Assembly: GCA_016432365.1 (NCBI GenBank)
Contig: CP066686.1
Span: forward strand, 410,906 to 474,905
DNA length: 64,000 nucleotides
Origin: Candidatus Woesebacteria bacterium
GTDB taxonomy: Bacteria > Patescibacteriota > Microgenomatia > UBA8517
Reading direction: 5' to 3'
Shown here: piece by piece, positions 1 through 64,000 of the stretch
Position numbering within the stretch: the first letter of the stretch is position 1
How the letters are laid out: every line of letters starts with the position of its first letter
Made by a program: the position numbers and the translations under genes
Notes under the pieces: model-generated
What the model saw: only the letters and a program-made list of their open reading frames with translations
Database searches by the model: none
What the model was told of the DNA's origin: nothing

Positions 1-1511
1 ACGATATTTGGAGCATCTTTTGGAATAGGTTTGAGTCCTAATTTTCCATCCTTATCATTTACCCAATATTCCAACAATCTGTCTATTCTGGTTATTTCGG
101 GTATCTCTTTACCTATAAGTGCTAGAATTTCCTTGCGTTTTTCCCAGGGAGTTTCCGGTTTTATAAACACCGCGAAATCAAAGTCTCCGTTATGAGCGGC
201 ATAGCCTTTTATTTTGGAGCCAAAAGCCAGGATAAATGGGTAAAAATATTTTGACAACTCGGGGCTGCCCTCAATTTTCCTCGCAATCTCGGTAATGAAA
301 AGCCCATCATTTCGGGCAAAATCCTCTAAATTTATAGGAAGCGGGTTTGATAAGTCGACAACTTCTATTCCAAGCTTTTGGGCAAACTCTGAAGGTAAAA
401 TTGATAATTTTTGCCAGACACTTACGCAGTTAATTATTTCTTCTTTTTCTTCGTTTGTTCCAAATTTCCAGATATCTTTAACGATTGCTGTTGATCTTTC
501 TGCAAAATCTTTGGCTCTGTTCCCCCCTGCTTTGACCAAAACCTCTCCGATTTTCCTCAGACTTCTAATTATAAGAATTTTATCCGTTACTTTTTCCAAT
601 TCAGACCAGGTGATTTTTTCTTGTGCGAAACCATCCGCGATCGAAAGAGCCGCTTGGTTTATGGCTTCATCTTTAAACAACCATTTTTGCCACTTTATTC
701 GTTTTTCGGAAACCTGTTTGACGTAAAGTGAATTTGGATCCAGCTTCACTTTAATTTTGTCTATGTCATCCTCAAGTTTTGAAAGGATCTCATTTAGACC
801 TTCCGGTTTAGACATTTCCGGTTCAGGTGTCATCGTTCCATCCAGAATGAAGGCCACAGCAGGTTTGTGTTGTGATAGTTTTTTGACCACCTCCATTGAT
901 TTGTCGCTGAAGAACTTGCTGTCGTTGGCAACGACAATTCCTTCTGTTAAGGCCACCATAAGTTCTTCTCCCTCAGTCACTTCTAAAATATCAAGGACCT
1001 CCGTTTCGGATACCAATCCGCGGCTTAGAAATTCGGGTAAAAGGTGGGCCGCCTTTCTGGTTCTGGCGGGTTGGCCAAGCCCCGGTTCCAGGTCATCACC
1101 GTCGTTAAAACTGGCCCGCATTTCGCTTTGAAACAGTAGTCGAACCCAGCCGTCGTGAAGCACTTTGGCAAATTCCTGAGCCTGAACAGCTTTGGTTTTG
1201 TTTAAATCGGGCATAATTTGAAAGGGGAGATATAGTATAAGTCTGATATTATTGGGATCGGCTGAAATAAAGTCAGCTAAGCCCTTGTATAGCTGATTAG
1301 CCTCGGATTCCGGGATTTTTCCGTTTTGGACGGCAAGGTCGAGGTCTTCATCGCCCATTTTTTTAAATACACCTCTTAACCTGTTAGCAAGGTCTTTCCG
1401 GATTTCCATTTCATTTATTGGCAGATCGAGGAGGTCGATTGAAATTGGGGGTAAAACATTGGGGAATATAGAGTCTCTCTCTATTTTTTTGTCAGGGTGA
1501 ATTTTTTCCAT
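1..1511 (-). CDS. Large hypothetical protein with a Pol-beta-type nucleotidyltransferase motif. Partial: N-terminus at 1511, C-terminus beyond the window edge.
   Basis: The minus-strand frame is continuous from the ATG (rc of 1509-1511) to position 1. The plus-strand ORFs 295-726 and 757-1131 are antisense artefacts. The motif FGSKIKGYAAHNGDFDFAVF fits hG[GS]-x9-13-DhDh. A sigma70 promoter lies 8 nt upstream of the ATG. Confidence 0.5.
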   Translation of the reverse strand, partial: MEKIHPDKKIERDSIFPNVLPPISIDLLDLPINEMEIRKDLANRLRGVFKKMGDEDLDLAVQNGKIPESEANQLYKGLADFISADPNNIRLILYLPFQIMPDLNKTKAVQAQEFAKVLHDGWVRLLFQSEMRASFNDGDDLEPGLGQPARTRKAAHLLPEFLSRGLVSETEVLDILEVTEGEELMVALTEGIVVANDSKFFSDKSMEVVKKLSQHKPAVAFILDGTMTPEPEMSKPEGLNEILSKLEDDIDKIKVKLDPNSLYVKQVSEKRIKWQKWLFKDEAINQAALSIADGFAQEKITWSELEKVTDKILIIRSLRKIGEVLVKAGGNRAKDFAERSTAIVKDIWKFGTNEEKEEIINCVSVWQKLSILPSEFAQKLGIEVVDLSNPLPINLEDFARNDGLFITEIARKIEGSPELSKYFYPFILAFGSKIKGYAAHNGDFDFAVFIKPETPWEKRKEILALIGKEIPEITRIDRLLEYWVNDKDGKLGLKPIPKDAPNI

Positions 1512-1556
1512 GGCCAGGGATTCTAGCACAAATGAGGCCAAAAGTCAAGGCTATGG
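1511..1556 (-). promoter_or_regulatory. Sigma70-like promoter cccatagccTTGACT-N17-TAGAAT. The -10 ends 8 nt before the ATG, so the transcript is leaderless.
   Basis: rc of 1543-1548 = TTGACT; rc of 1520-1525 = TAGAAT; spacer 17 nt. The same 16-mer aagtcaaggctatggg recurs at 2324-2339. Confidence 0.45.
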
Positions 1557-1570
1557 GATAATTTTTATCC

Positions 1571-1612
1571 AAAAAAAAGGCAGGTACCTAATAAAAAAAT
1601 TAGGCGCCTGCC
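1571..1612 (-). terminator. Rho-independent terminator for the 1637-1996 minus gene.
   Basis: GC stem ggcagg...cctgcc (1579-1584 / 1607-1612) with an inner cctaat/attagg pairing. An A8 run on the plus strand (1571-1578) gives a U-run on the minus transcript. Confidence 0.55.
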
Positions 1613-1636
1613 AGTTTGACTTACAAAGAAATGAAC

Positions 1637-1996
1637 TTAAACGATCCGAGTTGGTGTAGGCCAATCCCTAAGTTCGATTGTGATCTCGGTCCCGGGACTG
1701 TATGCTTCGTACTGTTTGACCAGTTCTTCGATGATCTGGAGGTAGACATCATCATAGATGATAATCTTGTTCGAATCACCTTTTACAATTCCACCTATCA
1801 CCCGGCCGCCATTGTCACGCTCATGTCGTGATTCAACGATCTCAAACGTGTGGTCAAGGATACTCCGGTAGTCACGATAATATGGATTTACTCCGGCGAA
1901 CATCACCCTGATTTCAATTTGGTAGGTTTTGATCCGTTTTTCCAGGAAACTCACCAATGAAACTCCAGGCAAAGTTTTGTTGTTTACAACTTTCAT
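1637..1996 (-). CDS. Hypothetical protein, 119 aa.
   Basis: ORF with RBS AGGAGA 7 nt upstream of the ATG (rc of 2003-2009). Co-directional with the 69-aa gene upstream. No recognisable domain. Confidence 0.55.
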   Translation of the reverse strand: MKVVNNKTLPGVSLVSFLEKRIKTYQIEIRVMFAGVNPYYRDYRSILDHTFEIVESRHERDNGGRVIGGIVKGDSNKIIIYDDVYLQIIEELVKQYEAYSPGTEITIELRDWPTPTRIV

Positions 1997-2040
1997 CAGA
2001 ATTCTCCTTTTTTGAATAGCTGTATCGTTTCTCGACTTGT

Positions 2041-2250
2041 CTAGATCAAGGTGTGTATATGCACAACGGGGTCATTGGCCACAAATCGGATTTCGTCCAC
2101 CCGCGCACTACTTGCGTAACCTACTTTTTTGGGGAGGACGATATAATTTCCCTGTGTCGGGATGGCTGGAAGTTCAATTTCAAAAACTTCAGTCAACTTG
2201 CCGTTTGGGTCACCTTCTTGACGAGCGACAACTAAATGAACACGAATCAT
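2041..2250 (-). CDS. Hypothetical small protein, 69 aa.
   Basis: ORF with RBS AAGGAG 6 nt upstream of the ATG on the minus strand. The overlapping plus-strand ORFs 2037-2252 and 2053-2235 lack start signals. Confidence 0.5.
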   Translation of the reverse strand: MIRVHLVVARQEGDPNGKLTEVFEIELPAIPTQGNYIVLPKKVGYASSARVDEIRFVANDPVVHIHTLI

Positions 2251-2300
2251 GATTTTGCTCCTTTCATAATTTTGATACCAACGTGCCAGCTAACGGGGGT

Positions 2301-2339
2301 ATTCTATCACTTTACTGCCCTTAAGTCAAGGCTATGGGG
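2301..2339 (-). promoter_or_regulatory. Sigma70-like promoter cccatagccTTGACT-N17-TAGAAT for the 69-aa/119-aa operon.
   Basis: rc of 2324-2329 = TTGACT; rc of 2301-2306 = TAGAAT; spacer 17 nt. The upstream element is identical to the one at 1541-1556. Confidence 0.45.
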
Positions 2340-3329
2340 TATGCTGCAACAGCAATATCTCTTCTTTTGTGCCTGAAAAAAGAGTACACTAAAGGTATGG
2401 CAGAGGTACCATCAGGTGTTTTAGCTGAGAGGGACGGGCAAGGGCAGGAAATATATGTGCAAAGCATGGAAAAAAGCGTTGAGGCCAAGGCTAAGGAAAT
2501 TTTTCCATGGGTTAAACCCGGAGTTATAGTTGATGCCGGGGCCGGGGCTGGACCTTTAACCGATCTCCTTTCCAAAAGTTTTCCTGGTAGCACAATTGTT
2601 GCTCTTGATATGTCTTCTGACATGATAGACAGGCTAAACCGCAGATTTGAGGGTAGAAAAAATGTTGAAGTTGTTCATGGCGATATTGACAGTTTTCGTT
2701 ATCGTGAGCCGGTCAGCACTTTTATTAATGTTTCTGTTTTCCATGAAGATTTTTCTTTCAATGGTTACAGTCACGAAAAAATTATTAAAACTCTTATTCG
2801 TCAGAAACAAGCATTGGAAAAAGGTGGTGTTGATATTATCCGTGACGGTGTTCAGCCCGAGCAGGAGGTTTTGTATCTAAGGCCATTAACAGAATTTGCA
2901 TGCGATAGGTTTATTAAGTTTGTAAAGGGTTTTAAACAGGTTCGTGATGTGAATTATATGATCGGAAATTTCCATTCCGACGTTTTTGTGCAAAACGGGA
3001 GAAGAAATTTTGTTGATGCCGATGTCGGTAAGTCCTTTATTGAAATTTCCTCTCAAAATGCCAGCGAAATGTTTAGCAAGTACTTTTATGCGGAAAAAAA
3101 CCTGCCTGTGGAGCTTTCCGAACAATTTGGAATTTGGACACTGCGTGAATACAAAAAAATTTTAACTGACCTAGGATTTACTGTTAAACATGCTGAAACT
3201 TTTCTTTTAGATTACCTCTTAAAAGAACATTATTCAAAAGATTTTGAAGTATTTCATCTAAAAAACGGGGTTTTGAGTAATGCTCCATATCCACCAAGTA
3301 CCATGCTTCTGGTTGGAGAAAAACAGTAA
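2334..3329 (+). CDS. Class I SAM-dependent methyltransferase. Start probably 2397.
   Basis: Motif I VDAGAGAGPLT with downstream acidic residue (IVALDMS). The first ATG overlaps the divergent promoter region. Confidence 0.6.
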   Translation: MGYAATAISLLLCLKKEYTKGMAEVPSGVLAERDGQGQEIYVQSMEKSVEAKAKEIFPWVKPGVIVDAGAGAGPLTDLLSKSFPGSTIVALDMSSDMIDRLNRRFEGRKNVEVVHGDIDSFRYREPVSTFINVSVFHEDFSFNGYSHEKIIKTLIRQKQALEKGGVDIIRDGVQPEQEVLYLRPLTEFACDRFIKFVKGFKQVRDVNYMIGNFHSDVFVQNGRRNFVDADVGKSFIEISSQNASEMFSKYFYAEKNLPVELSEQFGIWTLREYKKILTDLGFTVKHAETFLLDYLLKEHYSKDFEVFHLKNGVLSNAPYPPSTMLLVGEKQ

Positions 3330-3395
3330 GCTCTGAGCGATGCTCATTGCTGTTTTAGCATTGTAGATATTAATCTGCTAAAATTATACGATTAA

Positions 3396-6098
3396 ATGTT
3401 AAATATATTTTCCAAACTTCTCGACCTCAATGCACGCGAAGTCGACCGGCTTAAAAAAATTGTAGATAAAATAAATGGATTTGAAAATAAATATAAAAAG
3501 TTTAAAGACGCCGATTTTAAAAAAGAAACCGATCGATTTAAAAAACTAATAGCTAATGGCTATCAACTAGATACTGTTCTTCCCGAGGCATTTGCATTGG
3601 TTCGTGAGGCGGCATGGAGAGTTCTGGGGCAGCGGTCTTTTGATGTTCAGTTAATAGCAGGAATCGCGCTTTTTGAAGGAAGAGTTGCCGAACAGCGCAC
3701 AGGTGAGGGAAAAACTCTTTCTGCCGTGGCGCCGCTATATCTCCGGGCGTTGACCGGTCGAGGGGTCCACCTTGTAACAGTCAATGACTATTTAGCCAGG
3801 ATTGGGGCCGGATGGATGGGTCCCGTTTACAACTTTTTGGGATTATCTACTGGAGTAATAATTCAGGAAACAAAATCGTTTGTATACGATCCTAAATTTA
3901 GTGACACAAGTCACGGTGATGAAAGACTTTCGCATTTAAAACTTGTTGAAAGAAAAATCGCATACCAGAGTGATATTTTGTACGGTACAAATAACGAATT
4001 TGGTTTTGATTATTTGCGTGACAACATGGTTTCTTCTTTGCCTGAAATGGTTCAGCGTGGACATTATTTTGCAATTGTAGATGAGGTTGACTCAATTTTG
4101 ATCGACGAAGCCCGCACCCCACTAATTATTTCGGCGCCGGACACAGAACCCACAAAAAAATATTACGAATTCGCTTCGCTTGTAGAAAAACTAAACCCGG
4201 ACACAGATTTTAAGATTGATGAAAAAGCCAAAAGTGCAACCTTAACGGAGACAGGAATTACTCGAGTAGAAAAAATACTCGGAATTGACAATCTATATGA
4301 GAAAGATTTTGACTCAATTCATCATATAGAAAACGCTCTACGGGCCAAAACACTTTATCTTCGCGATAAAGATTATGTAGTCAAAGACAATCAAGTCACA
4401 ATCGTAGATGAATTTACCGGACGCCTTATGGTAGGCAGACGCTGGAGTGATGGACTTCACCAGGCGGTTGAGGCAAAAGAAAACGTGACGATTCAACAGG
4501 AAAGCAAAACCTTGGCAACAATTTCCTTCCAGAATTACTTCAGAATGTATGAACATTTAAGCGGAATGACAGGAACAGCATCAACTGAGGCCGAAGAATT
4601 TAGAAAGATATATAAACTTGAGGTAATTGCCATCCCGACACATGTGCCCATGATAAGGCACGATAAACCTGATCAGATTTATAAAACGCTTCGGGGGAAA
4701 TATGGCGCCTTGGTAGAGGAGATTGGCGAATGTTATAAGAAGGGTCAGCCGGTTTTGGTGGGAACGACTTCGATTGAAAAAAATGAAATTATTTCTGAAT
4801 ATCTTAAACGTAAAAAGATTCCTCACAATGTATTGAATGCTAAAAATCACGAAAAAGAGGCAGAGATAATCGCTGAGGCCGGAAAGTTGGGTGCTGTAAC
4901 TGTTGCTACAAATATGGCTGGGCGTGGTGTTGACATAATTCTTGGCGGCGCAACTCCCGAAAGAAAGCCCGGGCTAACCAGCGAAAAATTTTATAAATCG
5001 ACTGAGTTTAAAAAATGGCAGGAATCGCACGACAAAGTAATTAGTGCGGGAGGTTTGCATGTAATTGGAACAGAACGACATGAAGCGAGGCGTGTAGACA
5101 ATCAGTTGCGAGGCCGTGCTGGCCGGCAGGGGGATCCGGGATCGTCACGTTTTTATCTTTCTTTGGAAGACGACCTAATGCGTATATTTGGCGGAGAACA
5201 AATTAGCGGAATCATGGATAGGCTTAATCTTCCGGAAGATACTCCGATTGAAAATTCATTAATTGGCCGCGCCATTGAACAAGCCCAGGTAAAAGTTGAA
5301 GGATTCCATTTTGATATCCGCAAACGCCTTGTTGAATACGATGACGTTGCCAACCAGCAAAGGGAAATCGTCTACAAGTTGAGGAGACGCATACTTGATT
5401 CTTCCGATGTCAAAGAAGAAGTAGTAGAAAAGTTGAACCATCAGATAGAAAAAACCGTTCTTTCATCAACTGATCCGGACCAACTTGCAGTAGGACTTGC
5501 CGAAATGATTCCGTTTGATGATGCCTCGTTAAAAAACATCAAGTTACAAATTTCGAAAATCGACGGTGAAGAGGGGAGGAAAGAGTTTTTGATGCAAATT
5601 CTTACAGATATTTATGGAAAAAGAGAAAAAGATCTGGGGGAAAAAGTTATGCGTGAGGTAGAAAAATATGCCTATCTTGGAGCAATTGATCATCTTTGGA
5701 TGGACCACATTGACCACATTGATGATCTTAGAGAAGGAGTAACACTCAGAGCTTATGGGCAGCGTGATCCTTTAGTCGAATTTAAAAATGAAGCATTTAA
5801 TCTTTTTGAGAGATTAATCGATAGAGTGGATGAAGAGCTTGCCCACAGAATTTTCAGAATCGGTGTGGCCCAACCCCAGTCCGAAATTCCGCTTAATTTA
5901 GCGAGAGAAAATATTGATCGAGGTGACTCAACCGGCTTGTCTGGAAATGCAGACCAAACTTCTAAATCTGGTGCTCCTGCTTTCCAGCCACCAGTAAGCA
6001 GTAAACAGTCAACAGGGAAGATTAGCCGCAACGACCCTTGTTGGTGCGGCAGTGGCAAAAAGTGGAAAAAATGCCATTATCCTCAGGTGCCAAAGTGA
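3396..6098 (+). CDS. secA: Preprotein translocase ATPase SecA.
   Basis: 900 aa. Walker A GEGKTL; DEVDSILIDEARTPLIIS; C-terminal zinc-binding tail CWCGSGKKWKKCH. Confidence 0.95.
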   Translation: MLNIFSKLLDLNAREVDRLKKIVDKINGFENKYKKFKDADFKKETDRFKKLIANGYQLDTVLPEAFALVREAAWRVLGQRSFDVQLIAGIALFEGRVAEQRTGEGKTLSAVAPLYLRALTGRGVHLVTVNDYLARIGAGWMGPVYNFLGLSTGVIIQETKSFVYDPKFSDTSHGDERLSHLKLVERKIAYQSDILYGTNNEFGFDYLRDNMVSSLPEMVQRGHYFAIVDEVDSILIDEARTPLIISAPDTEPTKKYYEFASLVEKLNPDTDFKIDEKAKSATLTETGITRVEKILGIDNLYEKDFDSIHHIENALRAKTLYLRDKDYVVKDNQVTIVDEFTGRLMVGRRWSDGLHQAVEAKENVTIQQESKTLATISFQNYFRMYEHLSGMTGTASTEAEEFRKIYKLEVIAIPTHVPMIRHDKPDQIYKTLRGKYGALVEEIGECYKKGQPVLVGTTSIEKNEIISEYLKRKKIPHNVLNAKNHEKEAEIIAEAGKLGAVTVATNMAGRGVDIILGGATPERKPGLTSEKFYKSTEFKKWQESHDKVISAGGLHVIGTERHEARRVDNQLRGRAGRQGDPGSSRFYLSLEDDLMRIFGGEQISGIMDRLNLPEDTPIENSLIGRAIEQAQVKVEGFHFDIRKRLVEYDDVANQQREIVYKLRRRILDSSDVKEEVVEKLNHQIEKTVLSSTDPDQLAVGLAEMIPFDDASLKNIKLQISKIDGEEGRKEFLMQILTDIYGKREKDLGEKVMREVEKYAYLGAIDHLWMDHIDHIDDLREGVTLRAYGQRDPLVEFKNEAFNLFERLIDRVDEELAHRIFRIGVAQPQSEIPLNLARENIDRGDSTGLSGNADQTSKSGAPAFQPPVSSKQSTGKISRNDPCWCGSGKKWKKCHYPQVPK

Positions 6099-6114
6099 AT
6101 CTGTATGTAAAAGC

Positions 6115-6558
6115 ATGGAATTTAAACGCGATGAATCGAATGGGTCAAAAATGTCTTGGGTCAGAGAATTGGTAGACCCGGATGGATCTTTACCAAAAAT
6201 TGAATTGGAAGACGACCCCCGTCAGAAAGAAAAACATATAAAAAACATATTGCTAGACGGGCAGAAAATTGGTGAACTATCGATAGGCGGAAGCGGCAAG
6301 TTTCGTCATTTTGAAAAAGTTTCCCTTTCGGAAACAGACCGGCCCAAGGGTTGCGGTCTGGCAACTTATCTTTTAGCGATTGAAGAAGCTCAAAAGGATG
6401 GGGCGGTATTCGAAACAACTTCTTGGTATTTGACCGAAGATTCAGTGAAAATTTGGAAAATACTGGCGGAAAAAGGAGTGGCGACGGTTGTTGATGAATT
6501 CGTACAAGTAACTGACGTTCCCCAATTTATGGGCAAATATCGAGTTTATACGAAATAG
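6115..6558 (+). CDS. Small GNAT-fold acetyltransferase-like protein. ORF-track start 6052 overlaps the secA 3' end.
   Basis: R-x-x-G-x-G/A motif RPKGCGLATYLL typical of the GNAT acetyl-CoA loop. Its last 31 codons are duplicated at 8506-8598. Confidence 0.4.
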   Translation: MEFKRDESNGSKMSWVRELVDPDGSLPKIELEDDPRQKEKHIKNILLDGQKIGELSIGGSGKFRHFEKVSLSETDRPKGCGLATYLLAIEEAQKDGAVFETTSWYLTEDSVKIWKILAEKGVATVVDEFVQVTDVPQFMGKYRVYTK

Positions 6559-6580
6559 CCTGATATAATTTTTGCTAAAT
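6465..6580. repeat. Direct repeat copy 1, about 115 bp: the 3' end of gene 6115-6558 plus TGaTATAAT promoter.
   Basis: Aligns with 8506-8620 with 3 mismatches (gaattc/gaattt, gggcaaa/gggtaaa, tagcctg/tagtctg). Confidence 0.85.
6561..6569 (+). promoter_or_regulatory. Extended -10 promoter TGaTATAAT, 9 nt upstream of ATG 6579.
   Basis: TG at 6561-6562, TATAAT at 6564-6569. An identical copy lies at 8602-8610. Confidence 0.45.
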
Positions 6581-7151
6581 GACTGCCAGAACACATAACG
6601 CATTTGCTTTTGCTTCTCTTGTAACAGCGGCTGCTTATTTTCCTCCGACTCACTTAAATTTATCTACCCTGATTCTTGGCATTGTAGGAACGGATATTGG
6701 GGCATTGATTCCGGACATGGATACCGGTGGAAATTATTTGTGGGGGCTTTTGCCGCAAGGCCAGAAATTGGGCGGTTTTTTAAGACGAATATTTTACAAA
6801 CACAGAACGATTACACATTCGCTGTTGGGACTATTTTTGATTTTTAAATTTTTTGCCTGGCTACTTCCCAGGATCTTTAATTCAACTTTTATTGACCCGC
6901 AAATAATTCTTGTGAGCATCATGATTGGTTTTGTTTCGCACCTTATTGCCGACAGTTTTACAGAAGAGGGAATTCCGCTTCTTTACCCGATTCCTTTGAC
7001 ATTTGGAATTCCTCCGATCAAAAAAGTAAGAATTAAAACCGGCCACTGGTTTGAAAATTTTGTAATTTTCCCCGGCATCTGGATTTTCCTAATTTGGTTT
7101 GTAAACATTCATAAAGACATCTTTCTTCAAATTCTCCGGGGGTTAATTTGA
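6579..7151 (+). CDS. DUF457/YdjM-like membrane-bound metal-dependent hydrolase.
   Basis: 190 aa polytopic protein with the conserved His/Asp pattern (HSLLG ... SHLIADSFTEEGIPLLYP) typical of the YdjM family. Confidence 0.5.
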   Translation: MTARTHNAFAFASLVTAAAYFPPTHLNLSTLILGIVGTDIGALIPDMDTGGNYLWGLLPQGQKLGGFLRRIFYKHRTITHSLLGLFLIFKFFAWLLPRIFNSTFIDPQIILVSIMIGFVSHLIADSFTEEGIPLLYPIPLTFGIPPIKKVRIKTGHWFENFVIFPGIWIFLIWFVNIHKDIFLQILRGLI

Positions 7152-7183
7152 TATACTTTCGGTATAGACTACAGAATATTGTT

Positions 7184-8464
7184 ATGGAATATGATAAATC
7201 TTCAGTAAAAAATTCTGAAGTGGACGCTCGTATCCAAGAAGGCGATATTGTTATTTTTCTTGAATCACAAGGAACAGTTGATGGCAAACCTTCAGCGGGT
7301 ACGACCTCTGCTCAGATTTCTTTAATCCATCAGCTACACAGGGATGGGGATAAGGTGATTCTGGCAGATGTCGGCGATAACAATCTAAACAATTTTATCG
7401 TTCCTGGTTCAAGTATTGGCTACGTAAGAACTTCGGAATTGGTACCATTCAGAACTGTGGCCGATGGTGCTTTTGTGCCGGGGGATGAAGAAATAGAAAA
7501 AGAAGAACCTGTGAGTATTAGGATAGGAAAAAAAGATGGTTCAGCTTATATGGTTGATGGTATTTGTAAAGGATACGATTGGCATATAGATGGCTACAGA
7601 GTATCTGTTAAAAACGAGGAAGGGTTAGAAGCTATGCTGCAAGTTGGCAAGGATAATGTCGAAATTAGAAAAGATTCCACAATAGAAGATTTTACAGAAT
7701 TTTGGCTTGAACATAGTAAAAAACGTCCGCCTTATCCTAGTACATATGATAATTCTCAGGTCATGCAGATAGTTAGCCGTGAACCGGAACTCATAAAGAA
7801 ATATTTGCCTATGATTAAAGAGGCTAAAGATGTTTATAAAATATTGGAAATTATCGACAAAAATCCAATGGTTGCACACAAATTATTTGATATTCTTACG
7901 GAAATACCGGAGTTAATAGATGTTTATGCTAAGTTTGCTCTACGTGTGCCTTACTTGTATCAAAATGCAGAAGAGGGTAGGGAATACCACTCGGAACCTA
8001 CCCGGATATCAACCTCCCCCGACCCAGAATTTATAAGAAATAAACTTAATAATATTAAAGAAATCGAACACAAGCTGGAAACATATTTAGAGGGAAGAGA
8101 ATATGCCATAATAGCTGAACCATTGGATGGTTTAGCATTTGTCAGTATTGTTCCGATAAAAGGTAGATCGGGTACAGACGGGGTTTCTATACTGATAGCA
8201 CCCGGGAAGGGAAATGATTTTGTGTCAGTAGCAATTCGAGTTTTTTCTAACGGCACCGTTGATTCGGGTCTAAAGTATAACGATTGGTATGATCTGGGTT
8301 ATATGTTTAAAGAGAACCCGGCAATCGATGAAGAGGAGTTTTTAAATGCTCTGGTTAATAATGTTCCAATGTCAGATGAAATGAATCTGGCTTTGGAAAA
8401 AAGTGGAAGGTCAAATGGTAAACATGGTAAATTCGAAAGACTTGTTCTGCGGAGCGAAGAATAA
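7184..8464 (+). CDS. Hypothetical protein. ORF-track start 7148 is 36 nt upstream in frame.
   Basis: Long ORF, acidic and soluble, no recognised motif. Overlaps the upstream gene by 4 nt if 7148 is used. Confidence 0.45.
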   Translation: MEYDKSSVKNSEVDARIQEGDIVIFLESQGTVDGKPSAGTTSAQISLIHQLHRDGDKVILADVGDNNLNNFIVPGSSIGYVRTSELVPFRTVADGAFVPGDEEIEKEEPVSIRIGKKDGSAYMVDGICKGYDWHIDGYRVSVKNEEGLEAMLQVGKDNVEIRKDSTIEDFTEFWLEHSKKRPPYPSTYDNSQVMQIVSREPELIKKYLPMIKEAKDVYKILEIIDKNPMVAHKLFDILTEIPELIDVYAKFALRVPYLYQNAEEGREYHSEPTRISTSPDPEFIRNKLNNIKEIEHKLETYLEGREYAIIAEPLDGLAFVSIVPIKGRSGTDGVSILIAPGKGNDFVSVAIRVFSNGTVDSGLKYNDWYDLGYMFKENPAIDEEEFLNALVNNVPMSDEMNLALEKSGRSNGKHGKFERLVLRSEE

Positions 8465-8505
8465 TTTTAAAATATGGAAATTGGTTTTCAAGCGGAACGG
8501 CGCGA

Positions 8506-8620
8506 GGCGGAAAAAGGAGTGGCGACGGTTGTTGATGAATTTGTACAAGTAACTGACGTTCCCCAATTTATGGGTAAATATCGAGTTTATACGAAATAGT
8601 CTGATATAATTTTTGCTAAT
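8506..8620. repeat. Direct repeat copy 2. It leaves an orphan 3' gene fragment (…EKGVATVVDEFVQVTDVPQFMGKYRVYTK*) and a second copy of the promoter.
   Basis: See copy 1 at 6465-6580. Confidence 0.85.
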
Positions 8621-9518
8621 GGCAACCAGAATTGAAAATAAAAGTTTTGGCGGAGGAATATATCTATTGATATCTGCTCTAATTTACGGTTTGTATGGAG
8701 TTTATTCAAGATTTATAGGTGCGAGTTTTGGGTCGTTTTCCCAAAGTTGGGTAAGGTCTTTTATAGTTTTAATGATTGTGGTCGTTTTGTTGTTGGTTAA
8801 GAAATTTGAATGGAAGCGGATAGAGAGAAAAGATATAAAGTGGTTTTTGATTTGGATTATACCCACCTCTATTCAACCAGTCATAACATTCACTGCTTTC
8901 AATCATTTACCATTGGCTACAACTTATTTTTTGATTTATTCAACAATGATTTTTGGCGGCGTTTTGTCAGGTAAAATATTTTTCTCGGAAAAATTTAATT
9001 TTGCCAAAGGACTATCATTTTTGTTCATTTTCGTTGGTCTCGTGCTTATATACGGGTCCGATATCAGCTTGGCGACAAATATCTACGTTGTTTTGGCACT
9101 TATATCTGGCTTATTGGTTGGGTTTTGGAATACTCTTACAAAAAAAGTATCCACTCAATATTCGGAATTCCAGATGATGAGTCTCGACCAATTTGCGACA
9201 ATGATTGTTTGTGGGATCGGGGCATTTTTCTTTAGGGAGACTCTACCTCCTCCATCAAATATAAACGCCTGGTTTTGGATTATTGTTTTTGCAGTATCCG
9301 GAGTAGTTACTGTATTTTTCTTGATCAGGGGTTTCAAATATGTGGAAGCCCAAGTCGGTAGTCTTATTCTTCCCATGGAAATTGTTTTTGCTTCAATTTT
9401 TGGACTCTTAATTTTTGGAGAAGTTTTAAAACTCAATACGTATTTGGGAGGATTGTTCATTGTTTTTGCCGCCATCTTGCCGGCGATAGGAAATAAAATA
9501 TTGGGTGAGCGGAAGTGA
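8619..9518 (+). CDS. EamA/DMT-superfamily transporter. ORF-track start TTG 8613.
   Basis: 10 predicted TM helices in a duplicated 5+5 pattern. ATG lies 8 nt after the repeat-borne TATAAT. Confidence 0.65.
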   Translation: MATRIENKSFGGGIYLLISALIYGLYGVYSRFIGASFGSFSQSWVRSFIVLMIVVVLLLVKKFEWKRIERKDIKWFLIWIIPTSIQPVITFTAFNHLPLATTYFLIYSTMIFGGVLSGKIFFSEKFNFAKGLSFLFIFVGLVLIYGSDISLATNIYVVLALISGLLVGFWNTLTKKVSTQYSEFQMMSLDQFATMIVCGIGAFFFRETLPPPSNINAWFWIIVFAVSGVVTVFFLIRGFKYVEAQVGSLILPMEIVFASIFGLLIFGEVLKLNTYLGGLFIVFAAILPAIGNKILGERK

Positions 9519-9557
9519 AAAAAAATTTGATATATTGTGAAAGATATTTTTAACAAA

Positions 9558-10067
9558 ATGGAAAACAAAAACAGTTTGTATGTAGGTATTTTTCTTGTAA
9601 TGCTTGCCCTTGCCGGGGGAATTTATATTTTTTCGACTAAAAATTTGAATAATAATCAACCCTTGGCAACTGCCACCCCATCCGTTACAATTGGGCCTTC
9701 GGCAGAGCCGATAGCGACAAGCTCAGCTAATCCAAAAATGGAAAACAAATTAATAATAGTAGACGAAGTAATAGGAGCAGGTGCAGAAGCAGTTAGTGGC
9801 AAAAAGATAACTGTGAATTATTCCGGGACTCTTACAGATGGAACAAAATTTGATAGTTCCTACGACCGCGGTGTTCCTTTTTCCTTCAATTTGGGTTCAG
9901 GTGAGGTCATTCAAGGTTGGGATCAGGGTTTTGCCGGTATGAAAGTCGGCGGAAAAAGAAAATTAACAATTCCTTCAGACTTAGCTTACGGCCCCAACGG
10001 CATTCCGGGAGCAATTCCCGGCGGCGCCACTTTGATTTTTGAAGTGGAGCTTTTGAAGGTTGAGTAA
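9558..10067 (+). CDS. FKBP-type peptidyl-prolyl cis-trans isomerase with N-terminal membrane anchor.
   Basis: FKBP core GKKITVNYSGTLTDGTKFDSSYDRGVPFSFNLGSGEVIQGWDQG...GATLIFEVELL. ORF-track GTG 9537 abuts a TATATT box, so ATG 9558 is preferred. Confidence 0.85.
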   Translation: MENKNSLYVGIFLVMLALAGGIYIFSTKNLNNNQPLATATPSVTIGPSAEPIATSSANPKMENKLIIVDEVIGAGAEAVSGKKITVNYSGTLTDGTKFDSSYDRGVPFSFNLGSGEVIQGWDQGFAGMKVGGKRKLTIPSDLAYGPNGIPGAIPGGATLIFEVELLKVE

Positions 10068-10068
10068 A

Positions 10069-10326
10069 CTATTCTTCAATAATATCTGTAGCGTTAAAAT
10101 ATCCTGAATTGAAGTTTTGGCTTAAGTTTTCAAGGAAAATTTTTCCGTCCTTCGGAAACACCTTTTCTGGTGTTTCTGCAGCGTAATTTATAATGCCTTC
10201 ACTGTTCAGATTTGCGACAAGACCGCTGTCCCCGTCACATTTAACAGAGTTGTTTTCAAGCACGCAAGTACAAATCACTTTCTGTGACCCGTCATTTTCC
10301 AGTTTGTATATTAATACTTTGGCCAT
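10069..10326 (-). CDS. Hypothetical small protein, 85 aa; last gene of a 3-gene minus operon.
   Basis: ORF overlapping the upstream gene by 16 nt, which suggests translational coupling. Confidence 0.4.
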   Translation of the reverse strand: MAKVLIYKLENDGSQKVICTCVLENNSVKCDGDSGLVANLNSEGIINYAAETPEKVFPKDGKIFLENLSQNFNSGYFNATDIIEE

Positions 10327-11120
10327 ATTGATTCCGTCGATCCAGGATGATAAGTAAAATCATTCATATCGTCCCAGCTAATTTTACCGCGAGCAAGAAA
10401 TTTGTTTGCTTGATTAATTCTGGCAAACATTGCGTCAATTGTTTTGCCCGGAACAAGTTCTTCTAAAGCCTCTCTTAACCTGTTTTGCTTTTCGTCACTC
10501 GTTAGAAAACTGTCATACTGTTTTGCTAAAGTAGTTGGGATGAGTCTGCCTGCTACCATTTTTGATAAATTCTCGGGTATCCATCCTCGGAGCCACTCGT
10601 TGAACGAAACCCCATTGTCAATTGCAATAACCCGACGGTCTTTTATAAATAAGTTTTCCGGTTTCCTGTCTTTATTCCAGACAACATAGTCGAAAATAGC
10701 GATTTCAAACAACTGGCCCCTTACAGCTTCTTTTTCCCCGTCTCCAGTTTCCCTAAGTGTTCGTTTTGGATCCGGAATAAAATCCTGAATACTCCCCTCA
10801 GCCCCATTGATTGTTCTAATTATTGTAGGGGGAACAAGTCCCGGGTGTAGTGCTTTTGATACAAGATATGCGGCCCGTTCCCTTTTATATAACAAACGAT
10901 GCGATTCGGGAAATTCCCATAAGGTGTCTTCACCCCTGCCCGGTTTAAAAACTCCATTTCCATCCCCTCCAAAATATATCAGCTGTACGATATTACTTCC
11001 CCCAATCAAATTTTTTGTTCTACCCTCATCAATAGGAAGAGTTAAGAGTTCCGTTTCTCTTGAGTCTGAAATAGCTAGTATGTCGGGATTTTGAGGGAGA
11101 TCTCTTGGGAGCGCGTCCAT
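10311..11120 (-). CDS. Protein-kinase-like fold protein (atypical, ePK/PI3K-like catalytic motifs).
   Basis: NKDRKPENLFI resembles the ePK catalytic loop HRDLKPEN. IAIDNG lies 17 residues later in the position of DFG. A Gly-rich stretch GGDGNGVFKP is near the N-terminus. Confidence 0.5.
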   Translation of the reverse strand: MDALPRDLPQNPDILAISDSRETELLTLPIDEGRTKNLIGGSNIVQLIYFGGDGNGVFKPGRGEDTLWEFPESHRLLYKRERAAYLVSKALHPGLVPPTIIRTINGAEGSIQDFIPDPKRTLRETGDGEKEAVRGQLFEIAIFDYVVWNKDRKPENLFIKDRRVIAIDNGVSFNEWLRGWIPENLSKMVAGRLIPTTLAKQYDSFLTSDEKQNRLREALEELVPGKTIDAMFARINQANKFLARGKISWDDMNDFTYHPGSTESIWPKY

Positions 11121-11126
11121 TTAAAT

Positions 11127-11630
11127 TTACTTTCCTTCTCTTTTTTCTCGGGATTTTTCTACCAATTCTCTTATACCATTACGCTGAAGAGCAAGAAGTT
11201 TAATATTGCCATCAGAGCTTAGTCGAACTCTTTCAAAAGCCCTTACAAATTCCATGTCACCCTGTATCCTAATAAGTTCATCTACATCTGAGGGCAAATC
11301 GGAACCACACCAAGAGTCCCTAATTTTATCAAAAACCTCCCCAGTCATTACCTGAGGTCCTGCAATTGCCCTGAGAAGTACTGAAAAAACAGGGTCAACA
11401 TTTCCGCGAAAATTAACATCGCCCCTCATCAAATATTCCGGGGTCAACTCGTCCATGTGGTCGCTCATAACGGTAATGTATTCTTTAACCACCTCATCCG
11501 CTCTATCTTCCCACTGCGATGGAGTTGCATCCCAACTCAACCTATTCATAAATCTATTGAAATGCCTGTCAGCTAGGGTTAACTTGTCCAGAAAAGAATC
11601 TTGTCTGCTTTCCTCGTAAAAATGATCCAT
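11127..11630 (-). CDS. Hypothetical protein, 167 aa; first gene of the operon.
   Basis: ATG lies 8 nt downstream of a TTGACA-N17-TAGATT promoter, so the transcript is leaderless. Confidence 0.5.
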   Translation of the reverse strand: MDHFYEESRQDSFLDKLTLADRHFNRFMNRLSWDATPSQWEDRADEVVKEYITVMSDHMDELTPEYLMRGDVNFRGNVDPVFSVLLRAIAGPQVMTGEVFDKIRDSWCGSDLPSDVDELIRIQGDMEFVRAFERVRLSSDGNIKLLALQRNGIRELVEKSREKREGK

Positions 11631-11667
11631 TGATAATCAATCTAAAATATTCAATTTCGAATGTCAA
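11631..11667 (-). promoter_or_regulatory. Sigma70-like promoter TTGACA-N17-TAGATT for the 11630-10069 operon.
   Basis: rc of 11662-11667 = TTGACA. Two TTCGAA palindromes in the divergent intergenic region may be operators. Confidence 0.4.
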
Positions 11668-11721
11668 GATCTAATAACCATCGGTATTCACAAATACTCA
11701 ATTTGTCAGATTCGAAACTTC

Positions 11722-13986
11722 TTGACCGTTAAGTGGAAAAAGATGTTTAAAAAGAATAAAATTCTAATTGCTGGTAATAAAAAAATGGAAACAAGACTAC
11801 CTGTACGAGATCGAATCATTCCCAGAACGCTTGATGTGTTGACTCAACCAATTCGAAGCGGTTTGGATTACGGTTTGCATAAAGTTACGCGTGGTAAATA
11901 TAAGGCCGATCTCGAATTATATTTCGGCCCCCATGAACACAAGTCAGAGATTGATAAAGGTTTACATGATACTGCGCAGGTCCTTACCGACATCGATGAA
12001 AAACTTGCGGGTGGGAGCGAATTCATAGGCGATAAGTTTGAGGTTTGGAAAAAGGTAAAAACCGAACTGGAGGATCATGTTGGCTTAAAAATAACCGACC
12101 AAGTTTTGATAGACCGGAAAGGTGGCAACCATGTTCTATTTGCAGAAAAGGACGACAAAATTGTCCCCATATTTCTATCGGGAGTATCAACCGAGGGCGA
12201 CACGAGAAGTCTTTTTGGCATCGGCAATGAGTATCCAAAAGAAGCAAATACCTCAGAGAACGTAGCCAGAGAATTGACAATATTCAAAATAATGGAGGCC
12301 GAGGCCTTAGAACCGGAAAATTATAAATTGAGAAAGGTTGATTCGGTTGCAAATGATTTTGAACTACGGAGGCATGCACTTTTTGAAAGAGAAGGTGATG
12401 AGTTTGAAGCAATAAGAGCTCAAGGCGCCCTAAGTATAGGCGAGCTGCAAACTGTTTCCAGGCTTTTGCTTTTTGGGGGAATAACTTTTGAAGAAGGAGA
12501 AGTAAGAACAAGTCCGTCACTTGAAGACATTTGGATTAAAACAAGGATGATCTCCATGGGCGAAAATGTGGATACAAAAACAGCTCAGGCAGTAGCTCAA
12601 AAAGAAATTGCTCAATTCGCTAAGGAGGTCGTTTATTTTCGTTTGGCCCAACAATATTTTGTAGAACACCCCGACGTGACCAGAGAATTTATGAAATCGG
12701 AATACTACCTCCAACATCGAAAAGATTTTATAAATTCGCATCTTGCTGCCCGTGGCCAAACGGAAGAAAAAATTGCCGAAGCTATGCTTGCGAATTATTG
12801 TCTTGCAAGGTTCGAAAAAACAGACATAGAAAATTCTCCATCCCAAAAATACATTAAGGATAAAGAAGGCTTCATGGGGGATATTGACAACTTTTTGACA
12901 GGTTTGGGTGTCTTTGTCCCGGGTGAAATTAGAGATTTAGCTACAGAGCTAAAAGGAGCCTTAGTCAATAAAGTTATAAGCTACAATCAAAGATATGTTG
13001 CCCTGGCCGAGGCCAAACGATCTTTAGAGAAGGTTGCAAATGAAATATGGCGCCACAAAGAAACACGGAAAATATTTGATCGATTGGTACAGCTGTCTCC
13101 ATTTGATTTTGTCGATGATAAAGAAAAACCGGTAAAAGTATTCAGAGTGATTATTGGTAATTTAGGTCTTGCCAAGGTTCCAGGTGAGGGTAAATTCACA
13201 ATGTCGAGCTATTTACCAAAAGTTCCATATTATCCGGAAGGCAGTGAGGTTTTGCCGTTCGATCCCGAAAAGGCAAGACACGCAAAAATTATCGATTCGA
13301 TAAAGTGTATATTTGACGGGAGTGTTTTGCCGCCAAGCGGTTCTGGTGAAAAGGCTAGCGCATATGAATCTCAGGTGACGAGAATTTATACGGAAGGAAC
13401 CACGATTTTAAGATTTTTGACTGAAGATCCGAGAATCCCTGATAACGTTAGGGAATTTGTACAAGCAATAACAAGCGACAATCTTGGCCAAAAAATTCTG
13501 GAACGTTATGGTCCGGTTAGCGATCAAGATCCTCAAATAGTCAACAGGTTTTTTAAAGACGGCTTCGACCGTTTTCAGACAATGATAACCCATCGTTATG
13601 TCACCGATTTTGTTAGAGGAGTCGAAACAAATTTAATACTTCTTACGGGGGGCACAGGGGATAAAGTAAGCAGGCAATTTATGGGGGATTGGAAGAATTT
13701 TGATTTTTCTCAATTACCGGATGAAGTTGTAGATAAAGCGATTGAGATGACACTCGCGGACGGCAAACACAGACTTGAGCTACTTAACCATGAGACGTCG
13801 GAAAGAACAACGCTAAAAGATAAGCAGGAACTTTTGGAAAAAGTTTTCGGTTGGAATACTTACGATATGTGGTTTTTGAGATGGGAGAAATTCTGGAATG
13901 TTTGGAATACTTTGGGGGGCGCTTGGGACTGTATATGTTTTATGAGAAAACCGATATTTAACCCTGGCACCATCAAGCAATTTTGA
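11722..13986 (+). CDS. Large hypothetical cytoplasmic protein, about 750 aa; start uncertain (11722 TTG, 11743 ATG or 11782 ATG).
   Basis: Long ORF divergent from the kinase-like operon. No P-loop or other recognised motif. Confidence 0.55.
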   Translation: MTVKWKKMFKKNKILIAGNKKMETRLPVRDRIIPRTLDVLTQPIRSGLDYGLHKVTRGKYKADLELYFGPHEHKSEIDKGLHDTAQVLTDIDEKLAGGSEFIGDKFEVWKKVKTELEDHVGLKITDQVLIDRKGGNHVLFAEKDDKIVPIFLSGVSTEGDTRSLFGIGNEYPKEANTSENVARELTIFKIMEAEALEPENYKLRKVDSVANDFELRRHALFEREGDEFEAIRAQGALSIGELQTVSRLLLFGGITFEEGEVRTSPSLEDIWIKTRMISMGENVDTKTAQAVAQKEIAQFAKEVVYFRLAQQYFVEHPDVTREFMKSEYYLQHRKDFINSHLAARGQTEEKIAEAMLANYCLARFEKTDIENSPSQKYIKDKEGFMGDIDNFLTGLGVFVPGEIRDLATELKGALVNKVISYNQRYVALAEAKRSLEKVANEIWRHKETRKIFDRLVQLSPFDFVDDKEKPVKVFRVIIGNLGLAKVPGEGKFTMSSYLPKVPYYPEGSEVLPFDPEKARHAKIIDSIKCIFDGSVLPPSGSGEKASAYESQVTRIYTEGTTILRFLTEDPRIPDNVREFVQAITSDNLGQKILERYGPVSDQDPQIVNRFFKDGFDRFQTMITHRYVTDFVRGVETNLILLTGGTGDKVSRQFMGDWKNFDFSQLPDEVVDKAIEMTLADGKHRLELLNHETSERTTLKDKQELLEKVFGWNTYDMWFLRWEKFWNVWNTLGGAWDCICFMRKPIFNPGTIKQF

Positions 13987-14519
13987 TGAAGTTTTTTAAA
14001 AGATACACGAAAGTTTGGGGGATATTAATTGCTGTATTAATTTCCCTGTTAATTTTTATCTTCCGGGACAAGCTTGCCGGCCTTCAGACTTATGGCTTTT
14101 TTGGTCTTTTCTTGCTAAACATAGTTGGTAGCGCAACATTGTTTTTACCCACCCCACTTTTTTTATCGGCATTTGTTGCTGGTTCAATTTATAACCCAAT
14201 TTTAGTGGCAATAGTAGCGTCAGCCGGTTCGGCTATTGGGGAACTTACCGGGTATCTGGCCGGTTATGGGGCGGAGGATATTTTGGAAAAAGACATAAAA
14301 GTCCAAAAGATTAAAGGGTGGATGAAAAAGCGAGGCTTTTTGACTCTTTTTTTGTTGGCGGCAATTCCAAATCCGGTATTTGACATGGCTGGGTTTGTAG
14401 CCGGGGCAACAGATGTTTCGGTTAAAAAGTACCTAATCGCTGTTTGGTTGGGAAAACTTGTTAAATTTTCTGTGATATCGTATGCCGGAGCGAGCTCGCT
14501 GGCATTATTTGGAGTATAA
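13983..14519 (+). CDS. DedA/YqaA (SNARE-associated TVP38) family membrane protein.
   Basis: Conserved pattern LPTPLF ... G..IGELTGYLAGYG. Confidence 0.6.
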   Translation: MMKFFKRYTKVWGILIAVLISLLIFIFRDKLAGLQTYGFFGLFLLNIVGSATLFLPTPLFLSAFVAGSIYNPILVAIVASAGSAIGELTGYLAGYGAEDILEKDIKVQKIKGWMKKRGFLTLFLLAAIPNPVFDMAGFVAGATDVSVKKYLIAVWLGKLVKFSVISYAGASSLALFGV

Positions 14520-14526
14520 TCTGGCC

Positions 14527-14769
14527 ATGAGTGAAGCCCAATTTGATCCGGACAAAATCAGATTAAGTTTAATAAATGATGCCTATAAACGTGGCATGAG
14601 ATATGGACAGATAACCCCAGATATGCAGATTGCACAGTGGATGGCAATCGGTTTAAAACGTTTGGAAGAAGGTAAAATTCTTACATCCGAAGCATTGGAA
14701 GCTATAGACAGAATGGGCGGAACCGATCACCCCGATCCGTTTATCGATCCCCGAAGGAAATTAATCTAG
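14527..14769 (+). CDS. Hypothetical small protein.
   Basis: ORF only; the ORF-track start 14482 overlaps the upstream gene. Confidence 0.3.
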   Translation: MSEAQFDPDKIRLSLINDAYKRGMRYGQITPDMQIAQWMAIGLKRLEEGKILTSEALEAIDRMGGTDHPDPFIDPRRKLI

Positions 14770-14789
14770 TTTGATGCTAAAATCTCCTC

Positions 14790-15890
14790 GTGGCCAAAAA
14801 ATACTTTAAATCGAAAAATGGGGACATTTCCCTTCCTGTTTTTTTTCCAGATGCTACGCGTGCCGTTGTAAGATCAATTGATACAACAGATCTGGAAAGT
14901 ACCAAAACTCCGGGGATTTTAGTCAACACCTTTCATTTGTGGCAGGGACTTGGAAAAGATGTCCTGAAAAGGTTTGGCGGAGTTCGTGAACTTATGGATT
15001 ACAAAGGAGGGGTAATTTCCGATTCCGGCGGATTTCAGGTTATGTCTGTTATTAAATCCGGGCAGCTAAAAGGCAAAATTACGGATGAGGGAGCCGTGTT
15101 TTACCCGTCACAAAATAAAAAGAAGATTCTTACACCCGAAAAATCTATCGAATTTCAGATGACCCTTAAAACCGATATGGTGGTTGTACTGGATGACTTT
15201 ACCGATCCTAAATCAAATTACGATGAGGCTAAGATATCTGTAGAAAGAACTCTGGATTGGGCCAAGCGGAGTAAAAACGAATTCGATAAAATTTGCAAGG
15301 ACAGAAAGCTCTCGATTGATGCGCGCCCCTATATTTTGGGAGTGGTACAGGGAGGAAAATTTCAAGATTTAAGGGAGTACTGCACCAAAGAACTGGTAAA
15401 AATAGGATTTGACGGTTTGGGTTATGGGGGTTGGCCGATTACGGAAGAGGGGAGTTTTGATTACGATTCCGCAAAATCTATTGCCAACAATGTTCCGGAG
15501 GACTATTTTCTCTATGGACTTGGAGTGGGCAAACCCAACGAAGTCGTTGAATGTTCTAAATTAGGTTTCAATATTTTTGATTGTGTTTTGCCTACACGCG
15601 ACGGCAGGCACGGAAGGCTGTATGTTTACAATGCAACATCAATAAAAGGAATTGACGTTTTTGCCCCGAAAATTTATTCGTTTTTTACTCCGAGCAAGGA
15701 AGTTTATTATAAAGATACATCTCCGGTCAGCCTTGCTTGTGATTGTCTACTTTGTACCCGCTATTCAAGGGCATATCTTGCTCATTTATTTAAAATCGGA
15801 GATTTTACAGCTGGGCGCTTGGCCACCATCCACAATCTTCGTTTTTACTCCATTTTGATGGAGAAGATTGGAGAAAAACTTCGGGGTTGA
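14790..15890 (+). CDS. tgt: tRNA-guanine transglycosylase (queuine tRNA-ribosyltransferase family).
   Basis: DSGGFQ substrate motif. Zinc site CDCLLCTRYSRAYLAHL (CxCxxC...H). Confidence 0.8.
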   Translation: MAKKYFKSKNGDISLPVFFPDATRAVVRSIDTTDLESTKTPGILVNTFHLWQGLGKDVLKRFGGVRELMDYKGGVISDSGGFQVMSVIKSGQLKGKITDEGAVFYPSQNKKKILTPEKSIEFQMTLKTDMVVVLDDFTDPKSNYDEAKISVERTLDWAKRSKNEFDKICKDRKLSIDARPYILGVVQGGKFQDLREYCTKELVKIGFDGLGYGGWPITEEGSFDYDSAKSIANNVPEDYFLYGLGVGKPNEVVECSKLGFNIFDCVLPTRDGRHGRLYVYNATSIKGIDVFAPKIYSFFTPSKEVYYKDTSPVSLACDCLLCTRYSRAYLAHLFKIGDFTAGRLATIHNLRFYSILMEKIGEKLRG

Positions 15891-15927
15891 CATATTGAGA
15901 TATTTGAGCTTATACTTCGGCACTTAC

Positions 15928-16596
15928 ATGGAAGACGGTCAAAATACAGGAAATAGTCAGGTTCAAGCTCCACCTCAGGAAACTTTATCTCCGAATGTGT
16001 CTTTTCCAACTGTTGGTCAACCTCAAAAAGGGGGCGGTGCCAAGACTCTTCTTGTTGTCGGTATTCTAGTCTTGGTGGCGATTTTGGGTTTTGTGATTTA
16101 TAAAAGTGCAACCAGTAAAGGCGAGGCCTTGGCCGAGCCCACTCCTATCGAAAATCAAATAGTCGGAAATCAGGATGTAAATACAGATACACCCACGCCT
16201 GTCGCAACAGCCAAACCTATTGATAAAACCCAGGTTTCGATCCAAATTCAAAATGGCACAGGTATTACAGGAGAGGCCGCCTACCTTCAAACTGCTCTTA
16301 AAGATTTGGGATATACAGATGTTAAGGTTGGAAATGCAGGCGATCAGACAGCTTCGGTTACGGTTGTTACTTTTAGTAGCTCTCTTGATTCGGCAGCCGT
16401 CAGCGAGTTAACTCTAAAACTTAATTCTATTTACCAGAATGTTACCGTTAAAACCTCAAGCACACAGACATTTGATGTAGTAGTTGTTACAGGACTAAGG
16501 AAAGGTACAACTGCAAAGCCTTCTGCCTCACCTTCACCCAAACCAAGCACCTCTCCAAGCGTAAGTCCTAGCACATCTCCAACTGGAACTCAATAG
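15928..16596 (+). CDS. Membrane-anchored LytR_C (cell-envelope-associated attenuator C-terminal) domain protein with Ser/Pro-rich tail.
   Basis: TM anchor, then VSIQIQNGTGITGEAAYLQTALKDLGY typical of the LytR_C domain. The ORF-track start 15868 overlaps tgt. Confidence 0.5.
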   Translation: MEDGQNTGNSQVQAPPQETLSPNVSFPTVGQPQKGGGAKTLLVVGILVLVAILGFVIYKSATSKGEALAEPTPIENQIVGNQDVNTDTPTPVATAKPIDKTQVSIQIQNGTGITGEAAYLQTALKDLGYTDVKVGNAGDQTASVTVVTFSSSLDSAAVSELTLKLNSIYQNVTVKTSSTQTFDVVVVTGLRKGTTAKPSASPSPKPSTSPSVSPSTSPTGTQ

Positions 16597-16701
16597 TTTC
16601 ACACCGTCCCACAGCCTGTGAAAACTCGTGTGAAACAAGCCTTAGAAGCGAAGTCCCCCGAAGCGGAACATTTTTCGCGAAGGGGGAAAATAATTATCCT
16701 G

Positions 16702-16722
16702 TGATACAATTATTTTGCCGTG
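16702..16722 (+). promoter_or_regulatory. Extended -10 TGaTACAAT, 9 nt upstream of GTG start 16720.
   Basis: Same TGn-TAnAAT-N9-start pattern as at 6561 and 8602. Confidence 0.35.
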
Positions 16723-17169
16723 CAACAGTTTTCCCAGATCTTAAGTTTTATCAGCCGGAGCTTTAATTTAAATCTCGGCAAGTTTTCTATCCCTGTAACT
16801 TATTGGGAGGTAGGCGCAATAATTTTTCTCATTTTCCTTTTAATTTTGAGTATGGCTCAGTTTAGACGCCATTATGTGGACTATGGTCTCAAGGGGGGTA
16901 TTTTCGGTGTGGTTATTGGATTCCTACTGGCCTTAGTTTTGGAAGGATTTTTGATTGTCGGGGGCAAAACCGCCGTGACTGAGTTTTTAGGCTGGAAAAA
17001 CGCTCCAAAGCCTTTGCAGGTAGCCTTAGATGCCGGCAAAACCCAACTTATTCAGGTTTTGGGAGTAAGTAGTCCGGACAACTCCACATTCCAGGGTGCT
17101 TTGGAAAATATTCAGACTTTAAGCCCCGCGGACCTCAAAAAGGTCAAAAGCCTCATCTGCCAACCCTGA
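16720..17169 (+). CDS. Hypothetical membrane protein, 149 aa.
   Basis: Two TM helices then a soluble tail; GTG start. Confidence 0.45.
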   Translation: MQQFSQILSFISRSFNLNLGKFSIPVTYWEVGAIIFLIFLLILSMAQFRRHYVDYGLKGGIFGVVIGFLLALVLEGFLIVGGKTAVTEFLGWKNAPKPLQVALDAGKTQLIQVLGVSSPDNSTFQGALENIQTLSPADLKKVKSLICQP

Positions 17170-17206
17170 CCCATAGTTTGACTTTCTGGTGTGTTTTTGA
17201 TATAAT
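17170..17206 (+). promoter_or_regulatory. Sigma70 promoter cccatagtTTGACT-N17-TATAAT.
   Basis: TTGACT 17178-17183; TATAAT 17201-17206. The cccatag upstream element matches the promoters at 1550, 2333 and 18610. About 95-nt leader with AGGAGG RBS before GTG 17300. Confidence 0.55.
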
Positions 17207-17299
17207 AGCCCTTCGTTGTTAGTTTTTCGTTGTTAAGTACATTAACAGCTTCAAGAGAAAATAATTCAAATTCAACACTTACCTTGAAAGGAGGCAAAA

Positions 17300-18472
17300 G
17301 TGAACGAAAGATTTAGAGTCAACTTGTTTGACTGTACCAATTGCGGAACGACCAAGATCTATGCATTTCTTCACGAATGTCCTGGTTGCGGAACCCCGAA
17401 TCCTGGCCAAGGTCATTGGTATCCTGGGCCCTATGTGACTGATATCAAAATGTTGCAGCTTGCGGCCAAAGAGCCTTTTTGGAAGTGTTCCCATTGTGAA
17501 GGATCAAACTTCGGAGAAGACAAAAGCAAGGGCTGTCAGCATTGCGGACATGAATACGACCCGAGCGATATCAGCGCAAAAGTTATCCCAGGCGGAACCA
17601 GCCAAACGAACGCTCCAAGGCGTCCGGCTGTGCACGATTCGTCCTATTATGTTCCTGCCGATCTTCCCTCACCCAAGGTCGTTCATTCCAGCCCGAGTTA
17701 TCAGCGGAGCATGGTCAGTTCGCTGCCTAGTTACAAAAGTAGCGGCAGGAGTGGACTGAGGCTTGACGGACAGACGCTTGGAATTGCGGCAGTAATCTTG
17801 GTGATAGTTGCTCTTTTGGGGGCATTTTTGTTCGCCAAGTTTCACACAACTGCACACAATGCTGAGTTTACTGGGCCTTCTTGGACGCGGTCATTCGACG
17901 TTCAACGGTTTGAGGTTGTACATGAATCAGACAGCACATCCAACCCTCCAGCTTCGGCCTACAACATAGATTCTTGGGTTACCACTGAAAAAAAAGAGGT
18001 GACACGGTCGGAGGAATATACAGTTCCAAAAACCTGCCACCATAGTGAAGATTTGGGCAATGGATTTACTCGCGAATGGGACGAAGACTGTAGTTATACT
18101 GCTACAAGACAGGTCTTTGATCACTACGATTACATCGACACAACTCACTACAGTTACGATCACAATGAGTGGGTTTTTTACCGGACTATCAGCGAGAGTC
18201 GAGACAACTTCGAGCCGTTTTGGCCTGCTTACAACCTAAATCTGGAGGGCCAGACTGTTCTCGGCGCTGAAAGAGCGGTGAATTATCGTGAAACCTACAC
18301 GCTCAAATTCGATTGGTACGATAAAGATGAAACCAAATTTACGGCTATTTATAAGGTTTCTGAGGCCGAATGGCACCAGTATGTTGTTGGTGAGTACTAT
18401 CCGATCGAAGTAAATAGCCTGGGTGAAGTCAGGAACAATCCTCTTCAGGATAAACTTAACCCGCCGGAGTAA
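17300..18472 (+). CDS. Double zinc-ribbon membrane protein with an extracytoplasmic C-terminal domain.
   Basis: CxxC...CxxC twice (CTNCG...CPGCG; CSHCEG...CQHCGH), then a Pro/Ser linker, one TM helix and about 200 aa outside. First gene of the higher-GC island. Confidence 0.55.
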   Translation: MNERFRVNLFDCTNCGTTKIYAFLHECPGCGTPNPGQGHWYPGPYVTDIKMLQLAAKEPFWKCSHCEGSNFGEDKSKGCQHCGHEYDPSDISAKVIPGGTSQTNAPRRPAVHDSSYYVPADLPSPKVVHSSPSYQRSMVSSLPSYKSSGRSGLRLDGQTLGIAAVILVIVALLGAFLFAKFHTTAHNAEFTGPSWTRSFDVQRFEVVHESDSTSNPPASAYNIDSWVTTEKKEVTRSEEYTVPKTCHHSEDLGNGFTREWDEDCSYTATRQVFDHYDYIDTTHYSYDHNEWVFYRTISESRDNFEPFWPAYNLNLEGQTVLGAERAVNYRETYTLKFDWYDKDETKFTAIYKVSEAEWHQYVVGEYYPIEVNSLGEVRNNPLQDKLNPPE

Positions 18473-18609
18473 ATCTCTTGAAGCTTTAGTTGAACCTTGG
18501 GACTGGAAAGTCAATTTGTCGATCTTTGACACGTTGATACTACCAGTCCCTGTTTGTTTTTCCCCATAATTTTTAATTTTAAATTATTAATTATAAATTT
18601 ATGTTTCAT

Positions 18610-18647
18610 CCCATAGCTCTTGACTTTTTCTATTTTTCTGGTATACT
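18610..18647 (+). promoter_or_regulatory. Sigma70 promoter cccatagctcTTGACT-N16-TATACT.
   Basis: TTGACT 18620-18625; TATACT 18642-18647. The long leader carries the aacatcttgagattc motif at 18721-18735. Confidence 0.45.
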
Positions 18648-18778
18648 TGCCTCACGTCTTTTGACTGGGAAACCGGTCAGTTTTTTTGCGACTGGGATTT
18701 CAGTGTAAAAAGTGAACATTAACATCTTGAGATTCAAAGATAGTTAAAACATTTCAAAAAGGTTCAAGGAGGAACCAA

Positions 18779-20482
18779 ATGAATAAGCGAAACAGATTCT
18801 TCAAAATCCTGTTTGCAGTGGCGGCCATCATAGCTGTCACAGTTGCCTGCGGTGGTGGATCTGGTTTGGCGACCGATAATGGCGCTTTGCGCATTGTTGC
18901 CGACCCCACCATTCAACTTCTCGATTCCAACGGAATTCTTTCGTCGTGCGGCGTGCCGTACACGATCGAATACCTTGGATCCGTGGAGATGAAACTGAAA
19001 GTCCAGGATTATTCAACAAGTAATCCAGGCGATGTGGACGTCTTCTGGGCCGCTAGTCCAATTTGGCTTCCCGGCAGTTTTGTGGTTAACAAAACCCCAA
19101 TCATGGGCTCGTATGTCGTGTTTGGAGTTAACCCGAATATTGCCTCGCAGTTCGGTTGGAACCCGGTCAATGGCGTCTATTTCAACAACATCATGCAGGC
19201 GTCAAACTCCCGTGCGTTATCATTGGGGATAGCTTCGGCTTCACAAGATGACGCGGCCGCTAATTTCAATTTAGCGGGGCTTACGGCGCTTAAAGGTACC
19301 GGTGAGCCGTTGTATGCTGAGGACCTGGGCAATCCGGCGATTACCGATCCGATGAAGACTTTCTACTCGAACGTCTCTCTCGGATCCAATCATTCCGGCG
19401 ATCTGGCTACGAAGTTTGTTGCGGATCAGTTGTCCGGCAATCCCCAACTCAACAGTTTTGTACTGCCTGAGGCGATGGCCATTTCGGTTAATCAGCAGTT
19501 GACTGCCAAAGGCGCAAGCCCGATGACTGTCTTCTATGTTAAGGACGCGGTCGGTCTGCAAAGCTTTACCATGGGTTACACCAAGGATTCAAGTGATGCC
19601 AAGCAGGAAAGTTTCAATACGCTTGTAAAGTGCTTGACCTCTGCCGATACACAGAAGAAGTTACAAAACCTTGGTTTCCGTGCCGGTGGCGTTGGTATGA
19701 AGATCGAAAATCCCAATACTAGCGTTTTCAATCCCGCTTGGGGATTCGATGGTACGGCGGAATATCTTACCGTGAATCTTCCGAAGTTTCCGGTGATCGA
19801 AACCGCCCTCAACACCTATCAACTTGCGTGGAAAAAGCCGTCTTGTACTGTCTATGTTTTGGATTTTTCTCCATCCATGGACCCTGATGGGAGAGCTCAA
19901 CTCCTGGCCGCTATGAAGCTTTTGCTCGGCCCGGATGCAGCCAAGTACACTCTGCAGACAGGACAAAATGATTCGACTTACGCTGTTACTTTTGCGGATC
20001 GAATCTTGTCGCAGTACTCTGTGAGTGGCAACGATGCCGCCAGTTTGTATGCGGAAACGCCAGCTGATCAACTGCGATATGCACCGAACGACGCGAAAAA
20101 AGAAAATCCGCTCAATCCTTACGACGCAAATTCGCTCTTTGGAAAGATCTACTATGAACCGTTTGGTAACGCAACAGACATTTATGGATCCGTTGTTTAC
20201 GGACTTCAATTGGCTGTTCAGAATTGCAGAGCGGATCAGCTTCCAGCGGTTGTGTTTCTTACCGACGGTGAGCGTACTGCCGGGCCCAAATATTCGTATC
20301 TTAAGGATTTTGTGAATGATAACAACTTACAGATCCGTGTGTATGCGATTTTGATGGGCGACGCGGATGAAGGGGTTTTGGCTGAGATCACGGCACTTAC
20401 CAAAGCAGGCGAACCTTGCGATGGCCGTACAGGAGAAGACGCACTTGTGCGTTGTTTCCGCAATATCCGAGGCAGTAACTGA
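18779..20482 (+). CDS. Lipoprotein with a C-terminal von Willebrand factor A (VWA) domain.
   Basis: Signal peptide plus lipobox-like AVTVAC. MIDAS motif DFSPSM (DxSxS) and the downstream LTDGE motif. The N-terminal 330 aa shows weak similarity to ORF 20500-21603. Confidence 0.65.
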   Translation: MNKRNRFFKILFAVAAIIAVTVACGGGSGLATDNGALRIVADPTIQLLDSNGILSSCGVPYTIEYLGSVEMKLKVQDYSTSNPGDVDVFWAASPIWLPGSFVVNKTPIMGSYVVFGVNPNIASQFGWNPVNGVYFNNIMQASNSRALSLGIASASQDDAAANFNLAGLTALKGTGEPLYAEDLGNPAITDPMKTFYSNVSLGSNHSGDLATKFVADQLSGNPQLNSFVLPEAMAISVNQQLTAKGASPMTVFYVKDAVGLQSFTMGYTKDSSDAKQESFNTLVKCLTSADTQKKLQNLGFRAGGVGMKIENPNTSVFNPAWGFDGTAEYLTVNLPKFPVIETALNTYQLAWKKPSCTVYVLDFSPSMDPDGRAQLLAAMKLLLGPDAAKYTLQTGQNDSTYAVTFADRILSQYSVSGNDAASLYAETPADQLRYAPNDAKKENPLNPYDANSLFGKIYYEPFGNATDIYGSVVYGLQLAVQNCRADQLPAVVFLTDGERTAGPKYSYLKDFVNDNNLQIRVYAILMGDADEGVLAEITALTKAGEPCDGRTGEDALVRCFRNIRGSN

Positions 20483-20499
20483 AGAAAGGAAATTATACA

Positions 20500-21603
20500 A
20501 TGAAGCGAAACCAACTTTTCATTGTCGGTGCGGCCCTGATGCTACTGGTCTTGGTGGCCATCGTGGTTGTACCGAATGTTTTCAAGACAACCCCCAAGAC
20601 TACAATCACGTGTCTGGGCGGACAAGTCTTTTTGGCCGATGAAGGTATGCAACAGCGCCTGCTGGATGAGTACAACATCGAGGTCAAATACGTTTCCTCC
20701 GGATCCTTTGAAATGAAGGATAAAGACCTGACTGGTATTGACTGTGCCTGGCCCGGAAGCGCCCCAGCGGCAGCCGATTTTGTCAGTGCGCACAAGGACA
20801 TCGTGCTTAAGAAAGATACGATGTTCCGTACGTTCAACCTGTTCTTCACCCGCAAGGATCTGGGCTACGAAGATGCTTTTATCAAAGCAGGTTACGTTTA
20901 CCAGAAAGACGGAGCCGACTTTATGCCCATGGCGCCCATTATCGAAGCCATGAAAGCTCACAAGACATGGGAAGAAATTGGCGTTCAGGGCGTGCCGGGA
21001 TTCGTGAATATCAAGTATTCTGCCCCGGAATCGTCTGGCGGCGGTCTGCAGCACCTGTTCTTGCTTTGCAGTTACCTTATGCCTGGCGGTGAGAACGGCG
21101 GACTTCCGTGCGATGCTGCAAATTTGGGCCCCGTATTACCGACTCTGGTTGACAACTGGAATTTCCAGGGTGGGCAGACCGGCTCAAGTCCCGAGTGGTT
21201 CAAGGCGTGGCTGCAAAACAGCAGGAGCCTTCCTTTGGGAGCAAGTTCAGAAAGTCTATTCCTGGGCTACTACAATCAATTGCCTGCCGATCAGAAAAAG
21301 GCTGCACTGGACGACATCGTCGGTATTTATTCGGAATGGACGATTGGAACTGACCATGTCTTCATCGCGATTACACCCAACGGTGTGAGACTGCTGGAGA
21401 TTTTGCAATCGGATCCATATTTCGCCCAGCGTGCATGGGATGCCTATGGTATGCGCACCGCATTCGGTGGCCTTGGCGCTAAGCCCGGACAAACGGATGT
21501 TCCTTGGATCGTCGCAGAGCCGCTTGCAATAAGCGAGCCCAAGCAGGATGCTACACAAATGATCACCTGCGCGATCAATCCCGCGAAATGCGCACCCAAG
21601 TAA
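20500..21603 (+). CDS. Signal-anchored extracytoplasmic protein, possible paralog of the N-terminal domain of the VWA lipoprotein.
   Basis: N-terminal TM/signal. YVSSGSFEMKDKDLTGIDCAWPGSAP resembles YLGSVEMKLKVQDYS...DVDVFWAASP in 18779-20482. Confidence 0.5.
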   Translation: MKRNQLFIVGAALMLLVLVAIVVVPNVFKTTPKTTITCLGGQVFLADEGMQQRLLDEYNIEVKYVSSGSFEMKDKDLTGIDCAWPGSAPAAADFVSAHKDIVLKKDTMFRTFNLFFTRKDLGYEDAFIKAGYVYQKDGADFMPMAPIIEAMKAHKTWEEIGVQGVPGFVNIKYSAPESSGGGLQHLFLLCSYLMPGGENGGLPCDAANLGPVLPTLVDNWNFQGGQTGSSPEWFKAWLQNSRSLPLGASSESLFLGYYNQLPADQKKAALDDIVGIYSEWTIGTDHVFIAITPNGVRLLEILQSDPYFAQRAWDAYGMRTAFGGLGAKPGQTDVPWIVAEPLAISEPKQDATQMITCAINPAKCAPK

Positions 21604-21770
21604 GTTGAATCTCAAGATTTAGTTTTACGGCGACCGCGCTGACATTTAGGCCATTAATTTGGTAAAATGTCAGCCGGTCGCCAGATTCATTGAGTTCAGA
21701 AATCATTTCTGGATTCAAAAATCATATTTTTGCACGTTAACATCTTGAGATTCTAAGAAAGGAGTAGCTC
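21604..21770. repeat. Structured intergenic repeat element E1.
   Basis: Contains gaatctcaagat (21607-21618), ttttacggcga, a 19-bp inverted repeat (21629-21647 / 21665-21682), a cagaaat-c-atttctg hairpin (21696-21711) and aacatcttgagattc (21739-21753). Homologous to E2 at 23789-24019. Confidence 0.55.
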
Positions 21771-22394
21771 ATGAGCGATGATTTCAAAGAGAAAGTGGCA
21801 GCTAACGCCGGCATTATTGCCATCGTGTCCGCCACGATCATGTTTTTGATTTCCTATTTGGTGCTCAGTAACGTAACACAAGGGAACTGGTTGAAGTCAC
21901 TTGTAGTGGCAGCGGTTTTCTTTGGTGTTACTGTCTTGGGCGTCTGGTTGATGGCAAGCCAAGTGGTTGATGCCTATACTCTGGACGCGGCAGACAACAT
22001 CGGCGACGTGAACAACCAGTTGAAAAGACTGCGTGGTTACGCGATGGAAATCAAAGATCCTGCGGTTAAAGCGATTCTTGGCAAGATCAGCAAGGATACC
22101 GTCGCACTTGTCAAATTCACCCGTAGACACCAACCATCGTCATTGCTGTCGTGCGCGACCGTGCTTGAAGCATGGTTTGAGATGATTATCAAAAACGCGG
22201 CAAAATGTGCTGAGGTTGGACAAGAAACGGATTACTTCAAGAATCAAAGTGCGATCTACAAAACTGCATTGAAAGGATTTGAAGGCTTCGATCAATTTTT
22301 GATCAACAGCATAAATCTAATCACTGCAGGTTCCGATCCTGAATTTGAGGCCAATTCCAAGATGCTTGACGCATCGCGGTTCAACCTGATCTAG
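21771..22394 (+). CDS. Two-TM protein with helical C-terminal domain; candidate XpaC-like (5-bromo-4-chloroindolyl phosphate hydrolysis protein family).
   Basis: Two N-terminal TM helices plus an alpha-helical cytoplasmic domain, immediately upstream of a candidate TelA-like gene. Called from architecture and neighbourhood only. Confidence 0.4.
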   Translation: MSDDFKEKVAANAGIIAIVSATIMFLISYLVLSNVTQGNWLKSLVVAAVFFGVTVLGVWLMASQVVDAYTLDAADNIGDVNNQLKRLRGYAMEIKDPAVKAILGKISKDTVALVKFTRRHQPSSLLSCATVLEAWFEMIIKNAAKCAEVGQETDYFKNQSAIYKTALKGFEGFDQFLINSINLITAGSDPEFEANSKMLDASRFNLI

Positions 22395-22483
22395 TTAGTC
22401 GAAGTGCGGCTAGGTCGACACATCCAATTTTCAAGAATTCGAGCTAAAACTAGCTCGTTTCTATTCATATCTAAGGAGATAAA

Positions 22484-23788
22484 ATGAACGTTGATCCCAA
22501 CAAACCCGGTTTGTCAGTTGATGTCACCCCTGTTCCAGTCGCCCCCGCAACGGATGTTCTGTCCAATGTGGCGAGTGCGCCAAATGGTCCTCAGGGCGTC
22601 GTGGCTCGTGACCTTCTGGACGGTAAAGCGCAGATCAAGGCCGACAGAGAAGCGGAAGGCGACTTTGTTGCCCTTTTCGAAAACGCCGAAGCGCTTACGA
22701 ATTACGGCAACACCGAACTCGAGCCGCTCAACAAGCTGATCGACGACGCTGCCGCGCAAATTCCCCCAGTCGTCATCCCTGAACTGCAGGCCAAGATGGG
22801 CGAATTGCATCGGGATATGCGCAAACTTTCCGGCAAGTATGACATGGGCAATCCCAAGGTCATCGCCTGGGTTCGCGATTCCGTGGCTGGCATCAAGCGG
22901 GGCTGGTTCACCGGAGAGTCCATCTTTGATGCCATCCTCTTCGATGCGAAGAACACTTACCAGAAGCTCGACACGGTCAAGGCTGTTGTCAAGCCGAAGG
23001 AATTGCAGGCTGTCAAGAATGTTGGGCTGTTGGACACTTTCTATCGTACCAACGATTCGGAAATCCTGGCCCTCATCTATCGCATTGCGGTTATGGAATC
23101 GATCCAAAGCCTCGGCGAGGCTGCCGCGCGCAACATCAAAGCGGATCCCGGAAAGCCCTCGGATCAGCCTTTGATCACGAAGCGCAATTTGTTGACGGAG
23201 TTCGCCAACAACATGTCGCTGAAAAGTTCCAGTTTCAAAGGCCGCCTGTTCCTTGGTTGGGCAAACGGTCCTCAGTTGATCACCAAGCGCACGTTGAACC
23301 TTTCGCTCGCCGTTCGCTTGAACATGATCACCAACGTTTCCCTCCCGAGCGTCAAATTCGCGGTCGAACAGTGGGAACTGGCGATTCAAATGCAACAACT
23401 GGCCAGCATCATCGAGTTGACCGAGAATTTCAACAATGAAGTTCTGACCCAGGCTGCCAAAGCCGGCGCTCAGGTTGCCGCTTACGTTGTTGATACGACC
23501 CAGGCCCCTGCCTTGCGCCCGGAGTCCATCAAAGCAATCGCAGACGCCATTGCTTCCCAGGCTGACGCTACCGCTCAGGCATACGTGCTTGGCCTTCAAC
23601 GCCGCCAGGAAGCCGATAAGGCAATCTTCGATTCGCAGAAGCTTATCGCCAATTCACAGAACAAGGTTTCGGACGCGTTCTTGAACAAGGTGATCGCGAA
23701 TGCGAACACGGCACGCCAAGTCGCCCGCAACGAGCAAAACGAATTGCTCGCTCTGGCGAAGCAGGTTCCCGCGGCCGCCGCTGCGTAA
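22484..23788 (+). CDS. Candidate TelA/YaaN-family (toxic anion resistance) protein.
   Basis: 434 aa, predominantly helical, Ala/Gln-rich C-terminus. Its size and pairing with an XpaC-like gene match the conserved xpaC-yaaN arrangement. Not verified by alignment. Confidence 0.45.
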   Translation: MNVDPNKPGLSVDVTPVPVAPATDVLSNVASAPNGPQGVVARDLLDGKAQIKADREAEGDFVALFENAEALTNYGNTELEPLNKLIDDAAAQIPPVVIPELQAKMGELHRDMRKLSGKYDMGNPKVIAWVRDSVAGIKRGWFTGESIFDAILFDAKNTYQKLDTVKAVVKPKELQAVKNVGLLDTFYRTNDSEILALIYRIAVMESIQSLGEAAARNIKADPGKPSDQPLITKRNLLTEFANNMSLKSSSFKGRLFLGWANGPQLITKRTLNLSLAVRLNMITNVSLPSVKFAVEQWELAIQMQQLASIIELTENFNNEVLTQAAKAGAQVAAYVVDTTQAPALRPESIKAIADAIASQADATAQAYVLGLQRRQEADKAIFDSQKLIANSQNKVSDAFLNKVIANANTARQVARNEQNELLALAKQVPAAAAA

Positions 23789-24019
23789 CTGAATCTCAAG
23801 ATCTAAAAAGAGGTGGTAGACCATTTAAAACGGTTTACCACCTCTGGTACTTTTACGGCGATCAGCCAAACTTTAGTTGTCCCCCTGGACTTCTACCGTT
23901 TGACTGATCGCCCGATTATTTGAGTACAGAAAAATCTTAAATTTCTGTCATCAAACAGATCGAATTTCGTTTCACAAATCGCACATTTCCATATTCAAAA
24001 AAAGAAAGGAAGAAGCATC
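23789..24019. repeat. Structured intergenic repeat element E2.
   Basis: gaatctcaagat (23791-23802); hairpin agaggtggtagacc/ggtttaccacctct (23809-23845); ttttacggcga plus inverted repeat ggcgatcag/ctgatcgcc (23857-23912); acagaaa...tttctgt hairpin (23926-23948). Confidence 0.55.
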
Positions 24020-24502
24020 GTGAAAACGTATCAGTTATTGATCTTTCTGGGAGTGATCCTTGGTTTGGCAATAGGAGTTGCTTCCCAGATCCACCAGCTT
24101 CAGGGCATGTTATCCAACATTGGCAATTTTATTGTCGATTTGTTGGTGTTTGTAGTGACCCTCGTTGGTGCCGGATTTTTGGGCTGGTTGGCCAAAGCAT
24201 ACGGCATCGCGGCTCTCGACATCAATGTTTGGCCGGAGAAAAACATGACTGCCAATCAAAGGTACGCGATTTTATCGGTACTTCTATTGGCTACATTCTT
24301 CGGTTGGATTTGGGTGGCTATGGCCCTTGTCGTTCCCGGAAGTTGGATGTATGCAATTGGAACCGATGGGTTTTGGTGGTCCGGCGCCTTTGAAACACCG
24401 CCCGTTTTATGGGGTGTTTGGGGTGCAGTATCATTTCTGATTGCATGGTCTTCCACAGACCACCGACCGGGTTATCGCCTTTTCAACGGCGAAGCTGACT
24501 GA
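24020..24502 (+). CDS. Hypothetical 4-TM membrane protein, tandem paralog A.
   Basis: GTG start with RBS AAGGAAG. Shares WLAKAYGIAALD..W.EKNMT...W..G...W.G.FETPP..WGVWGA with the next gene. Confidence 0.5.
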   Translation: MKTYQLLIFLGVILGLAIGVASQIHQLQGMLSNIGNFIVDLLVFVVTLVGAGFLGWLAKAYGIAALDINVWPEKNMTANQRYAILSVLLLATFFGWIWVAMALVVPGSWMYAIGTDGFWWSGAFETPPVLWGVWGAVSFLIAWSSTDHRPGYRLFNGEAD

Positions 24503-24515
24503 AGGAGAAAAGATT

Positions 24516-25058
24516 ATGAATAAACAGCAGTTTGGTCTTGTTGTTGCGGTCATTGTGGCTGTGATTTTAGGGATAGGTTATATGATCCCTCAGTCACATT
24601 CTCTGGTTGACGTAGTCGTCAAGATTTTCGTGGGAATAGTGATGTTTGTCGTCAACCTTGCGGTTTTCCTGCTGACTCTGGGTGGAGCACTTCTCTTGGC
24701 CTGGCTTGTTAAGGCCTATGGTATTGCTCTGCTGGACATGAAGGTTTGGAAAGAAAAGAACATGACAGATGGACAGCGCATCGGCATTGGAGCAATCTTG
24801 CACGTTCTTGCTTTCGTGCTCTGGGTCGGCGCTCCCTACCTGCTCATTCAACCTGGTACCTGGATGTACTGGATTGGTACCCATGTTGGATGGTATGGCG
24901 TTTTTGAAACTCCTCCCATCTGGTGGGGAGTCTGGGGTGCACTTACCTTTTTCTTCGGTTGGTACAATACGGATCACGAACCGTTTTACCGAAAACTTGA
25001 GAGGTGGGAGGAAGAGCGTGAAGACAAGGCTCGGAGGCAGCGAGATGCCAGTAACTAA
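24516..25058 (+). CDS. Hypothetical 4-TM membrane protein, tandem paralog B. ORF-track start 24441 is upstream in frame.
   Basis: ATG with RBS GAAGGAG. Clear paralogy to 24020-24502. Confidence 0.5.
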   Translation: MNKQQFGLVVAVIVAVILGIGYMIPQSHSLVDVVVKIFVGIVMFVVNLAVFLLTLGGALLLAWLVKAYGIALLDMKVWKEKNMTDGQRIGIGAILHVLAFVLWVGAPYLLIQPGTWMYWIGTHVGWYGVFETPPIWWGVWGALTFFFGWYNTDHEPFYRKLERWEEEREDKARRQRDASN

Positions 25059-25413
25059 TACCATTTCCGGCGATATCTTTTTGATCACCTTGCCCGGCTT
25101 TCCGGACCTAGTGATTGACCCGGCCGACGTTGAGGAATTGGAGAATGCCTCCTTTTACCGAGTCAGCGGCGTGTTGATTGATGACTTGGTAACGTTCATT
25201 GTGACCCCGTATTTCGGAGGTTCTTACTTGAGCGTAACGTATACCGATGGAGATCGGGTTGAAGATGATTCTACGCGTGGCCGTGGTGAATGTCACTTCA
25301 CCCATACGGTGAAGCAGGACGAGGAACGAGTTTCGCTTGAAATATGGTCGGGTGAAAAATCCGATGCAAATAACACCAAGCGGACAGTTGTCCTGATCTT
25401 TAATGTGAAGTAG
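25045..25413 (+). CDS. Hypothetical small protein, about 122 aa.
   Basis: ATG at 25045 overlaps the upstream stop by 14 nt. This is the 3' part of ORF-track 24769-25413, whose 5' part is antisense/out-of-frame overlap and is rejected. Confidence 0.3.
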   Translation: MPVTNTISGDIFLITLPGFPDLVIDPADVEELENASFYRVSGVLIDDLVTFIVTPYFGGSYLSVTYTDGDRVEDDSTRGRGECHFTHTVKQDEERVSLEIWSGEKSDANNTKRTVVLIFNVK

Positions 25414-25460
25414 TTTCCGGCCCCGATCGGGTTTTAATAACCTGACCGGGGCTTTTTTTT
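25414..25460 (+). terminator. Rho-independent terminator closing the higher-GC island.
   Basis: Palindrome cccgatcggg followed by tttt, and gccccg...cggggc followed by tttttttt. Confidence 0.6.
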
Positions 25461-25484
25461 GGCAAAATGAGATATAATTCAGTC

Positions 25485-26537
25485 ATGCAGGAACTTAAAC
25501 AAAAAGTTGATGAGCTTTTGATCCGCCTAAATAAGCTGATCGAGGTTATTGGTCTTCCCGAAAAAAAGCAAAAAATAGTCGAGCTTGAGGCTAAGGCGTC
25601 CGAGCCTACACTTTGGGATGATCCAAACCAGGCACGTGCAGTTACCCAGGAGCTTTCGGACATTAAAAAGGAAGTAGATGAAATTTCCGATCTAAAAAGC
25701 ACCCTGGAGATTCTAACCGAGGTTCAGGACGAGGAAGAGGTCAAAAAGGCCGAAAAGACCCTAGCCAGGCTGGAGCTTGTATCCTATCTTTCAGGAGAAT
25801 ATGATGCCAAGAATGCCCTAATTTCGATCCATGCGGGCCAAGGAGGCACGGAGGCTATGGATTGGAGTAATATGCTATACCGCATGTATCTACGTTTTTG
25901 TGAACGTAGGGGATGGCCCACGGAGAACCTAGATTATACCTCGGGCGAGGAAGCCGGTATTAAGAGTGTTACCTTCAAAGTTACAGGGCATTATGCCTAT
26001 GGCTACCTAAAAAGAGAGGCGGGAACCCACAGGCTGGTGCGTCAGTCTCCTTTTAATGCGGATAAGCTCAGACAAACCTCGTTTGCGTTATGTGAAGTCA
26101 TGCCTGAACTAACCGATACAGACCTCCATGACATGGAAATTAAAGACAGCGACTTAGAATGGCAGTTTATTCATGCCGGTGGGCACGGGGGTCAGAATGT
26201 TAATAAAGTTGCTACAGCGGTCCGACTTACCCATGTTCCATCAGGAATTGTGATTACAGCTTCAACCGAACGTTTTCAGGAACAAAATAGAAAAATAGCC
26301 CTGGATCTTCTTCGCGGAAAACTATGGATTAGACAGCAGGAGATTGAAAAAGGAGTCAAAAAGGAAATTAAAGGGGACTATCGGCCTGCTTCCTGGGGAA
26401 CTCAAATCCGTTCCTATGTTTTACATCCATATAAAATGGTAAAAGATCTTCGTACTCAGGTAGAAACCGGCAATACAGATGCGGTTCTTGACGGAGAGAT
26501 AGATGAATTCATAGACGCGGAGCTTAAACTTCATTAA
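25485..26537 (+). CDS. prfB: Peptide chain release factor 2. ORF-track start 25467.
   Basis: GGQ motif (HAGGHGGQNVNKV) and the RF2-specific SPF tripeptide (RQSPFNAD). A TATAAT box lies 6 nt upstream of ATG 25485. Contiguous ORF, no +1 frameshift site. Confidence 0.9.
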   Translation: MQELKQKVDELLIRLNKLIEVIGLPEKKQKIVELEAKASEPTLWDDPNQARAVTQELSDIKKEVDEISDLKSTLEILTEVQDEEEVKKAEKTLARLELVSYLSGEYDAKNALISIHAGQGGTEAMDWSNMLYRMYLRFCERRGWPTENLDYTSGEEAGIKSVTFKVTGHYAYGYLKREAGTHRLVRQSPFNADKLRQTSFALCEVMPELTDTDLHDMEIKDSDLEWQFIHAGGHGGQNVNKVATAVRLTHVPSGIVITASTERFQEQNRKIALDLLRGKLWIRQQEIEKGVKKEIKGDYRPASWGTQIRSYVLHPYKMVKDLRTQVETGNTDAVLDGEIDEFIDAELKLH

Positions 26538-26595
26538 AAAATTCCTCTCAGGCGAAATCCGGCTCGTGCTTTTCAGATATGCCTGAGAGATTTGT
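26538..26595. terminator. Bidirectional terminator hairpin between convergent prfB and 26596-27090.
   Basis: Inverted repeat ctctcaggc ... gcctgagag flanking a U-rich loop. Confidence 0.45.
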
Positions 26596-27090
26596 TTAGC
26601 GTGTACCACTAAGAATCATCCAAGGTGGGACTACTAAAAGAATGGTGACGAGAATAGAAGCACATATTGACGCTATCTTTTGGCTTTTGCTGGAATTTAG
26701 TACGAGGTTGATCTCACCAAGAGTATTTTCAGCCTGGATGTCGACAGTGCCCTTGGAAGTGACTTTCAATAAACCCTGTACTCTGGTGTGCCCGTGAGCA
26801 ATGTGTGTAAAACGGTTGAAAGCTTTTGACTCTATCTTTAGATCTCCAGTTTCGAGGACAAACTCTTTTTCCGAGCTAGCCGAAATTCTGATGACACTAA
26901 AGGGTTCAAATTTCAAAAAAGCATTTTGATTTTCGGAAAGTGTAAACGTTAGCGGGTTACCATGTTGTCTTGTTGGGACAAAGCCCGGAATCAAAAACAT
27001 GGCAAGCAATATCAAGTACAGAGTTCCTACGAACAACCACATAAACGGCGGGTTGGCAATTAAAAAGTCTACGAACTTTAAAATGTCCAT
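26596..27090 (-). CDS. Hypothetical membrane protein with N- and C-terminal TM helices.
   Basis: ORF, 164 aa, hydrophobic termini. Confidence 0.45.
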   Translation of the reverse strand: MDILKFVDFLIANPPFMWLFVGTLYLILLAMFLIPGFVPTRQHGNPLTFTLSENQNAFLKFEPFSVIRISASSEKEFVLETGDLKIESKAFNRFTHIAHGHTRVQGLLKVTSKGTVDIQAENTLGEINLVLNSSKSQKIASICASILVTILLVVPPWMILSGTR

Positions 27091-27201
27091 CTTATCTCCT
27101 TATTATTTTGAATGTGCACAAGCAGGGAAATTGTAGATTTGAATACAGTTAAAGTCAAATAATCATTGTTGTGGTCTTGCCAGGTGTGGTATATTAAGTT
27201 G

Positions 27202-27630
27202 ATGGAAAATCAGACTCAACCAGCTGTAAAAATTCCTAAAATGTCAAAGACTTGGCCACTCATCGTTGGGGCTTTCTTGGTGGTAATAGCTGGAGTGGGA
27301 GTTGCCTGGCTTCTTTTTTCTAAAGTTATTAACAAAGGACCTTCATCCGTTGCCGCTCCCGGGTCAAAAGTTACTGCTACGGAAGCAGGAAGGTTAGACC
27401 CCAAAATTCAGTATCACGACGCGATTGGAACAATTGTGGCAGGTGGAATTGGGAATGAAGGAACTCATCATCTTCAACGTGATGGTGGGGTAAGTCAAAC
27501 TGTATACCTTACCTCTAGCGTAATCGATTTGGAAAGCTTTGTCGGTAAAAAGGTCCGCATTTGGGGTGAGACATTGGCCTCCAAAAAAGCCGGTTGGTTA
27601 ATGGATGTTGCCAAAATTCAGGTTCAGTAA
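27202..27630 (+). CDS. Hypothetical membrane-anchored protein.
   Basis: ATG lies 6 nt after the extended -10 TGgTATATT (27187-27195). TM anchor then a soluble domain. Confidence 0.45.
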   Translation: MENQTQPAVKIPKMSKTWPLIVGAFLVVIAGVGVAWLLFSKVINKGPSSVAAPGSKVTATEAGRLDPKIQYHDAIGTIVAGGIGNEGTHHLQRDGGVSQTVYLTSSVIDLESFVGKKVRIWGETLASKKAGWLMDVAKIQVQ

Positions 27631-27681
27631 GTCCCCTTGGGTCTGGTAATTTTCCTTTTCACTTGCTAAATTGTAGTTGCC

Positions 27682-28332
27682 GTGATCAACTTCAAAAATG
27701 TCACAAAAAAGTTTGGATCCGTCGTTGCTGTTACCGATGTTTCATTCGAGGTTAAAAAAGGGGAGTTTGTTTTTATAACAGGTCCTTCAGGGGCAGGTAA
27801 AAGCACAATTTTAAAATTAATTCTGGGGGAGCTTACGCCGGATAGTGGAACTGTTACTGTTGATGGAATTGATCTCAAAAATTTAAAGTCTAAAGATGTG
27901 CCGTTTTTTCGCCAGAAGATTGGTACTGTATTTCAGGACTTTAAAGTTCTACCCGAACGCACAGTTGGTGAAAATGTAGAAGTTGCCTTGGCTGTTATCG
28001 GGCTTCCCGAGAATGAATGGAAAGAGCGAATCAATCATGTTCTTAAACTCGTCGGTCTTACCAAACAAATAAATCTTTTTCCTTCCCAGCTTTCCGGAGG
28101 CGAACTTCAAAGGGTTTCACTTGCCCGTGCCTTGGTTGTAAACCCCAAACTGCTTTTAGCAGACGAACCTACAGGGAATCTTGATTGGGAGACATCCGAA
28201 GGGGTAGTTAAGTTATTTGAAAAAATAAATGAGGAAGGAAAGACTGTCATAATGGCCACACACAATATGGATATAATTAAAAAATTTAAAAAGAGAATAA
28301 TAAATATCGTTGGTGGTAAAATAGAAAGATAG
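27682..28332 (+). CDS. ftsE: Cell-division ABC ATPase FtsE.
   Basis: Walker A GPSGAGKST; signature LSGGELQRVSLARAL; Walker B LLLADEPTGNLD. Confidence 0.9.
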   Translation: MINFKNVTKKFGSVVAVTDVSFEVKKGEFVFITGPSGAGKSTILKLILGELTPDSGTVTVDGIDLKNLKSKDVPFFRQKIGTVFQDFKVLPERTVGENVEVALAVIGLPENEWKERINHVLKLVGLTKQINLFPSQLSGGELQRVSLARALVVNPKLLLADEPTGNLDWETSEGVVKLFEKINEEGKTVIMATHNMDIIKKFKKRIINIVGGKIER

Positions 28333-28451
28333 GTCAAAAGGTAAAAGTTAAAAGGCAAAAGTGCAATTCAAAAATGAAAAGTTTGAGAAATTGTTTTGAG
28401 TTTTGAATTTTGATTTGTATTTTTTGACTTTTGAATTTAAATTTTTAAATT

Positions 28452-29369
28452 ATGTCTAATATTCATTTCCGTACAGCATTCGGTTATATAAGAAGGTCTC
28501 CTTTTCAGGCGTTTGCTGCCACGTTTGTTCTGACTTTAACTTTTTTTGTTGCAACACTTGTCGCAACTTTGGTCTATAGCTCCTCAAAATTAATTACTTA
28601 TTTTGAAACACGACCACAGGTAATTGCTTTTTTGAAAGACGATACAAGTCAAACAGATATTGCCGAATTGCAACATAAACTTGAGGCAGATTCCCGAGTA
28701 AAGGAAGTTAAATATGTCAGCAAAGAGGAAGCTCTTTCCATTTACAAAAACGCGACAAGCGATAATCCGCTTCTTGGGGAACTTGTAAGTCCCTCAATTT
28801 TTCCTGCATCTCTCGAGTTTTCAGTCAAAGACCTTTCCTTTGCTCAGGCAATCATTGACCAGGTAAAAAGTGAAAAAATAGTGGACTCGGTAGGTTTTAC
28901 CGCGGCCATAGGTGGCGAATCGAGTCTTAAAGATGTCGTTTCAAGATTAAGAACGATAACAACCTACGTAAGAATAGGTGGAATCGCATTTGTTGGAATT
29001 CTTGGTGCCGCGTCCTTTGTTGTCCTTCTGATTATAATCAGCATGAGAATGGCAGTACGTAAAGAAGAAGTGGAAATTTTGGATTTGATTGGTGCCACCC
29101 CAGCATTTATCAGAAGTCCGATTATTGTCGAAGCCCTTTTCTATTCATTGTTTGGCGCATTTTTAGGTTGGCTCATTTCCTTTATCGTGATTCTTTATTC
29201 TGCCCCTTCCGCGGTAACCTATTTTGGGGAAATTCCTGTTCTTCCCAAAGACACTCTGGGACTTTTTGAACTTTTTGGAATATTTTTGGCAATTGAATTA
29301 ATTGCAGGTTTAATACTGGCACTGAGCGGAAGTTTGTTCGCGATTTCTAGAGCCAGGAAATCAAGATAA
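28452..29369 (+). CDS. ftsX: FtsX-like permease.
   Basis: Follows ftsE. One TM, a large extracellular loop, then three C-terminal TM helices (FtsX topology). Confidence 0.8.
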   Translation: MSNIHFRTAFGYIRRSPFQAFAATFVLTLTFFVATLVATLVYSSSKLITYFETRPQVIAFLKDDTSQTDIAELQHKLEADSRVKEVKYVSKEEALSIYKNATSDNPLLGELVSPSIFPASLEFSVKDLSFAQAIIDQVKSEKIVDSVGFTAAIGGESSLKDVVSRLRTITTYVRIGGIAFVGILGAASFVVLLIIISMRMAVRKEEVEILDLIGATPAFIRSPIIVEALFYSLFGAFLGWLISFIVILYSAPSAVTYFGEIPVLPKDTLGLFELFGIFLAIELIAGLILALSGSLFAISRARKSR

Positions 29370-30562
29370 TGAGAAATGCAAAAAATTTTTTGGTTTTCGC
29401 AACAATCCTCCTAGCATTAGTTTTGATAGGTAGGTTCACTTCTGTTTTGGCCGACGATTGTGACAATATTCCTTCAACACCGGATAGAATTGATGAAAAA
29501 ATTAAGTGTTTGGAGTCCGTAGTTCTTCAAAAGAAAACACAGGCAAGTACGCTCAAAAATCAAATTGCTCAATTTGATGCGCAAATAAGGCTAACAACTT
29601 TAAAAATCGCTGACACGGAAGCCAAAATTCTTCTTTTGGGTGGCAGGATCGATCAATTGGAAGTTTCGCTTGATAGCCTGACTAAAGCTTTCAGCTCTAG
29701 GGCAGTTGAAACTTATCGTTTGTCGCGGTTCGAAACCAATTTTACTTTTGTTTTAACAGCCCCCGACATCAACGATGCAGTTTCAAGATTTCATTATCTA
29801 AAACGTATTCAAGAAGAAGACAGAAGTCTCCTAGAAAGGCTTCAGACTGCCCAAACTACGTATCAAAATCAGAAACAGGATCAGGAAGAATTACAGACCC
29901 AGCTTACAAAACAGAAAGCAAATTTAGGTGCTCAAAAAATAGCTAAGGCGAATCTTTTGACTGCTACCAAAAATGATGAGACTAAATATCAATCTCTGCT
30001 TTCACAAGCAAAGGCCCAGCTTGCAGCCTTCAGAAATTTTGTGGCTGCCCAGGGTGGAGCGTCGATTTTAACAGGACAAACGAAATGTGATTCTTGGGGT
30101 TGTTATTACAATCAAAGGGATAGCGAATGGGGGAATATTGGAATGGGCGGATCTTCTTATTCAATGGCCGGATACGGATGTTTGGTTACATCTGTTTCCA
30201 TGGTTGCCAGTCATTTCGGAAAAAACATCAAGCCCGGGGATATTGCGGTAATACCTAGCGCATTTGTACCCGGAACCGGTTATCTTTATTCTAATTTTTC
30301 GGTTAACGGAATAAATGTTACGGTTTCAAAAAATTCCAAGGACATTATAGATTCAGAGCTTGCCGCGGGACGGCCAGTAATCGCAGGACTTTTTTCCGGA
30401 CCCGATCATTTTATAGTTATTACCCGTAAAGATGGCGATAAATATATAATGCGGGATCCTTTCTTAGAAAACGGAGCGGGGGGCGATGGAAGCGGTAGAC
30501 CCCTAACCGATAAATATAGTTTTTCTGATATAACAAGTCTTCGTTTGGTTAGCTTCAACTAA
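29369..30562 (+). CDS. PcsB-like secreted coiled-coil protein with a C-terminal papain-like (C39-like/CHAP-like) cysteine peptidase domain.
   Basis: Signal anchor. A long Q/K/L-rich coiled coil of about 200 aa. C-terminal domain with a Cys (YGCLVTS) and a downstream His (GPDHF). Immediately follows ftsEX. Confidence 0.55.
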   Translation: MRNAKNFLVFATILLALVLIGRFTSVLADDCDNIPSTPDRIDEKIKCLESVVLQKKTQASTLKNQIAQFDAQIRLTTLKIADTEAKILLLGGRIDQLEVSLDSLTKAFSSRAVETYRLSRFETNFTFVLTAPDINDAVSRFHYLKRIQEEDRSLLERLQTAQTTYQNQKQDQEELQTQLTKQKANLGAQKIAKANLLTATKNDETKYQSLLSQAKAQLAAFRNFVAAQGGASILTGQTKCDSWGCYYNQRDSEWGNIGMGGSSYSMAGYGCLVTSVSMVASHFGKNIKPGDIAVIPSAFVPGTGYLYSNFSVNGINVTVSKNSKDIIDSELAAGRPVIAGLFSGPDHFIVITRKDGDKYIMRDPFLENGAGGDGSGRPLTDKYSFSDITSLRLVSFN

Positions 30563-30586
30563 TTAAAGGTTGTATGATTAATCAGT

Positions 30587-31411
30587 TTGCAATATATGAA
30601 ACCCTGCATCAAAGTGGTTTTGTTATTTATAGCGATCGCATTTATTTTTCCTTCAAGAGTTAGTGCCTGGTCGATTGCGATTTCAGATTTACCGACAGCG
30701 ATGGATCAGTCAAATGAAACTGAGGTAAATGTTTTTTTGAATTGTAGCGGGTGCGGTGATTCGTACATGCGCGGGGTATTTTATCCAAGCGGAACTAATT
30801 ATTTCGGTCTTACTCAAAACAACCTGGGGGAATGGATAGGATCGGATAATGATAGGTCCAAATATTTTAAAATTGCCAAAACGGACCTTATTGAGGCAAG
30901 TTGGAGCGGCAAAATTCGTGTTAAACTCGATCTATCAGACCCAGGATACATTGGACCTGGAGAATATTTATTCAAAATCGGGAGATATACTTCGGCCGGG
31001 GACGCCGGCGCCGATTGGTCGAATGAACTTTCAATAAAGATTACTGGCCCAACTCCGACACCTACTCCGTCACCAACTCCTGCCCCAACTCCTACACCGA
31101 CCCCCACACCGTCGCCTTCAAAAACTCCGACCCCCGTTCCCGTCCCTACGAAGACCCCCACACCAAGGTCAATTCCAACATCAACCCCGGAAATTCTAGG
31201 TGCAGAAACGATCGTCTCAACTCAGGCAACAATTATTACTGACCAGGAGGCGGAACTTTCCACCACTTCCCCTGCCTCAAGTCAAAAAGAGGTCGCTGAT
31301 CAGAAAAAGTTTCCATTTGTTGCGGTAGTGTTTGTGGCGGTGGGATTTTTACTTATCGGCTTTTCGGGGTACCTGGCATTTAGAAAAACCAAACTGCCCT
31401 CAGACCTTTAA
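30587..31411 (+). CDS. Secreted surface protein with a Pro/Thr-rich linker and C-terminal TM anchor.
   Basis: Signal peptide ending VSAW. PT-repeat region encoded at about 31036-31150. C-terminal hydrophobic helix plus a basic tail. Confidence 0.5.
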
Positions 31412-31429
31412 TATTGGTATACTATTTAG

Positions 31430-31852
31430 GTGAATAGGAAAATTTTGAAACAATTTGATCTTTGGTTCCCGGTAGTAGTATGGGCTTATCTGATATTTAA
31501 TTTTTCTTCAGGGAGGGTGCCTGTAGCCTCAACAGTTTTTTGGCAGGACTTTGCTGTAAAAAAAACCGGCCACATGCTTCTTTTTGGAGCCTTGGCGATG
31601 TTGATTTATCGGGGTCTTCTCGGAGAAAATATTCCCAAAAAGAAAGCTGCTATTTGGGCCGTAATATTGGCCTTTTTTTATGGTGCTTCTGATGAATTTC
31701 ACCAGATGTTTACTCAGGGGCGCGAAGCGCGTGTGCGGGATGTCGCATTCGATACGTTGGGAGCCAGCCTTGTTATTTTTCTTACGTATAGATTTTTACA
31801 AAAGTTACCTAAGAAGGTACAATTCGTTTTGAAAGATATTGGTTTTGAATAA
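31430..31852 (+). CDS. VanZ-like family membrane protein.
   Basis: GASDEFHQMFTQGREARVRDVAFDTLG matches the VanZ family signature. GTG start. Confidence 0.6.
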   Translation: MNRKILKQFDLWFPVVVWAYLIFNFSSGRVPVASTVFWQDFAVKKTGHMLLFGALAMLIYRGLLGENIPKKKAAIWAVILAFFYGASDEFHQMFTQGREARVRDVAFDTLGASLVIFLTYRFLQKLPKKVQFVLKDIGFE

Positions 31853-31853
31853 A

Positions 31854-32846
31854 ATGAAAAAAATACTTGTAACAGGCGGAGCTGGTTATATTGGGAGCTT
31901 CATGGTCAGGGAACTCCAATTGACAGGGTTCGACCCTGTCATTCTCGATGATCTTTCTCAGGGGCATAGAGAATCGGTTAGTGGTTTCAGATTGGAGGAA
32001 ATCGATCTTGTTACCCAAAAAGATAAACTCGATGCTCTTTTCTCACAGGAAAAATTTGACGGGGTTGTTCACATGGCCAGTTTTATCCAAATGGGGGAAT
32101 CTTTTAAAGACCCTGCCAAATACTATCGTAACAACGTCGGAGGTTTTATCAATTTGCTTGATTCAATGAAGGCAAATAATGTTAAAAATATAATTCTATC
32201 TTCCAGTGCCGGGGTTTATGGCAATCCTGTTAAGGTTCCCATCCTTGAAGACGATCCAAAAAATCCACTTAACCCCTATGGTGAAACTAAGTACATGATG
32301 GAACGAATGCTTGAGGATTATGACACTGCCTATGGAGTTAAATTTATTAGTTTTAGATATTTTAACGCGGCTGGGGCGGCACAGGATGGAAGCATAGGAG
32401 AGGCACATCCGGACGAGAGCCACTTAATTCCGAATGTTATTAAATCGGTTTTGTCTGGTGGCGAGTTTACACTTTTTGGTGACGACTATGATACACCTGA
32501 CGGCACCTGTGTCCGCGATTATGTCCACGTCTTAGATCTCGTAGTTGCGCACTCGTTAGGTATAGAAAAATTAATTTCCGGGTCAAACAGTGCCTTTTAC
32601 AACGTGGGTATAAATAGGGGATATTCTAATAAAGAAGTAATAAATATGGTGGAATCGGTATCTGGTCAAAAGGTAAATGTTAAAATTGCCTCAAAAAGAG
32701 AAGGTGATGCAGATGCTCTTTTTGCATCAAATGAAAAAATTAAGAAAGAATTAAATTGGGAACCAAAATACGGTCTCAAAGAAATAGTTGAGTCTGCGTA
32801 TCTTTGGCACAAAAATAACCCTCAGGGATACAATAGTGATCGTTGA
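31854..32846 (+). CDS. galE: UDP-glucose 4-epimerase.
   Basis: N-terminal Rossmann MKKILVTGGAGYIGS and the catalytic Y..K region of NDP-sugar epimerases. Length and conserved blocks match GalE. Confidence 0.85.
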   Translation: MKKILVTGGAGYIGSFMVRELQLTGFDPVILDDLSQGHRESVSGFRLEEIDLVTQKDKLDALFSQEKFDGVVHMASFIQMGESFKDPAKYYRNNVGGFINLLDSMKANNVKNIILSSSAGVYGNPVKVPILEDDPKNPLNPYGETKYMMERMLEDYDTAYGVKFISFRYFNAAGAAQDGSIGEAHPDESHLIPNVIKSVLSGGEFTLFGDDYDTPDGTCVRDYVHVLDLVVAHSLGIEKLISGSNSAFYNVGINRGYSNKEVINMVESVSGQKVNVKIASKREGDADALFASNEKIKKELNWEPKYGLKEIVESAYLWHKNNPQGYNSDR

Positions 32847-32877
32847 TTCAGTGGCTCCTAAGGGCTAATATGGATTA

Positions 32878-33813
32878 ATGAAACTGCTTAAATTTCTTCG
32901 GCATCTATTTATTCCTCATGAATCCAACAATCAAAAGGGTAGGATTCTACATCCATCAAGCCTCTCTTTAATTGCAGTTTTTTTAATTGCATTTCAGGTG
33001 CTTCTCAGTGTTTTTCCCAGGAGTCTTCCACGTGTTTTGGGTTATGCTGCCAATATTTCTCCGGCCGAAGTAATCCGTTTGACCAACGCTCAAAGAGCGG
33101 CAAGTGGTCTTTCTCCTGTTTCGGAAAACTCGAAGCTTGATTCGGCGGCTTTGGCCAAAGGTAATGACATGTTGGCGAAAGGATACTGGGCCCACTTTGC
33201 GCCGGACGGGACGTCCCCTTGGAGTTTCTTTATGAACTTTGGTTATAAATACCAATATGCAGGGGAAAATTTGGCCCGCGATTTTAGTAATGCCAATGAC
33301 GCTGTTAATGCTTGGATGAATTCTCCGTCTCATAGAGAAAATATTCTAAACTCCAAATACAAAGAGATTGGTATTGGTGTTGTTGAGGGTAACTTAGCGG
33401 GAGTTAACACAACAATTATTGTTCAATTTTTTGGAACTCCGCTGGGTGGGGCTCCGGTGGTTTCAGATGTTCAGGCTCGGGAACCTGCAAAAACAACTAT
33501 TCCTAAGCCCTCAGCCGCTCCAGCTTTGACCACTGCTAAACCCGAGCTTGTTCCCGTTATAACAATTACTCCGACCCCGTCCCCAGTGCCTTCACCGCAA
33601 GCAGTTTCGGTTAAATTTGTTTCACCTTTTAGTTCAACTAAAAATCTTTCATTAGCGGTACTCGGATTACTTCTTATGGCCCTTTCGATCGATATAATAG
33701 TTGTCAGAAGAAAGAGAATTGCCAGGATAGGAGGTAGAACACTTGCCCACATTGCTTTTCTTGGAATGATTCTAGCGGTTATACTGATACTTAAGGCAGG
33801 ACAGATAATATAA
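32878..33813 (+). CDS. CAP/SCP (YkwD-like) domain membrane protein.
   Basis: RLTNAQRAASGLSPV ... GHWAHFAP ... NAVNAWMNSPSHRENIL ... EIGIGVV are CAP-domain signature blocks. TM helices lie at both ends. Confidence 0.65.
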   Translation: MKLLKFLRHLFIPHESNNQKGRILHPSSLSLIAVFLIAFQVLLSVFPRSLPRVLGYAANISPAEVIRLTNAQRAASGLSPVSENSKLDSAALAKGNDMLAKGYWAHFAPDGTSPWSFFMNFGYKYQYAGENLARDFSNANDAVNAWMNSPSHRENILNSKYKEIGIGVVEGNLAGVNTTIIVQFFGTPLGGAPVVSDVQAREPAKTTIPKPSAAPALTTAKPELVPVITITPTPSPVPSPQAVSVKFVSPFSSTKNLSLAVLGLLLMALSIDIIVVRRKRIARIGGRTLAHIAFLGMILAVILILKAGQII

Positions 33814-33821
33814 TAATTATT

Positions 33822-34079
33822 ATGAAATCTTTTGTAAGGGACCTACCACATTACATGCTTCTAATAGGTATTCTTTTTGCTGGTTTTGCCGGCCTTATAC
33901 TTTTTTCTTACGACAGCAACTTCCAAATTGCAGTGGCGTTAGCTACCGGAATTTCATATGTCTCATGGGGGTTAATTCATCATCATATTCACAGGGACTT
34001 ACATTTCGAGGTTTTTATGGAATATCTGGCTGTGGCTATTTTGGGAACGGTGATTCTTTTTTCCTTGATTTTACAATAG
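33822..34079 (+). CDS. Hypothetical small 2-3 TM membrane protein.
   Basis: ORF only. Confidence 0.3.
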   Translation: MKSFVRDLPHYMLLIGILFAGFAGLILFSYDSNFQIAVALATGISYVSWGLIHHHIHRDLHFEVFMEYLAVAILGTVILFSLILQ

Positions 34080-34105
34080 CGCAACCTGTATACTTTCAGC
34101 TACAA

Positions 34106-34996
34106 ATGAATAAAGTTCGAAAAGCAGTTATTCCCGCCGCCGGCTTCGGAACCCGTTTTCTACCTCAAACCAAGGCCATGCCTAAAGAAATGCTTCCGAT
34201 TGTGGACAAACCGGTTATTCAATATGTTGTCGAGGAGTTGGTTGAGGCTGGAATTCAGGATATTTTTATAGTGACGGGTTATCACAAGCGGGGGATTGAA
34301 GACCATTTTGATTCTCCAAATCTTGACCTTATCGAAAATCTTAAGATGGGTGGGGAAAAGAAACGCCATTTACTTAAGGAGGTTGAAAAAATCTCAAATA
34401 TGGCCAACTTTGTCTATGTCAGACAAAAAGGTCCATACGGAAACGGTACCCCACTTCTTAATGTAAAGCATCTTATAGGGGACGAGCCCTTTATCTACAC
34501 TTGGAGTGATGATTTTATTAAAGCTGAGCCCAATAGGTTTAAACAGCTGATAAGTGCTTACAATAAATATGGAGCTAGCTGCCTTGCAAGTCTGAGGGCC
34601 AAAAAGGACGAGGATTATGATAGATATGGCAATTCGGGTGGGAGTTTTGTTGAAGACGGCATAATGGATGTCGATAAAATCGTAGAAAAGCCAGGTAGAG
34701 ACAAAGCCGTTTCAGATCTAATGAATGTTTCTGGATACCTTTTTACTCCCGACATTTTTGACTACTTAGATACAGCTCTTAAAAACCTAAAAGACGGAAA
34801 CGAGCTTTATTACAACGATGCGCTTAAATTGATGTTGGAGGATGGTAAAAAAGTTTTAGCTGTCGAAATTAAGAACGGTAAATATTACGATACTGGTAAC
34901 AAAATGGAATATCTTAAAACCGTCGTTGAGTTCGCCCTTGACCGTTCGGACATAAACGGTGAATTTAAGGAGTATCTCAAATCACTCAAAATTTAG
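34106..34996 (+). CDS. galU: UTP-glucose-1-phosphate uridylyltransferase. ORF-track start 33965 is an upstream in-frame extension.
   Basis: KAVIPAAGFGTRFLP nucleotide-binding motif. A TTGATT-N18-TATACT promoter lies 11 nt upstream of ATG 34106. Confidence 0.85.
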   Translation: MNKVRKAVIPAAGFGTRFLPQTKAMPKEMLPIVDKPVIQYVVEELVEAGIQDIFIVTGYHKRGIEDHFDSPNLDLIENLKMGGEKKRHLLKEVEKISNMANFVYVRQKGPYGNGTPLLNVKHLIGDEPFIYTWSDDFIKAEPNRFKQLISAYNKYGASCLASLRAKKDEDYDRYGNSGGSFVEDGIMDVDKIVEKPGRDKAVSDLMNVSGYLFTPDIFDYLDTALKNLKDGNELYYNDALKLMLEDGKKVLAVEIKNGKYYDTGNKMEYLKTVVEFALDRSDINGEFKEYLKSLKI

Positions 34997-35056
34997 CCTC
35001 GAGTCGAACCTAACCCCATAAGGCATCCTTATATGACACTCCGTGTCCTATAATAA

Positions 35057-35085
35057 TTGACTTTCTGGACTGTGTAGTGTATAAT
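35057..35085 (+). promoter_or_regulatory. Consensus sigma70 promoter TTGACT-N17-TATAAT upstream of rfbB.
   Basis: TTGACT 35057-35062; TATAAT 35080-35085; ATG 35099 lies 13 nt downstream. Confidence 0.5.
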
Positions 35086-35098
35086 GGCGGTTTCGGCT

Positions 35099-37018
35099 AT
35101 GAACATATTAATTACAGGTGGGGCGGGCTTCATTGGAAGCAACTTCGTCCACTATTGGATCAAAAAGCACCCCAATGACAAGATAAGGGTCCTGGATGCG
35201 TTAACTTTTGCCGGCAACAAGGCTAACTTAAACGGAGTTTTAAGAAAAATCGACTTTGTGGAGGGTGATATCACTAGTCACGACCAGGTTGCTGCAAGCA
35301 TGAAGGGGATTGACACGGTGGTCCATTTTGCCGCGGAAAGCCATGTGGATAGAAGCATTTTTGACCCAAGCAGGTTCTGGAAAACAAATGTTGAAGGAAC
35401 TCAAGTTTTGCTTGAAGAAGCTCTAAAAGCCAAAGTACCCAGATTTCACCATGTTTCAACAGATGAGGTTTATGGTGAGTTGGCGCTCGATTCTAAAGAA
35501 CGTTTTAATGAGGATACTCCCTACGCGCCCCAACCTGACAACCTTTACGCTATAAGTAAAGCCGAGGCAGATCGTGTTACCCGCGAATTCTACAAACAAA
35601 CTGGCATGTTTATTACAATTTCTAACTGTTCCAATAATTACGGACCTTTCCAATTCCCCGAGAAATTTATTCCTATTTTGGTTACGAATCTTATCGATGG
35701 CTATAAGGCTCCGGTTCATGGTGACGGTCAGCATGTCCGCGACTGGATTCATACCAGTGACCATGCTACGGCGGTGGACCTAATACTCGAAAAGGGAAAA
35801 CCGGGAGAGACCTACCTAGTAGGAAGCAGGAATGATGTTCCAAATAAATATATCGCCGAACGTATCGTCAACCTTTATGGAAAGGACGATAGTTGGATCA
35901 AATATGTTCCCGACAGACATAGTAACGATAGACGTTACGCAATCGATTCCACAAGGATGATTAAGGAGTTAGGTTGGAAACCGGCAATTACTCGCGAAAA
36001 TTTTGACGATGGCCTAAAAGACACAATTTCCTGGTATAAGGGACACCCCGAATGGTGGAGACCGCTTCTAAAAAGGAAAGCCATGATTGCCGACGGAGAT
36101 CAAAAGGTTTTCGCATACGTCGAAATCGATCGCAATTTAGGTAAAACAAAGTTTATATACAAAGAACAAGAGGAGGGTAAAAAGGACAAACTTAAGTCCA
36201 GAATGCTTGGAAGCGATCCCAACAAAGTGTCGTTAATTGTACACAAACTTAAAAGTCATGCTTGGTATAAAAACTCCAGCAAGCCAATTCAAAAGAAGGT
36301 TGTTGATTTGGTCAAGATTGCCAGAACTTCAGGTTTTGTAGACGATTTGGCAAATAGACCGGAACTTATGGGAACTTTGAAGCAAAATAAAATAGTAAAA
36401 ATTGAATATTCTCCTGACAAATTTGGGATTTATGGGGTTGCTATATGGTTTGAAGTGGAAAACCCACAAGGTGAAACTCATGTAGAAGGGTATTATTCTT
36501 GGGCGATGGGAGTCAAATCCGGGGCTAAACTTTTGGTTCTTATCCGCCACAAAGACAGGATTACTCATTTAGCTCTAACTAAAGAGGAAAAATTCCCGAT
36601 GGGCTCTGTTATTTACAATTTGGCCGGTGGGTTTCCCAGAATTAACGAATCGGTTTTCGACCTTATTCACCGTAAACTGGAGGATGATTTGGGAATAGAT
36701 GTTAAAAACGGTTCCGTAAAACTTGGCGAAATCATTGGGCTCGGACGTGTCATGCCCGATAGCGGAATGACAAATAACCATCCGTTTTTATATGCACTGG
36801 TACTAGACCTTGAGGACAATATTTTTCCTCCTATCAAGATGGGTGAAATTTATGAGGGAGCCGGAAAATTGGTTCTTTGGCCGATAGAGCGTTTGCAGGA
36901 ACTTGTAAATAAGGTTGATGATTCCTACTTTTTGTCAGCTTTGGCAAGGCTCACATTGAGCGGTGTCAGCGACATCAAATTGGGTGATAAGCGAGTAGTT
37001 TGGCAAAAACACCAATAG
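35099..37018 (+). CDS. rfbB: dTDP-glucose 4,6-dehydratase fused to a C-terminal Nudix-like domain of about 300 aa.
   Basis: N-terminal ILITGGAGFIGSN and the Y..K catalytic region of RmlB (about 330 aa). The C-terminal extension contains the degenerate Nudix box GGFPRINESVFDLIHRKLEDDLGI (G-x5-E-x7-R-K-L-E-D-D-L-G-I). Confidence 0.8.
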   Translation: MNILITGGAGFIGSNFVHYWIKKHPNDKIRVLDALTFAGNKANLNGVLRKIDFVEGDITSHDQVAASMKGIDTVVHFAAESHVDRSIFDPSRFWKTNVEGTQVLLEEALKAKVPRFHHVSTDEVYGELALDSKERFNEDTPYAPQPDNLYAISKAEADRVTREFYKQTGMFITISNCSNNYGPFQFPEKFIPILVTNLIDGYKAPVHGDGQHVRDWIHTSDHATAVDLILEKGKPGETYLVGSRNDVPNKYIAERIVNLYGKDDSWIKYVPDRHSNDRRYAIDSTRMIKELGWKPAITRENFDDGLKDTISWYKGHPEWWRPLLKRKAMIADGDQKVFAYVEIDRNLGKTKFIYKEQEEGKKDKLKSRMLGSDPNKVSLIVHKLKSHAWYKNSSKPIQKKVVDLVKIARTSGFVDDLANRPELMGTLKQNKIVKIEYSPDKFGIYGVAIWFEVENPQGETHVEGYYSWAMGVKSGAKLLVLIRHKDRITHLALTKEEKFPMGSVIYNLAGGFPRINESVFDLIHRKLEDDLGIDVKNGSVKLGEIIGLGRVMPDSGMTNNHPFLYALVLDLEDNIFPPIKMGEIYEGAGKLVLWPIERLQELVNKVDDSYFLSALARLTLSGVSDIKLGDKRVVWQKHQ

Positions 37019-37036
37019 ACCGTATAATTACTTCAT

Positions 37037-37624
37037 ATGATGCGGTTCGACCCCGGTAAGCATATCAAAAAGACGTCTATTCCGGGAGTTGTTCTCATTG
37101 AGCGTCCAATCTTGGGTGACGCCCGCGGGTTTCTTCATGAACCATATAACAAGGAAGAACTCAAAGCCGCGACCGGGGTTGAATTTAACCCGGTCCAGTG
37201 GACTCATGCGTATATAAAACCAGGTGTAGTGAAGGCGGTTCATTCGGAGGATTGGAACAAATTAATTTATCCGATAACAGGAATTCTCTACGCTCCGATT
37301 GTGGACCTCCGGCCCGAGAGCCCCACTTTTGGCAAGGTGGAATATATTACAATCGACAATACAAAAGAAGATTCTCCGAGACATGCTCTCTTTTTGCCGA
37401 GTGGGGGAATTGGAAATTCAATTGGCGTTTTGGGGGATGAGATGATGCATTATTTTTATTTAATCGATGAATATTGGGACGATTCAAAGGCTAGGGGGGT
37501 TGCATGGAACGATCCGGATTTAAACATTAAGTGGCCGGTGGAGAATCCCATACTTTCCGAACGTGACCAACACAATCCCACCTTGAGAGAACTTTTCCCT
37601 GAAAAATTTAAGAACAAAAAATGA
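37037..37624 (+). CDS. rfbC: dTDP-4-dehydrorhamnose 3,5-epimerase.
   Basis: Cupin-fold RmlC blocks: RGFLHEPY, VQWTHAYIKPGVVKAVHSE, ALFLPSGGIGNSIGVL. Confidence 0.85.
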   Translation: MMRFDPGKHIKKTSIPGVVLIERPILGDARGFLHEPYNKEELKAATGVEFNPVQWTHAYIKPGVVKAVHSEDWNKLIYPITGILYAPIVDLRPESPTFGKVEYITIDNTKEDSPRHALFLPSGGIGNSIGVLGDEMMHYFYLIDEYWDDSKARGVAWNDPDLNIKWPVENPILSERDQHNPTLRELFPEKFKNKK

Positions 37625-38523
37625 AAAAAGTATTGATAATCGGCGGGACTGGAATGGTAGCTTCACGGTTTGTTGATTTGACAAAAAAAATCTTGGATAT
37701 CACTTCAATCGACGAAAAGACCTTGGATATTACAGATGGTATAGCGGTAGAAAAATATCTGGAAAAAAATAAATTTGATGCAGTAGTAAATTTTGCCGCT
37801 TTTACAAATGTTGATGCGGCTGAGAAAGAAACAGGCAACGAAGAAGGGCTCACCTACAGATTAAATGTGTTAGGACCAAAAAATTTGGCTGAATACTGTA
37901 ACAACAACAATACTTTTTTAGTTCACATCTCTACAGACTTTGTTTTTCCCGGAACAGAAGGGCAGCCTGGCCCGTACGATGAAGATGCGCCTTTGCCGGA
38001 GACTCCAACCGGAATTGGCTGGTATGGTTGGACAAAAAATAGAGCGGAAGTAATGATTCAAAGTACCTCCACAGACTACGCTATTGTAAGGTATGCATAT
38101 CCTTTCCGTGCGGCACCTTTCGAATTGAAAAGCGATTGGGCTAGGGGAGTGATCAAGTTGTATGAGGAGAAAAAGTTATATCCTCTTTTTACCGACCAGA
38201 CTCAAAGCGTTATCTTTATAGACGATTTGGTTGAACCTCTAGTTAAAATTATTGACGGGAAACTTAATGGTGTTTTTCATATCGCCTCAAAAGATACTAC
38301 AACTCCGCATGAAATAGCTTCATATCTATTGGAAAAATATGTAGGTAAGCCTGTGGAACTTGAAAAGGGTCTGATGGCGGAATTTCTGAAAGCCCCGGGA
38401 AGAACTCCAAGGCCCCGAGTCGGTGGATTTAAAGTCGAAAAAACGCAAGCTAAGTTAGGGGTTCAGTTTAAAACCTGGAAAGAAATGGTTGATGAGTTTG
38501 TAAGTCAGCTTAATAAACAATAA
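37621..38523 (+). CDS. rfbD: dTDP-4-dehydrorhamnose reductase.
   Basis: MKKVLIIGGTGMVASRF Rossmann start. About 300 aa, directly after rfbC with a 4-nt overlap. Confidence 0.8.
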   Translation: MKKVLIIGGTGMVASRFVDLTKKILDITSIDEKTLDITDGIAVEKYLEKNKFDAVVNFAAFTNVDAAEKETGNEEGLTYRLNVLGPKNLAEYCNNNNTFLVHISTDFVFPGTEGQPGPYDEDAPLPETPTGIGWYGWTKNRAEVMIQSTSTDYAIVRYAYPFRAAPFELKSDWARGVIKLYEEKKLYPLFTDQTQSVIFIDDLVEPLVKIIDGKLNGVFHIASKDTTTPHEIASYLLEKYVGKPVELEKGLMAEFLKAPGRTPRPRVGGFKVEKTQAKLGVQFKTWKEMVDEFVSQLNKQ

Positions 38524-38560
38524 AAAGACTCGGATCGTTTTTCTCGACACGAGTCTTTTG
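38523..38560 (+). terminator. Rho-independent terminator after rfbD.
   Basis: aaagactcg ... cgagtcttt stem followed by a T-run. Confidence 0.5.
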
Positions 38561-38577
38561 GGGCATTTGCTGTTTTT

Positions 38578-38772
38578 TTAGGTGATTTGGAAAATGTAGC
38601 CAAAGTAGGCTAAGACAGCTATGGCAAACAGCACCAGTCCCCTTATGGCCCATGTGTTCTGTCTTGGGGTCATTGGTGCGTAAAGCCCGCCTGATACAGC
38701 AAAGATCCAGTGAAATATCGCAATTACCAAACACACAATTGCAAGAACGCTAAAAAACTCACTTAGTTCCAT
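38578..38772 (-). CDS. Hypothetical small 2-TM membrane protein, 64 aa.
   Basis: ORF only; hydrophobic. Confidence 0.3.
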   Translation of the reverse strand: MELSEFFSVLAIVCLVIAIFHWIFAVSGGLYAPMTPRQNTWAIRGLVLFAIAVLAYFGYIFQIT

Positions 38773-38866
38773 AAGTTGCTCCTTATTTGAACAAATAGAC
38801 AGATTTAAGAGAATACGTTTCTACTTTATCAGGGAGAATATAACATATTTGTCGAATGAAGTAAAG

Positions 38867-39526
38867 TTATGGGATGTCAGAATTTGGTTTGTCGTTCCTC
38901 CATTCAGAAATTTTCTTGTGATTCCCCGAAAGAAGCACCTTGGGTACTTTCCATCCGCGATACACTTCGGGCCTAGTGTACTGCGGATATTCGCTTTCCA
39001 TTCCGGAAAAGGACTCCTCAGTTAAGGATTTGGGTTTTATAACATTTGGGATTAGCCTTGTAACAGTATCAGCTATAACCATGGCCGGGATTTCCCCGCC
39101 GGTCAAAACATAATCTCCTATGGAAACTACGTCATCTACTAAATTTTCAGCGACTCTATTATCAATGCCTTCGTAATGTCCACAGAGGATAATCATCCTT
39201 TTGAGTTTTGAGTATTCGTTCGCCTTATCTTGTGTAAATTTTGCACCCCCAGCCGAAGTCAGTATGATTTTTTGCCCCTTAGTGCCAGGTTTAGCTTTAA
39301 TAGATTTAAGACAGGCATCAATTATATCAACCCTAAGAATCATTCCTGCCCCTCCTCCATAGGGTCTGTCGTCTACGTTTTTTCTTACACCTTCTCCGAA
39401 ATGTCTTAGATCCACTATGTTTAAATCTATAAACTTTTTATCTTGGGCACGCCACAATATAGATTGGTTCATTGGCCCATCAAACATTTTCGGGAAAAGT
39501 GTGATTATGTCAATTTGCATGATCAT
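38867..39526 (-). CDS. trmD: tRNA (guanine37-N1)-methyltransferase.
   Basis: IDIITLFPKMFDGP ... YGGGAGMIL ... LCGHYEGIDNRV ... EISIGDYVLTGGE are canonical TrmD SPOUT blocks. Confidence 0.9.
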   Translation of the reverse strand: MIMQIDIITLFPKMFDGPMNQSILWRAQDKKFIDLNIVDLRHFGEGVRKNVDDRPYGGGAGMILRVDIIDACLKSIKAKPGTKGQKIILTSAGGAKFTQDKANEYSKLKRMIILCGHYEGIDNRVAENLVDDVVSIGDYVLTGGEIPAMVIADTVTRLIPNVIKPKSLTEESFSGMESEYPQYTRPEVYRGWKVPKVLLSGNHKKISEWRNDKPNSDIP

Positions 39527-39542
39527 ATTGTATCATTAAGGC

Positions 39543-40691
39543 ATGGAGAAAGTTGTCATAGTCATGCCTGCTTACAACGAAGCTCAAAATGTTGCTCTCA
39601 TGGTTCACGAGCTTTTTTCTAAGGAGTTTCCTAAAATTGACGGAGTGGAAATGCATCTTTTGGTGGTTGATGATTTTTCTCCCGACGGAACAGGTGATGT
39701 GGTGAAAAATTTAATGAAGCATCACAAAAATCTCCACATTCTTCAAAAAGAGAAAGAAGGGTTAGGGTGGGCATATGTTCGTGGTATGCAGTACGCTATG
39801 CACAAACTTCATGCAGATGCGGTTTTGGAGATGGATGCGGACTTCCAGCATCCCCCGAGATTTGTTAAACCAATGGTGGATGCCTATTTAAAAGGTGCTG
39901 ATTATGCAATCGGATCCAGATACATTAAAGGGGGTTCTGTTCCATCTGAGTGGGCATTAAGCAGAAAGGCGGTAAGTTTTTTTGGAAATTTATTTATTCG
40001 GACTGTTCTACTTAATTTCAAAGTTCACGACTTGACTACTGGTTTTAGATTGTCGAGGGTAAAAGGGGTACTCGATAAAATCGAGTTGGAAAAATTAATG
40101 GATCTGGACCGTTTTGCTTATAAAGTTGATCTTTTATATCAGTGTCTTAAAAACTCGAAAAAAACTGTAGAAGTTCCGCTTGAGTTCGCTGCAAGAACTA
40201 AAGAAAAATCTAAATTTAATTGGAAAGAAATGGTGGCAACTTTTACAGTCGCTATCATTCTGGGAATAAAAGATAAACAGAGATTTATTAAATTCGGAAT
40301 CGTTGGAGGGACCGGTTTTGTCGTTAACTTTTTAGGACTTGAGATTTTGAAGCGTTTCGGATTTACAACTTTTATGGCAACACTCTTGGCAACAGAGGCG
40401 GCGATTATTTCTAACTTCATTTTCAATAATATTTGGACATTCAAAGACAAAGTTATTACAAAAGTGTCTGATATTTTTGTCCAATTTTTTAAATTTAACC
40501 TTTCGTCGCTGTTTGCAGTTATCGTTCAACCCTTTATTGTTTCGGGGGCGGTTAGTATTTTTGGTGACACTTCGTTAGTTCGTCTTGGGGCATTATTATT
40601 TGCTTTATTCGCCGTTGTTTTGCCTTACAATTACATTGTCTATAATGTTTTCATCTGGCGAACATGGAAAATCCCCAAATTTTCCAGATGA
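39543..40691 (+). CDS. GT2 polyprenol-phosphate sugar synthase-like glycosyltransferase fused to a C-terminal GtrA-like 4-TM domain.
   Basis: VVIVMPAYNEAQNV, VVDDFSPDGT and the DAD acidic motif. C-terminal KFGIVGGTGFVVNF ... NNIWTFKDK is GtrA-like. Confidence 0.8.
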   Translation: MEKVVIVMPAYNEAQNVALMVHELFSKEFPKIDGVEMHLLVVDDFSPDGTGDVVKNLMKHHKNLHILQKEKEGLGWAYVRGMQYAMHKLHADAVLEMDADFQHPPRFVKPMVDAYLKGADYAIGSRYIKGGSVPSEWALSRKAVSFFGNLFIRTVLLNFKVHDLTTGFRLSRVKGVLDKIELEKLMDLDRFAYKVDLLYQCLKNSKKTVEVPLEFAARTKEKSKFNWKEMVATFTVAIILGIKDKQRFIKFGIVGGTGFVVNFLGLEILKRFGFTTFMATLLATEAAIISNFIFNNIWTFKDKVITKVSDIFVQFFKFNLSSLFAVIVQPFIVSGAVSIFGDTSLVRLGALLFALFAVVLPYNYIVYNVFIWRTWKIPKFSR

Positions 40692-40763
40692 GACAGAAAA
40701 GATCTCTGGCTTGCCAGAGTAGCCTTATCTGGCGAACATGGAAAAATCCGTTTGCAGATAAAT

Positions 40764-41174
40764 CTAAGAAGACGTAACAGGAACTCTAAATTTATACCCG
40801 TAGTTAATCAAACCGGCATCTCCGTCCTCCTTTAGCTTTCTCGTCACCATTTCTACTTTGGTACCAATTTCTATCGGGGTATCTGTGTCCGGCAGATCTG
40901 TTAATTGAGCGGTTATCATCGGCCCCTCTTCGAGTTTTACTAAGGCGACTTGGTATGGGACGGATCCTTCAAAGCCGGCAGGTGGTTCATAAATTATGGT
41001 TGATGAATATATTTCTCCTTTTCCACTCATCGCAAACGGAATATGAGCTTCTCCGTGGCAATCGGGACAAACATCACGTGGAGGAAAGACTTTGTGTCCG
41101 TTTTCGCATACCTCGCCTACTAGCCTGTACCTTTGCGCATTCAATCTCCAGTGACGGGGAATTTCGTGTCCCAT
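40764..41174 (-). CDS. DUF35-family zinc-ribbon plus OB-fold protein.
   Basis: LVGEVCENGHKVFPPRDVCPDCHG (the FPPR rubredoxin-like knuckle of DUF35) followed by a beta-rich OB region. Confidence 0.6.
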   Translation of the reverse strand: MGHEIPRHWRLNAQRYRLVGEVCENGHKVFPPRDVCPDCHGEAHIPFAMSGKGEIYSSTIIYEPPAGFEGSVPYQVALVKLEEGPMITAQLTDLPDTDTPIEIGTKVEMVTRKLKEDGDAGLINYGYKFRVPVTSS

Positions 41175-41236
41175 ACACAGTTAGTCTGGAGTTCTCACCA
41201 AAACCCATGGTTCGACTTCACTCACCACAAGCTTTA

Positions 41237-42397
41237 TTAGAGGAATGGTCCCCAATTGCTGATTGGCATTACATTTTGGCTTAAGAAAGCCAACGAGAAA
41301 AGATAGATGGGGATAATTATTACCGCGAATGCCACCTTAAATTCTTTTTTAACTAAAACATCGGAAAAAGCTACAAAGAGAAACGGTACTATTGGTAAGG
41401 AATACCTCATCAGATCTCTGTGGGCAATAAAAAGAGAGAGGATATAGAAAATACCGACAAAAATTCCATACTCAAATTCTTTTTTCTGAAAGAGTCTGTA
41501 TACCCCGATGGCTCCAAAAAAATAAATAAAGATTATTTCCTCAAGCCAAAAAGTTCCGACCCAGGGTGCGGAATAATTAAATATCGAAAAAGGAGGGAAA
41601 ATCAGATGAATATTATCTCCCGAATGAAAATACGCCCAAAAATCACCTTGGGTTAGGAAATAAAATGTAAATACCAACAAAAGTGACAATGGAATTAAAA
41701 GAAGAGGATATGTTTTTTTGAAATTTAACTTTTCTATTAATTTATTGCCGGAAACATTAATTCGGTCGCGAATGAACGGGATTAAAAGGTAGGCAAAATA
41801 GGAGATGAATAAAAGAATTCCGGGCGATTTTGTTAGTTGGGCGACGGCACCCCAAACTCCGGCAAGTAAATACTTTTTATTTTTAAAGAAATAAAGGGAC
41901 GCAATAATACCTGCGACAAAAAGTGGATCGGCTGACCCAACCGATCTCACCACTAGCCAACGCGCCGGGAATATTGAAAATAAGAATGTCAGGAAAAGTG
42001 CGTTTTTTTCGTCGGTGTATTGGCCAATCAATTTAAAGAAAAAGTACGTTGCGAGGACCCCGGACATTAAAGTCACAATTAGCATTGCGTAAGGGTAGTT
42101 TGTTACGGTTCCTACAAGACGAATCAAAATAGGGAAAAGGGGAAAGTGTGCCGTATAGTATTCGGTCGAAAGCGGAAATTGGAAGCCGGACTCGATTGCA
42201 ACCTTGTTGTACATAGTTTTGGCTGCAACCATGTAGAGCGGTCCGTCATAGTTCGCGACAATTGTCGCCAATCCGTTTTGCCGCAGAGGGACTCTCCAGA
42301 GTGAGCTTAAACGAAATACAAAAGGCAGCCAAATCAAGACGGTTGGGACTAGCGAAAGAAGGGCAATCGTGGCTAAGTTCTTCAATTTTCCGTGCAT
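41237..42397 (-). CDS. Polytopic integral membrane protein of about 11 TM helices, probably GT-C-like.
   Basis: 386 aa, highly hydrophobic. Flanked by glycosyltransferase genes. Confidence 0.5.
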   Translation of the reverse strand: MHGKLKNLATIALLSLVPTVLIWLPFVFRLSSLWRVPLRQNGLATIVANYDGPLYMVAAKTMYNKVAIESGFQFPLSTEYYTAHFPLFPILIRLVGTVTNYPYAMLIVTLMSGVLATYFFFKLIGQYTDEKNALFLTFLFSIFPARWLVVRSVGSADPLFVAGIIASLYFFKNKKYLLAGVWGAVAQLTKSPGILLFISYFAYLLIPFIRDRINVSGNKLIEKLNFKKTYPLLLIPLSLLLVFTFYFLTQGDFWAYFHSGDNIHLIFPPFSIFNYSAPWVGTFWLEEIIFIYFFGAIGVYRLFQKKEFEYGIFVGIFYILSLFIAHRDLMRYSLPIVPFLFVAFSDVLVKKEFKVAFAVIIIPIYLFSLAFLSQNVMPISNWGPFL

Positions 42398-42422
42398 GTT
42401 TCAAATATAGCACGTTGCGTGT

Positions 42423-43154
42423 TTGATATGCTACACTGCTTTTGTGGCTAAATTAATTCAAGAGATATCGGTTTTTCTACCGACTTACAATGAAGAATCA
42501 AACATAGGTCTTGTTATCGTCAAAACTACCGAAGTACTCAAGGCTGTCGCCGAAAAATGGGAGCTTTTAATAATCAATGACGGTTCAACCGATTCAACGC
42601 GGGAAGTTGCCCTCACATTTTCAAAATTTGATAAAAATATCAGACTAGTCGATAACGAAAAAAACATGGGTTATGGGGCAGCGCTTGCATCCGGTTTTTA
42701 CAATTCAAAATACGAATGGATTGCCTTCATCGATTCTGATGGCCAATTTGATCTTGCCGAGATTGTAAACTTTATCGAAAAACAAAGGAATACAAAAGCA
42801 GACCTGGTCATAGGCTATTACGTATCACGAAAGGTGAGCTTTGGAAAAAAAATTACGAGCAGAATGTGGGAGACGTTAGTCTATCTGCTGTTTGGCCTTA
42901 AAGTACATGATATCGATTGCGGTTTTAAGTTGATTTCCAAAAAAGTGCTAGATAAAATTTCAAAATTGGAAAGTGAACGTGGAGCTTTTGTATCAAGTGA
43001 ACTCTTGATTAAGGCAAAAAAAGCAGGATTTAAAATCGAGGAAGTTCCGGTTACTCATTACCCCAGAATTAAAGGAGTGGGAACCGGAAGAAATATAAAT
43101 GTTATTCTAAAGAGTTTCGCCGACCTGTTTAGACTTTGGAGAAAACTCAAATGA
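42423..43154 (+). CDS. GT2 glycosyltransferase (Dpm1/polyprenol-phosphate sugar synthase-like).
   Basis: ISVFLPTYNEESNI, IINDGSTDST, DSDGQFD. Confidence 0.8.
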   Translation: MICYTAFVAKLIQEISVFLPTYNEESNIGLVIVKTTEVLKAVAEKWELLIINDGSTDSTREVALTFSKFDKNIRLVDNEKNMGYGAALASGFYNSKYEWIAFIDSDGQFDLAEIVNFIEKQRNTKADLVIGYYVSRKVSFGKKITSRMWETLVYLLFGLKVHDIDCGFKLISKKVLDKISKLESERGAFVSSELLIKAKKAGFKIEEVPVTHYPRIKGVGTGRNINVILKSFADLFRLWRKLK

Positions 43155-44722
43155 AATTAATAATTAATAATTTAAAATTCAAAATTACAAACTTTATAAA
43201 ACACAATAAAACTGAAGTGCTTTTGTTGATTTTAATTTTGTCAGTTGCGGCATTTTTTAGACTTTACAGAATTTCTGATTACATGACGTTTTTAAGCGAT
43301 GAGGGACGGGATGTAATTATTGTTAGAAGGTTTATTACCGAACTTCACCCACCTCTGATTGGGCCTGGGACTTCAGTTGGAAATATGTATTTGGGGCCGC
43401 TTTATTACTATATGATGGCCCCGGCTCTATTGCTGGCAAACTTTTCTCCAGTGGGACCGGCAATCCAAATTGCACTTTTGGGAGTTGTGACGGTTTTCTT
43501 TGTTTGGTTTGTTGGACGAAAATGGTTTCCTTCGGGGGAGAAGGTTGCCTGGGGAGCATTAATTGTGGCTGGTCTTTATGCGATTTCACCAACGGTTATA
43601 GACTTCTCAAGATCTTCCTGGAATCCAAATATAATGCCTTTCTTTTCGTTACTTTCCATATATTCAATATGGAAAGTATACGAATCCCGCGGAGCCTTGC
43701 GCGGAGTGGGATGCTGGCTTATAACATTGGGGATTTCCTACGCCTTTGTTCTTCAGTCTCATTATCTTGGTCTTTTGCTTGCCCCAACACTTTTTGTTTT
43801 TTGGTTATTAACGTTATTCAAAATTAAAAATGACAAACTTGTTAAAGCTATATTTGTCCGCTCTTCGCTCTTGGCTTTTTTGCTCTTTGCTCTTTTGATG
43901 TCTCCACTATTAATCTTTGACATACGCCATAATTGGCAAAATTATAATGCGATAAAAATATTTTTTACTTCCAGCCGTGATGTTGGCCTTCCTCTTTTGG
44001 CATATTTATCAAAAATTTGGACAACTTCCCTTATGCTTTTTACGAATTTGCTTATGGCTAAAAATATGTATTTGGGAACTTTGGCGGTTTTGGTTTCAAT
44101 AATATTTTTGGGCTGGATTTACAAAAAGCATTTTTTGAGAGGTGCCTACTTGCTTCTGTTTTTATGGATTGCGGTGGGTCTTATTGGAATAGCTGCTTAT
44201 AGAGGGCAGATTTATGACCATTATCTTGGTTTTTTGTTTCCGGCACCGTTTTTGTTATTAGGAGCTTTTGCTCAAAAAGTTTTGGATAGTAAAAACTTGT
44301 TGGCTAAAATTTTATTCTCTCTAACCATTGGGTGTGTAGTCTTTTTTAGTTTACAAAACGACCCTCCGTTTGTTAATCCCGGGTATCAAATGCCCAGGGT
44401 AATTTCAGTGGCAAAAGTTATACAGGAGAAGGCTGGTGGGGCCAAATTTAATTTAGCTGCCATATCAGATTTTGATGATAGAAGTGTTTATCTATATTTT
44501 CTAACCATTTGGGGTGCTAGAGTGGTTGATACCGACCCTTCCACTTCTGAATTTACACAAACTGATCAGCTCTTTGTTGTATGTGAATATGAAAAATCTA
44601 GGTGCGATCCGACACATAGCCCTTCCGCCTGGATTACCAGGTTCGGATGGACTAAAATAGTGGATGAATGGGAAGTTTGGGGAGGAACTCTTTATAAACT
44701 AGGCCACGCGAACTCAAAATGA
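43136..44722 (+). CDS. GT-C superfamily (ArnT/PMT-like) membrane glycosyltransferase, paralog 1.
   Basis: Loop-1 motif DEGRD plus GP..G..YLGPLYYY. Paralogous to 45689-47188 and to the C-terminal half of 47194-50310. Confidence 0.6.
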   Translation: MEKTQMKLIINNLKFKITNFIKHNKTEVLLLILILSVAAFFRLYRISDYMTFLSDEGRDVIIVRRFITELHPPLIGPGTSVGNMYLGPLYYYMMAPALLLANFSPVGPAIQIALLGVVTVFFVWFVGRKWFPSGEKVAWGALIVAGLYAISPTVIDFSRSSWNPNIMPFFSLLSIYSIWKVYESRGALRGVGCWLITLGISYAFVLQSHYLGLLLAPTLFVFWLLTLFKIKNDKLVKAIFVRSSLLAFLLFALLMSPLLIFDIRHNWQNYNAIKIFFTSSRDVGLPLLAYLSKIWTTSLMLFTNLLMAKNMYLGTLAVLVSIIFLGWIYKKHFLRGAYLLLFLWIAVGLIGIAAYRGQIYDHYLGFLFPAPFLLLGAFAQKVLDSKNLLAKILFSLTIGCVVFFSLQNDPPFVNPGYQMPRVISVAKVIQEKAGGAKFNLAAISDFDDRSVYLYFLTIWGARVVDTDPSTSEFTQTDQLFVVCEYEKSRCDPTHSPSAWITRFGWTKIVDEWEVWGGTLYKLGHANSK

Positions 44723-45705
44723 ATTACAAACAATCTTTAGAAATTTTAGAAGAGATAAAGAAGTCCAAAAAAGTTTTGGTAAATTGCCATCGAAGTCCGG
44801 ACCCTGACAGCGTTGGTAGTGCAACTTCAATGTTCCTTGCACTGAAAGAATTGGGGAAAGACGATGTTACTATTATTTCTCCCGACGAGATTCCCGATAA
44901 CTGTAAATTTTTACCAAATTCAAAGTCGATAAAAGTTGTAAATTTTGATGATTTTGATTTTTCTCAATATGACATCTTTATAATAGTTGATTCCGGTAAT
45001 TGGAACCAGACAACCGGAAAAGATAACATTCTGTCTTCCAAAATACGAAAAGTGGTGATAGATCACCATTATACAAACACAAAGGAAGGTGATATTAATC
45101 TTGTCGATGAAAAAACAGGTTCATGTTGCGCTCTTTTATTTAAAGTATTTTCGGATTGGAAATTGGAATTAACTACAGATCTTGCTACGTCACTTTTGAC
45201 AGGTATAATCGCGGACACAATGTCTTTTCAAACGGACATTATCGGAGACTCCGCATTTTCGGTGGCTGACACCCTTGTCAAAAAAGGTGCGGACAGAAGG
45301 AATATACTTCATAATCTCTACATGTCACGCCCCATCGATGAAATACATTTGATGGGAGAAATGTTAACAAAGGTCACCGTTGAGGAAGAGGCTAATTTTG
45401 CCTGGGTGGCTGTTCCTAAAGATCTCACTAAAAATTATCCGGGAAGTCGAGATGCAAAAAGTTATGTAGCTGGGTCATTTATCCAATCTATAGAAAATAC
45501 GGATTTCGGTTTTGTTCTCGAACAATTTGATAACTATTGTTCAGTTAGTTTTAGGTCAAGAAATGATTTTGACGTTTCAAAAATTGCAGAAAAATTGGGT
45601 GGCGGGGGACATAAATCGGCTTCAGCTGCACGTCTTTATATGCCTTTTGATCAGGCTGTAATCAAGGTTTTGGAGACGGCCAGAAAGTATGCGAAAAAAG
45701 ATTAA
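44719..45705 (+). CDS. nrnA: DHH/DHHA1 phosphoesterase, NrnA-like nanoRNase/pAp phosphatase.
   Basis: DHH motifs HRSPDPDSVGS, DHHYTN and the C-terminal DHHA1 GGGHKSASAA. Confidence 0.75.
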   Translation: MNYKQSLEILEEIKKSKKVLVNCHRSPDPDSVGSATSMFLALKELGKDDVTIISPDEIPDNCKFLPNSKSIKVVNFDDFDFSQYDIFIIVDSGNWNQTTGKDNILSSKIRKVVIDHHYTNTKEGDINLVDEKTGSCCALLFKVFSDWKLELTTDLATSLLTGIIADTMSFQTDIIGDSAFSVADTLVKKGADRRNILHNLYMSRPIDEIHLMGEMLTKVTVEEEANFAWVAVPKDLTKNYPGSRDAKSYVAGSFIQSIENTDFGFVLEQFDNYCSVSFRSRNDFDVSKIAEKLGGGGHKSASAARLYMPFDQAVIKVLETARKYAKKD

Positions 45706-47188
45706 ATCTTCATTGGTATTCAATTATCTTCTGATTATAATTTTGGGATTGGGGGCATTCCTCCGGTTATATAGGATTAATGAACTTCTAGGCTTCTGGT
45801 TCGATCAAGGGCGTGATGCGTTAGTTATCTGGGACCTTTTACATAACGGTAAGTTTTTTTTAATAGGGCCAACAACAGGGCTTGCCGGAATTTTTAGAGG
45901 TCCTTGGTATTATTGGTTGATTACTCCATTCTATTGGATAGGACGCGGAAATCCCGTTTATCCTTCGATTTTTTTGATATTTACGACGATTGCTGCTCTG
46001 GGAGTAATTTACTATTTGGGTTACAAAATTCAAGGAAGAGTTACGGGACTAATTGCGGCGACGATTGCCGCTTTCTCCTTTTATATAATTGAAGCATCAA
46101 GATGGTTGTCTAACCCCACTCCAATGCTTCTATTATCTCTTGTAATGGTTTTTGGAATGTATATGGTTGTGGAAGGAAAAAAATGGGGATGGTCAATAAT
46201 CTCTTTTTGTTTTGGTTTATCGCTTTTTAATTTTGGTTCATCGGGGGAATTTTTTTATTTTCCAGTATTGTTGATTTTTACCATTTGGCAAAAGAAAAAT
46301 TGGCCGGATTTAAAAAACTTATTATTTTCTGTATTGTTGTTTATAATCACTTTTGCTCCTTTAGTAATTTTTGATTTTAAACATGATGGGATTTTAAGAA
46401 ATAATATTTATCAATCATTTGTATCCGAGAAGAGCTTCATCGTTCCGACAAAAAAGTTTTTAGTAGAAAGGACTGTTATTTATTATGACGTTTTTACAAA
46501 AAAAATATTTGATGCCAGGGGGGAGAGAGAAAAAATTACCCTGAGCATAATTGCTTTATGGTTTTTGGTTTCAACCCCAAAATATTTAAAGAACAAAAAT
46601 ATTTCTCTACTAATTTTGTTTCTTGTCTCTCCGATTGTCGGATTGTATTTTTACCAGGGCAACAATGCGGTCTTATACGATTATTATTTCACCGGATACT
46701 ATTTAATATTTGTTTTATTGCTTGGAATAGTCTTAGGTAATATGTGGAAATTTACCATAGGAAAAGTTTTTGTATTGTATTTTATTTACTTGTTTATAAG
46801 CGCAAATTTTTCAATTCTCTTACCAAGATTAACAGAAAGATCTACCAATATTAATAGTGTAATAATTTTGAGTGATCAGAAAAAGGCAATAGAGTGGGTT
46901 TATAACAACGCCGGCGATAGAAACTTTAATATTGATGTATATGTGCCGCCCGTCATACCCTATGCATATGACTATTTATTCAAATGGATCCCCACTACGC
47001 CAAGGCTTCGCGGGGCAAGTGGTAAACTTACTGAAAATCAAACTTCCTTACTATATACTTTGTACGAGGTTGATTTGGCCCACCCCGAACGAATCGGTGC
47101 TTGGTTAGAAAGGCAGAAAGGAATTGGTAAAGTCTTAAAAGAGGAAAATTTTGGAGGAATAGTCGTGCAAGAAAGGGTGAGAATCTAA
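45689..47188 (+). CDS. GT-C (ArnT-like) membrane glycosyltransferase, paralog 2.
   Basis: FDQGRDALVIWDL ... GPTTGLAGIFRGPWYYW. Confidence 0.6.
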   Translation: MRKKIKSSLVFNYLLIIILGLGAFLRLYRINELLGFWFDQGRDALVIWDLLHNGKFFLIGPTTGLAGIFRGPWYYWLITPFYWIGRGNPVYPSIFLIFTTIAALGVIYYLGYKIQGRVTGLIAATIAAFSFYIIEASRWLSNPTPMLLLSLVMVFGMYMVVEGKKWGWSIISFCFGLSLFNFGSSGEFFYFPVLLIFTIWQKKNWPDLKNLLFSVLLFIITFAPLVIFDFKHDGILRNNIYQSFVSEKSFIVPTKKFLVERTVIYYDVFTKKIFDARGEREKITLSIIALWFLVSTPKYLKNKNISLLILFLVSPIVGLYFYQGNNAVLYDYYFTGYYLIFVLLLGIVLGNMWKFTIGKVFVLYFIYLFISANFSILLPRLTERSTNINSVIILSDQKKAIEWVYNNAGDRNFNIDVYVPPVIPYAYDYLFKWIPTTPRLRGASGKLTENQTSLLYTLYEVDLAHPERIGAWLERQKGIGKVLKEENFGGIVVQERVRI

Positions 47189-47193
47189 TTAAG

Positions 47194-50100
47194 ATGAACA
47201 AAAGCTGGTTAAAAATATTAATTTTTACTTTTTTGATTGGAGCTGTGATTTGGGCCGGAAAGGGAATCTTTAAATACAGTATTTTTAGCACCCATGACGG
47301 TGACCACCACATTGCCCGTGTTTTCGACGTAATTCAGACTGCTAAAGAGGGGCAGTTTCCATTAAGATGGGCGGGGAGTCTTGATTATTTTTGTGGTGTT
47401 CCAATTTACAATTTTTTCTATCCTTTAATTTATTACCTCGCAGCTGCAATATATCCATTTGCGAAAGATGTAATTTTTACTCTTAAAATAATTAACTTTT
47501 TATCACTCCTTTTAGGGACACTGTTTTTCTATTTTTGGATTAGGACGGAGACAGATAAAGAATTACCGGCCATTGGTGGAGCACTTACTTATTTATATGC
47601 ACCTTACCGTTTTTCGCTTATTTTTGTCAGGGGAAGTCCTGAGTATCTTGCATACGCAATTTTACCGATCGTTTTGTTTTTTTATGCCTTGTGTTTTAAA
47701 TCGAATGGTAAAAGGTTTGTCGTTTATGCTTTCTTGGCAGGTTTGACGGGTGCCATTCTTACAATTTCCCACAATTTTGCGGCGATGTTTTTAATGCCGA
47801 TAATCCTCGCATATTTGATAATTAAGATTTGGCTTTACAAGTTTAATCTTTCAAAAATAGCTTGGATTGCATTTTCTTTTTTGAGTTCGTTTGGGTTGGG
47901 GTCTTTTTTCATCGGTCCGGCATTGATGGAACAGAAATTTACCCAGATCGGCTTAAATTTTATCCAGTGGCGAGAACACTTTCCAACATTAGGACAACTT
48001 CTTAAATCAAATTGGGGTTATTTCTATTCATCATTGGGGACTGCAAATGACGGAATGAGTTTTATGTTGGGGTATGCGCAGTGGCTAATTATTGGTATCG
48101 GGGGAATATTTATTCTATTTATTTTGGTTCAGATTTTTCGAAAGAAAGTTAAGCTTTGGGAATCCGTTAAAGAAAATATTTGGGTAATTTTCTATCTTGT
48201 CGCATCGCTTTTCACTATTTATCTAATCCTCCCTATATCAATTCCACTTTGGGAGAAGATAAAGCCGCTGCAAGAGATTCAATTTTCCTGGAGACTTTTG
48301 GGGGTCGCAGTTTTTACGACTAGCGCTCTTTTTTCTTTTACGTTGGCAAAAATCAGGACGAATTATGTTTATATAGCTCTTTTCGTTGGTGTAAGCTTTT
48401 TGACAGTTTTTGGTACAAGAAATTTCATGTTGCCGCAACCGGTTTCGAGCGAAGATGTTTATAGGTATACCGACTACGAAAAACTTCATCCACATAGATA
48501 TTCTACAACTACATTAGGAGATGACGTGATCTCTGCAGGGGCGAAAAAGGCATGTTGGTTTTCAACGCCCCCCGTATCTACAAATGTCGATGAAAAAATT
48601 GATTCGGTAGTTGTGGAAAAAGGCAACACATTTGGATCTATCAAGTTTTCGATAGATAAAAACAAAATAAAAGGAGACAAAATTGTTATTCGTTTGGGAT
48701 ATTTTCCGGATATTCACAACATTTCACTAAACGGTGGAAGTTATTTAAAATACTCAAATTGTAATGGACAAGTTTGTTTTGATGCCGGGAATACCAAAGA
48801 TGGAGAAAATTTTGTTTCTTGGAAAGTGGGTCAGAGTAAAATTGAAAGCACATTCAATTACCTGACGGTGGCGTTTCTAACATTCTGGTTAATGCTTCTA
48901 GTGATTTTTCTGACCGGAATTAACAAAGACAGGAAAAAATTAATATATTTTGTTTTGTTGGCAATCACATTTTTCATTTTTATGTTTTTTAGAAGTTATA
49001 ATTTGCTTGGTCGGGTCGGTTTTGGTTGGGACCAGGAGAGAGATGCTTTGGCTACTACGAATATTCTTGCCGGGAAATTCACACTTCTAGGTCCTAGAGT
49101 TCAGGGCCCTGCCGGTTTTTTTCTTCCTCCATATTTTTTCTACATGCTTGCACCCTTTTACAAACTATTTAACTTGAGCCCCCTGGCTACCGGCGGATTC
49201 ATTGTTTTTTGGTCAATTCTGACTTTTGTTGTAAGTTATTTAGTAATTTCCAAAGTCTTTAATAAAAAGACAGCGCTGATTTTCTTGGCGCTTTGGGCAG
49301 TAAACCCCTTAAGTGTCTCCGTTGACACGATTGCCTGGAATCCTGTAATGGTTCCTCTTTTGTTTGTTGTTTTGATTTATTTAATTTACCTTTATCTTAA
49401 AAAGACAAAGGCGAAATACATTTTCTTGACCGGAATAATCTTTGGAATGGGTTTAAGTTCCCATCTTCAATTTTTGTTAATTACCCCGGTATTTATTCCG
49501 TTGTTGATAGATATATTTAAAAATAAAAGATTAAAGGACGTTGCCTTTCTGGTTTTGGGATCCGTGATACCTTTCTTTCCAATTCTACTTTTTGATTTGA
49601 GACATAATTTTTTAAATTTAGGTCAAATAGCAGGTTTAGTTAAAAGCGGAGGAGAAGGTGCTAGTAGGGTGATGATAGTTTGGGAAAGAGCCTCTTCCTT
49701 TATGGTGGGTGGCTCACCTTCGGTATTGCTGGGAACTTTAATTTACTTAATCGTTTCGATAGGCCTTTTTATAATTGCAAAGAGAATTAAAAACATTGAT
49801 CAGGGGAAAATTTTGCTTAGCTTGGGTAGTGTCTGGGTCACAAGTCTTCCTCTCTTTTATATATTGATAAAAAGTCCGTCGGAATATTATTTTAATTATT
49901 TACTGATTCCTTTTATTTTTTTTATAAGTCTTTTGCTCAAAAATTTGAAAAGTCTTGGAGTATTAATATTAGCTGGAATTATGATTTACTTTATTTTCCA
50001 AGCTAGGCCGTTACTAAAAGATGTAGCGTTAAGTTTAAGAGAAAAGGAACAGGCTGTTAGTCTTTTGAGTAAAGTAACCCAGAAATCGAGCCCTTTCAAT

Positions 50101-50310
50101 ATTTCTTTCGATGTGCCGTTTAATGAAGATACGGGTTTTAGATACCTTTTAAATTATTATAAAATTAATTATTCGGGAAGCCCCAACGATCCGTTGATAG
50201 AATTCGTAATCCCGCGTCAAAAAAGGCCGGTTACATTTGCTTTCACACAAATCGGAATTTTTATTCCGCCTCAGTGGATGAAAACAAACTGGTCGGTTAG
50301 GACTAAGTAA
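47194..50310 (+). CDS. Two-module polytopic membrane protein, 1038 aa: an N-terminal module related to the gene starting at 63390, and a C-terminal ArnT-like GT-C module.
   Basis: The N-terminal THDGDHHIARV...FPLRW...NFFYPLIYY parallels MQDDLQAFRVY...IPCRW...NFYPPLPYY at 63390. The C-terminal WDQERDAL...GPAGFFLPPYFFY matches the paralogs at 43136 and 45689. Confidence 0.55.
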   Translation: MNKSWLKILIFTFLIGAVIWAGKGIFKYSIFSTHDGDHHIARVFDVIQTAKEGQFPLRWAGSLDYFCGVPIYNFFYPLIYYLAAAIYPFAKDVIFTLKIINFLSLLLGTLFFYFWIRTETDKELPAIGGALTYLYAPYRFSLIFVRGSPEYLAYAILPIVLFFYALCFKSNGKRFVVYAFLAGLTGAILTISHNFAAMFLMPIILAYLIIKIWLYKFNLSKIAWIAFSFLSSFGLGSFFIGPALMEQKFTQIGLNFIQWREHFPTLGQLLKSNWGYFYSSLGTANDGMSFMLGYAQWLIIGIGGIFILFILVQIFRKKVKLWESVKENIWVIFYLVASLFTIYLILPISIPLWEKIKPLQEIQFSWRLLGVAVFTTSALFSFTLAKIRTNYVYIALFVGVSFLTVFGTRNFMLPQPVSSEDVYRYTDYEKLHPHRYSTTTLGDDVISAGAKKACWFSTPPVSTNVDEKIDSVVVEKGNTFGSIKFSIDKNKIKGDKIVIRLGYFPDIHNISLNGGSYLKYSNCNGQVCFDAGNTKDGENFVSWKVGQSKIESTFNYLTVAFLTFWLMLLVIFLTGINKDRKKLIYFVLLAITFFIFMFFRSYNLLGRVGFGWDQERDALATTNILAGKFTLLGPRVQGPAGFFLPPYFFYMLAPFYKLFNLSPLATGGFIVFWSILTFVVSYLVISKVFNKKTALIFLALWAVNPLSVSVDTIAWNPVMVPLLFVVLIYLIYLYLKKTKAKYIFLTGIIFGMGLSSHLQFLLITPVFIPLLIDIFKNKRLKDVAFLVLGSVIPFFPILLFDLRHNFLNLGQIAGLVKSGGEGASRVMIVWERASSFMVGGSPSVLLGTLIYLIVSIGLFIIAKRIKNIDQGKILLSLGSVWVTSLPLFYILIKSPSEYYFNYLLIPFIFFISLLLKNLKSLGVLILAGIMIYFIFQARPLLKDVALSLREKEQAVSLLSKVTQKSSPFNISFDVPFNEDTGFRYLLNYYKINYSGSPNDPLIEFVIPRQKRPVTFAFTQIGIFIPPQWMKTNWSVRTK

Positions 50311-50325
50311 TATACAATAGTTAAT

Positions 50326-51108
50326 ATGAGAAAAATTTTCCTCTCAGTCGTGATCCCAGCTTACAATGAAGAATATAATTTGCGTACAGGCGTATTGGAT
50401 TCGGTCTATGACTATTTAATTAAACAAAAATATACCTGGGAGATTTTATTTGTTGATGACGGTTCCACAGACAATACTGCAAAATTGGCATTGGATTTTG
50501 CGAAAAGTCATAAGCAAAGCTTGGCAAAATCAGAATATGGTAAAAACTTTTTGGTTCTCAGCGAACCACACAGGGGTAAGGCGGGGACTGTTATCGCTGG
50601 TGTATTGGCAGCAAAAGGAGAGATTGTTCTTTTTACGGATACGGACCAGGCAACTCCGATTGATCAAATCGCTAAAGTATTACCGAAATTTGAGAGTGGT
50701 TATGATGTGGTCATTGGATCGCGACACGGGCGCGAGGGCGCTCCACTAATTCGTAAAATCATGGCCTGGGGATTTTCTTTTTTGAGACTTTTGGTTTTGA
50801 GACTTCCGTATAAAGACACCCAATGCGGGTTCAAGGCTTTTTCGAAAAATGCCGCAAAAGAGATTTTTAAACGTCTCGAAATTTTTGATTCAAAAAACAA
50901 AAACGTGGGCGCTTCAGTTACGGCGGGTTTTGATTTGGAAATTTTATATGTGGCCCGTAAACTTGGCTATAAAATTGCCGAGGTTTCCGTAGACTGGCAC
51001 CACAAAGAGGGTACAAAAGTTGATCCGATTAAAGACTCGATTGAAGGTCTTCGTGGACTTATTATGGTTCGTATCAATGCACTTCAAGGAAAATACAGGC
51101 GTTCATGA
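50326..51108 (+). CDS. GT2 glycosyltransferase (polyprenol-phosphate sugar synthase-like).
   Basis: LSVVIPAYNEEYNL, VDDGSTDNT, DTDQATP. Confidence 0.8.
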   Translation: MRKIFLSVVIPAYNEEYNLRTGVLDSVYDYLIKQKYTWEILFVDDGSTDNTAKLALDFAKSHKQSLAKSEYGKNFLVLSEPHRGKAGTVIAGVLAAKGEIVLFTDTDQATPIDQIAKVLPKFESGYDVVIGSRHGREGAPLIRKIMAWGFSFLRLLVLRLPYKDTQCGFKAFSKNAAKEIFKRLEIFDSKNKNVGASVTAGFDLEILYVARKLGYKIAEVSVDWHHKEGTKVDPIKDSIEGLRGLIMVRINALQGKYRRS

Positions 51109-52232
51109 TTAAGAAAAGACGCTTTTTACAAAATATTTTAACTTTTCTTATATTGGTCATTACTATATTTTTTCAATTAAAATATATAAAAGATAATAAA
51201 GGTCTGTTTCAGGAAGAATTTAACCCGACTATCCACAAAAATCTTTATTCTCAATCTCAGTATGTAATGGAAAATCCCAAATCGGTAATTCCGGATGAAA
51301 TTGTTTATGCGCATTCGGCTTGGGAATATTTACACGGCACGGACCCCATTATGTTGAACGCAGAACAACCGCCTTTGGGTAAATATTTAATCGGGCTTTC
51401 GGAGTTGTGGTTTGATAATTCAAGATTCACCGGCCCAATTTTTAACTTTGCCATACTTATTGCATTGTATTTGCTTGCAAACACAATACTTGAATCAAGA
51501 TTTCTTAGTTCAATAATAGTACTTATATTCAGTTTTGAAAAATTGTTCATTGCCCAAGTTAGATATTCGCCCACATTAGATAATATTCAAGTCGCCTTTA
51601 TCCTTTTCAGTTTATATTTTTTCATTAAAGCCGTTTTCAAGAAGAAAATTCCCTATATGTCTTTGGTTTTTCTGGGACTGGTTGTCTCGACAAAATTCTG
51701 GATAACGGGAATTGTGTTGTACCTTACATATTTAACCTTTATTGTATTTAGTAAAAACCGTAAAAGAATATATAATTTTTTGGTATTCTCACCAATTGTC
51801 GGAATAGTAAATCTGGTTTCGTACCTTCCCTCATTTATCTTTCATGATTTATCTCTAATACGTTATATAGGATTGCAAAAGTATATTTATGTTTGGCATA
51901 GTGGAAAACTTCAGCCAAATTTTATTGCTCCTTTTGACCTACTGCTTTTTAATAAATGGCATCATAGTGGAACAATTATCCCGAGTGTTGATTGGCAAAT
52001 AACCTGGCCTGTAATAACATTAATCTCCTTGATTGGAATCGCATATACAGTATATCGATTTAAAAACATTGATTTAAAAATACTTCTTTTGAATTTATAC
52101 ATATTTTTCTATATGGGCTTACTCATTTTTAGCGACACAAATGCCAGGTATATGTTCCCTCTTGTTCCGATTTTGTACATTGCCTGTGTGTGGAATATTA
52201 AAAGATTAATTATTTGGTATAATAAGGAATGA
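51105..52232 (+). CDS. Polytopic membrane protein, probably a glycosylation-related GT-C-like protein.
   Basis: 375 aa with about 10 TM helices. 4-nt overlap with the upstream GT2 gene. Confidence 0.45.
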   Translation: MIKKRRFLQNILTFLILVITIFFQLKYIKDNKGLFQEEFNPTIHKNLYSQSQYVMENPKSVIPDEIVYAHSAWEYLHGTDPIMLNAEQPPLGKYLIGLSELWFDNSRFTGPIFNFAILIALYLLANTILESRFLSSIIVLIFSFEKLFIAQVRYSPTLDNIQVAFILFSLYFFIKAVFKKKIPYMSLVFLGLVVSTKFWITGIVLYLTYLTFIVFSKNRKRIYNFLVFSPIVGIVNLVSYLPSFIFHDLSLIRYIGLQKYIYVWHSGKLQPNFIAPFDLLLFNKWHHSGTIIPSVDWQITWPVITLISLIGIAYTVYRFKNIDLKILLLNLYIFFYMGLLIFSDTNARYMFPLVPILYIACVWNIKRLIIWYNKE

Positions 52233-52528
52233 AGAAATTAGGTTTTTTACAGGCCTTGGGAGTGGTGCTTTATTGTTCTCTGATCGGTATTTTCTTTTGG
52301 CAAGGATCAAAGATATTTCCTGAGCCAAACCTTCCTTTTGGCCCGATAATAATGCTCCTTTTGCTTTCCACCTCCGTACTTATTTGCGGTCTGATTGTTT
52401 TTTACAAACCATACAAGTTGTTTTTTGAAGGCAAAAAGACTGAGGCTATAAAAACCGTTGCTTACACTGCGTTTTGGCTTTTTCTTTTTCTATTTCTTTC
52501 CCTTCTCTTGATGGTTGTGTTTAAGTAG
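52229..52528 (+). CDS. Hypothetical small 3-TM membrane protein.
   Basis: ORF only; translationally coupled to the upstream gene. Confidence 0.3.
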   Translation: MKKLGFLQALGVVLYCSLIGIFFWQGSKIFPEPNLPFGPIIMLLLLSTSVLICGLIVFYKPYKLFFEGKKTEAIKTVAYTAFWLFLFLFLSLLLMVVFK

Positions 52529-53708
52529 CTTTGTACTGTCTATCTCTTAAAGTTTTTCTGGAGAATATTAATTGTGCAAGAATGAACCCAAGCAGAAGAA
52601 TCCCCAAATACATTGCCGTAGTTTTGGCAGAAATTTTATCCGAAAGCGAACCGATAAAATATGCGCTCAGAACGTAAGGGATATTTTTAATCATGTTAAA
52701 AGTAGAAATAGTTGTGGCACGGAACTTTGAATCTGTGTTCTGATTGATGGCAATAGATGCAAGATTGCCAGATATTGCCTCGAGCGAAGAACGAAAAACT
52801 AAAGATAGCCCTCCCATGATAAGCCCCATCCATGGTGAAAAAAGAAATGTTATGACTATCAATATTCCGATAAATATTATTGATAAGTTTCCCTTAAACA
52901 ATCTATTTATAAACGGCGTCAACTGTGACGCCAAAGCGGAAATAATGAATACAGCAGACCATAAAATTCCCAACTGTTCCGCGCTAAAACCAAACTCGAA
53001 TCCCAAAAAGCTATCCAACATTTCGGAGGCTATTACTACAAAAAAACCTATCGATAGAAGAAGTATCGTCTGTTTTTTGATATCAAGATTTTTAAAAAGT
53101 TCCTTTAATCCTTGCCCCGTTTGACTGACAAAATTTCTGAAGGAGAACTTAATGGAGTCGATATGCGGTTCAATTAAGAAAAACGAAGCAATAAGCCCTA
53201 TCATATACCCAAATGCATTCCCGTAAAATGGAAGGGTGGGATTTATCTTGTACATGAATCCTCCAAGAATACTGCAAATTGCTGGAGCAATAAGAGAGAG
53301 AGTGTTTGTGTTTGAGATTTTTCTATCATAGGTTCCTTCCTCACCACTTTCTTTGAGGGTATCAAATATCAAGGCATCAATCGTACCCGAATAAAATGCT
53401 CCCCCAACACACATAACAAAAACAGACAAGGCCAACATTTGAAAGTTTGGGGCGGTAGCCATTATGAAGGCGCCAACAGTTTCCAACGTGAAGGCAATAA
53501 TTAGTGTTTTCTTTTTGCCAAACAAATCGGCAATTGCGCCGGTCGGAATTTCCGCTAGTGTCATTGTAAGGATAAGAATAGTTTCTATTATTCCAATCCC
53601 CGCATAATCTGTAAAACGCAAATAATAAAAAATCCAAATTCCCAACCAAAACCAAGTGTTTTTAGAAAAAGCCAAAATGTAGGCAATTGTTATATTTCTT
53701 TTAAGCAC
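52521..53708 (-). CDS. MFS transporter. Probable GTG start at 53708; the ORF-track extends to 53828.
   Basis: 12-TM architecture. MFS loop motif GAIADLFGKKKTL. TATAAA lies 9 nt upstream of GTG 53708. The upstream in-frame extension would code through an operator-like inverted repeat. Confidence 0.65.
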   Translation of the reverse strand: MLKRNITIAYILAFSKNTWFWLGIWIFYYLRFTDYAGIGIIETILILTMTLAEIPTGAIADLFGKKKTLIIAFTLETVGAFIMATAPNFQMLALSVFVMCVGGAFYSGTIDALIFDTLKESGEEGTYDRKISNTNTLSLIAPAICSILGGFMYKINPTLPFYGNAFGYMIGLIASFFLIEPHIDSIKFSFRNFVSQTGQGLKELFKNLDIKKQTILLLSIGFFVVIASEMLDSFLGFEFGFSAEQLGILWSAVFIISALASQLTPFINRLFKGNLSIIFIGILIVITFLFSPWMGLIMGGLSLVFRSSLEAISGNLASIAINQNTDSKFRATTISTFNMIKNIPYVLSAYFIGSLSDKISAKTTAMYLGILLLGFILAQLIFSRKTLRDRQYKAT

Positions 53709-53843
53709 AATAATAATTTTATACTCAAGAAACTTGAGTTTGCACCAGCAAACAAAAATTTCGAGTATATAATCTCTTGCGAGAGTTGCAAACTCGAGTA
53801 AGAGGAGTATACAACTTAGTGATGTCAATTATCCAAGTAATCA

Positions 53844-53872
53844 TTGACAATAAATTCCTCTATTATTATTAT
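53844..53872 (+). promoter_or_regulatory. Consensus sigma70 promoter TTGACA-N17-TATTAT.
   Basis: TTGACA 53844-53849; TATTAT 53867-53872; ATG 53883 lies 10 nt downstream. The ORF-track start 53844 is the TTG of the -35 box. Confidence 0.45.
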
Positions 53873-53882
53873 TATGCCTCAT

Positions 53883-54443
53883 ATGCAGGAAAGATTAAAA
53901 ACAAATGAAAAATTATTTGAAGGGATTAAAGTTTATTATTCCGGTTCTATTAAAGGCGCTCCGGAACTTGACCCCGATTTTGCATGGAATCTTGTGCAGT
54001 TTATGAAAGAAGGAGGGGCAGATGTACTGAGCGAGCATGTTGCCGGAAGGAACAAAGACGAAATGGATCGGGTAAGAGCAGAAAAATTAGGGATAACTGT
54101 CGAGGCCTTTCGCGGTATTCCCCGGGAAGTTTACGTAAGAGATATAATTAGAAAACAGGATTTAGAATGGGTCGATCAGGCGACACATATGGTTGCCCTT
54201 GTTAATGCACCAAGTCATGGGGTAGGCATGGAACTCCAAGAAGCTATTTTAAAACCGAGGTTGGGTTTAAATCAGACACCAATACTTTGTCTTATTCATG
54301 AAGATGTTTACAACAACTTGTCGGGAATGGTAGCCGGGGTAAGCGAACAGGAAAATCCTGAGTTTTATGTCAAAAAGTACAAAACACTCCAAGAGGCTAA
54401 AGACTTGGTTTCAAACTTTCTTACAGGAAGTCTTCAAAAGTAA
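53883..54443 (+). CDS. Nucleoside 2-deoxyribosyltransferase-like (Rcl/DNPH1-like) protein.
   Basis: The N-terminal block VYYSGSIKG and the active-site-like block SHGVGMELQEA resemble the NDT/Rcl family. Confidence 0.45.
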   Translation: MQERLKTNEKLFEGIKVYYSGSIKGAPELDPDFAWNLVQFMKEGGADVLSEHVAGRNKDEMDRVRAEKLGITVEAFRGIPREVYVRDIIRKQDLEWVDQATHMVALVNAPSHGVGMELQEAILKPRLGLNQTPILCLIHEDVYNNLSGMVAGVSEQENPEFYVKKYKTLQEAKDLVSNFLTGSLQK

Positions 54444-54466
54444 TTTGTGTTAAAATTTGACTACTC

Positions 54467-55996
54467 ATGAAAAAGTTTCTGAGAGATTGGAAATGGGTGA
54501 TATTGGCGGGAATTCTTATATTGGGTTTTGGTTTTGCACTCCGTATTTTCCACCTGACAATTATTCCAGTTTTTGCTGATGAGGCTATTTATATTCGTTG
54601 GAGCCAGATAATGGCTTCTGAGCCGACTCTGAGGTTCTTACCCCTCTCAGATGGAAAACAACCTCTATTTATGTGGATTTTGATGTTCTTCGTCAAGAAA
54701 GTAACGGACCCTCTTTTTGCCGGTAGACTTCTTTCCGCCGTCTCGGGGATTGGAAGCATGATCGGTATTTTTTTGCTGACCTATTATATTTTTAAATCAA
54801 AACTTAGTGCGCTTTTTGCTTCAATTTTTTGGGCAGTTTCTCCGGTAACGTTATTTTTTGACAGGATGGCCCTCGTTGACTCGATGCTAACCTGTTTTGG
54901 AATATGGACGCTTTATTTGGGTCTAATTGTTGCTGACACAAAAAGGCTCGATATGGCTATGATTTTGGGGTTTGTATTGGGTTTTGCCGGACTTACAAAG
55001 TCTCCGGCCTTATTTTTTGCAGCACTCATTCCTGTCTGTGTGATTCTGCTCAAAAAACCGAAGGACGTTTTTAAATACGCAGGTCTTTTGGGTGTTGCCT
55101 ATGTTATCGCTTTCGGAATGTATAACATTCAGCGCCTTGGGCCAAATTTTGGAATGTTATCATCCCGCACATCTGATTATGTTTTTCCGTTATCGAGAAT
55201 ATTAGTTTATCCAACCGATCCTATTCGATATAATTTGCCTACTACTCTCAATTGGTTAGTCGCAATGGGGCCTGTCGGTCTCCTTCTTTTGGCCATTATT
55301 GGTATTGCGATAAATTTTAGGAAACAGACGAAACATATATTGATATTGTGTGTATGGTTTATTGCGCCACTTATTTATGAAGCAGAATTTAGCAAGAGTT
55401 TCATTTTGAGATACATCCTTTTTTTACTTCCGCCACTCTATATACTTGCCGCCTCAGCATTTAGTAATCTTGCCAATAGGTGGAAATATTTAGTTGCAAT
55501 TTTTCTTGCGGCTTTCTTTTTACAAGCCGGTATATTTGATTACTTTTTACTTGTCAGTCCGCAAAGGGCAAATTTTCCTGCTCGTGAAAGATCCGGATAT
55601 TTCCAGGAATGGACGTCGGGGATTGGAATAAAAGAATCGGCAGATTATATCAGAAATATACATAATCTAAACCCCGGACAACAAATAGTTGTAGGAACTG
55701 AGGGATATTTCGGTACGCTCCCTGATGGCTTTGCAATGTATGTGCAAGATTTGTCGAATGTCATAGTTGTGGGAACAGGACTTGCAATAAATAAAATCCC
55801 TCAACCCCTAGTTGAGGCCAAAAAGGCCGGGAACCCGACGTATTTTATAGTTAATAAATCAAGGCTTATTGTTGATCCTTCAAAATTGAACCTTAAGCTT
55901 ATCCAGGAATTTCCCAAGGAGCCGCGTGTTCCCGGAACAACTGAATTTTTACACAACGGACCACAAGATGCTCTTTATTTATTTGAACTGAAATAA
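54467..55996 (+). CDS. GT-C (ArnT/PMT_2-like) membrane glycosyltransferase.
   Basis: First-loop motif FADEAIYIRW and about 12 TM helices. Confidence 0.7.
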   Translation: MKKFLRDWKWVILAGILILGFGFALRIFHLTIIPVFADEAIYIRWSQIMASEPTLRFLPLSDGKQPLFMWILMFFVKKVTDPLFAGRLLSAVSGIGSMIGIFLLTYYIFKSKLSALFASIFWAVSPVTLFFDRMALVDSMLTCFGIWTLYLGLIVADTKRLDMAMILGFVLGFAGLTKSPALFFAALIPVCVILLKKPKDVFKYAGLLGVAYVIAFGMYNIQRLGPNFGMLSSRTSDYVFPLSRILVYPTDPIRYNLPTTLNWLVAMGPVGLLLLAIIGIAINFRKQTKHILILCVWFIAPLIYEAEFSKSFILRYILFLLPPLYILAASAFSNLANRWKYLVAIFLAAFFLQAGIFDYFLLVSPQRANFPARERSGYFQEWTSGIGIKESADYIRNIHNLNPGQQIVVGTEGYFGTLPDGFAMYVQDLSNVIVVGTGLAINKIPQPLVEAKKAGNPTYFIVNKSRLIVDPSKLNLKLIQEFPKEPRVPGTTEFLHNGPQDALYLFELK

Positions 55997-57477
55997 TGGA
56001 AAACGAACACGTAGACCCTACATCTGAGATCTCCTTAGAAACCGTTAAAGAACGTTCCATACGTGGTATTGTCGTTCTGACTGGCAGAACATTTTTGCTT
56101 CAGATAATTGGGCTTATTGCCCAACTGTTTTTGTTTGCGTATTTAGGTAAATACGAGTTTGGGGTTTTTGCAATAGTTAGTGCAATCATCAATTTTCTTG
56201 TTTATTTTTCCGACATTGGCCTGGCTGCCGCCCTTATTCAAAAAAAAGACAAGCCCACAGATTCTGATTTAAAGACAACATTCTTTATCCAACAATTACT
56301 GGTGCTTTCGATTATTGCAGCTGTTGTTTTGCTGTCACCATTTTTTGTTCAGAAATATTCGCTCAATCAGGATGGACAACTACTTTTGTATGCGCTCGCG
56401 ACATCTCTCTTTTTTTCGTCTTTGAAAAGCATTCCGTCGGTTCTTCTTGAACGGAAACTTGAATTTGTAAAACTTGTACTTCCTCAAATTCTGGAACAGG
56501 TTGTTTATAATGTTGTGCTGGTTTTATTTGCTATGAAAGGGTTTGGTCTCATGAGTTTTACATACGCGGTGCTATTGCGTGGAGTTGTTGGGGTGATAGC
56601 GATTTACATACTTCAACCTTGGATGCCGGGGATAGCTTTTTCAAGAAAAACATTAAGCGGATTATTTAAATTCGGAATTCCGTATCAGATTAATACTTTT
56701 CTCGCAACCTTCAAGGATGATGGAATGACATTGATTTTGGGTGGAATACTTGGTCCCGCCGGCGTAGGGATTCTTTCTTTTGCTCAGAAAATTTCCAGGC
56801 TTCCTCTAACATTTTTTATGGATACAGTGACTAGGGTTACTTTTCCTGCGTTTTCGCGTATGCAGGATGCAAAGATCGACTTGGAACGGAGTGTCACACG
56901 GTCCATTTTTTTTATTTGTCTTTTGGTATTTCCCAGTCTTGCCGGAATTTCAATTTTAGCGCCAATACTGGTTCGTGTTGTACCCAGATATAATCAATGG
57001 ATTCCGGCGCTTATCCCCATTATTTTTATTTCAATTAATTTTATGTTTGCAGCCGCAACCACCCAATTGACTAATTTATTAAATGCCATTGGTAAAATTA
57101 AGATCACATTCTATTTGATGATTATGTGGACAGTTCTTACGTGGGCTTTTATACCTATCCTTGCGATAAAGTTTAACGTTGTCGGGGCAGCTATTGGTTA
57201 TGCAATGGTCGGGGCATCCTCAGTCATTGCGATTTTTATTACTAAGAAATATGTAAATTTTTCTATTACAGATTCAATGATTAAACCCGCAATTGGGACT
57301 ATTGTTATGGGTATCGCACTTATAGTTTTACGTAGATTTTTATCGGTTAGCCTAGTTTCCATGGAAATCCTAACAGTTACAGGAATAGTTGTATATGGAA
57401 CCTCAATGATTTCGATGATGGGACTATCTCTTATTGAAGACGCTAGAAGAAGCTTCAAAACTATTTTTAACAAGTAA
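55996..57477 (+). CDS. Wzx-like polysaccharide/oligosaccharide flippase (MOP superfamily).
   Basis: 493 aa with 12-14 TM helices and the typical polysaccharide-biosynthesis-protein architecture. Lies within a glycosyltransferase cluster. Confidence 0.7.
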   Translation: MENEHVDPTSEISLETVKERSIRGIVVLTGRTFLLQIIGLIAQLFLFAYLGKYEFGVFAIVSAIINFLVYFSDIGLAAALIQKKDKPTDSDLKTTFFIQQLLVLSIIAAVVLLSPFFVQKYSLNQDGQLLLYALATSLFFSSLKSIPSVLLERKLEFVKLVLPQILEQVVYNVVLVLFAMKGFGLMSFTYAVLLRGVVGVIAIYILQPWMPGIAFSRKTLSGLFKFGIPYQINTFLATFKDDGMTLILGGILGPAGVGILSFAQKISRLPLTFFMDTVTRVTFPAFSRMQDAKIDLERSVTRSIFFICLLVFPSLAGISILAPILVRVVPRYNQWIPALIPIIFISINFMFAAATTQLTNLLNAIGKIKITFYLMIMWTVLTWAFIPILAIKFNVVGAAIGYAMVGASSVIAIFITKKYVNFSITDSMIKPAIGTIVMGIALIVLRRFLSVSLVSMEILTVTGIVVYGTSMISMMGLSLIEDARRSFKTIFNK

Positions 57478-57522
57478 AACTTCTAAGTCGCAGGGATCTA
57501 TGATTAGTGGTACAATTTAGCC

Positions 57523-58422
57523 ATGGCTTCGAAGATTTCGGTTGTAATTAATACACTAAACGAGGAGGAAAACCTTTCCCGCGCAATCCGTTCAGTTAAA
57601 GGGTTTGCAGATGAAATTGTAGTCGTTGATATGGAGTCTACGGATAAAACTGTTGAAGTGGCCAAAAAACTTGGTGCAAAGGTATTTCTTCATAAAAAAA
57701 CTGGATATGTAGAACCCGCCAGAAACTTCGCAATTAGTAAGACGATGAATAGTTGGATATTGGTATTGGACGCGGATGAGGAGATCCCGGAAAAACTTGC
57801 TGAAAAAATTACGCAAATTTTGAAGGAACCAAAAGCAGACTACTTCCGAATACCACGTAAAAATATTATTTTCGGCAAGTGGCTAAAACATTCAAGGTGG
57901 TGGCCGGATTATAACATTAGGCTTTTCAAAAAAGGATCTGTTTCCTGGAATGAGGTCATTCACGCCGTCCCTATGACACAGGGGGTTGGAGGAGAACTGG
58001 AAGCCATTGAGGGACTTTCGATAGTTCATCGCAATTACGATACGTTAGAACAATATGTCGAGAGAATGAATAGATATACTTCTCAGCACGCACTCCTTAA
58101 AGTAAATGAAGGTTACAAGTTTTCCTGGAAAGATATAATCACAAAACCATCAAACGAATTTTTCAGTAGATATTTTTTTGGTGAAGGATACAAAGACGGA
58201 TTACATGGTCTTTCTCTTTCTCTTCTTCAAGCTTTCTCCGAACTGGTAATGTACCTTAAAATCTGGCAAAACGAAAAATTTATGGAAAAAGATTTGAATA
58301 TTAGCGAGGTCAATTTGCTAATGCGCGACGAAGAAAAGGAACTTCATTATTGGCAGGGAGACTCTCAATTTAAAGAATCGGGAAAGTTAACCGATCGCAT
58401 TCGAAGAAAATTAAGGATTTAA
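57523..58422 (+). CDS. GT2 glycosyltransferase.
   Basis: ISVVINTLNEEENL, VVDMESTDKT, LDADEEIP (DxD-like). Confidence 0.75.
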   Translation: MASKISVVINTLNEEENLSRAIRSVKGFADEIVVVDMESTDKTVEVAKKLGAKVFLHKKTGYVEPARNFAISKTMNSWILVLDADEEIPEKLAEKITQILKEPKADYFRIPRKNIIFGKWLKHSRWWPDYNIRLFKKGSVSWNEVIHAVPMTQGVGGELEAIEGLSIVHRNYDTLEQYVERMNRYTSQHALLKVNEGYKFSWKDIITKPSNEFFSRYFFGEGYKDGLHGLSLSLLQAFSELVMYLKIWQNEKFMEKDLNISEVNLLMRDEEKELHYWQGDSQFKESGKLTDRIRRKLRI

Positions 58423-58423
58423 A

Positions 58424-59365
58424 ATGGCAAATAAACCCAAAGTATCGATAGTAATACTAACCTGGAATCAATGTGAGATGACTAAAAATCAACTTGCAGG
58501 GGTCGCCAAACTTGATGTAGCCGGTCTTGATGTGGAAATGATTGTTGTGGACAACGGATCAACTGACGCAACAATAGAGGAGCTAACCAAATTTGAACTT
58601 CCAAACATGAAATATAAATTTATCGAGACCGGTTCAAATCTGGGTTTTGCTGGCGGAAATAATATCGGAATAAAAGACGCGATCGAACGAGGTGCAGATT
58701 ATGTAATTTCGATGAATAATGATCTGATACTTGCCAAAGATATTTTAGTCAAGCTTGTTGAACTTGCGGGATCTGATAAAAAAATAGGCCTTATTGCCCC
58801 TAAAATGTATTTTGCCAAGGGCTTTGAATTCCACAAAAACAGATACAAAGAGTCGGAGTTGGGCAAGGTAATTTGGTATGCCGGAGGGGTTTTGGATAGG
58901 AACAATGTTTATTCCGAACATCGAGGGGTAGATGAAGTAGATCGTGGTCAATATGATGAAATCTGCGATACAGATTATGTAAACGGGGCTTGTTTCCTGA
59001 TTACTAAGGATTTGATTAAAAAAATAGGATTAATTGACGAAATATTTTTCTTATATTGGGAAGACGCTGACTATTCTGAAAAGGCCAGGCGTGCAGGGTT
59101 TAGGGTGATGTACACTCCGGAAACACACCTTTGGCATATGGTTTCGGTTAGCACCGGTAAAAGCGGGAGTCCATCGAACGACTACTTCATTATCAGAAAC
59201 CGGTTAATTTTTGGTTTAAGATATTCAAGTCTTAGGACAAAATTTGCGCTGTTTAGAGACAGTATCCACTTACTTTTTAGCGGACGCGAATGGCAAAAAA
59301 AAGGTGTCATTGATTTTTATTTGTGCAGATGGAAGTCGGGAAGATGGTTAAATCGTAAAAAATGA
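58424..59365 (+). CDS. GT2 glycosyltransferase (rhamnosyltransferase-like).
   Basis: VSIVILTWNQ, VVDNGSTDAT, SMNNDLIL. Confidence 0.8.
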   Translation: MANKPKVSIVILTWNQCEMTKNQLAGVAKLDVAGLDVEMIVVDNGSTDATIEELTKFELPNMKYKFIETGSNLGFAGGNNIGIKDAIERGADYVISMNNDLILAKDILVKLVELAGSDKKIGLIAPKMYFAKGFEFHKNRYKESELGKVIWYAGGVLDRNNVYSEHRGVDEVDRGQYDEICDTDYVNGACFLITKDLIKKIGLIDEIFFLYWEDADYSEKARRAGFRVMYTPETHLWHMVSVSTGKSGSPSNDYFIIRNRLIFGLRYSSLRTKFALFRDSIHLLFSGREWQKKGVIDFYLCRWKSGRWLNRKK

Positions 59366-60072
59366 AAACTTCAATCTCTGCAATTATTTTAAAAGGTGGA
59401 AAAATAGATGATCTACTTTATAGAAAGTGTTTGGATTCTCTTTCGTTTGTCGACGAAAAAGTTATTGTAGATACAAGTAAAATAAAAGGCAGCTTTGCCG
59501 ATTGGAGGAATTATGGAGCCAAAAAGGCAAAAAGTGACTGGCTTTTATATGTGGATATTGATGAGCAAGTCACCCCACCTCTTGCAAAAACTGTTTTGCA
59601 AGTTGTCACGTCTGACGACTTTTCCGGTTACGCAATACCAAGACGTAATATTTTTTTGGGGCACACGATGCGTTGGGGTGGGTGGTATCCGGATTATGTT
59701 TTAAGACTTATTAAAAAGGACAAATTAATCAGATGGGAGGGAGATCTTCATGAGCAGCCCAAAATCAAAGGCGAAATTTGTCATTTGAAATCTCCGCTAA
59801 TTCACAACAGTCATAGAAGTTTATCCGAGATGATAGAAAAAACCAATGAGTGGAGTGAGATTGAGGCAAGATTGTTATTCGATTCGGGGCACCCGAAAAT
59901 GAATTTTTTTAGATTTTTTACGGCTGGTTTTAGGGAGTTTTGGTATAGGGGGATTCGTAATCTGGGTTTTTTGGATGGAACTACCGGCGTGATCGAAACA
60001 ATTTATCAAACTTTTAGCAGACTGATTACATATTCAAAATTGTGGGAACTACAATTGAAATATACAAAATAA
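59362..60072 (+). CDS. GT2-like glycosyltransferase (short, LPS-core-type).
   Basis: ISAIILKGG ... WLLYVDIDEQV acidic motif. 236 aa. Confidence 0.5.
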   Translation: MKTSISAIILKGGKIDDLLYRKCLDSLSFVDEKVIVDTSKIKGSFADWRNYGAKKAKSDWLLYVDIDEQVTPPLAKTVLQVVTSDDFSGYAIPRRNIFLGHTMRWGGWYPDYVLRLIKKDKLIRWEGDLHEQPKIKGEICHLKSPLIHNSHRSLSEMIEKTNEWSEIEARLLFDSGHPKMNFFRFFTAGFREFWYRGIRNLGFLDGTTGVIETIYQTFSRLITYSKLWELQLKYTK

Positions 60073-60102
60073 TAAATCAAATAGCAAAGATATAAATAAA
60101 AT

Positions 60103-60459
60103 ATGCAAAAGGAAGAATTTAAAAAGAGAGTTTATAAATTCGTTTTAAGGTTAATTAAATTTATTGGAACATTGGATTTAAAAGACGTTGTTTGTAGAGT
60201 AATTGCAGATCAACTTACCAGGAGTGGAACGAGCATTCTCTCGAACTATATTGAAGGATATTCTTCAAGTTCAAGAAAAGAATTTATCAACTATTTTGCA
60301 ATTTCTTTGAAATCGGCAAATGAAAGCAAAGTATGGTTAGCGCTTCTCAGAGATAGTGGCAAGTGTGAAAAAAGCGAAGCGAACTATCTTTTAGAGGAGC
60401 TTGAAGAGATCTCAAAAATATTTGGTGCAAGTATTCTTACACTAAAAGGCAAGAGATAA
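60103..60459 (+). CDS. Four-helix-bundle protein (23S rRNA intervening-sequence protein family).
   Basis: 118 aa; the pattern YKF...L.KF.......D...Q..RS..SI..NI.EG matches that family. Confidence 0.5.
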   Translation: MQKEEFKKRVYKFVLRLIKFIGTLDLKDVVCRVIADQLTRSGTSILSNYIEGYSSSSRKEFINYFAISLKSANESKVWLALLRDSGKCEKSEANYLLEELEEISKIFGASILTLKGKR

Positions 60460-60514
60460 TTTTTGATTTTCAATATGTATTTTTACTATTTAATATTTAA
60501 TATTTTATTTTAAT

Positions 60515-61555
60515 ATGATGAGGGCGGCAATATATAATCCATATCTCGATACTTTAGGTGGTGGTGAAAGATACACGGCATCTTTTATAAAAGTTCTTTT
60601 GAACTCCGGCTGGAAAGTGGATATTGAATGGAATGATTCTTCAATAACAACTTCAATGCATGATAGATTTGGGATAGATCTAAGGGGTCTGGAAGTGGTG
60701 AAAGATATAAAAAGAGGAGACGGCTACGATTTGTGTTTTTGGGTATCTGACGGCAGCATTCCCACATTAAGATCCAGAAAAAACATTCTTCATTTTCAAG
60801 TTCCGTTTCATAATATTGGAGGAAACAACCTTCTTAATAAAATGAAACTTTTTCGTATAGAGGAAGTTATTTGTAACTCCGGGTTTACAAAGAAAATTAT
60901 CGACAAAGAATATGGAGTTGAGAGTACGGTTGTTTATCCACCCGTTGATGTCGATCATATAAAATCTAAAAGAAAAGAAAATTTAATTTTATTTGTAGGT
61001 AGGTTCTCTCAATTGAAACAAAATAAAAATCAGGATATTTTGATTGCAACATTCAAAAAGCTAGTTGACCTTGGACTTAGGGACTGGAGGTTGATCCTCG
61101 CCGGAGGAATCGAAATAGGAGTTACCGACTATCTCAGAAGTATGGAAAAATCGTCAGAAGGTTATCCCATTGAGATTTTAAAAAGCCCCGATTTTACAAC
61201 ACTTAGAGACCTTTATGGGAAGGCAAGGATTTTTTGGTCTGCATCCGGTTTTGGTGAGGATGAAGAAAAAAATCCCGATAAAGTCGAGCATTTCGGAATA
61301 ACAGTAGTTGAGGCCATGTCGGCTGGTGCGGTTCCTATTGTTTTTAATGCCGGCGGGCATAGGGAAATTATTAAAGATGAAGATAATGGGTTTTTGTGGG
61401 AATCTACTGGCCAACTCGTAAAGATTACAGACAGAATTATTAAAGATAAAGGTTTTTACTCTGCTGTTTCAAAAAAAGCTAAAGATGATTCTAATTTTTT
61501 TTCGTTCACTCAATTTGAGAAGAAAATCCTCCTCCTTACATCATCTGGCTTTTAG
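60515..61555 (+). CDS. GT4-family (GT-B fold) glycosyltransferase.
   Basis: C-terminal block EHFGITVVEAMSAGAVPIVFNAGG (E-x7-E motif region). Confidence 0.75.
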   Translation: MMRAAIYNPYLDTLGGGERYTASFIKVLLNSGWKVDIEWNDSSITTSMHDRFGIDLRGLEVVKDIKRGDGYDLCFWVSDGSIPTLRSRKNILHFQVPFHNIGGNNLLNKMKLFRIEEVICNSGFTKKIIDKEYGVESTVVYPPVDVDHIKSKRKENLILFVGRFSQLKQNKNQDILIATFKKLVDLGLRDWRLILAGGIEIGVTDYLRSMEKSSEGYPIEILKSPDFTTLRDLYGKARIFWSASGFGEDEEKNPDKVEHFGITVVEAMSAGAVPIVFNAGGHREIIKDEDNGFLWESTGQLVKITDRIIKDKGFYSAVSKKAKDDSNFFSFTQFEKKILLLTSSGF

Positions 61556-61580
61556 TCTTTACGTAGGCTAAAATCAGGGT

Positions 61581-62486
61581 ATGGATAGCAAAAACTTCAC
61601 GGTTTCTGTCGTTATACCAAGCTATAACGGTGAAAAATTGATCGAAAAAAACCTTCCCAAAGTTTTAGCTGCAAAGGCCAATCCCAAAAATCAAATAAAA
61701 GAAATAATAATCGTCGACGACGGTTCGATCGATGCAAGTGTAACTTTAATAAAAACGAAATTCCCTTCAGTAAAACTCATTAAGCATACTAAAAATCGTG
61801 GTTTTTCTGCGGGGGTGAATACGGGTGTAAGGGCTTCTAAAGGGAATTTAATATTGCTTCTAAATACGGATGTTTTACCCGAAAACAACTTTCTTGAACC
61901 TGTTTTTAAGCATTTTATGGACGCACGGACTTTCGCAGTTTCTCTACACGAAAAGGGATACGGTTGGGCTAGAGGATATTTTTCTGAAGGATATATTCAA
62001 CTTGGAATGGGGGAGGAAGGTAACTCCGTGCATTCGAGTTTTTACGTAAGTGGGGGGAGTGGAGTTTTTAGAAGAAGTTTGTGGGTTGAACTAGGGGGTA
62101 TGGACGAAAAATTGCTTTCTCCTTTTTATTGGGAAGATATAGACATATGTTATAGAGCGGCAAAACGGGGATATTTGAACCTTTGGGAACCCGACGGGCA
62201 TGTGGTACACAACCACGAATCTACAATCAGTAAATTTTCCAAGTCCTATGTTCAAAAAGTTCGTGAGCGGAACCAACTTTTAATGTTATGGAAAAATATA
62301 CATTCAAAAAATTTGATTAGAAAACACATTGCCGGCCTTTTTATGCGGCTTATCAAGCACCCCGGTTATATAAGAGTAATACTTATGGCTTTGGGACGAA
62401 TAGGGATCGCAATTAAAGCTCGAAAGAAAGAAATTAAAGAGAGTAAAGTTTCCGACGAGGCAGTTTTCTCAAAATTCACAGGTTAA
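61581..62486 (+). CDS. GT2 glycosyltransferase.
   Basis: VSVVIPSYNGEKLI, VDDGSIDAS, NTDVLP. Confidence 0.8.
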   Translation: MDSKNFTVSVVIPSYNGEKLIEKNLPKVLAAKANPKNQIKEIIIVDDGSIDASVTLIKTKFPSVKLIKHTKNRGFSAGVNTGVRASKGNLILLLNTDVLPENNFLEPVFKHFMDARTFAVSLHEKGYGWARGYFSEGYIQLGMGEEGNSVHSSFYVSGGSGVFRRSLWVELGGMDEKLLSPFYWEDIDICYRAAKRGYLNLWEPDGHVVHNHESTISKFSKSYVQKVRERNQLLMLWKNIHSKNLIRKHIAGLFMRLIKHPGYIRVILMALGRIGIAIKARKKEIKESKVSDEAVFSKFTG

Positions 62487-62487
62487 T

Positions 62488-63321
62488 ATGTATATCGAGC
62501 TTTCCATAATTATCGTTAATTTAAATACTAAGGACCTCACAATCGGATGTATTAGGTCCATCGAAAAAGAAGCAAAAAATATTTCTTTTGAGGTACTTTT
62601 GACAGACAATGGCAGTAATGATGGTTCGGTTGAAGCCTTTAAAAAAATAAAGGAAGAGAAGTATTGGAAAAAACGCTTCACCTTAATTTTAAATGACAGC
62701 AATACCGGTTATGCAAAAGCGAACAATCAGGGAATAAGGCGCGCAAAAGGAAAATATATATTTCTTTTGAATAACGATACGGTGGTTCACAAAGAGGCTC
62801 TTCAAAATCTACTAAAATTTGTAAAAAACACTCCGGATGCCGGAGTTGTCGGGTCGCGACTTCTTAACATCGACGGCAGTTTACAAATGTCTTGTTTTAA
62901 TTTTCCGACCATAACGAACGCTGTGAAGGAGTATTGGTTGGGACAAAAGGGACTATTTGAGAAATTCGCTCCGCGCGGTAAAGATCCTGTTGCGGTCGAT
63001 TCGGTAGTTGGGGCTGCATTTTTAATAACACCTGTGGCTAAAAAACGGGTCGGAATCTTAGACGAACGTTATTTTGCCTATTTCGAAGATATTGATTATT
63101 GTCGACAGACATGGAAACAGGGGTTAAAGGTCTATTATCTTCCGAATTCTGTAATTACCCATTATCACGGGGCCACATTTAAAAAGTTGGGAGACGAGTC
63201 AATTCGTTGGAGGAAATTAATTCCTTCCAGTAAAATCTACCATGGTTTTTTTAAACATTACGTTATAAACGCAATACTTTGGGCGGGACAAAAATGGCAA
63301 AAAATATTTCAAAAAAATTAA
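62488..63321 (+). CDS. GT2 glycosyltransferase.
   Basis: LSIIIVNLNTKDL, LTDNGSNDGS, LNNDTVV. Confidence 0.8.
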   Translation: MYIELSIIIVNLNTKDLTIGCIRSIEKEAKNISFEVLLTDNGSNDGSVEAFKKIKEEKYWKKRFTLILNDSNTGYAKANNQGIRRAKGKYIFLLNNDTVVHKEALQNLLKFVKNTPDAGVVGSRLLNIDGSLQMSCFNFPTITNAVKEYWLGQKGLFEKFAPRGKDPVAVDSVVGAAFLITPVAKKRVGILDERYFAYFEDIDYCRQTWKQGLKVYYLPNSVITHYHGATFKKLGDESIRWRKLIPSSKIYHGFFKHYVINAILWAGQKWQKIFQKN

Positions 63322-63389
63322 TAGTCATCCTTTTAATTTTTCTTATTTCCCCAACATTTTTTAAGCTACTTCAGCCTGGCTTTTTTCCT

Positions 63390-64000
63390 ATGCAGGACGA
63401 TTTGCAAGCCTTTCGTGTATATGAAATGGACAAGTGTTTTACCGATCTTCAAATTCCTTGCCGTTGGGTTCCGGATGCGGGGTATGAATATGGCTATCCG
63501 CAGTTCAACTTTTACCCACCTTTGCCGTACTACCTCGGTGCTGGATTGCACAGGGTGGGTATTCAGTATATTGACACCGTTAAGATTCTTTTTATTTTAG
63601 GTTACATACTTTCGGCAGTCACAATGTTTGTCCTGATTGCTGAGATGTTTGGTGTATGGGCGGGGATGGTGGCATCACTTCTCTATACATATATTCCTTA
63701 TAAAGCGGTCGAGGTTTATGTAAGGGGGGCTCTTAGCGAATTTTGGGCTCAAATATTTTTCCCTCTAATTTTGTGGGCAATATACAAACTTGTTAAAACC
63801 GGAAAAATAAAATATCTAATCTGGTTTGCTTTTGCCTCCGCTGCGCTTGCAACGACACACACTTTGATGACTATGGTTTTTGTACCGATCGCCGTCGTCT
63901 GGGCCATTTATTGGTTGATACGGAAAAAATGGGGAAACTGGACTAAAGTTATGTGGGGGGGGATTCTGGGTTTTGGGCTTTCAGCTTTTTTCATTCTCCC
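63390..64000 (+). CDS. Partial polytopic membrane protein (C-terminus beyond window), paralog of the N-terminal module of 47194-50310.
   Basis: Open frame from 63322 to the window end. First ATG at 63390 (MQDDLQAFRVYEMDKC...RWVPD...FNFYPPLPYY). Not in the ORF track because there is no stop codon inside the window. Confidence 0.45.
   Translation, partial: MQDDLQAFRVYEMDKCFTDLQIPCRWVPDAGYEYGYPQFNFYPPLPYYLGAGLHRVGIQYIDTVKILFILGYILSAVTMFVLIAEMFGVWAGMVASLLYTYIPYKAVEVYVRGALSEFWAQIFFPLILWAIYKLVKTGKIKYLIWFAFASAALATTHTLMTMVFVPIAVVWAIYWLIRKKWGNWTKVMWGGILGFGLSAFFIL

Follow-up and report, generated by a model that had tools for sequence, protein, structure and literature searches.

How an 8.3-kb block of divergent composition came to lie between two native genes of a Candidatus Woesebacteria bacterium, and what its genes do there, are the questions raised by a 64,000-nucleotide stretch of this genome (the window; all features described here lie on its forward strand). 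The block, an island at positions 17170-25460, has a GC content of 0.487 against 0.394 for the remaining window, bearing out a preliminary description that had put it at about 50% against 35-40% in the flanks. GC3 averages 0.554 over the eight island ORFs and 0.364 over the 44 that lie outside it (Mann-Whitney p=5e-9), and tetranucleotide L1 distances are 0.35-0.45 within the island and 0.13-0.20 elsewhere, GC, GC3 and tetranucleotide usage all setting the island apart from the rest of the window. GC3 reaches at least 0.483 in all eight island ORFs, and the highest value outside, 0.487, belongs to the adjacent w149 gene. The ORF listing confirms eight co-oriented genes, each preceded by a Shine-Dalgarno-like sequence. 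The proposed boundary signals are also present, namely a promoter-like site at the left end (17178-17206, 11/12 consensus matches) and, at the right end, an intrinsic-terminator-like hairpin followed by T8 (~25416-25460).

The island exactly fills the gap between w149 (16720..17169), encoding a conserved 149-aa protein with two TM segments by hydropathy scan and with orthologs similarly placed in 15 related loci, and prfB (25467..26537), whose product has PCRF and RF-1 domains (Pfam). Translation of prfB probably begins at the ATG at 25485, which TATAAT precedes at 25473-25478; the prfB ortholog of the closest relative, L008, begins MQEFKQ, and empty sites carry TATACT immediately 5' of the prfB ATG. 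Comparison of synteny around prfB showed the block to be absent from 8 related Woesebacteria/Microgenomates genomes (among the 15 related loci), where w149 directly adjoins prfB. In L008 (TGT 90-91% identical), the same junction holds a different, unrelated insert of ~6 kb, with a toxin-antitoxin-like pair and a transposase as cargo. Because of these 8 empty sites and the different insert in the closest relative, the island is best regarded as a horizontally acquired islet at a recurrently used junction, or hotspot. The earlier suggestion of horizontal acquisition is thus well supported, by foreign composition, empty sites, the alternative L008 cargo and a patchy distribution in which cassette-bearing genomes split over three separate clades of the TGT tree. 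Neither an integrase or tRNA gene nor direct repeats at the flanks that would explain the insertion were found. The SBP protein is 84-86% identical to the L001 and L035 copies, with a GC3 of 0.59 in the window versus 0.40 and 0.46, respectively; the best non-CPR matches are 47-62% identical for TelA and 38-54% for VWA and SBP, and the donor lineage is unsampled.

That the island is instead native DNA, its odd composition reflecting selection on amino-acid content or expression level, is very unlikely. Three further Woesebacteria-type contigs (L001, L035 and L036) do carry a cassette at this chromosomal position, and among these copies the cassette proteins have diverged about as much as flanking genes, as ancient vertical inheritance could allow. 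Yet the GC3 shift of +0.19 falls at synonymous sites, and 8 relatives closer than L001 or L035 possess an empty site, while the closest of all carries different cargo. Vertical descent would need at least five independent losses, as well as a window copy that stayed unameliorated while the L001 and L035 copies were largely ameliorated.

Four of the island genes form a core module, the first being VWA567 (18779-20482), a 567-aa lipoprotein that joins a ModA-like SBP (SBP_bac_11) domain to a C-terminal vWA domain. Its homologs carry PF13531 together with PF00092/PF13519, and 27 relatives without exception share residues C24, D362-x-S364-x-S366, T466 and D496, leaving the MIDAS motif intact. The family profile matches the VWA domain of CLCA1 (2e-9), as well as ITIH and BatB, and its N-terminal part matches ModA (1e-6); the C-terminal VWA/MIDAS domain read from the sequence at the outset is therefore upheld by invariant residues and profile matches alike. 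BatA/BatB-type and CLCA-type vWA proteins are closest in sequence to this vWA domain and share an intact MIDAS, but lack the N-terminal ModA-like SBP domain, the lipoprotein anchoring and the TelA/XpaC context of VWA567. The following gene, SBP367 (20500-21603; 367 aa), has an N-terminal TM segment by hydropathy scan, and orthologs are present in every cassette. It aligns with the SBP domain of VWA567 over 331 columns (hhalign probability 97.7%, E=1.5e-12), and what had been put forward as a possible paralog of the lipoprotein's N-terminal domain is, on this profile alignment, a predicted membrane-anchored remote paralog of that domain.

The other two core genes encode an XpaC-TelA-like pair. 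Xpa207 (21771-22394; 207 aa) consists of a 2-TM hairpin and a cytoplasmic helical bundle (AF2 model, pLDDT 92.5), and its family profile retrieves 91 representatives, with a PF10112 match in 34 of the 82 scanned (best E=2.7e-15). It is 43-46% identical to the Anaerolineales-type gene, with no similarity to the XpaC of L035/L036 detectable by identity comparison, and is classed by sequence as a divergent, Anaerolineales-type member of the XpaC (PF10112) superfamily. TelA434 (22484-23788; 434 aa) showed no TM segment in the hydropathy scan, and its structure model is all-helical and of low confidence (pLDDT 50); a search found no solved structural relative. Against the PF05816 cutoff of 30 bits, orthologs of TelA434 score 38.7 and 32, the match covering positions 11-320 of the 332 in the profile. 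The protein itself matches PHROG 5890 'tellurite resistance' (E=1e-4) and shares 53-54% identity with its Anaerolineales TelA-like counterpart, which places it in a divergent TelA (PF05816) subfamily, also of Anaerolineales type. Scanned directly against Pfam, the window proteins gave no TelA, XpaC or VWA match, which by itself would have counted against the functional proposal on the terms set in the preliminary description; membership in these families therefore rests on orthologs and profiles. The proposed xpaC-telA-like arrangement, a 2-TM XpaC-like gene followed by a TelA-like gene, accordingly holds at the family level only.

The module of SBP-vWA lipoprotein, SBP-like paralog, XpaC-like and TelA-like proteins is widely conserved and uncharacterised, extending from Bradyrhizobium-type to Anaerolineales-type loci (L002, L003, L028 and L031-L038, in addition to the window and L001). 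Pfam-certified TelA is encoded in L033 and L034 and Pfam-certified XpaC in L033 and L038, and a Bradyrhizobium-type locus has the SBP-vWA ortholog flanked on one side by a TelA gene and on the other by an XpaC gene, both certified by Pfam. Binding proteins of ABC importers typically have the SBP_bac_11/ModA-like fold, which might suggest that the two SBP-type proteins are solute-uptake components with the TelA and XpaC genes as unrelated neighbours. Such an arrangement is highly improbable, given that the four genes remain linked in different phyla even where they have been rearranged, that no permease or ATPase gene occurs in any of the ~12 cassette loci, and that one protein unites the SBP domain with a vWA domain. 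As in L001, another Woesebacterium, the window copy is a mosaic, identity matrices placing its two gene pairs in different lineages: the VWA and SBP genes belong with other Woesebacterial cassettes, and the XpaC and TelA genes are of Anaerolineales type. The original XpaC and TelA genes were swapped together for a pair of Anaerolineales type, which altered the gene order.

The remaining four genes, although grouped with the module in the preliminary description, lie outside its conserved core and are lineage-specific passengers that share the foreign composition. Zn390 (17300-18472) is, as described, a double zinc-ribbon membrane protein, with four CxxC motifs, one TM segment (residues 160-178) and a C-terminal outer domain of ~210 aa; its Pfam match to Zn_ribbon_15 reaches no better than E=0.0013, its GC3 is 0.483, and it is absent from every other cassette locus and had no relatives in PDB or on viral contigs. 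The tandem genes m160 (24020-24502; 160 aa) and m180 (24516-25058; 180 aa) are indeed paralogous (45-54% identity, E=1e-33 to 1e-40), but the four TM segments ascribed to each were not clearly borne out, the hydropathy scan giving three strong segments and no clear fourth, so that each is counted as having 3-4. Database searches returned no family matches for m160, and no relatives of m180 on viral contigs or in PDB. The small overlapping ORF, o122 (25045-25413; 122 aa, soluble), shares 14 nt with the end of m180, with GGAGG 6 nt 5' of its ATG and an in-frame GC3 of 0.553, and had no family or PDB matches.

Beyond the coding sequence, the cassette appears to be expressed from a conserved promoter and leader. 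The promoter (18606..18647) comprises CCCATAG, TTGACT, a 16-nt spacer and TGgTATACT; in every type-A cassette the VWA gene has this CCCATAG/TTGACT signature upstream, and the -35 and extended -10 boxes are invariant in the four Woesebacterial leaders and recognisable in L031, L032 and L037. The left-end signature CCCATAG...TTGACT-17-TATAAT, 5' of Zn390 (17172..17206, 11/12 matches with a TG extension), looks like a degenerate duplicate of this leader. A terminator- or attenuator-like hairpin followed by U7 (18661..18687), with equivalents in L035, L036, L031 and L037, most with a U-run, separates the cassette promoter from the 5' motif block of unit 1, TTAACATCTTGAGATTC (18713..18743; core 18724-18735). 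In the SBP367-Xpa207 spacer (21604..21770), the unit 1 3' motif (21607-21618) and the unit 2 5' motif (21742-21753) can pair as a 12-bp stem that encloses two predicted hairpins (~21629-21682 and ~21684-21723). This spacer folds with an MFE of -68.7 kcal/mol (z=-8.95), its L001 ortholog folds alike (z=-6.4), none of 41 predicted pairs is broken and 7 have double changes; no Rfam match was found. After TelA434, a trailer (23789..24019) carries the unit 2 3' motif (23791-23802) and then three hairpins, at 23809-23845, 23857-23912 (GGCGATCAG...CTGATCGCC) and ~23919-23955. It too is strongly structured (z=-8.5; L001 ortholog z=-9.9; 0/50 predicted pairs broken, 6 with double changes), and also stands 3' of the TelA-like gene in L035, L036, L031, L032 and L037. 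The island-specific repeats reported earlier are real, GAATCTCAAGAT having exactly four copies in the window, all in island intergenic DNA, where 0.47 would be expected with one mismatch allowed. They are cis-elements conserved across cassette copies and not scars of a mobile element.

A finding that goes beyond the preliminary description is that each operon unit is bracketed by a ~12-nt motif in its 5' leader and the complement of this motif just past a stop codon, 5' of a terminator-like hairpin, and that the two ends co-vary through compensatory changes (nine units, seven loci). Such covariation could stem from pairing of mRNA ends or from DNA inverted repeats. The preferred reading is a putative 5'/3'-UTR interaction controlling mRNA stability or processing, for which the 14-bp interaction documented in Bacillus subtilis hbs mRNA provides a precedent (PMC5737220). 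In both cases 12-14 nt of complementarity link the leader to the region just past the stop of the same transcription unit, but the predicted island pairing would span a 2-5 kb polycistronic mRNA, and its motifs, known here from sequence, are conserved with covariation over seven loci and duplicated in mosaic cassettes so as to bracket two sub-operons. A less likely, though real, possibility is that the motifs act in DNA, as recombination sites for inversion or gene-pair exchange or as MITE-like relics. Each unit is enclosed by identical inverted 12-mers whose sequence varies from genome to genome, as if homogenised by recombination, two copies of the motif mark the exact limits of the XpaC-TelA pair that was exchanged as a unit, and the SBP-XpaC spacer resembles an element of ~150 bp that has terminal inverted repeats and is flanked on either side by TAAG. 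However, no cassette contains or adjoins a recombinase gene, the nine units are all oriented alike with respect to their promoter, and the element is cassette-specific rather than spread through ~500 kb of related DNA. Moreover, both motifs always fall within the predicted transcript, between promoter and terminator-like hairpin, and the mismatches number only two, each of them U.G on the sense strand.

What the module does may be approached through its closest known systems. Firmicutes xpaC-telA/xpaC-yaaN pairs (B. subtilis sigma-W, Listeria lmo1966-1967, Enterococcus faecium) share with the island, as judged there by profile and ortholog tests, an adjacent, co-oriented arrangement of a 2-TM XpaC-family protein and then a cytoplasmic, helical TelA-family protein. 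The island proteins differ in being too divergent for direct Pfam recognition, in belonging to a CPR bacterium, and in having their genes within a module of four, of which the other two encode extracytoplasmic SBP-type proteins, one vWA-fused. In B. subtilis, xpaC-yaaN is in the core sigma-W regulon (PMC3498285); a Listeria telA mutant is described as having heightened sensitivity to nisin and tellurite (PMC12791056, citing Collins 2010), and E. faecium xpaC/telA influence daptomycin binding and membrane lipid domains (PMC6811118). The Ter systems, as summarised in PMC7824862 (citing Anantharaman 2012), likewise link a TelA-family gene to that of a vWA/MIDAS protein, the two being proposed to form sub-membrane structures, and a membrane-proximal, metal-dependent complex is proposed for both Ter and the island. 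On that summary the island is set apart from Ter systems (Anantharaman, Iyer and Aravind 2012): family searches found no TerB, TerC, TerD or biosynthetic genes among the island proteins. The association of TelA modules with VWA proteins noted at the outset is conserved, but likeness to Ter is loose because the island's vWA domain is joined to an SBP domain within a secreted lipoprotein, whereas TerF/TerY are cytoplasmic.

Ter/TelA systems are also linked to phage and colicin resistance in that summary (PMC7824862), the toxin-antitoxin-like pair and transposase of L008 are typical of variable defence hotspots, and TelA families, as the PHROG 5890 match attests, occur in phage genomes. The module might on these grounds be an anti-phage or abortive-infection system rather than one for chemical or envelope stress, but this is unlikely: no PADLOC model matches any island protein at a meaningful level, the cassette lacks a nuclease, NTPase or other usual effector, and in L031-L034 it sits among housekeeping genes. 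The proposed toxic-anion or membrane-stress role stays an argument from analogy. The two outer SBP-type proteins would bind or sense a ligand, possibly an oxyanion, as suggested by the ModA-like fold, or a metal-dependent envelope partner engaged via the MIDAS site; the XpaC-like TM hairpin would couple this outer sensing to TelA at the inner membrane face, and the outcome would be protection from membrane or envelope damage, as reported for Firmicutes XpaC-TelA pairs. The joint explanation that we consider best, and probably correct, is that this bacterium acquired an islet carrying a mosaic four-part envelope module with a conserved promoter/end-motif leader, whose likely function, by analogy, would be protection against envelope stress.

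The island at window positions 17170-25460 is a divergent, mosaic, horizontally acquired variant of the known XpaC-TelA pairing and TelA-vWA linkage, residing in a CPR genome. The source of the window is a 1.08-Mb contig of a Candidatus Woesebacteria MAG, and the GC content of the island is 0.487 vs 0.394 in the remaining window, with a sharp step between the two. GC3 averages 0.554 over the eight island ORFs and 0.364 over the window's remaining 44 (Mann-Whitney p=5e-9), and the tetranucleotide L1 distance to background is 0.35-0.45 within the island and 0.13-0.20 elsewhere in the window. These values confirm the higher-GC island of the preliminary description, and the layout it gave is present as described: eight co-oriented ORFs, each with a Shine-Dalgarno-like sequence upstream, follow a promoter, placed there at 17170 and located here as a promoter-like site at 17178-17206 upstream of the zinc-ribbon gene Zn390, and end at a dedicated terminator, a terminator-like hairpin with T8 at ~25416-25460 at the island's right end. 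Elsewhere, at 46000-53000, GC drops to 0.32-0.36, below the window average of 0.41; tetranucleotide distance is mildly raised there (up to 0.205), and the stretch holds a 1038-aa ORF at 47194-50310.

GTDB species genomes were scanned with the flanking TGT protein, yielding 23 related loci onto which flanking and island proteins were mapped. In eight relatives (TGT 71-80% identical) the site is empty, with w149, a 149-aa membrane-protein gene, and prfB only 20-75 bp apart in the gene order TGT - LytR_C - w149 - prfB - w154 - FtsE - FtsX; the window island lies exactly between w149 and prfB. The closest relative, L008 (TGT 90-91% identical, prfB 92%), carries at this junction a ~6 kb insert (L008:12387-18423) that has nothing in common with the window island. 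Its genes encode an RHH antitoxin-like protein, an 82-aa toxin-like protein, 655-aa and 306-aa lipoproteins and a 266-aa multi-TM protein (these last three with GC3 0.54-0.62), and a 213-aa IS200/RAYT-like HUH transposase (GC3 0.29). A related cassette is found directly 3' of w149 in three further contigs, L001, L035 and L036. In a TGT tree that took in the window, L001 and L035 (L036 is without a TGT gene and was left out), the three fall into different clades, each with empty-site relatives. From the empty sites, the different insert of L008, the patchy spread over the TGT tree and the foreign composition, we conclude that the w149|prfB junction is a recurrent, variable insertion hotspot, and that the window block was gained after the split from L008. 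The horizontal acquisition proposed earlier is thus supported by the empty sites, L008's other cargo, the TGT tree and the GC3 contrast, and the synteny check named with it finds the block absent between w149 and prfB in eight genomes. The window SBP367 protein (367 aa) is 84-86% identical to its L001 and L035 copies despite a gene GC3 of 0.59 vs 0.40 and 0.46, which suggests a recent stay of the window gene in a higher-GC genome.

An integrase-type genomic island was rejected, because the Pfam scan detected no integrase or recombinase domain in the island ORFs, there is no tRNA gene in window 10000-32000, and no direct repeats were found at the island ends. Among the contents of the w149|prfB junction, an IS200/RAYT-like gene occurs only in L008's different insert. 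The only recombinase seen near any cassette is a tyrosine integrase (Phage_integrase) encoded at L037:3177-4031, ~3 kb upstream of the cassette of contig L037 and on the opposite strand. At the right flank of the island, the listed prfB ORF starts at 25467, and orthologs begin at its second ATG, 25485 (MQELKQ). A TATAAT at 25473-25478 lies 6 nt upstream of this ATG and the empty sites of relatives have TATACT in the same place, which suggests that the prfB mRNA may be leaderless or have a very short leader. The reading frame of the window prfB is continuous and lacks the programmed +1 frameshift that is usual for this gene.

The guess that two of the island genes form a TelA/XpaC pair held when orthologs and family profiles were used, but not in direct PF05816 and PF10112 scans of the window proteins. 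The 434-aa protein, TelA434, has no match to PF05816 (TelA) at E<=1 in a direct Pfam scan; directly, it matches only PHROG 5890 'tellurite resistance' (E=1e-4), and its homologs form only six clusters among 5.8 billion proteins. Among the orthologs used for the PF05816 test (47-55% identical), those of L028 (47% identical, 38.7 bits) and P0006 (53% identical, 32 bits) exceed the curated cutoff of 30 bits, P0003 and P0002 score just under it, and the ortholog matches span profile positions 11-320 of 332. TelA434 is without a TM segment, is encoded directly downstream of the XpaC-like gene, and has an all-helical AF2 model of low confidence (pLDDT 50); the TelA-like family has no match in a PDB profile search, nor does a TelA-like ortholog in plasmids (tblastn). 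For the 207-aa protein, Xpa207, the four closest family members have no match to PF10112 (XpaC, Halogen_Hydrol) at E<=10. The family comprises four clusters in a word-indexed search, and its profile reaches 91 relatives among 1.84 billion representatives, with PF10112 matched by 34/82 of the relatives scanned (best E=2.7e-15). One protein reached by the profile (P0064, E=1.4e-13) matches PF10112 colinearly (3e-6, positions 6-166 of 191), and the genes position-equivalent to Xpa207 in loci L033 and L038 are PF10112-positive. Xpa207 has two TM segments, residues 14-32 and 44-62, and in its AF2 model (pLDDT 92.5), for which a structure search returned no informative neighbour, the second TM helix of the hairpin runs on into a helical bundle.

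The two remaining module proteins are predicted to be of SBP type. Homologs of the 567-aa lipoprotein, VWA567, carry SBP_bac_11 and VWA domains, with PF13531 in most of them; the direct SBP_bac_11 match of VWA567 itself is weak (E=0.026). The VWA/MIDAS domain ascribed to this lipoprotein is upheld by invariant residues and by the family profile, though not by a direct scan, in which the window protein has no match to the VWA Pfam domain. Unchanged in 27 relatives are Cys24 of the lipobox and, in the MIDAS motif, D362-x-S364-x-S366, T466 and T495-D496-G497, and the family profile matches the vWA structures of CLCA1, ITIH and BatB (E=2e-9 to 8e-5), its N-terminal part matching ModA-type binding-protein structures (1e-6). 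SBP367, which has an N-terminal membrane anchor, had been suspected to be a paralog of the lipoprotein's N-terminal domain, and an hhalign comparison aligns it over 331 columns with the SBP domain of the VWA567 family (97.7% probability, E=1.5e-12). An ABC-importer reading was rejected, as the cassettes are without a permease or ATPase.

The same four components are found together in very different genomes, so that the earlier reading of 'XpaC/TelA plus VWA' was right. They occur in the order VWA-XpaC-SBP-TelA in Anaerolineales-type contigs (L002, L003 and L028, GC 0.51-0.55), and the module is present in L031, L032 and L037 (GC 0.43-0.52), where TelA is the top Pfam hit of the position-equivalent helical proteins of L031 and L032. 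The high-GC Bradyrhizobium-type locus L033 has TelA (PF05816), SBP-vWA, XpaC (PF10112) and SBP-like genes; the genes of L034 are SBP-like, TelA (PF05816), SBP-vWA and one of 211 aa; and L038 has SBP-vWA, XpaC (PF10112) and a 363-aa gene. Profile searches confirmed the orthology of the SBP-like and SBP-vWA proteins and detected the XpaC-like proteins weakly. On these sequence comparisons, the unit of conservation is a four-gene module, whose TelA and XpaC components evolve much faster than its two SBP-type components. No description of this module was found in the literature consulted.

Per-component protein identity matrices point to two origins of the window cassette, and its gene order differs as well. 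The VWA and SBP genes of the window and L001 group with those of L035 and L036 (53-64% and 68-89% identity), the next nearest being L031 and L032 (38-54%), and are only ~25% identical to the Anaerolineales type. Their XpaC and TelA, by contrast, fall with the Anaerolineales type (43-53% and 47-62%), and BLAST detects no similarity between them and the XpaC or TelA of L035, L036, L031 and L032. In the window and L001 the genes run VWA-SBP-XpaC-TelA; elsewhere they run VWA-XpaC-SBP-TelA. These data are most simply explained if a foreign-type XpaC-TelA pair took the place of a resident pair as a unit.

The most novel element of the island is a set of co-varying motifs at the ends of its operon units. 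The island-specific repeats of the preliminary description proved to be GAATCTCAAGAT and its complement, found four times in all without a mismatch, against 0.47 expected with one mismatch allowed. Leader copies at 18724 and 21742 lie 5' of units and complement copies at 21607 and 23791 lie 2-4 nt after stop codons, so that each two-gene unit is bracketed by a 5' copy and its complement. The same bracketing is found in L001 (two units) and in L035, L036, L031, L032 and L037 (one four-gene unit each), for a total of nine units at seven loci, with partners 2.0-5.0 kb apart. The 5' site lies within a conserved leader made up, in this order, of a CCCATAG...TTGACT/extended -10 promoter, a U-run hairpin and TTAACAnCTTGAGATTy; after the 3' site come a conserved GGCrATC...GATyGCC hairpin and CGAUUUUU. 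The motif varies between genomes, but both ends of one unit agree: the 12-mer is GAATCTCAAGAT in both window units, AAATCTCAAAAT in L001 unit 2, AAATCTCAAGTT in L035, and TGAATCTCAAGT in L036, L031 and L037. Only two mismatches separate unit ends (L001 unit 1 and L032), both U.G on the sense strand. Double compensatory changes occur at three pair positions in a concatenated alignment of eight units, and the covariation score is 0.194 in the true register vs 0.097+-0.020 for shuffles (0/500 reach it) and 0.013-0.092 in slid registers.

Compared with shuffled sequence, the intergenic elements form much more stable folds (z from -6.4 to -9.9), and between orthologous elements 0/41 and 0/50 predicted pairs are broken, with 7 and 6 double changes. 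No Rfam family matches them; in ~500 kb of related DNA they occur nowhere outside these cassettes, and they are absent from the Anaerolineales-type and high-GC cassettes. In the SBP-to-XpaC spacer (window:21604-21770, L001:9124-9302), TAAG (window) or TAAGA (L001) stands outside both terminal inverted motifs, resembling the target-site duplication of a MITE-like insertion; these flanks are perhaps coincidental, as the stop codon is part of one copy and the ribosome-binding site borders the other.

Both motifs are placed between the promoter and the terminator-like hairpin, an arrangement consistent with one transcript. The favoured reading is that the motif pair would form a 5'/3'-UTR interaction like that of Bacillus subtilis hbs mRNA, which has a 14-bp 5'/3'-UTR interaction (PMC5737220). 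The cassettes share leader-trailer complementarity with the hbs mRNA, and theirs is conserved across seven loci with compensatory change. The motifs could instead be DNA-level inverted repeats kept identical by recombination, a less favoured explanation with which the exchange of the XpaC-TelA pair as a module would agree as well.

The other four island genes are accessory. Zn390 combines four CxxC motifs with a single TM segment, and o122 is a small soluble ORF. The membrane proteins m160 and m180 are true paralogs, as had been claimed, with three strong TM segments each and not the four first counted. Relatives were detected for none of these four genes, and none of them accompanies the module at other cassette loci; viral contigs have no match to Zn390 or m180, and PDB sequence searches with Zn390, m180 and o122 found none. 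Direct scans of all eight island proteins with Pfam, NCBIfam and PADLOC gave nothing useful, and PHROGs gave the weak TelA signal only. The sequence upstream of Zn390 (17172-17299) resembles a degenerate duplicate of the cassette leader, with a CCCATAG-TTGACT promoter followed by ACATTAACAGCTTCAAGAGAAA vs ACATTAACATCTTGAGATTCAA, and the zinc-ribbon gene may have inserted into, or been captured behind, a duplicated leader. The leader of Zn390 has a perfect tandem direct repeat, TTCGTTGTTA twice with 14-nt spacing, at 17212-17235. In L001 and L036 a small membrane-protein gene follows the trailer element, the position held in the window by m160/m180, which have no detectable similarity to the short membrane-protein fragments visible in those two contigs. 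After the L031 cassette comes a 371-aa lipoprotein gene (L031:10998-12113) whose product carries an SPFH/Band 7 domain (Pfam E=1e-5) and so represents a further family of membrane microdomains.

XpaC-TelA pairs influence nisin, daptomycin and tellurite resistance. From the topologies of the four proteins, the SBP-vWA lipoprotein and the anchored SBP paralog would form an outside sensing/binding pair, which the XpaC-like protein, as a TM coupler, would link to an inside helical TelA-like effector. Given the ModA-like fold, an oxyanion is an attractive guess for the ligand of the SBP-type proteins. The case for the function of the module is by analogy. In B. subtilis, xpaC-yaaN is a member of the core sigma-W envelope-stress regulon (PMC3498285), and in E. 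faecium both daptomycin binding and membrane lipid domains are altered by xpaC/telA (PMC6811118); raised nisin and tellurite sensitivity of Listeria telA mutants is given in the part of PMC12791056 that cites Collins 2010. For Ter systems, the passage of PMC7824862 that cites Anantharaman 2012 has sub-membrane structures proposed for TelA and a vWA protein. The island shares the TelA-vWA linkage with these systems, but differs in having no Pfam or NCBIfam match to the TerB, TerC or TerD families in its ORFs or in the called genes of the cassette loci, and a Ter tellurite-resistance cluster was therefore rejected. An anti-phage defence role is a less likely but live rival: the module sits at a hotspot and TelA occurs in phages, but no PADLOC model matches the island proteins, which gave only spurious zinc-ribbon and weak hits. 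We tentatively raise the possibility that SBP-vWA/SBP/XpaC/TelA could be a previously unrecognised trans-envelope sensor-effector system, its expression in one clade governed by paired leader/3'-UTR motifs across a 2-5 kb mRNA, motifs that would also mark the boundaries of gene-pair exchange.

The analysis thus places XpaC-TelA pairs in a conserved four-gene module, alongside two SBP-type proteins of the outer face, one of which bears a MIDAS site, and the module layout suggests a testable architecture of outside sensor, TM coupler and inside helical effector, for which Bradyrhizobium is an example of a tractable carrier. For CPR biology, the island is a clean example of how a 1-Mb genome gained genes at a defined hotspot, and of a gene pair being swapped, as a module, for one of Chloroflexi-type origin. 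The co-varying 5'/3' motifs are possibly one of the rare bacterial cases in which long-range pairing of mRNA ends is conserved across lineages; otherwise they would mark a new recombination-site system.

Follow-up and report, generated by a model that had tools for sequence, protein, structure and literature searches.

The window, i.e. the whole 64-kb stretch of DNA that was analysed, contains a membrane-stress operon of candidate-phyla bacteria that encodes, across loci, an SBP/vWA lipoprotein, two membrane proteins and a TelA-like protein. The operon is headed by a sigma-70-type promoter (18620–18647, forward strand; TTGACT-16-TGgTATACT, 10 of 12 consensus positions and an extended TG), followed on the same strand by g1 (18779–20482), a predicted CPR-type lipoprotein whose homologues carry SBP_bac_11 and VWA domains, and g2 (20500–21603), a CPR-type protein of 367 aa with an N-terminal hydrophobic segment. 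The second half is a xenologous, Chloroflexi-type gene pair (21771–23788, forward strand; GC content of the region 0.51) consisting of g3' (21771–22394) and the distantly TelA/YaaN-like g4' (22484–23788; PF05816 on homologues). The g1 protein is 62% identical to g1 of locus L082 and 25–26% to Chloroflexi-type loci, and g2 shares 84–86% identity with its counterparts in L002 and L082. For g3' and g4', identities to L003/L004 amount to 43–46% and 53–54%, respectively, and no match to g3/g4 of L082 or L073 was detectable. Pfam and NCBIfam gave no significant matches for g1–g5, and protein identities were taken from precomputed domains of homologues.

Four exact copies of the 12-mer ATCTTGAGATTC are located in this operon, two in forward (18724–18735 and 21742–21753) and two in reverse orientation (21607–21618 and 23791–23802), as described in the initial annotation. 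Its claim that such a cluster is not due to chance is supported as well: only a single additional match with one mismatch was found in the 64-kb window (11659, reverse strand), while 0.35 matches with at most one mismatch are expected and five were reached in 0 of 100 shuffles. The forward copies sit upstream of the ATGs at 18779 and 21771, and the reverse copies begin 3 nt and 2 nt past the stop codons ending at 21603 and 23788. We refer to them in gene order as F1 (18724–18737, forward strand, in the 5'UTR of g1), R2 (21605–21618, reverse strand, after g2), F3 (21742–21753, forward strand, ending 5 nt upstream of the g3 Shine-Dalgarno sequence without overlapping it) and R4 (23791–23802, reverse strand, after g4'). 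The stretch of F1 complementary to R2 reaches beyond the 12-mer to 18737, so that both match over 14 nt with 100% complementarity. The flanks of F1 and F3 are homologous as well (31 nt at 87% identity, 18713–18743 vs. 21731–21761), and the unit conserved across loci is the 10-mer CTTGAGATTC plus 1–2 flanking bases. Two candidate degenerate copies, R0* (18472–18492, past the g0 stop codon) and F5* (23992–24005), are too weak to be counted.

Eight further loci with the same operon have the core CTTGAGATTC at fixed positions. The motif is thus kept in orthologous islands, which had been proposed as a test of its island specificity, and it is specific to this gene cluster within the material compared. 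Both equivalent positions are occupied in L002, L073, L074/L075, L076, L077, L078, and L082, while L011 provides R only, its contig being cut. The motif takes the forms AACTTGAGATTC / TACTTGAGATTC in the orthologues, and the counterparts of R4 (in L002, L011, L073, L074, L076, L077, L078, and L082) all follow the last stop codon, beginning 2–15 nt past it and ahead of terminator-like hairpins. Six loci with the ancestral gene order possess exactly one F and one R, approximately 4.7 kb apart and bracketing the whole operon. CTTGAGATTC was not found in more distant versions of the operon, and a search for another complementary pair in Chloroflexi-type loci and L079 gave nothing above shuffles. 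When genome and metagenome contigs were scanned with the g4 protein, all loci recovered were of Chloroflexi type and lacked the motif, and scans of viral contigs gave 40 single matches with TTAACATCTTGAGATT and 21 with GGCGATC..GATCGCCCGATT, all without an inverted partner, in unrelated context and judged to be at chance level.

The window and its closest relative, L002, share a rearranged, chimeric operon composed of a g1g2 half and a foreign g3g4 half. Each half is bracketed by its own F/R pair, hence the four copies, and the foreign g3'g4' is still enclosed by F3 and R4 in both genomes, even though their g1 proteins are only 61% identical. The L002 counterparts of R2 and F3 are located at 9129–9140 and 9278–9289, with F3/R4 reading ATTTTGAGATTT. 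Comparison of the loci shows that a duplication-type rearrangement left two units in the window, F1-g1g2-R2 and F3-g3'g4'-R4, with F3 being clearly a duplicate of F1 and R2 and its adjoining spacer (E1) a duplicate of R4 and the spacer E2 at the operon end.

Conservation extends to the surroundings of both motifs. The promoter is kept in 8/8 loci as TTGAC(T/A)-N16-17-TAnnAT, and its end lies 73–84 nt from the F core in 7/8 loci. A hairpin followed by a U7 run, i.e. a terminator-like structure, lies between promoter and F1 (18661–18687, forward strand) and recurs at the same leader position in L073, L074, L076, L077, and L082. The distance from F to the ATG ranges from 43 to 236 nt at g1 and from 17 to 236 nt over all F sites, and F overlaps the ribosome-binding region in no locus; only F3, 5 nt from the Shine-Dalgarno sequence, comes close. 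F also has an additional conserved 5' flank, (C)GTT(A/G)AC, which has no counterpart at R. A role of F as promoter -35 box (TTGAGA; TTGACA in L073 and L077) was rejected, there being no -10 box at workable spacing.

The initial annotation had also described E1 and E2 as homologous structured spacers, and this holds: both contain TTTTACGGCGA, a hairpin hpB (21629–21682 in E1, 23857–23912 in E2), a GCC(A/C)GATT..TTGAGTNCAGAAA block, and a CAGAAA/TTTCTG hairpin. E2 forms the predicted 3'UTR structure of the operon (23809–23965, forward strand), with hpA (23809–23845), hpB followed by CGATTATTT, and hpC (23913–23965), while the core of E1 (21629–21723, forward strand; hpB and hpC, the latter at about 21684–21723) is a copy of it. 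E1 shows homology to the operon 3'UTR in its left part and to the leader surrounding F1 at its right end, which is the hallmark of a tandem-duplication junction. The predicted fold of E1 reaches -68.7 kcal/mol (z = -10.1) and is a three-way junction closed by pairing of R2 with F3; compensatory changes were found in 12/32 consensus pairs. hpB is followed by a run of 6–8 U in relatives, and U-runs of 5–8 after hpA/hpB are present in L002, L011, L073, L076, and L082 but weaker in the window, L074, and L078. Neither the E blocks nor TTTTACGGCGA are enriched elsewhere in the 64-kb window, the E blocks being confined to the two operon spacers. Rfam gave no match at gathering score in the whole window and, at E ≤5 on 18400–24100, only chance-level matches to eukaryotic miRNAs and snoRNAs. 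Candidates for an internal promoter in E1 are poor (TTGAGT-17-ATTCAA, TTGCAC-18-TAAGAA), without a conserved -10 box, and a promoter-like match at 21639 was rejected because it falls in the loop of hpB and lacks conservation in L002.

With the promoter 73–84 nt upstream of F and hairpins and U-runs after R, both motifs come to lie in predicted UTRs. We propose, at a probability of roughly 0.58 and judging from sequence comparison, that F and R are a complementary 5'UTR:3'UTR RNA pair, acting either within one mRNA or via a small RNA cut from the 3'UTR. The R consensus is the reverse complement of the F consensus (aCTTGAGATTCa), and the two vary together: among 10 F/R pairs with 12 consecutive base pairs, 4/12 base pairs changed on both sides, with the covariation coming from three closely related lineages. 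The changes concern positions 2 (A:U to U:A), 3 (C:G to U:A, in F3:R4 of L002 only), and 12 (C:G to U:A, in L082 and both L002 pairs). Internal discordance is limited to a single U·G wobble, no internal position is broken, 89% of the cells are paired compared to 12–49% with the partner slid, and the observed score was reached in 0/500 shuffles. Complementarity spans 11–14 contiguous bp with computed energies of -13 to -21 kcal/mol. In most F/R-bearing loci, the best duplex between 5'UTR and 3'UTR has F:R at its centre and outscores nearly all shuffles, the exceptions being L076 (z = 0.2) and g3g4 of L002 (best duplex elsewhere, z = -1.4); no such duplex was found in the outgroups L079 and L003–L005. 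All four copies are identical in the window and fit either of two pairing schemes. The L002 copies slightly favour the gene-bracketing scheme (F1:R2 and F3:R4, 23 Watson-Crick pairs and one GU) over R2:F3 and F1:R4 (21 Watson-Crick pairs, two GU, and one mismatch). The minimum-free-energy structure of E1 nevertheless contains the local R2:F3 stem, and the two schemes may alternate.

The closest known parallel in geometry is the hbs mRNA of Bacillus subtilis, where a proven long-range interaction between 5'UTR and 3'UTR (14 nt, -19 kcal/mol) connects a site just past a leader hairpin with one just upstream of the terminator and restricts RNase Y cleavage in the leader (Braun, Durand and Condon 2017, PMC5737220). 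Here too, complementary segments lie in the predicted 5'UTR and 3'UTR of one unit, are short but fully complementary, and have the 5' partner just downstream of a leader hairpin, and compensatory changes, albeit few and from related lineages, support their pairing. There is no sequence homology to hbs, however, and while the hbs unit is monocistronic and approximately 0.4 kb long, the pair described here spans a four-gene operon of about 4.7 kb, or units of 2–3 kb in the window. Moreover, R adjoins the stop codon, the evidence for pairing is natural covariation, and the motif is conserved over many uncultured lineages and was duplicated along with the operon rearrangement. Processing stems of rRNA operons, which are substrates of RNase III, likewise consist of complementary sequences kilobases apart that enclose a functional unit and anneal to each other in the primary transcript, but they are much longer and flank stable RNAs instead of mRNA cistrons. 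In Staphylococcus aureus icaR, a 3' motif reportedly anneals to the Shine-Dalgarno region, leading to cleavage by RNase III, whereas F lies 17–236 nt from the ATG and avoids the ribosome-binding site in every locus. The shared trait, as proposed here, is base-pairing between the 3'UTR and the 5'UTR of one mRNA as a means of expression control (Ruiz de los Mozos et al. 2013, PMC3868564). The autoregulatory 3'UTR-derived sRNAs OppZ and CarZ of Vibrio cholerae (Hoyos et al. 2020, PMC7398697) resemble our case in that an operon 3'UTR, with seed and terminator hairpin, pairs with the mRNA of the same operon for feedback and in that seed and target are conserved in sequence. For an sRNA of this type, the seed would be expected to pair at or near a ribosome-binding site of its own operon, while F is far from it in most loci (43–236 nt from the g1 ATG).

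The pairing could take place within one transcript, as in hbs, or a stable 3'UTR fragment with R as seed and the adjoining hairpins might feed back on its own operon in the manner of OppZ and CarZ. Given the variable distance between F and the ATG, it would tune mRNA decay or processing rather than directly block the ribosome-binding site. As a ribosome that terminates on the last cistron would probably cover R, pairing may depend on translation of that cistron. In E1, local pairing of R2 with F3 would close the three-way junction and bring the g2 stop codon beside the ribosome-binding site of g3'.

Some observations weigh against RNA pairing. A 12-bp duplex over 2–5 kb is entropically weak and competes in E1 with the local R2:F3 stem, and the U8 run after hpB of E1 in L002 would end transcription before g3', for which no convincing internal promoter is available. 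Furthermore, identity of inverted DNA repeats is formally the same as complementarity, so only the single U·G and the location in UTRs point to RNA. Finally, 8–10 nt of the core are invariant in F and R although g2 is only 45–50% identical across these loci and the hpB stem varies freely, a pattern that points to sequence-specific recognition (by a protein or by several RNA targets) and is also compatible with a DNA site.

The motifs might be asymmetric double-stranded DNA sites of 10–12 bp at both operon ends, recognised by a sequence-specific protein such as a looping repressor, a roadblock or a nucleoid protein. We regard this as unlikely, though it would accommodate a core that stays constant in both copies across distant loci while neighbouring helices change, the T at position 12 in all four L002 and both L082 copies (which could be a specificity shift or tolerance), and the restriction of the conserved 5' flank to F. 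The initial annotation had offered, as one of two readings, an operator for a dimeric regulator, and had described the core as a near-palindrome, ATCT-yr-AGAT. That near-palindrome is restricted to this genome and L002; the sequence is AACTTGAGATTC in most orthologues and ATTTTGAGATTT in F3/R4 of L002, without dyad symmetry. Neither site overlaps the promoter, F being located some 70–80 nt inside the leader and R always 2–15 nt past a stop codon, irrespective of the preceding gene. Changes in one copy are matched by complementary changes in its partner, with position 3 in L002 differing between pairs and matching within F3/R4. Nor is there a candidate protein: DNA-binding families (Pfam, NCBIfam) reached no significance in the island proteins, the sole hint being a zinc-ribbon match on g0 below threshold, and the loci compared have no conserved regulator gene beside the operon.

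That F and R are inverted recombination sites or cassette boundaries, through which the genes between them could be inverted (phase variation) or exchanged as modules, is improbable. Such sites would explain why inverted repeats flank whole gene sets and why the foreign g3'g4' landed exactly between an F and an R, and the identity of partners required in a crossover region would also yield pairwise covariation. All distinct F/R-bearing loci fetched nevertheless share one orientation (promoter, F, genes, R, terminator), which is not the pattern of an inverton, and no recombinase is conserved nearby, the only cases being an integrase-family gene at L076 and an IS200-type Y1 transposase at L077. 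The core lacks symmetric half-sites, conservation reaches the promoter, the leader hairpin and hpB while genomic contexts differ, and the motif neither fits the integron attC core (RYYYAAC/GTTRRRY) nor is accompanied by an integrase in the window region.

Still less probable is that the four copies are neutral, functionless leftovers of duplication; F3 and R2/E1 are indeed duplicates, but the single-pair layout is kept in loci where g2 is only 45–50% identical and the surrounding spacer has diverged, and all four copies persist in both rearranged genomes. The proposed MITE/REP-like family, with E1 as a Correia-like mobile element and the other copies as relics, is hardly tenable despite the length of E1 (about 150 bp), its perfect 12-nt inverted ends, its strong predicted fold and its position in a transcribed spacer: the six ancestral-order loci carry two motifs about 4.7 kb apart with no E1 between them, the ends of E1 are those of a tandem-duplication junction, no further copies exist in the 64-kb window, viral matches are at chance level, and there is no target-site duplication (flanks TTAAC on the left; TTAGT, CTAAA, ATAAA or AAAGA on the right).

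Within the 5'UTR:3'UTR pairing reading, a more specific and quite doubtful version is that F:R forms a kilobase-range ‘clasp’ that loops the operon mRNA and is gated by translation, since R probably falls under the ribosome that terminates on the last cistron. In this way, the leader would register if a transcript is full-length and translated throughout. In the rearranged operon, the R2:F3 clasp would keep the stop codon of g2 next to the ribosome-binding site of g3' over the 167-nt spacer and thereby maintain translational coupling.

Pairing of mRNA ends is a rare kind of regulation in bacteria, with only a handful of 5'UTR:3'UTR interactions known, each from one model organism, and methods that search for local RNA structure miss partners that are kilobases apart. 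The F/R pair was defined by comparison alone. Its conservation over several uncultured lineages, its span over a whole operon and its duplication together with the genes during the incorporation of foreign parts argue for a portable, selected expression module. The case also points to a general search strategy, in which conserved operons are screened for co-varying complementary words in the leader and just past the last stop codon. For bacteria of the candidate phyla radiation, whose gene regulation is almost unknown, the pair represents a concrete candidate for a post-transcriptional control element, and the clasp, if true, would amount to a conserved closed-loop mRNA device, open to modular duplication, in bacteria whose regulatory repertoires are very small.

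Within the window, ATCTTGAGATTC occurs in four exact copies, at 18724 (+), 21607 (-), 21742 (+) and 23791 (-), named F1, R2, F3 and R4 in order (F forward, R reverse complement). With at most one mismatch, five matches were observed in the 64 kb against 0.35 expected, a number reached in 0/100 shuffles. The surrounding DNA is chromosomal, encoding SecA, TGT and a release factor at a GC content of ~0.40, and belongs to a 1.08 Mb contig, with HYV90_ locus tags, of a MAG named Candidatus Woesebacteria by NCBI; GC content is raised, up to 0.51, between 16 and 26 kb. The copies flank an operon coding for a lipoprotein-like protein with homologues that contain SBP_bac_11 and VWA domains (g1), two uncharacterised proteins, each with an N-terminal hydrophobic segment (g2, g3), and a remote relative of TelA/YaaN (g4). 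Forward copies lie upstream of the g1 (18779) and g3 (21771) starts, and reverse copies start 3 nt past the g2 stop (21603) and 2 nt past the g4 stop (23788). The spacers E1 (21604-21770) and E2 (23789-24019) are mutually alignable and share a long hairpin (hpB) with the conserved base ACGGCGA(T/C)C...G(A/G)TCGCC(C/A)GATT, a U-rich stretch and a second hairpin (hpC, TTGAGTNCAGAAA...TTTCTG), while an additional hairpin (hpA) is found in E2 but not in E1. The initial annotation, which had reported two copies per orientation, before starts and just past stops, and homologous spacers, is borne out in these points by the exact positions and shuffles, the gene coordinates and the alignment, respectively. 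No occurrence of the E1/E2 blocks beyond these two spacers was found in the 64-kb window, and an Rfam search of the window and of 18400-24100 returned no matching family.

Several weaker matches and neighbouring features accompany the four copies. A one-mismatch copy, ATCTTGACATTC, at 11659-11670 (-) lies in the divergent spacer between genes 11127-11630 (-) and 11722-13986 (+); it alters a core base that is otherwise invariant and includes TTGACA, so that a promoter -35 box or a coincidental match is the probable explanation. Two further sites may be degenerate copies, too weak to call: AAATCTCTTGAAGCTTTAGTT (18472-18492), which resembles R2 and its flank directly past the stop of the upstream ORF g0, and the F-like ACATTTCCATATTC (23992-24005) upstream of g5, the ORF downstream of E2, with ACATTAAAAATTC at the equivalent place in the homologous locus L011. 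The 390-aa g0 (17300-18472), between LytR_C-neighbour genes and the operon, has only a weak zinc-ribbon match and appears to be a lineage-specific insertion, as the syntenic relatives L002 and L082 lack it at this place. Past E2, small membrane-protein ORFs (24020-25413) contain a 34-nt direct repeat of 71% identity (24335-24368 vs 24852-24885), which suggests tandem paralogues. Most copies of the E elements contain three or four GATC sites each.

Orthologous loci were recovered via the g4, g3 and g2 proteins, and the 10-mer CTTGAGATTC was present at the same two position types wherever the operon matched the g1/g2 type of the window. Six loci (L073, L074/L075, L076, L077, L078 and L082) have the tight ancestral order g1-g3-g2-g4 without E1, each with exactly one F in the g1 leader and one R 2-15 nt past the g4 stop, ~4.7-5 kb downstream of F. 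The contigs of L074 and L082 belong to assemblies GCA_964514545.1 and GCA_034680565.1, respectively. L002, the closest relative of the window, is syntenic with it and has the identical rearranged order and all four copies. With R written as its reverse complement, F and R both read ATCTTGAGATTC in the F1/R2 and F3/R4 pairs of the window, ATTTTGAGATTT in F3/R4 of L002 and AACTTGAGATTT in L082; F1/R2 of L002 reads ATCTTGAGATTT and ATCTTGAGATCT. The other ancestral-order loci have AACTTGAGATTC as F, with TTCTTGAGATTC as R in L077 and TACTTGAGATTC in the rest, and R reads AACTTGAGATTC in L011, where the contig ends before g4. In L077, an IS200-type Y1 transposase gene (8676-9350, -) lies directly downstream of R and the usual hpB/hpC structure was not found in the 3'UTR; R is nonetheless retained past the stop codon. 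Neither the motif nor any other significant 5'/3' complementarity was found in remoter versions of the operon (L079-L081 and the Chloroflexi/Anaerolineales loci L003-L010). Because it is present in same-type operons and missing from these remoter ones, the motif is, judged by this distribution, operon-specific and conserved well beyond the genome of the window.

A sigma-70-type promoter, TTGAC(T/A)-N16-17-TAnnAT, ends 73-84 nt before the F core in 7/8 loci (222 nt in the exception, L076), with a hairpin and U-run between promoter and F; the spacing between F and the ATG is variable (43-236 nt). In the window the promoter ends at 18647, and a transcription start ~7 nt further on is predicted. 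Downstream of R follow hpA, hpB or both, with 5-8 U after them in most relatives; the consensus structure of hpB and hpC has compensatory changes at 12/32 pairs. Because promoter and terminator predictions place them there, F would lie in the 5'UTR and R in the 3'UTR. The terminator-like leader hairpin, with 5-8 U (18661-18687 and the matching position in L073, L074, L076, L077 and L082), stands before F, ~10-50 nt past the predicted transcription start, and could be a stabilising 5' stem-loop, a trans-controlled attenuator or the point where a very short leader RNA ends; the upstream leader is too short for a cis antiterminator. In both spacers the U-rich tract after hpB is the 5' arm of hpC and pairs with conserved ATCAAAnnGATCG (23913-23965, 21684-21723; alignment A5), and terminated transcripts are therefore predicted to lack hpC, which read-through transcripts would fold.

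Ten F/R pairs were aligned and scored as antiparallel duplexes. The F:R duplex comprises 12 consecutive pairs, with energies of -13 to -21 kcal/mol and no internal position broken in any of the ten. At position 2, most loci have A:U, but the four pairs of the window and L002 have U:A. Most loci likewise have C:G at position 12, where L082 and the two L002 pairs have U:A. At position 3, F3:R4 of L002 alone has U:A, C:G being retained in F1:R2 of this locus. The sole one-sided change, at position 11 of R2 in L002, yields a U·G wobble. Paired cells amount to 89%, against 12-49% after sliding the partner by 1-3 columns, and 0/500 column shuffles matched the observed covariation score or number of double changes; the variable sequences represent three related lineages, and the 7-8 central pairs never vary and are therefore uninformative on pairing. 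Phylogenetic signals from L002 conflict: the rearrangement and 'AT' at motif positions 1-2 are shared with the window, but T at position 12 is shared with the ancestral-order L082, to which L002 also has its highest g2 identity (89%). These mixed affinities therefore point either to compensatory changes that arose in parallel or to recombination across lineages.

The best-supported reading of F and R is a predicted RNA pairing between 3'UTR and 5'UTR. Folded alone, E1 forms a three-way junction closed by R2:F3 (-68.7 kcal/mol, z = -10.1 in the window; -58.9 kcal/mol, z = -5.9 in L002), and folding found no stable local partner for R4. For these reasons two predicted schemes may compete, one (F1:R2 with F3:R4) bracketing genes and the other (R2:F3 with F1:R4) closing the spacer and bracketing the whole operon; the window data are compatible with both, and L002 weakly favours the former.

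The operon itself has a composite history. Compared with the syntenic L082, g1 and g2 of the window are 62% and 86% identical, and both are ~26% identical to Chloroflexi-type proteins. By contrast, identity to the latter (L003, L004) is 43-46% for g3 and 53-54% for g4, neither of which has detectable similarity to g3/g4 of L082 or L073. Because of these opposite affinities the island (18779-23788) is, by protein comparison, a chimera of native candidate-phyla-type g1g2 and a xenologous pair g3'g4', which is matched by the GC peak of 0.51 over g3'g4'. The order changed from g1-g3-g2-g4 to g1-g2-g3'-g4'. The left part of E1 (R2, hpB, hpC) is homologous to the operon 3'UTR and its right end to the leader sequence surrounding F1 (31 nt, 87% identity, 18713-18743 vs 21731-21761). 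E1 would thus resemble a tandem-duplication junction, with the promoter outside the duplicated stretch, and we infer a duplication with later reciprocal loss or replacement. Each operon half, the foreign one included, is bracketed by an F and R of its own, an arrangement retained in two genomes (window and L002) in which g1 is only 61% identical.

Counting against plain pairing, neither partner shows any variation in the core, while the adjacent hpB helix varies freely. This pattern requires a further, sequence-specific reader and would fit a DNA-binding protein site equally well, an explanation we nevertheless consider unlikely. RNA pairing is also weakened by a strong U8 run past hpB in E1 of L002, where no promoter for g3'g4' was evident, and by the conserved 5' flank of F, (C)GTT(A/G)AC or, in some loci, TTTTGCACGTT(A/G)AC (window 18713-18723 and 21731-21741; F flanks of all loci). 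This flank is complementary to nothing at R, which suggests that the leader site has a second role or another binding partner. Inversion or cassette sites are quite improbable, given the single orientation common to all loci fetched, a core without symmetric half-sites and the failure to find a conserved recombinase. It is very doubtful that the four copies are a neutral duplication relic, and a MITE is the least probable of all. The operator and MITE/REP-like mechanisms of the initial annotation gained no support, while its broader notion that the island genes are controlled by a common cis-element stands.

Under the preferred 5'UTR:3'UTR pairing, F:R would act on leader cleavage or mRNA stability rather than by direct occlusion of the ribosome-binding site, because the distance of F is fixed to the transcription start and not to the start codon. 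A ribosome terminating on the last cistron would probably cover R, so that pairing might respond to translation. The geometry is almost identical to that proven for Bacillus subtilis hbs, where 14 nt just past a leader hairpin pair (-19 kcal/mol) with a fully complementary pre-terminator sequence and this long-range pairing limits leader cleavage by RNase Y (PMC5737220), whereas F/R is predicted. Related precedents are icaR, whose 5' and 3' UTRs are described in PMC3868564 as pairing within one mRNA and controlling its translation, and the autoregulatory, 3'UTR-derived sRNAs OppZ and CarZ (PMC7398697). Among bacterial 5'UTR:3'UTR interactions, a small class, F/R would be a new, comparatively defined addition; it extends across an entire operon, is conserved among uncultured bacteria of the candidate phyla and was copied as a module when the operon was rearranged.
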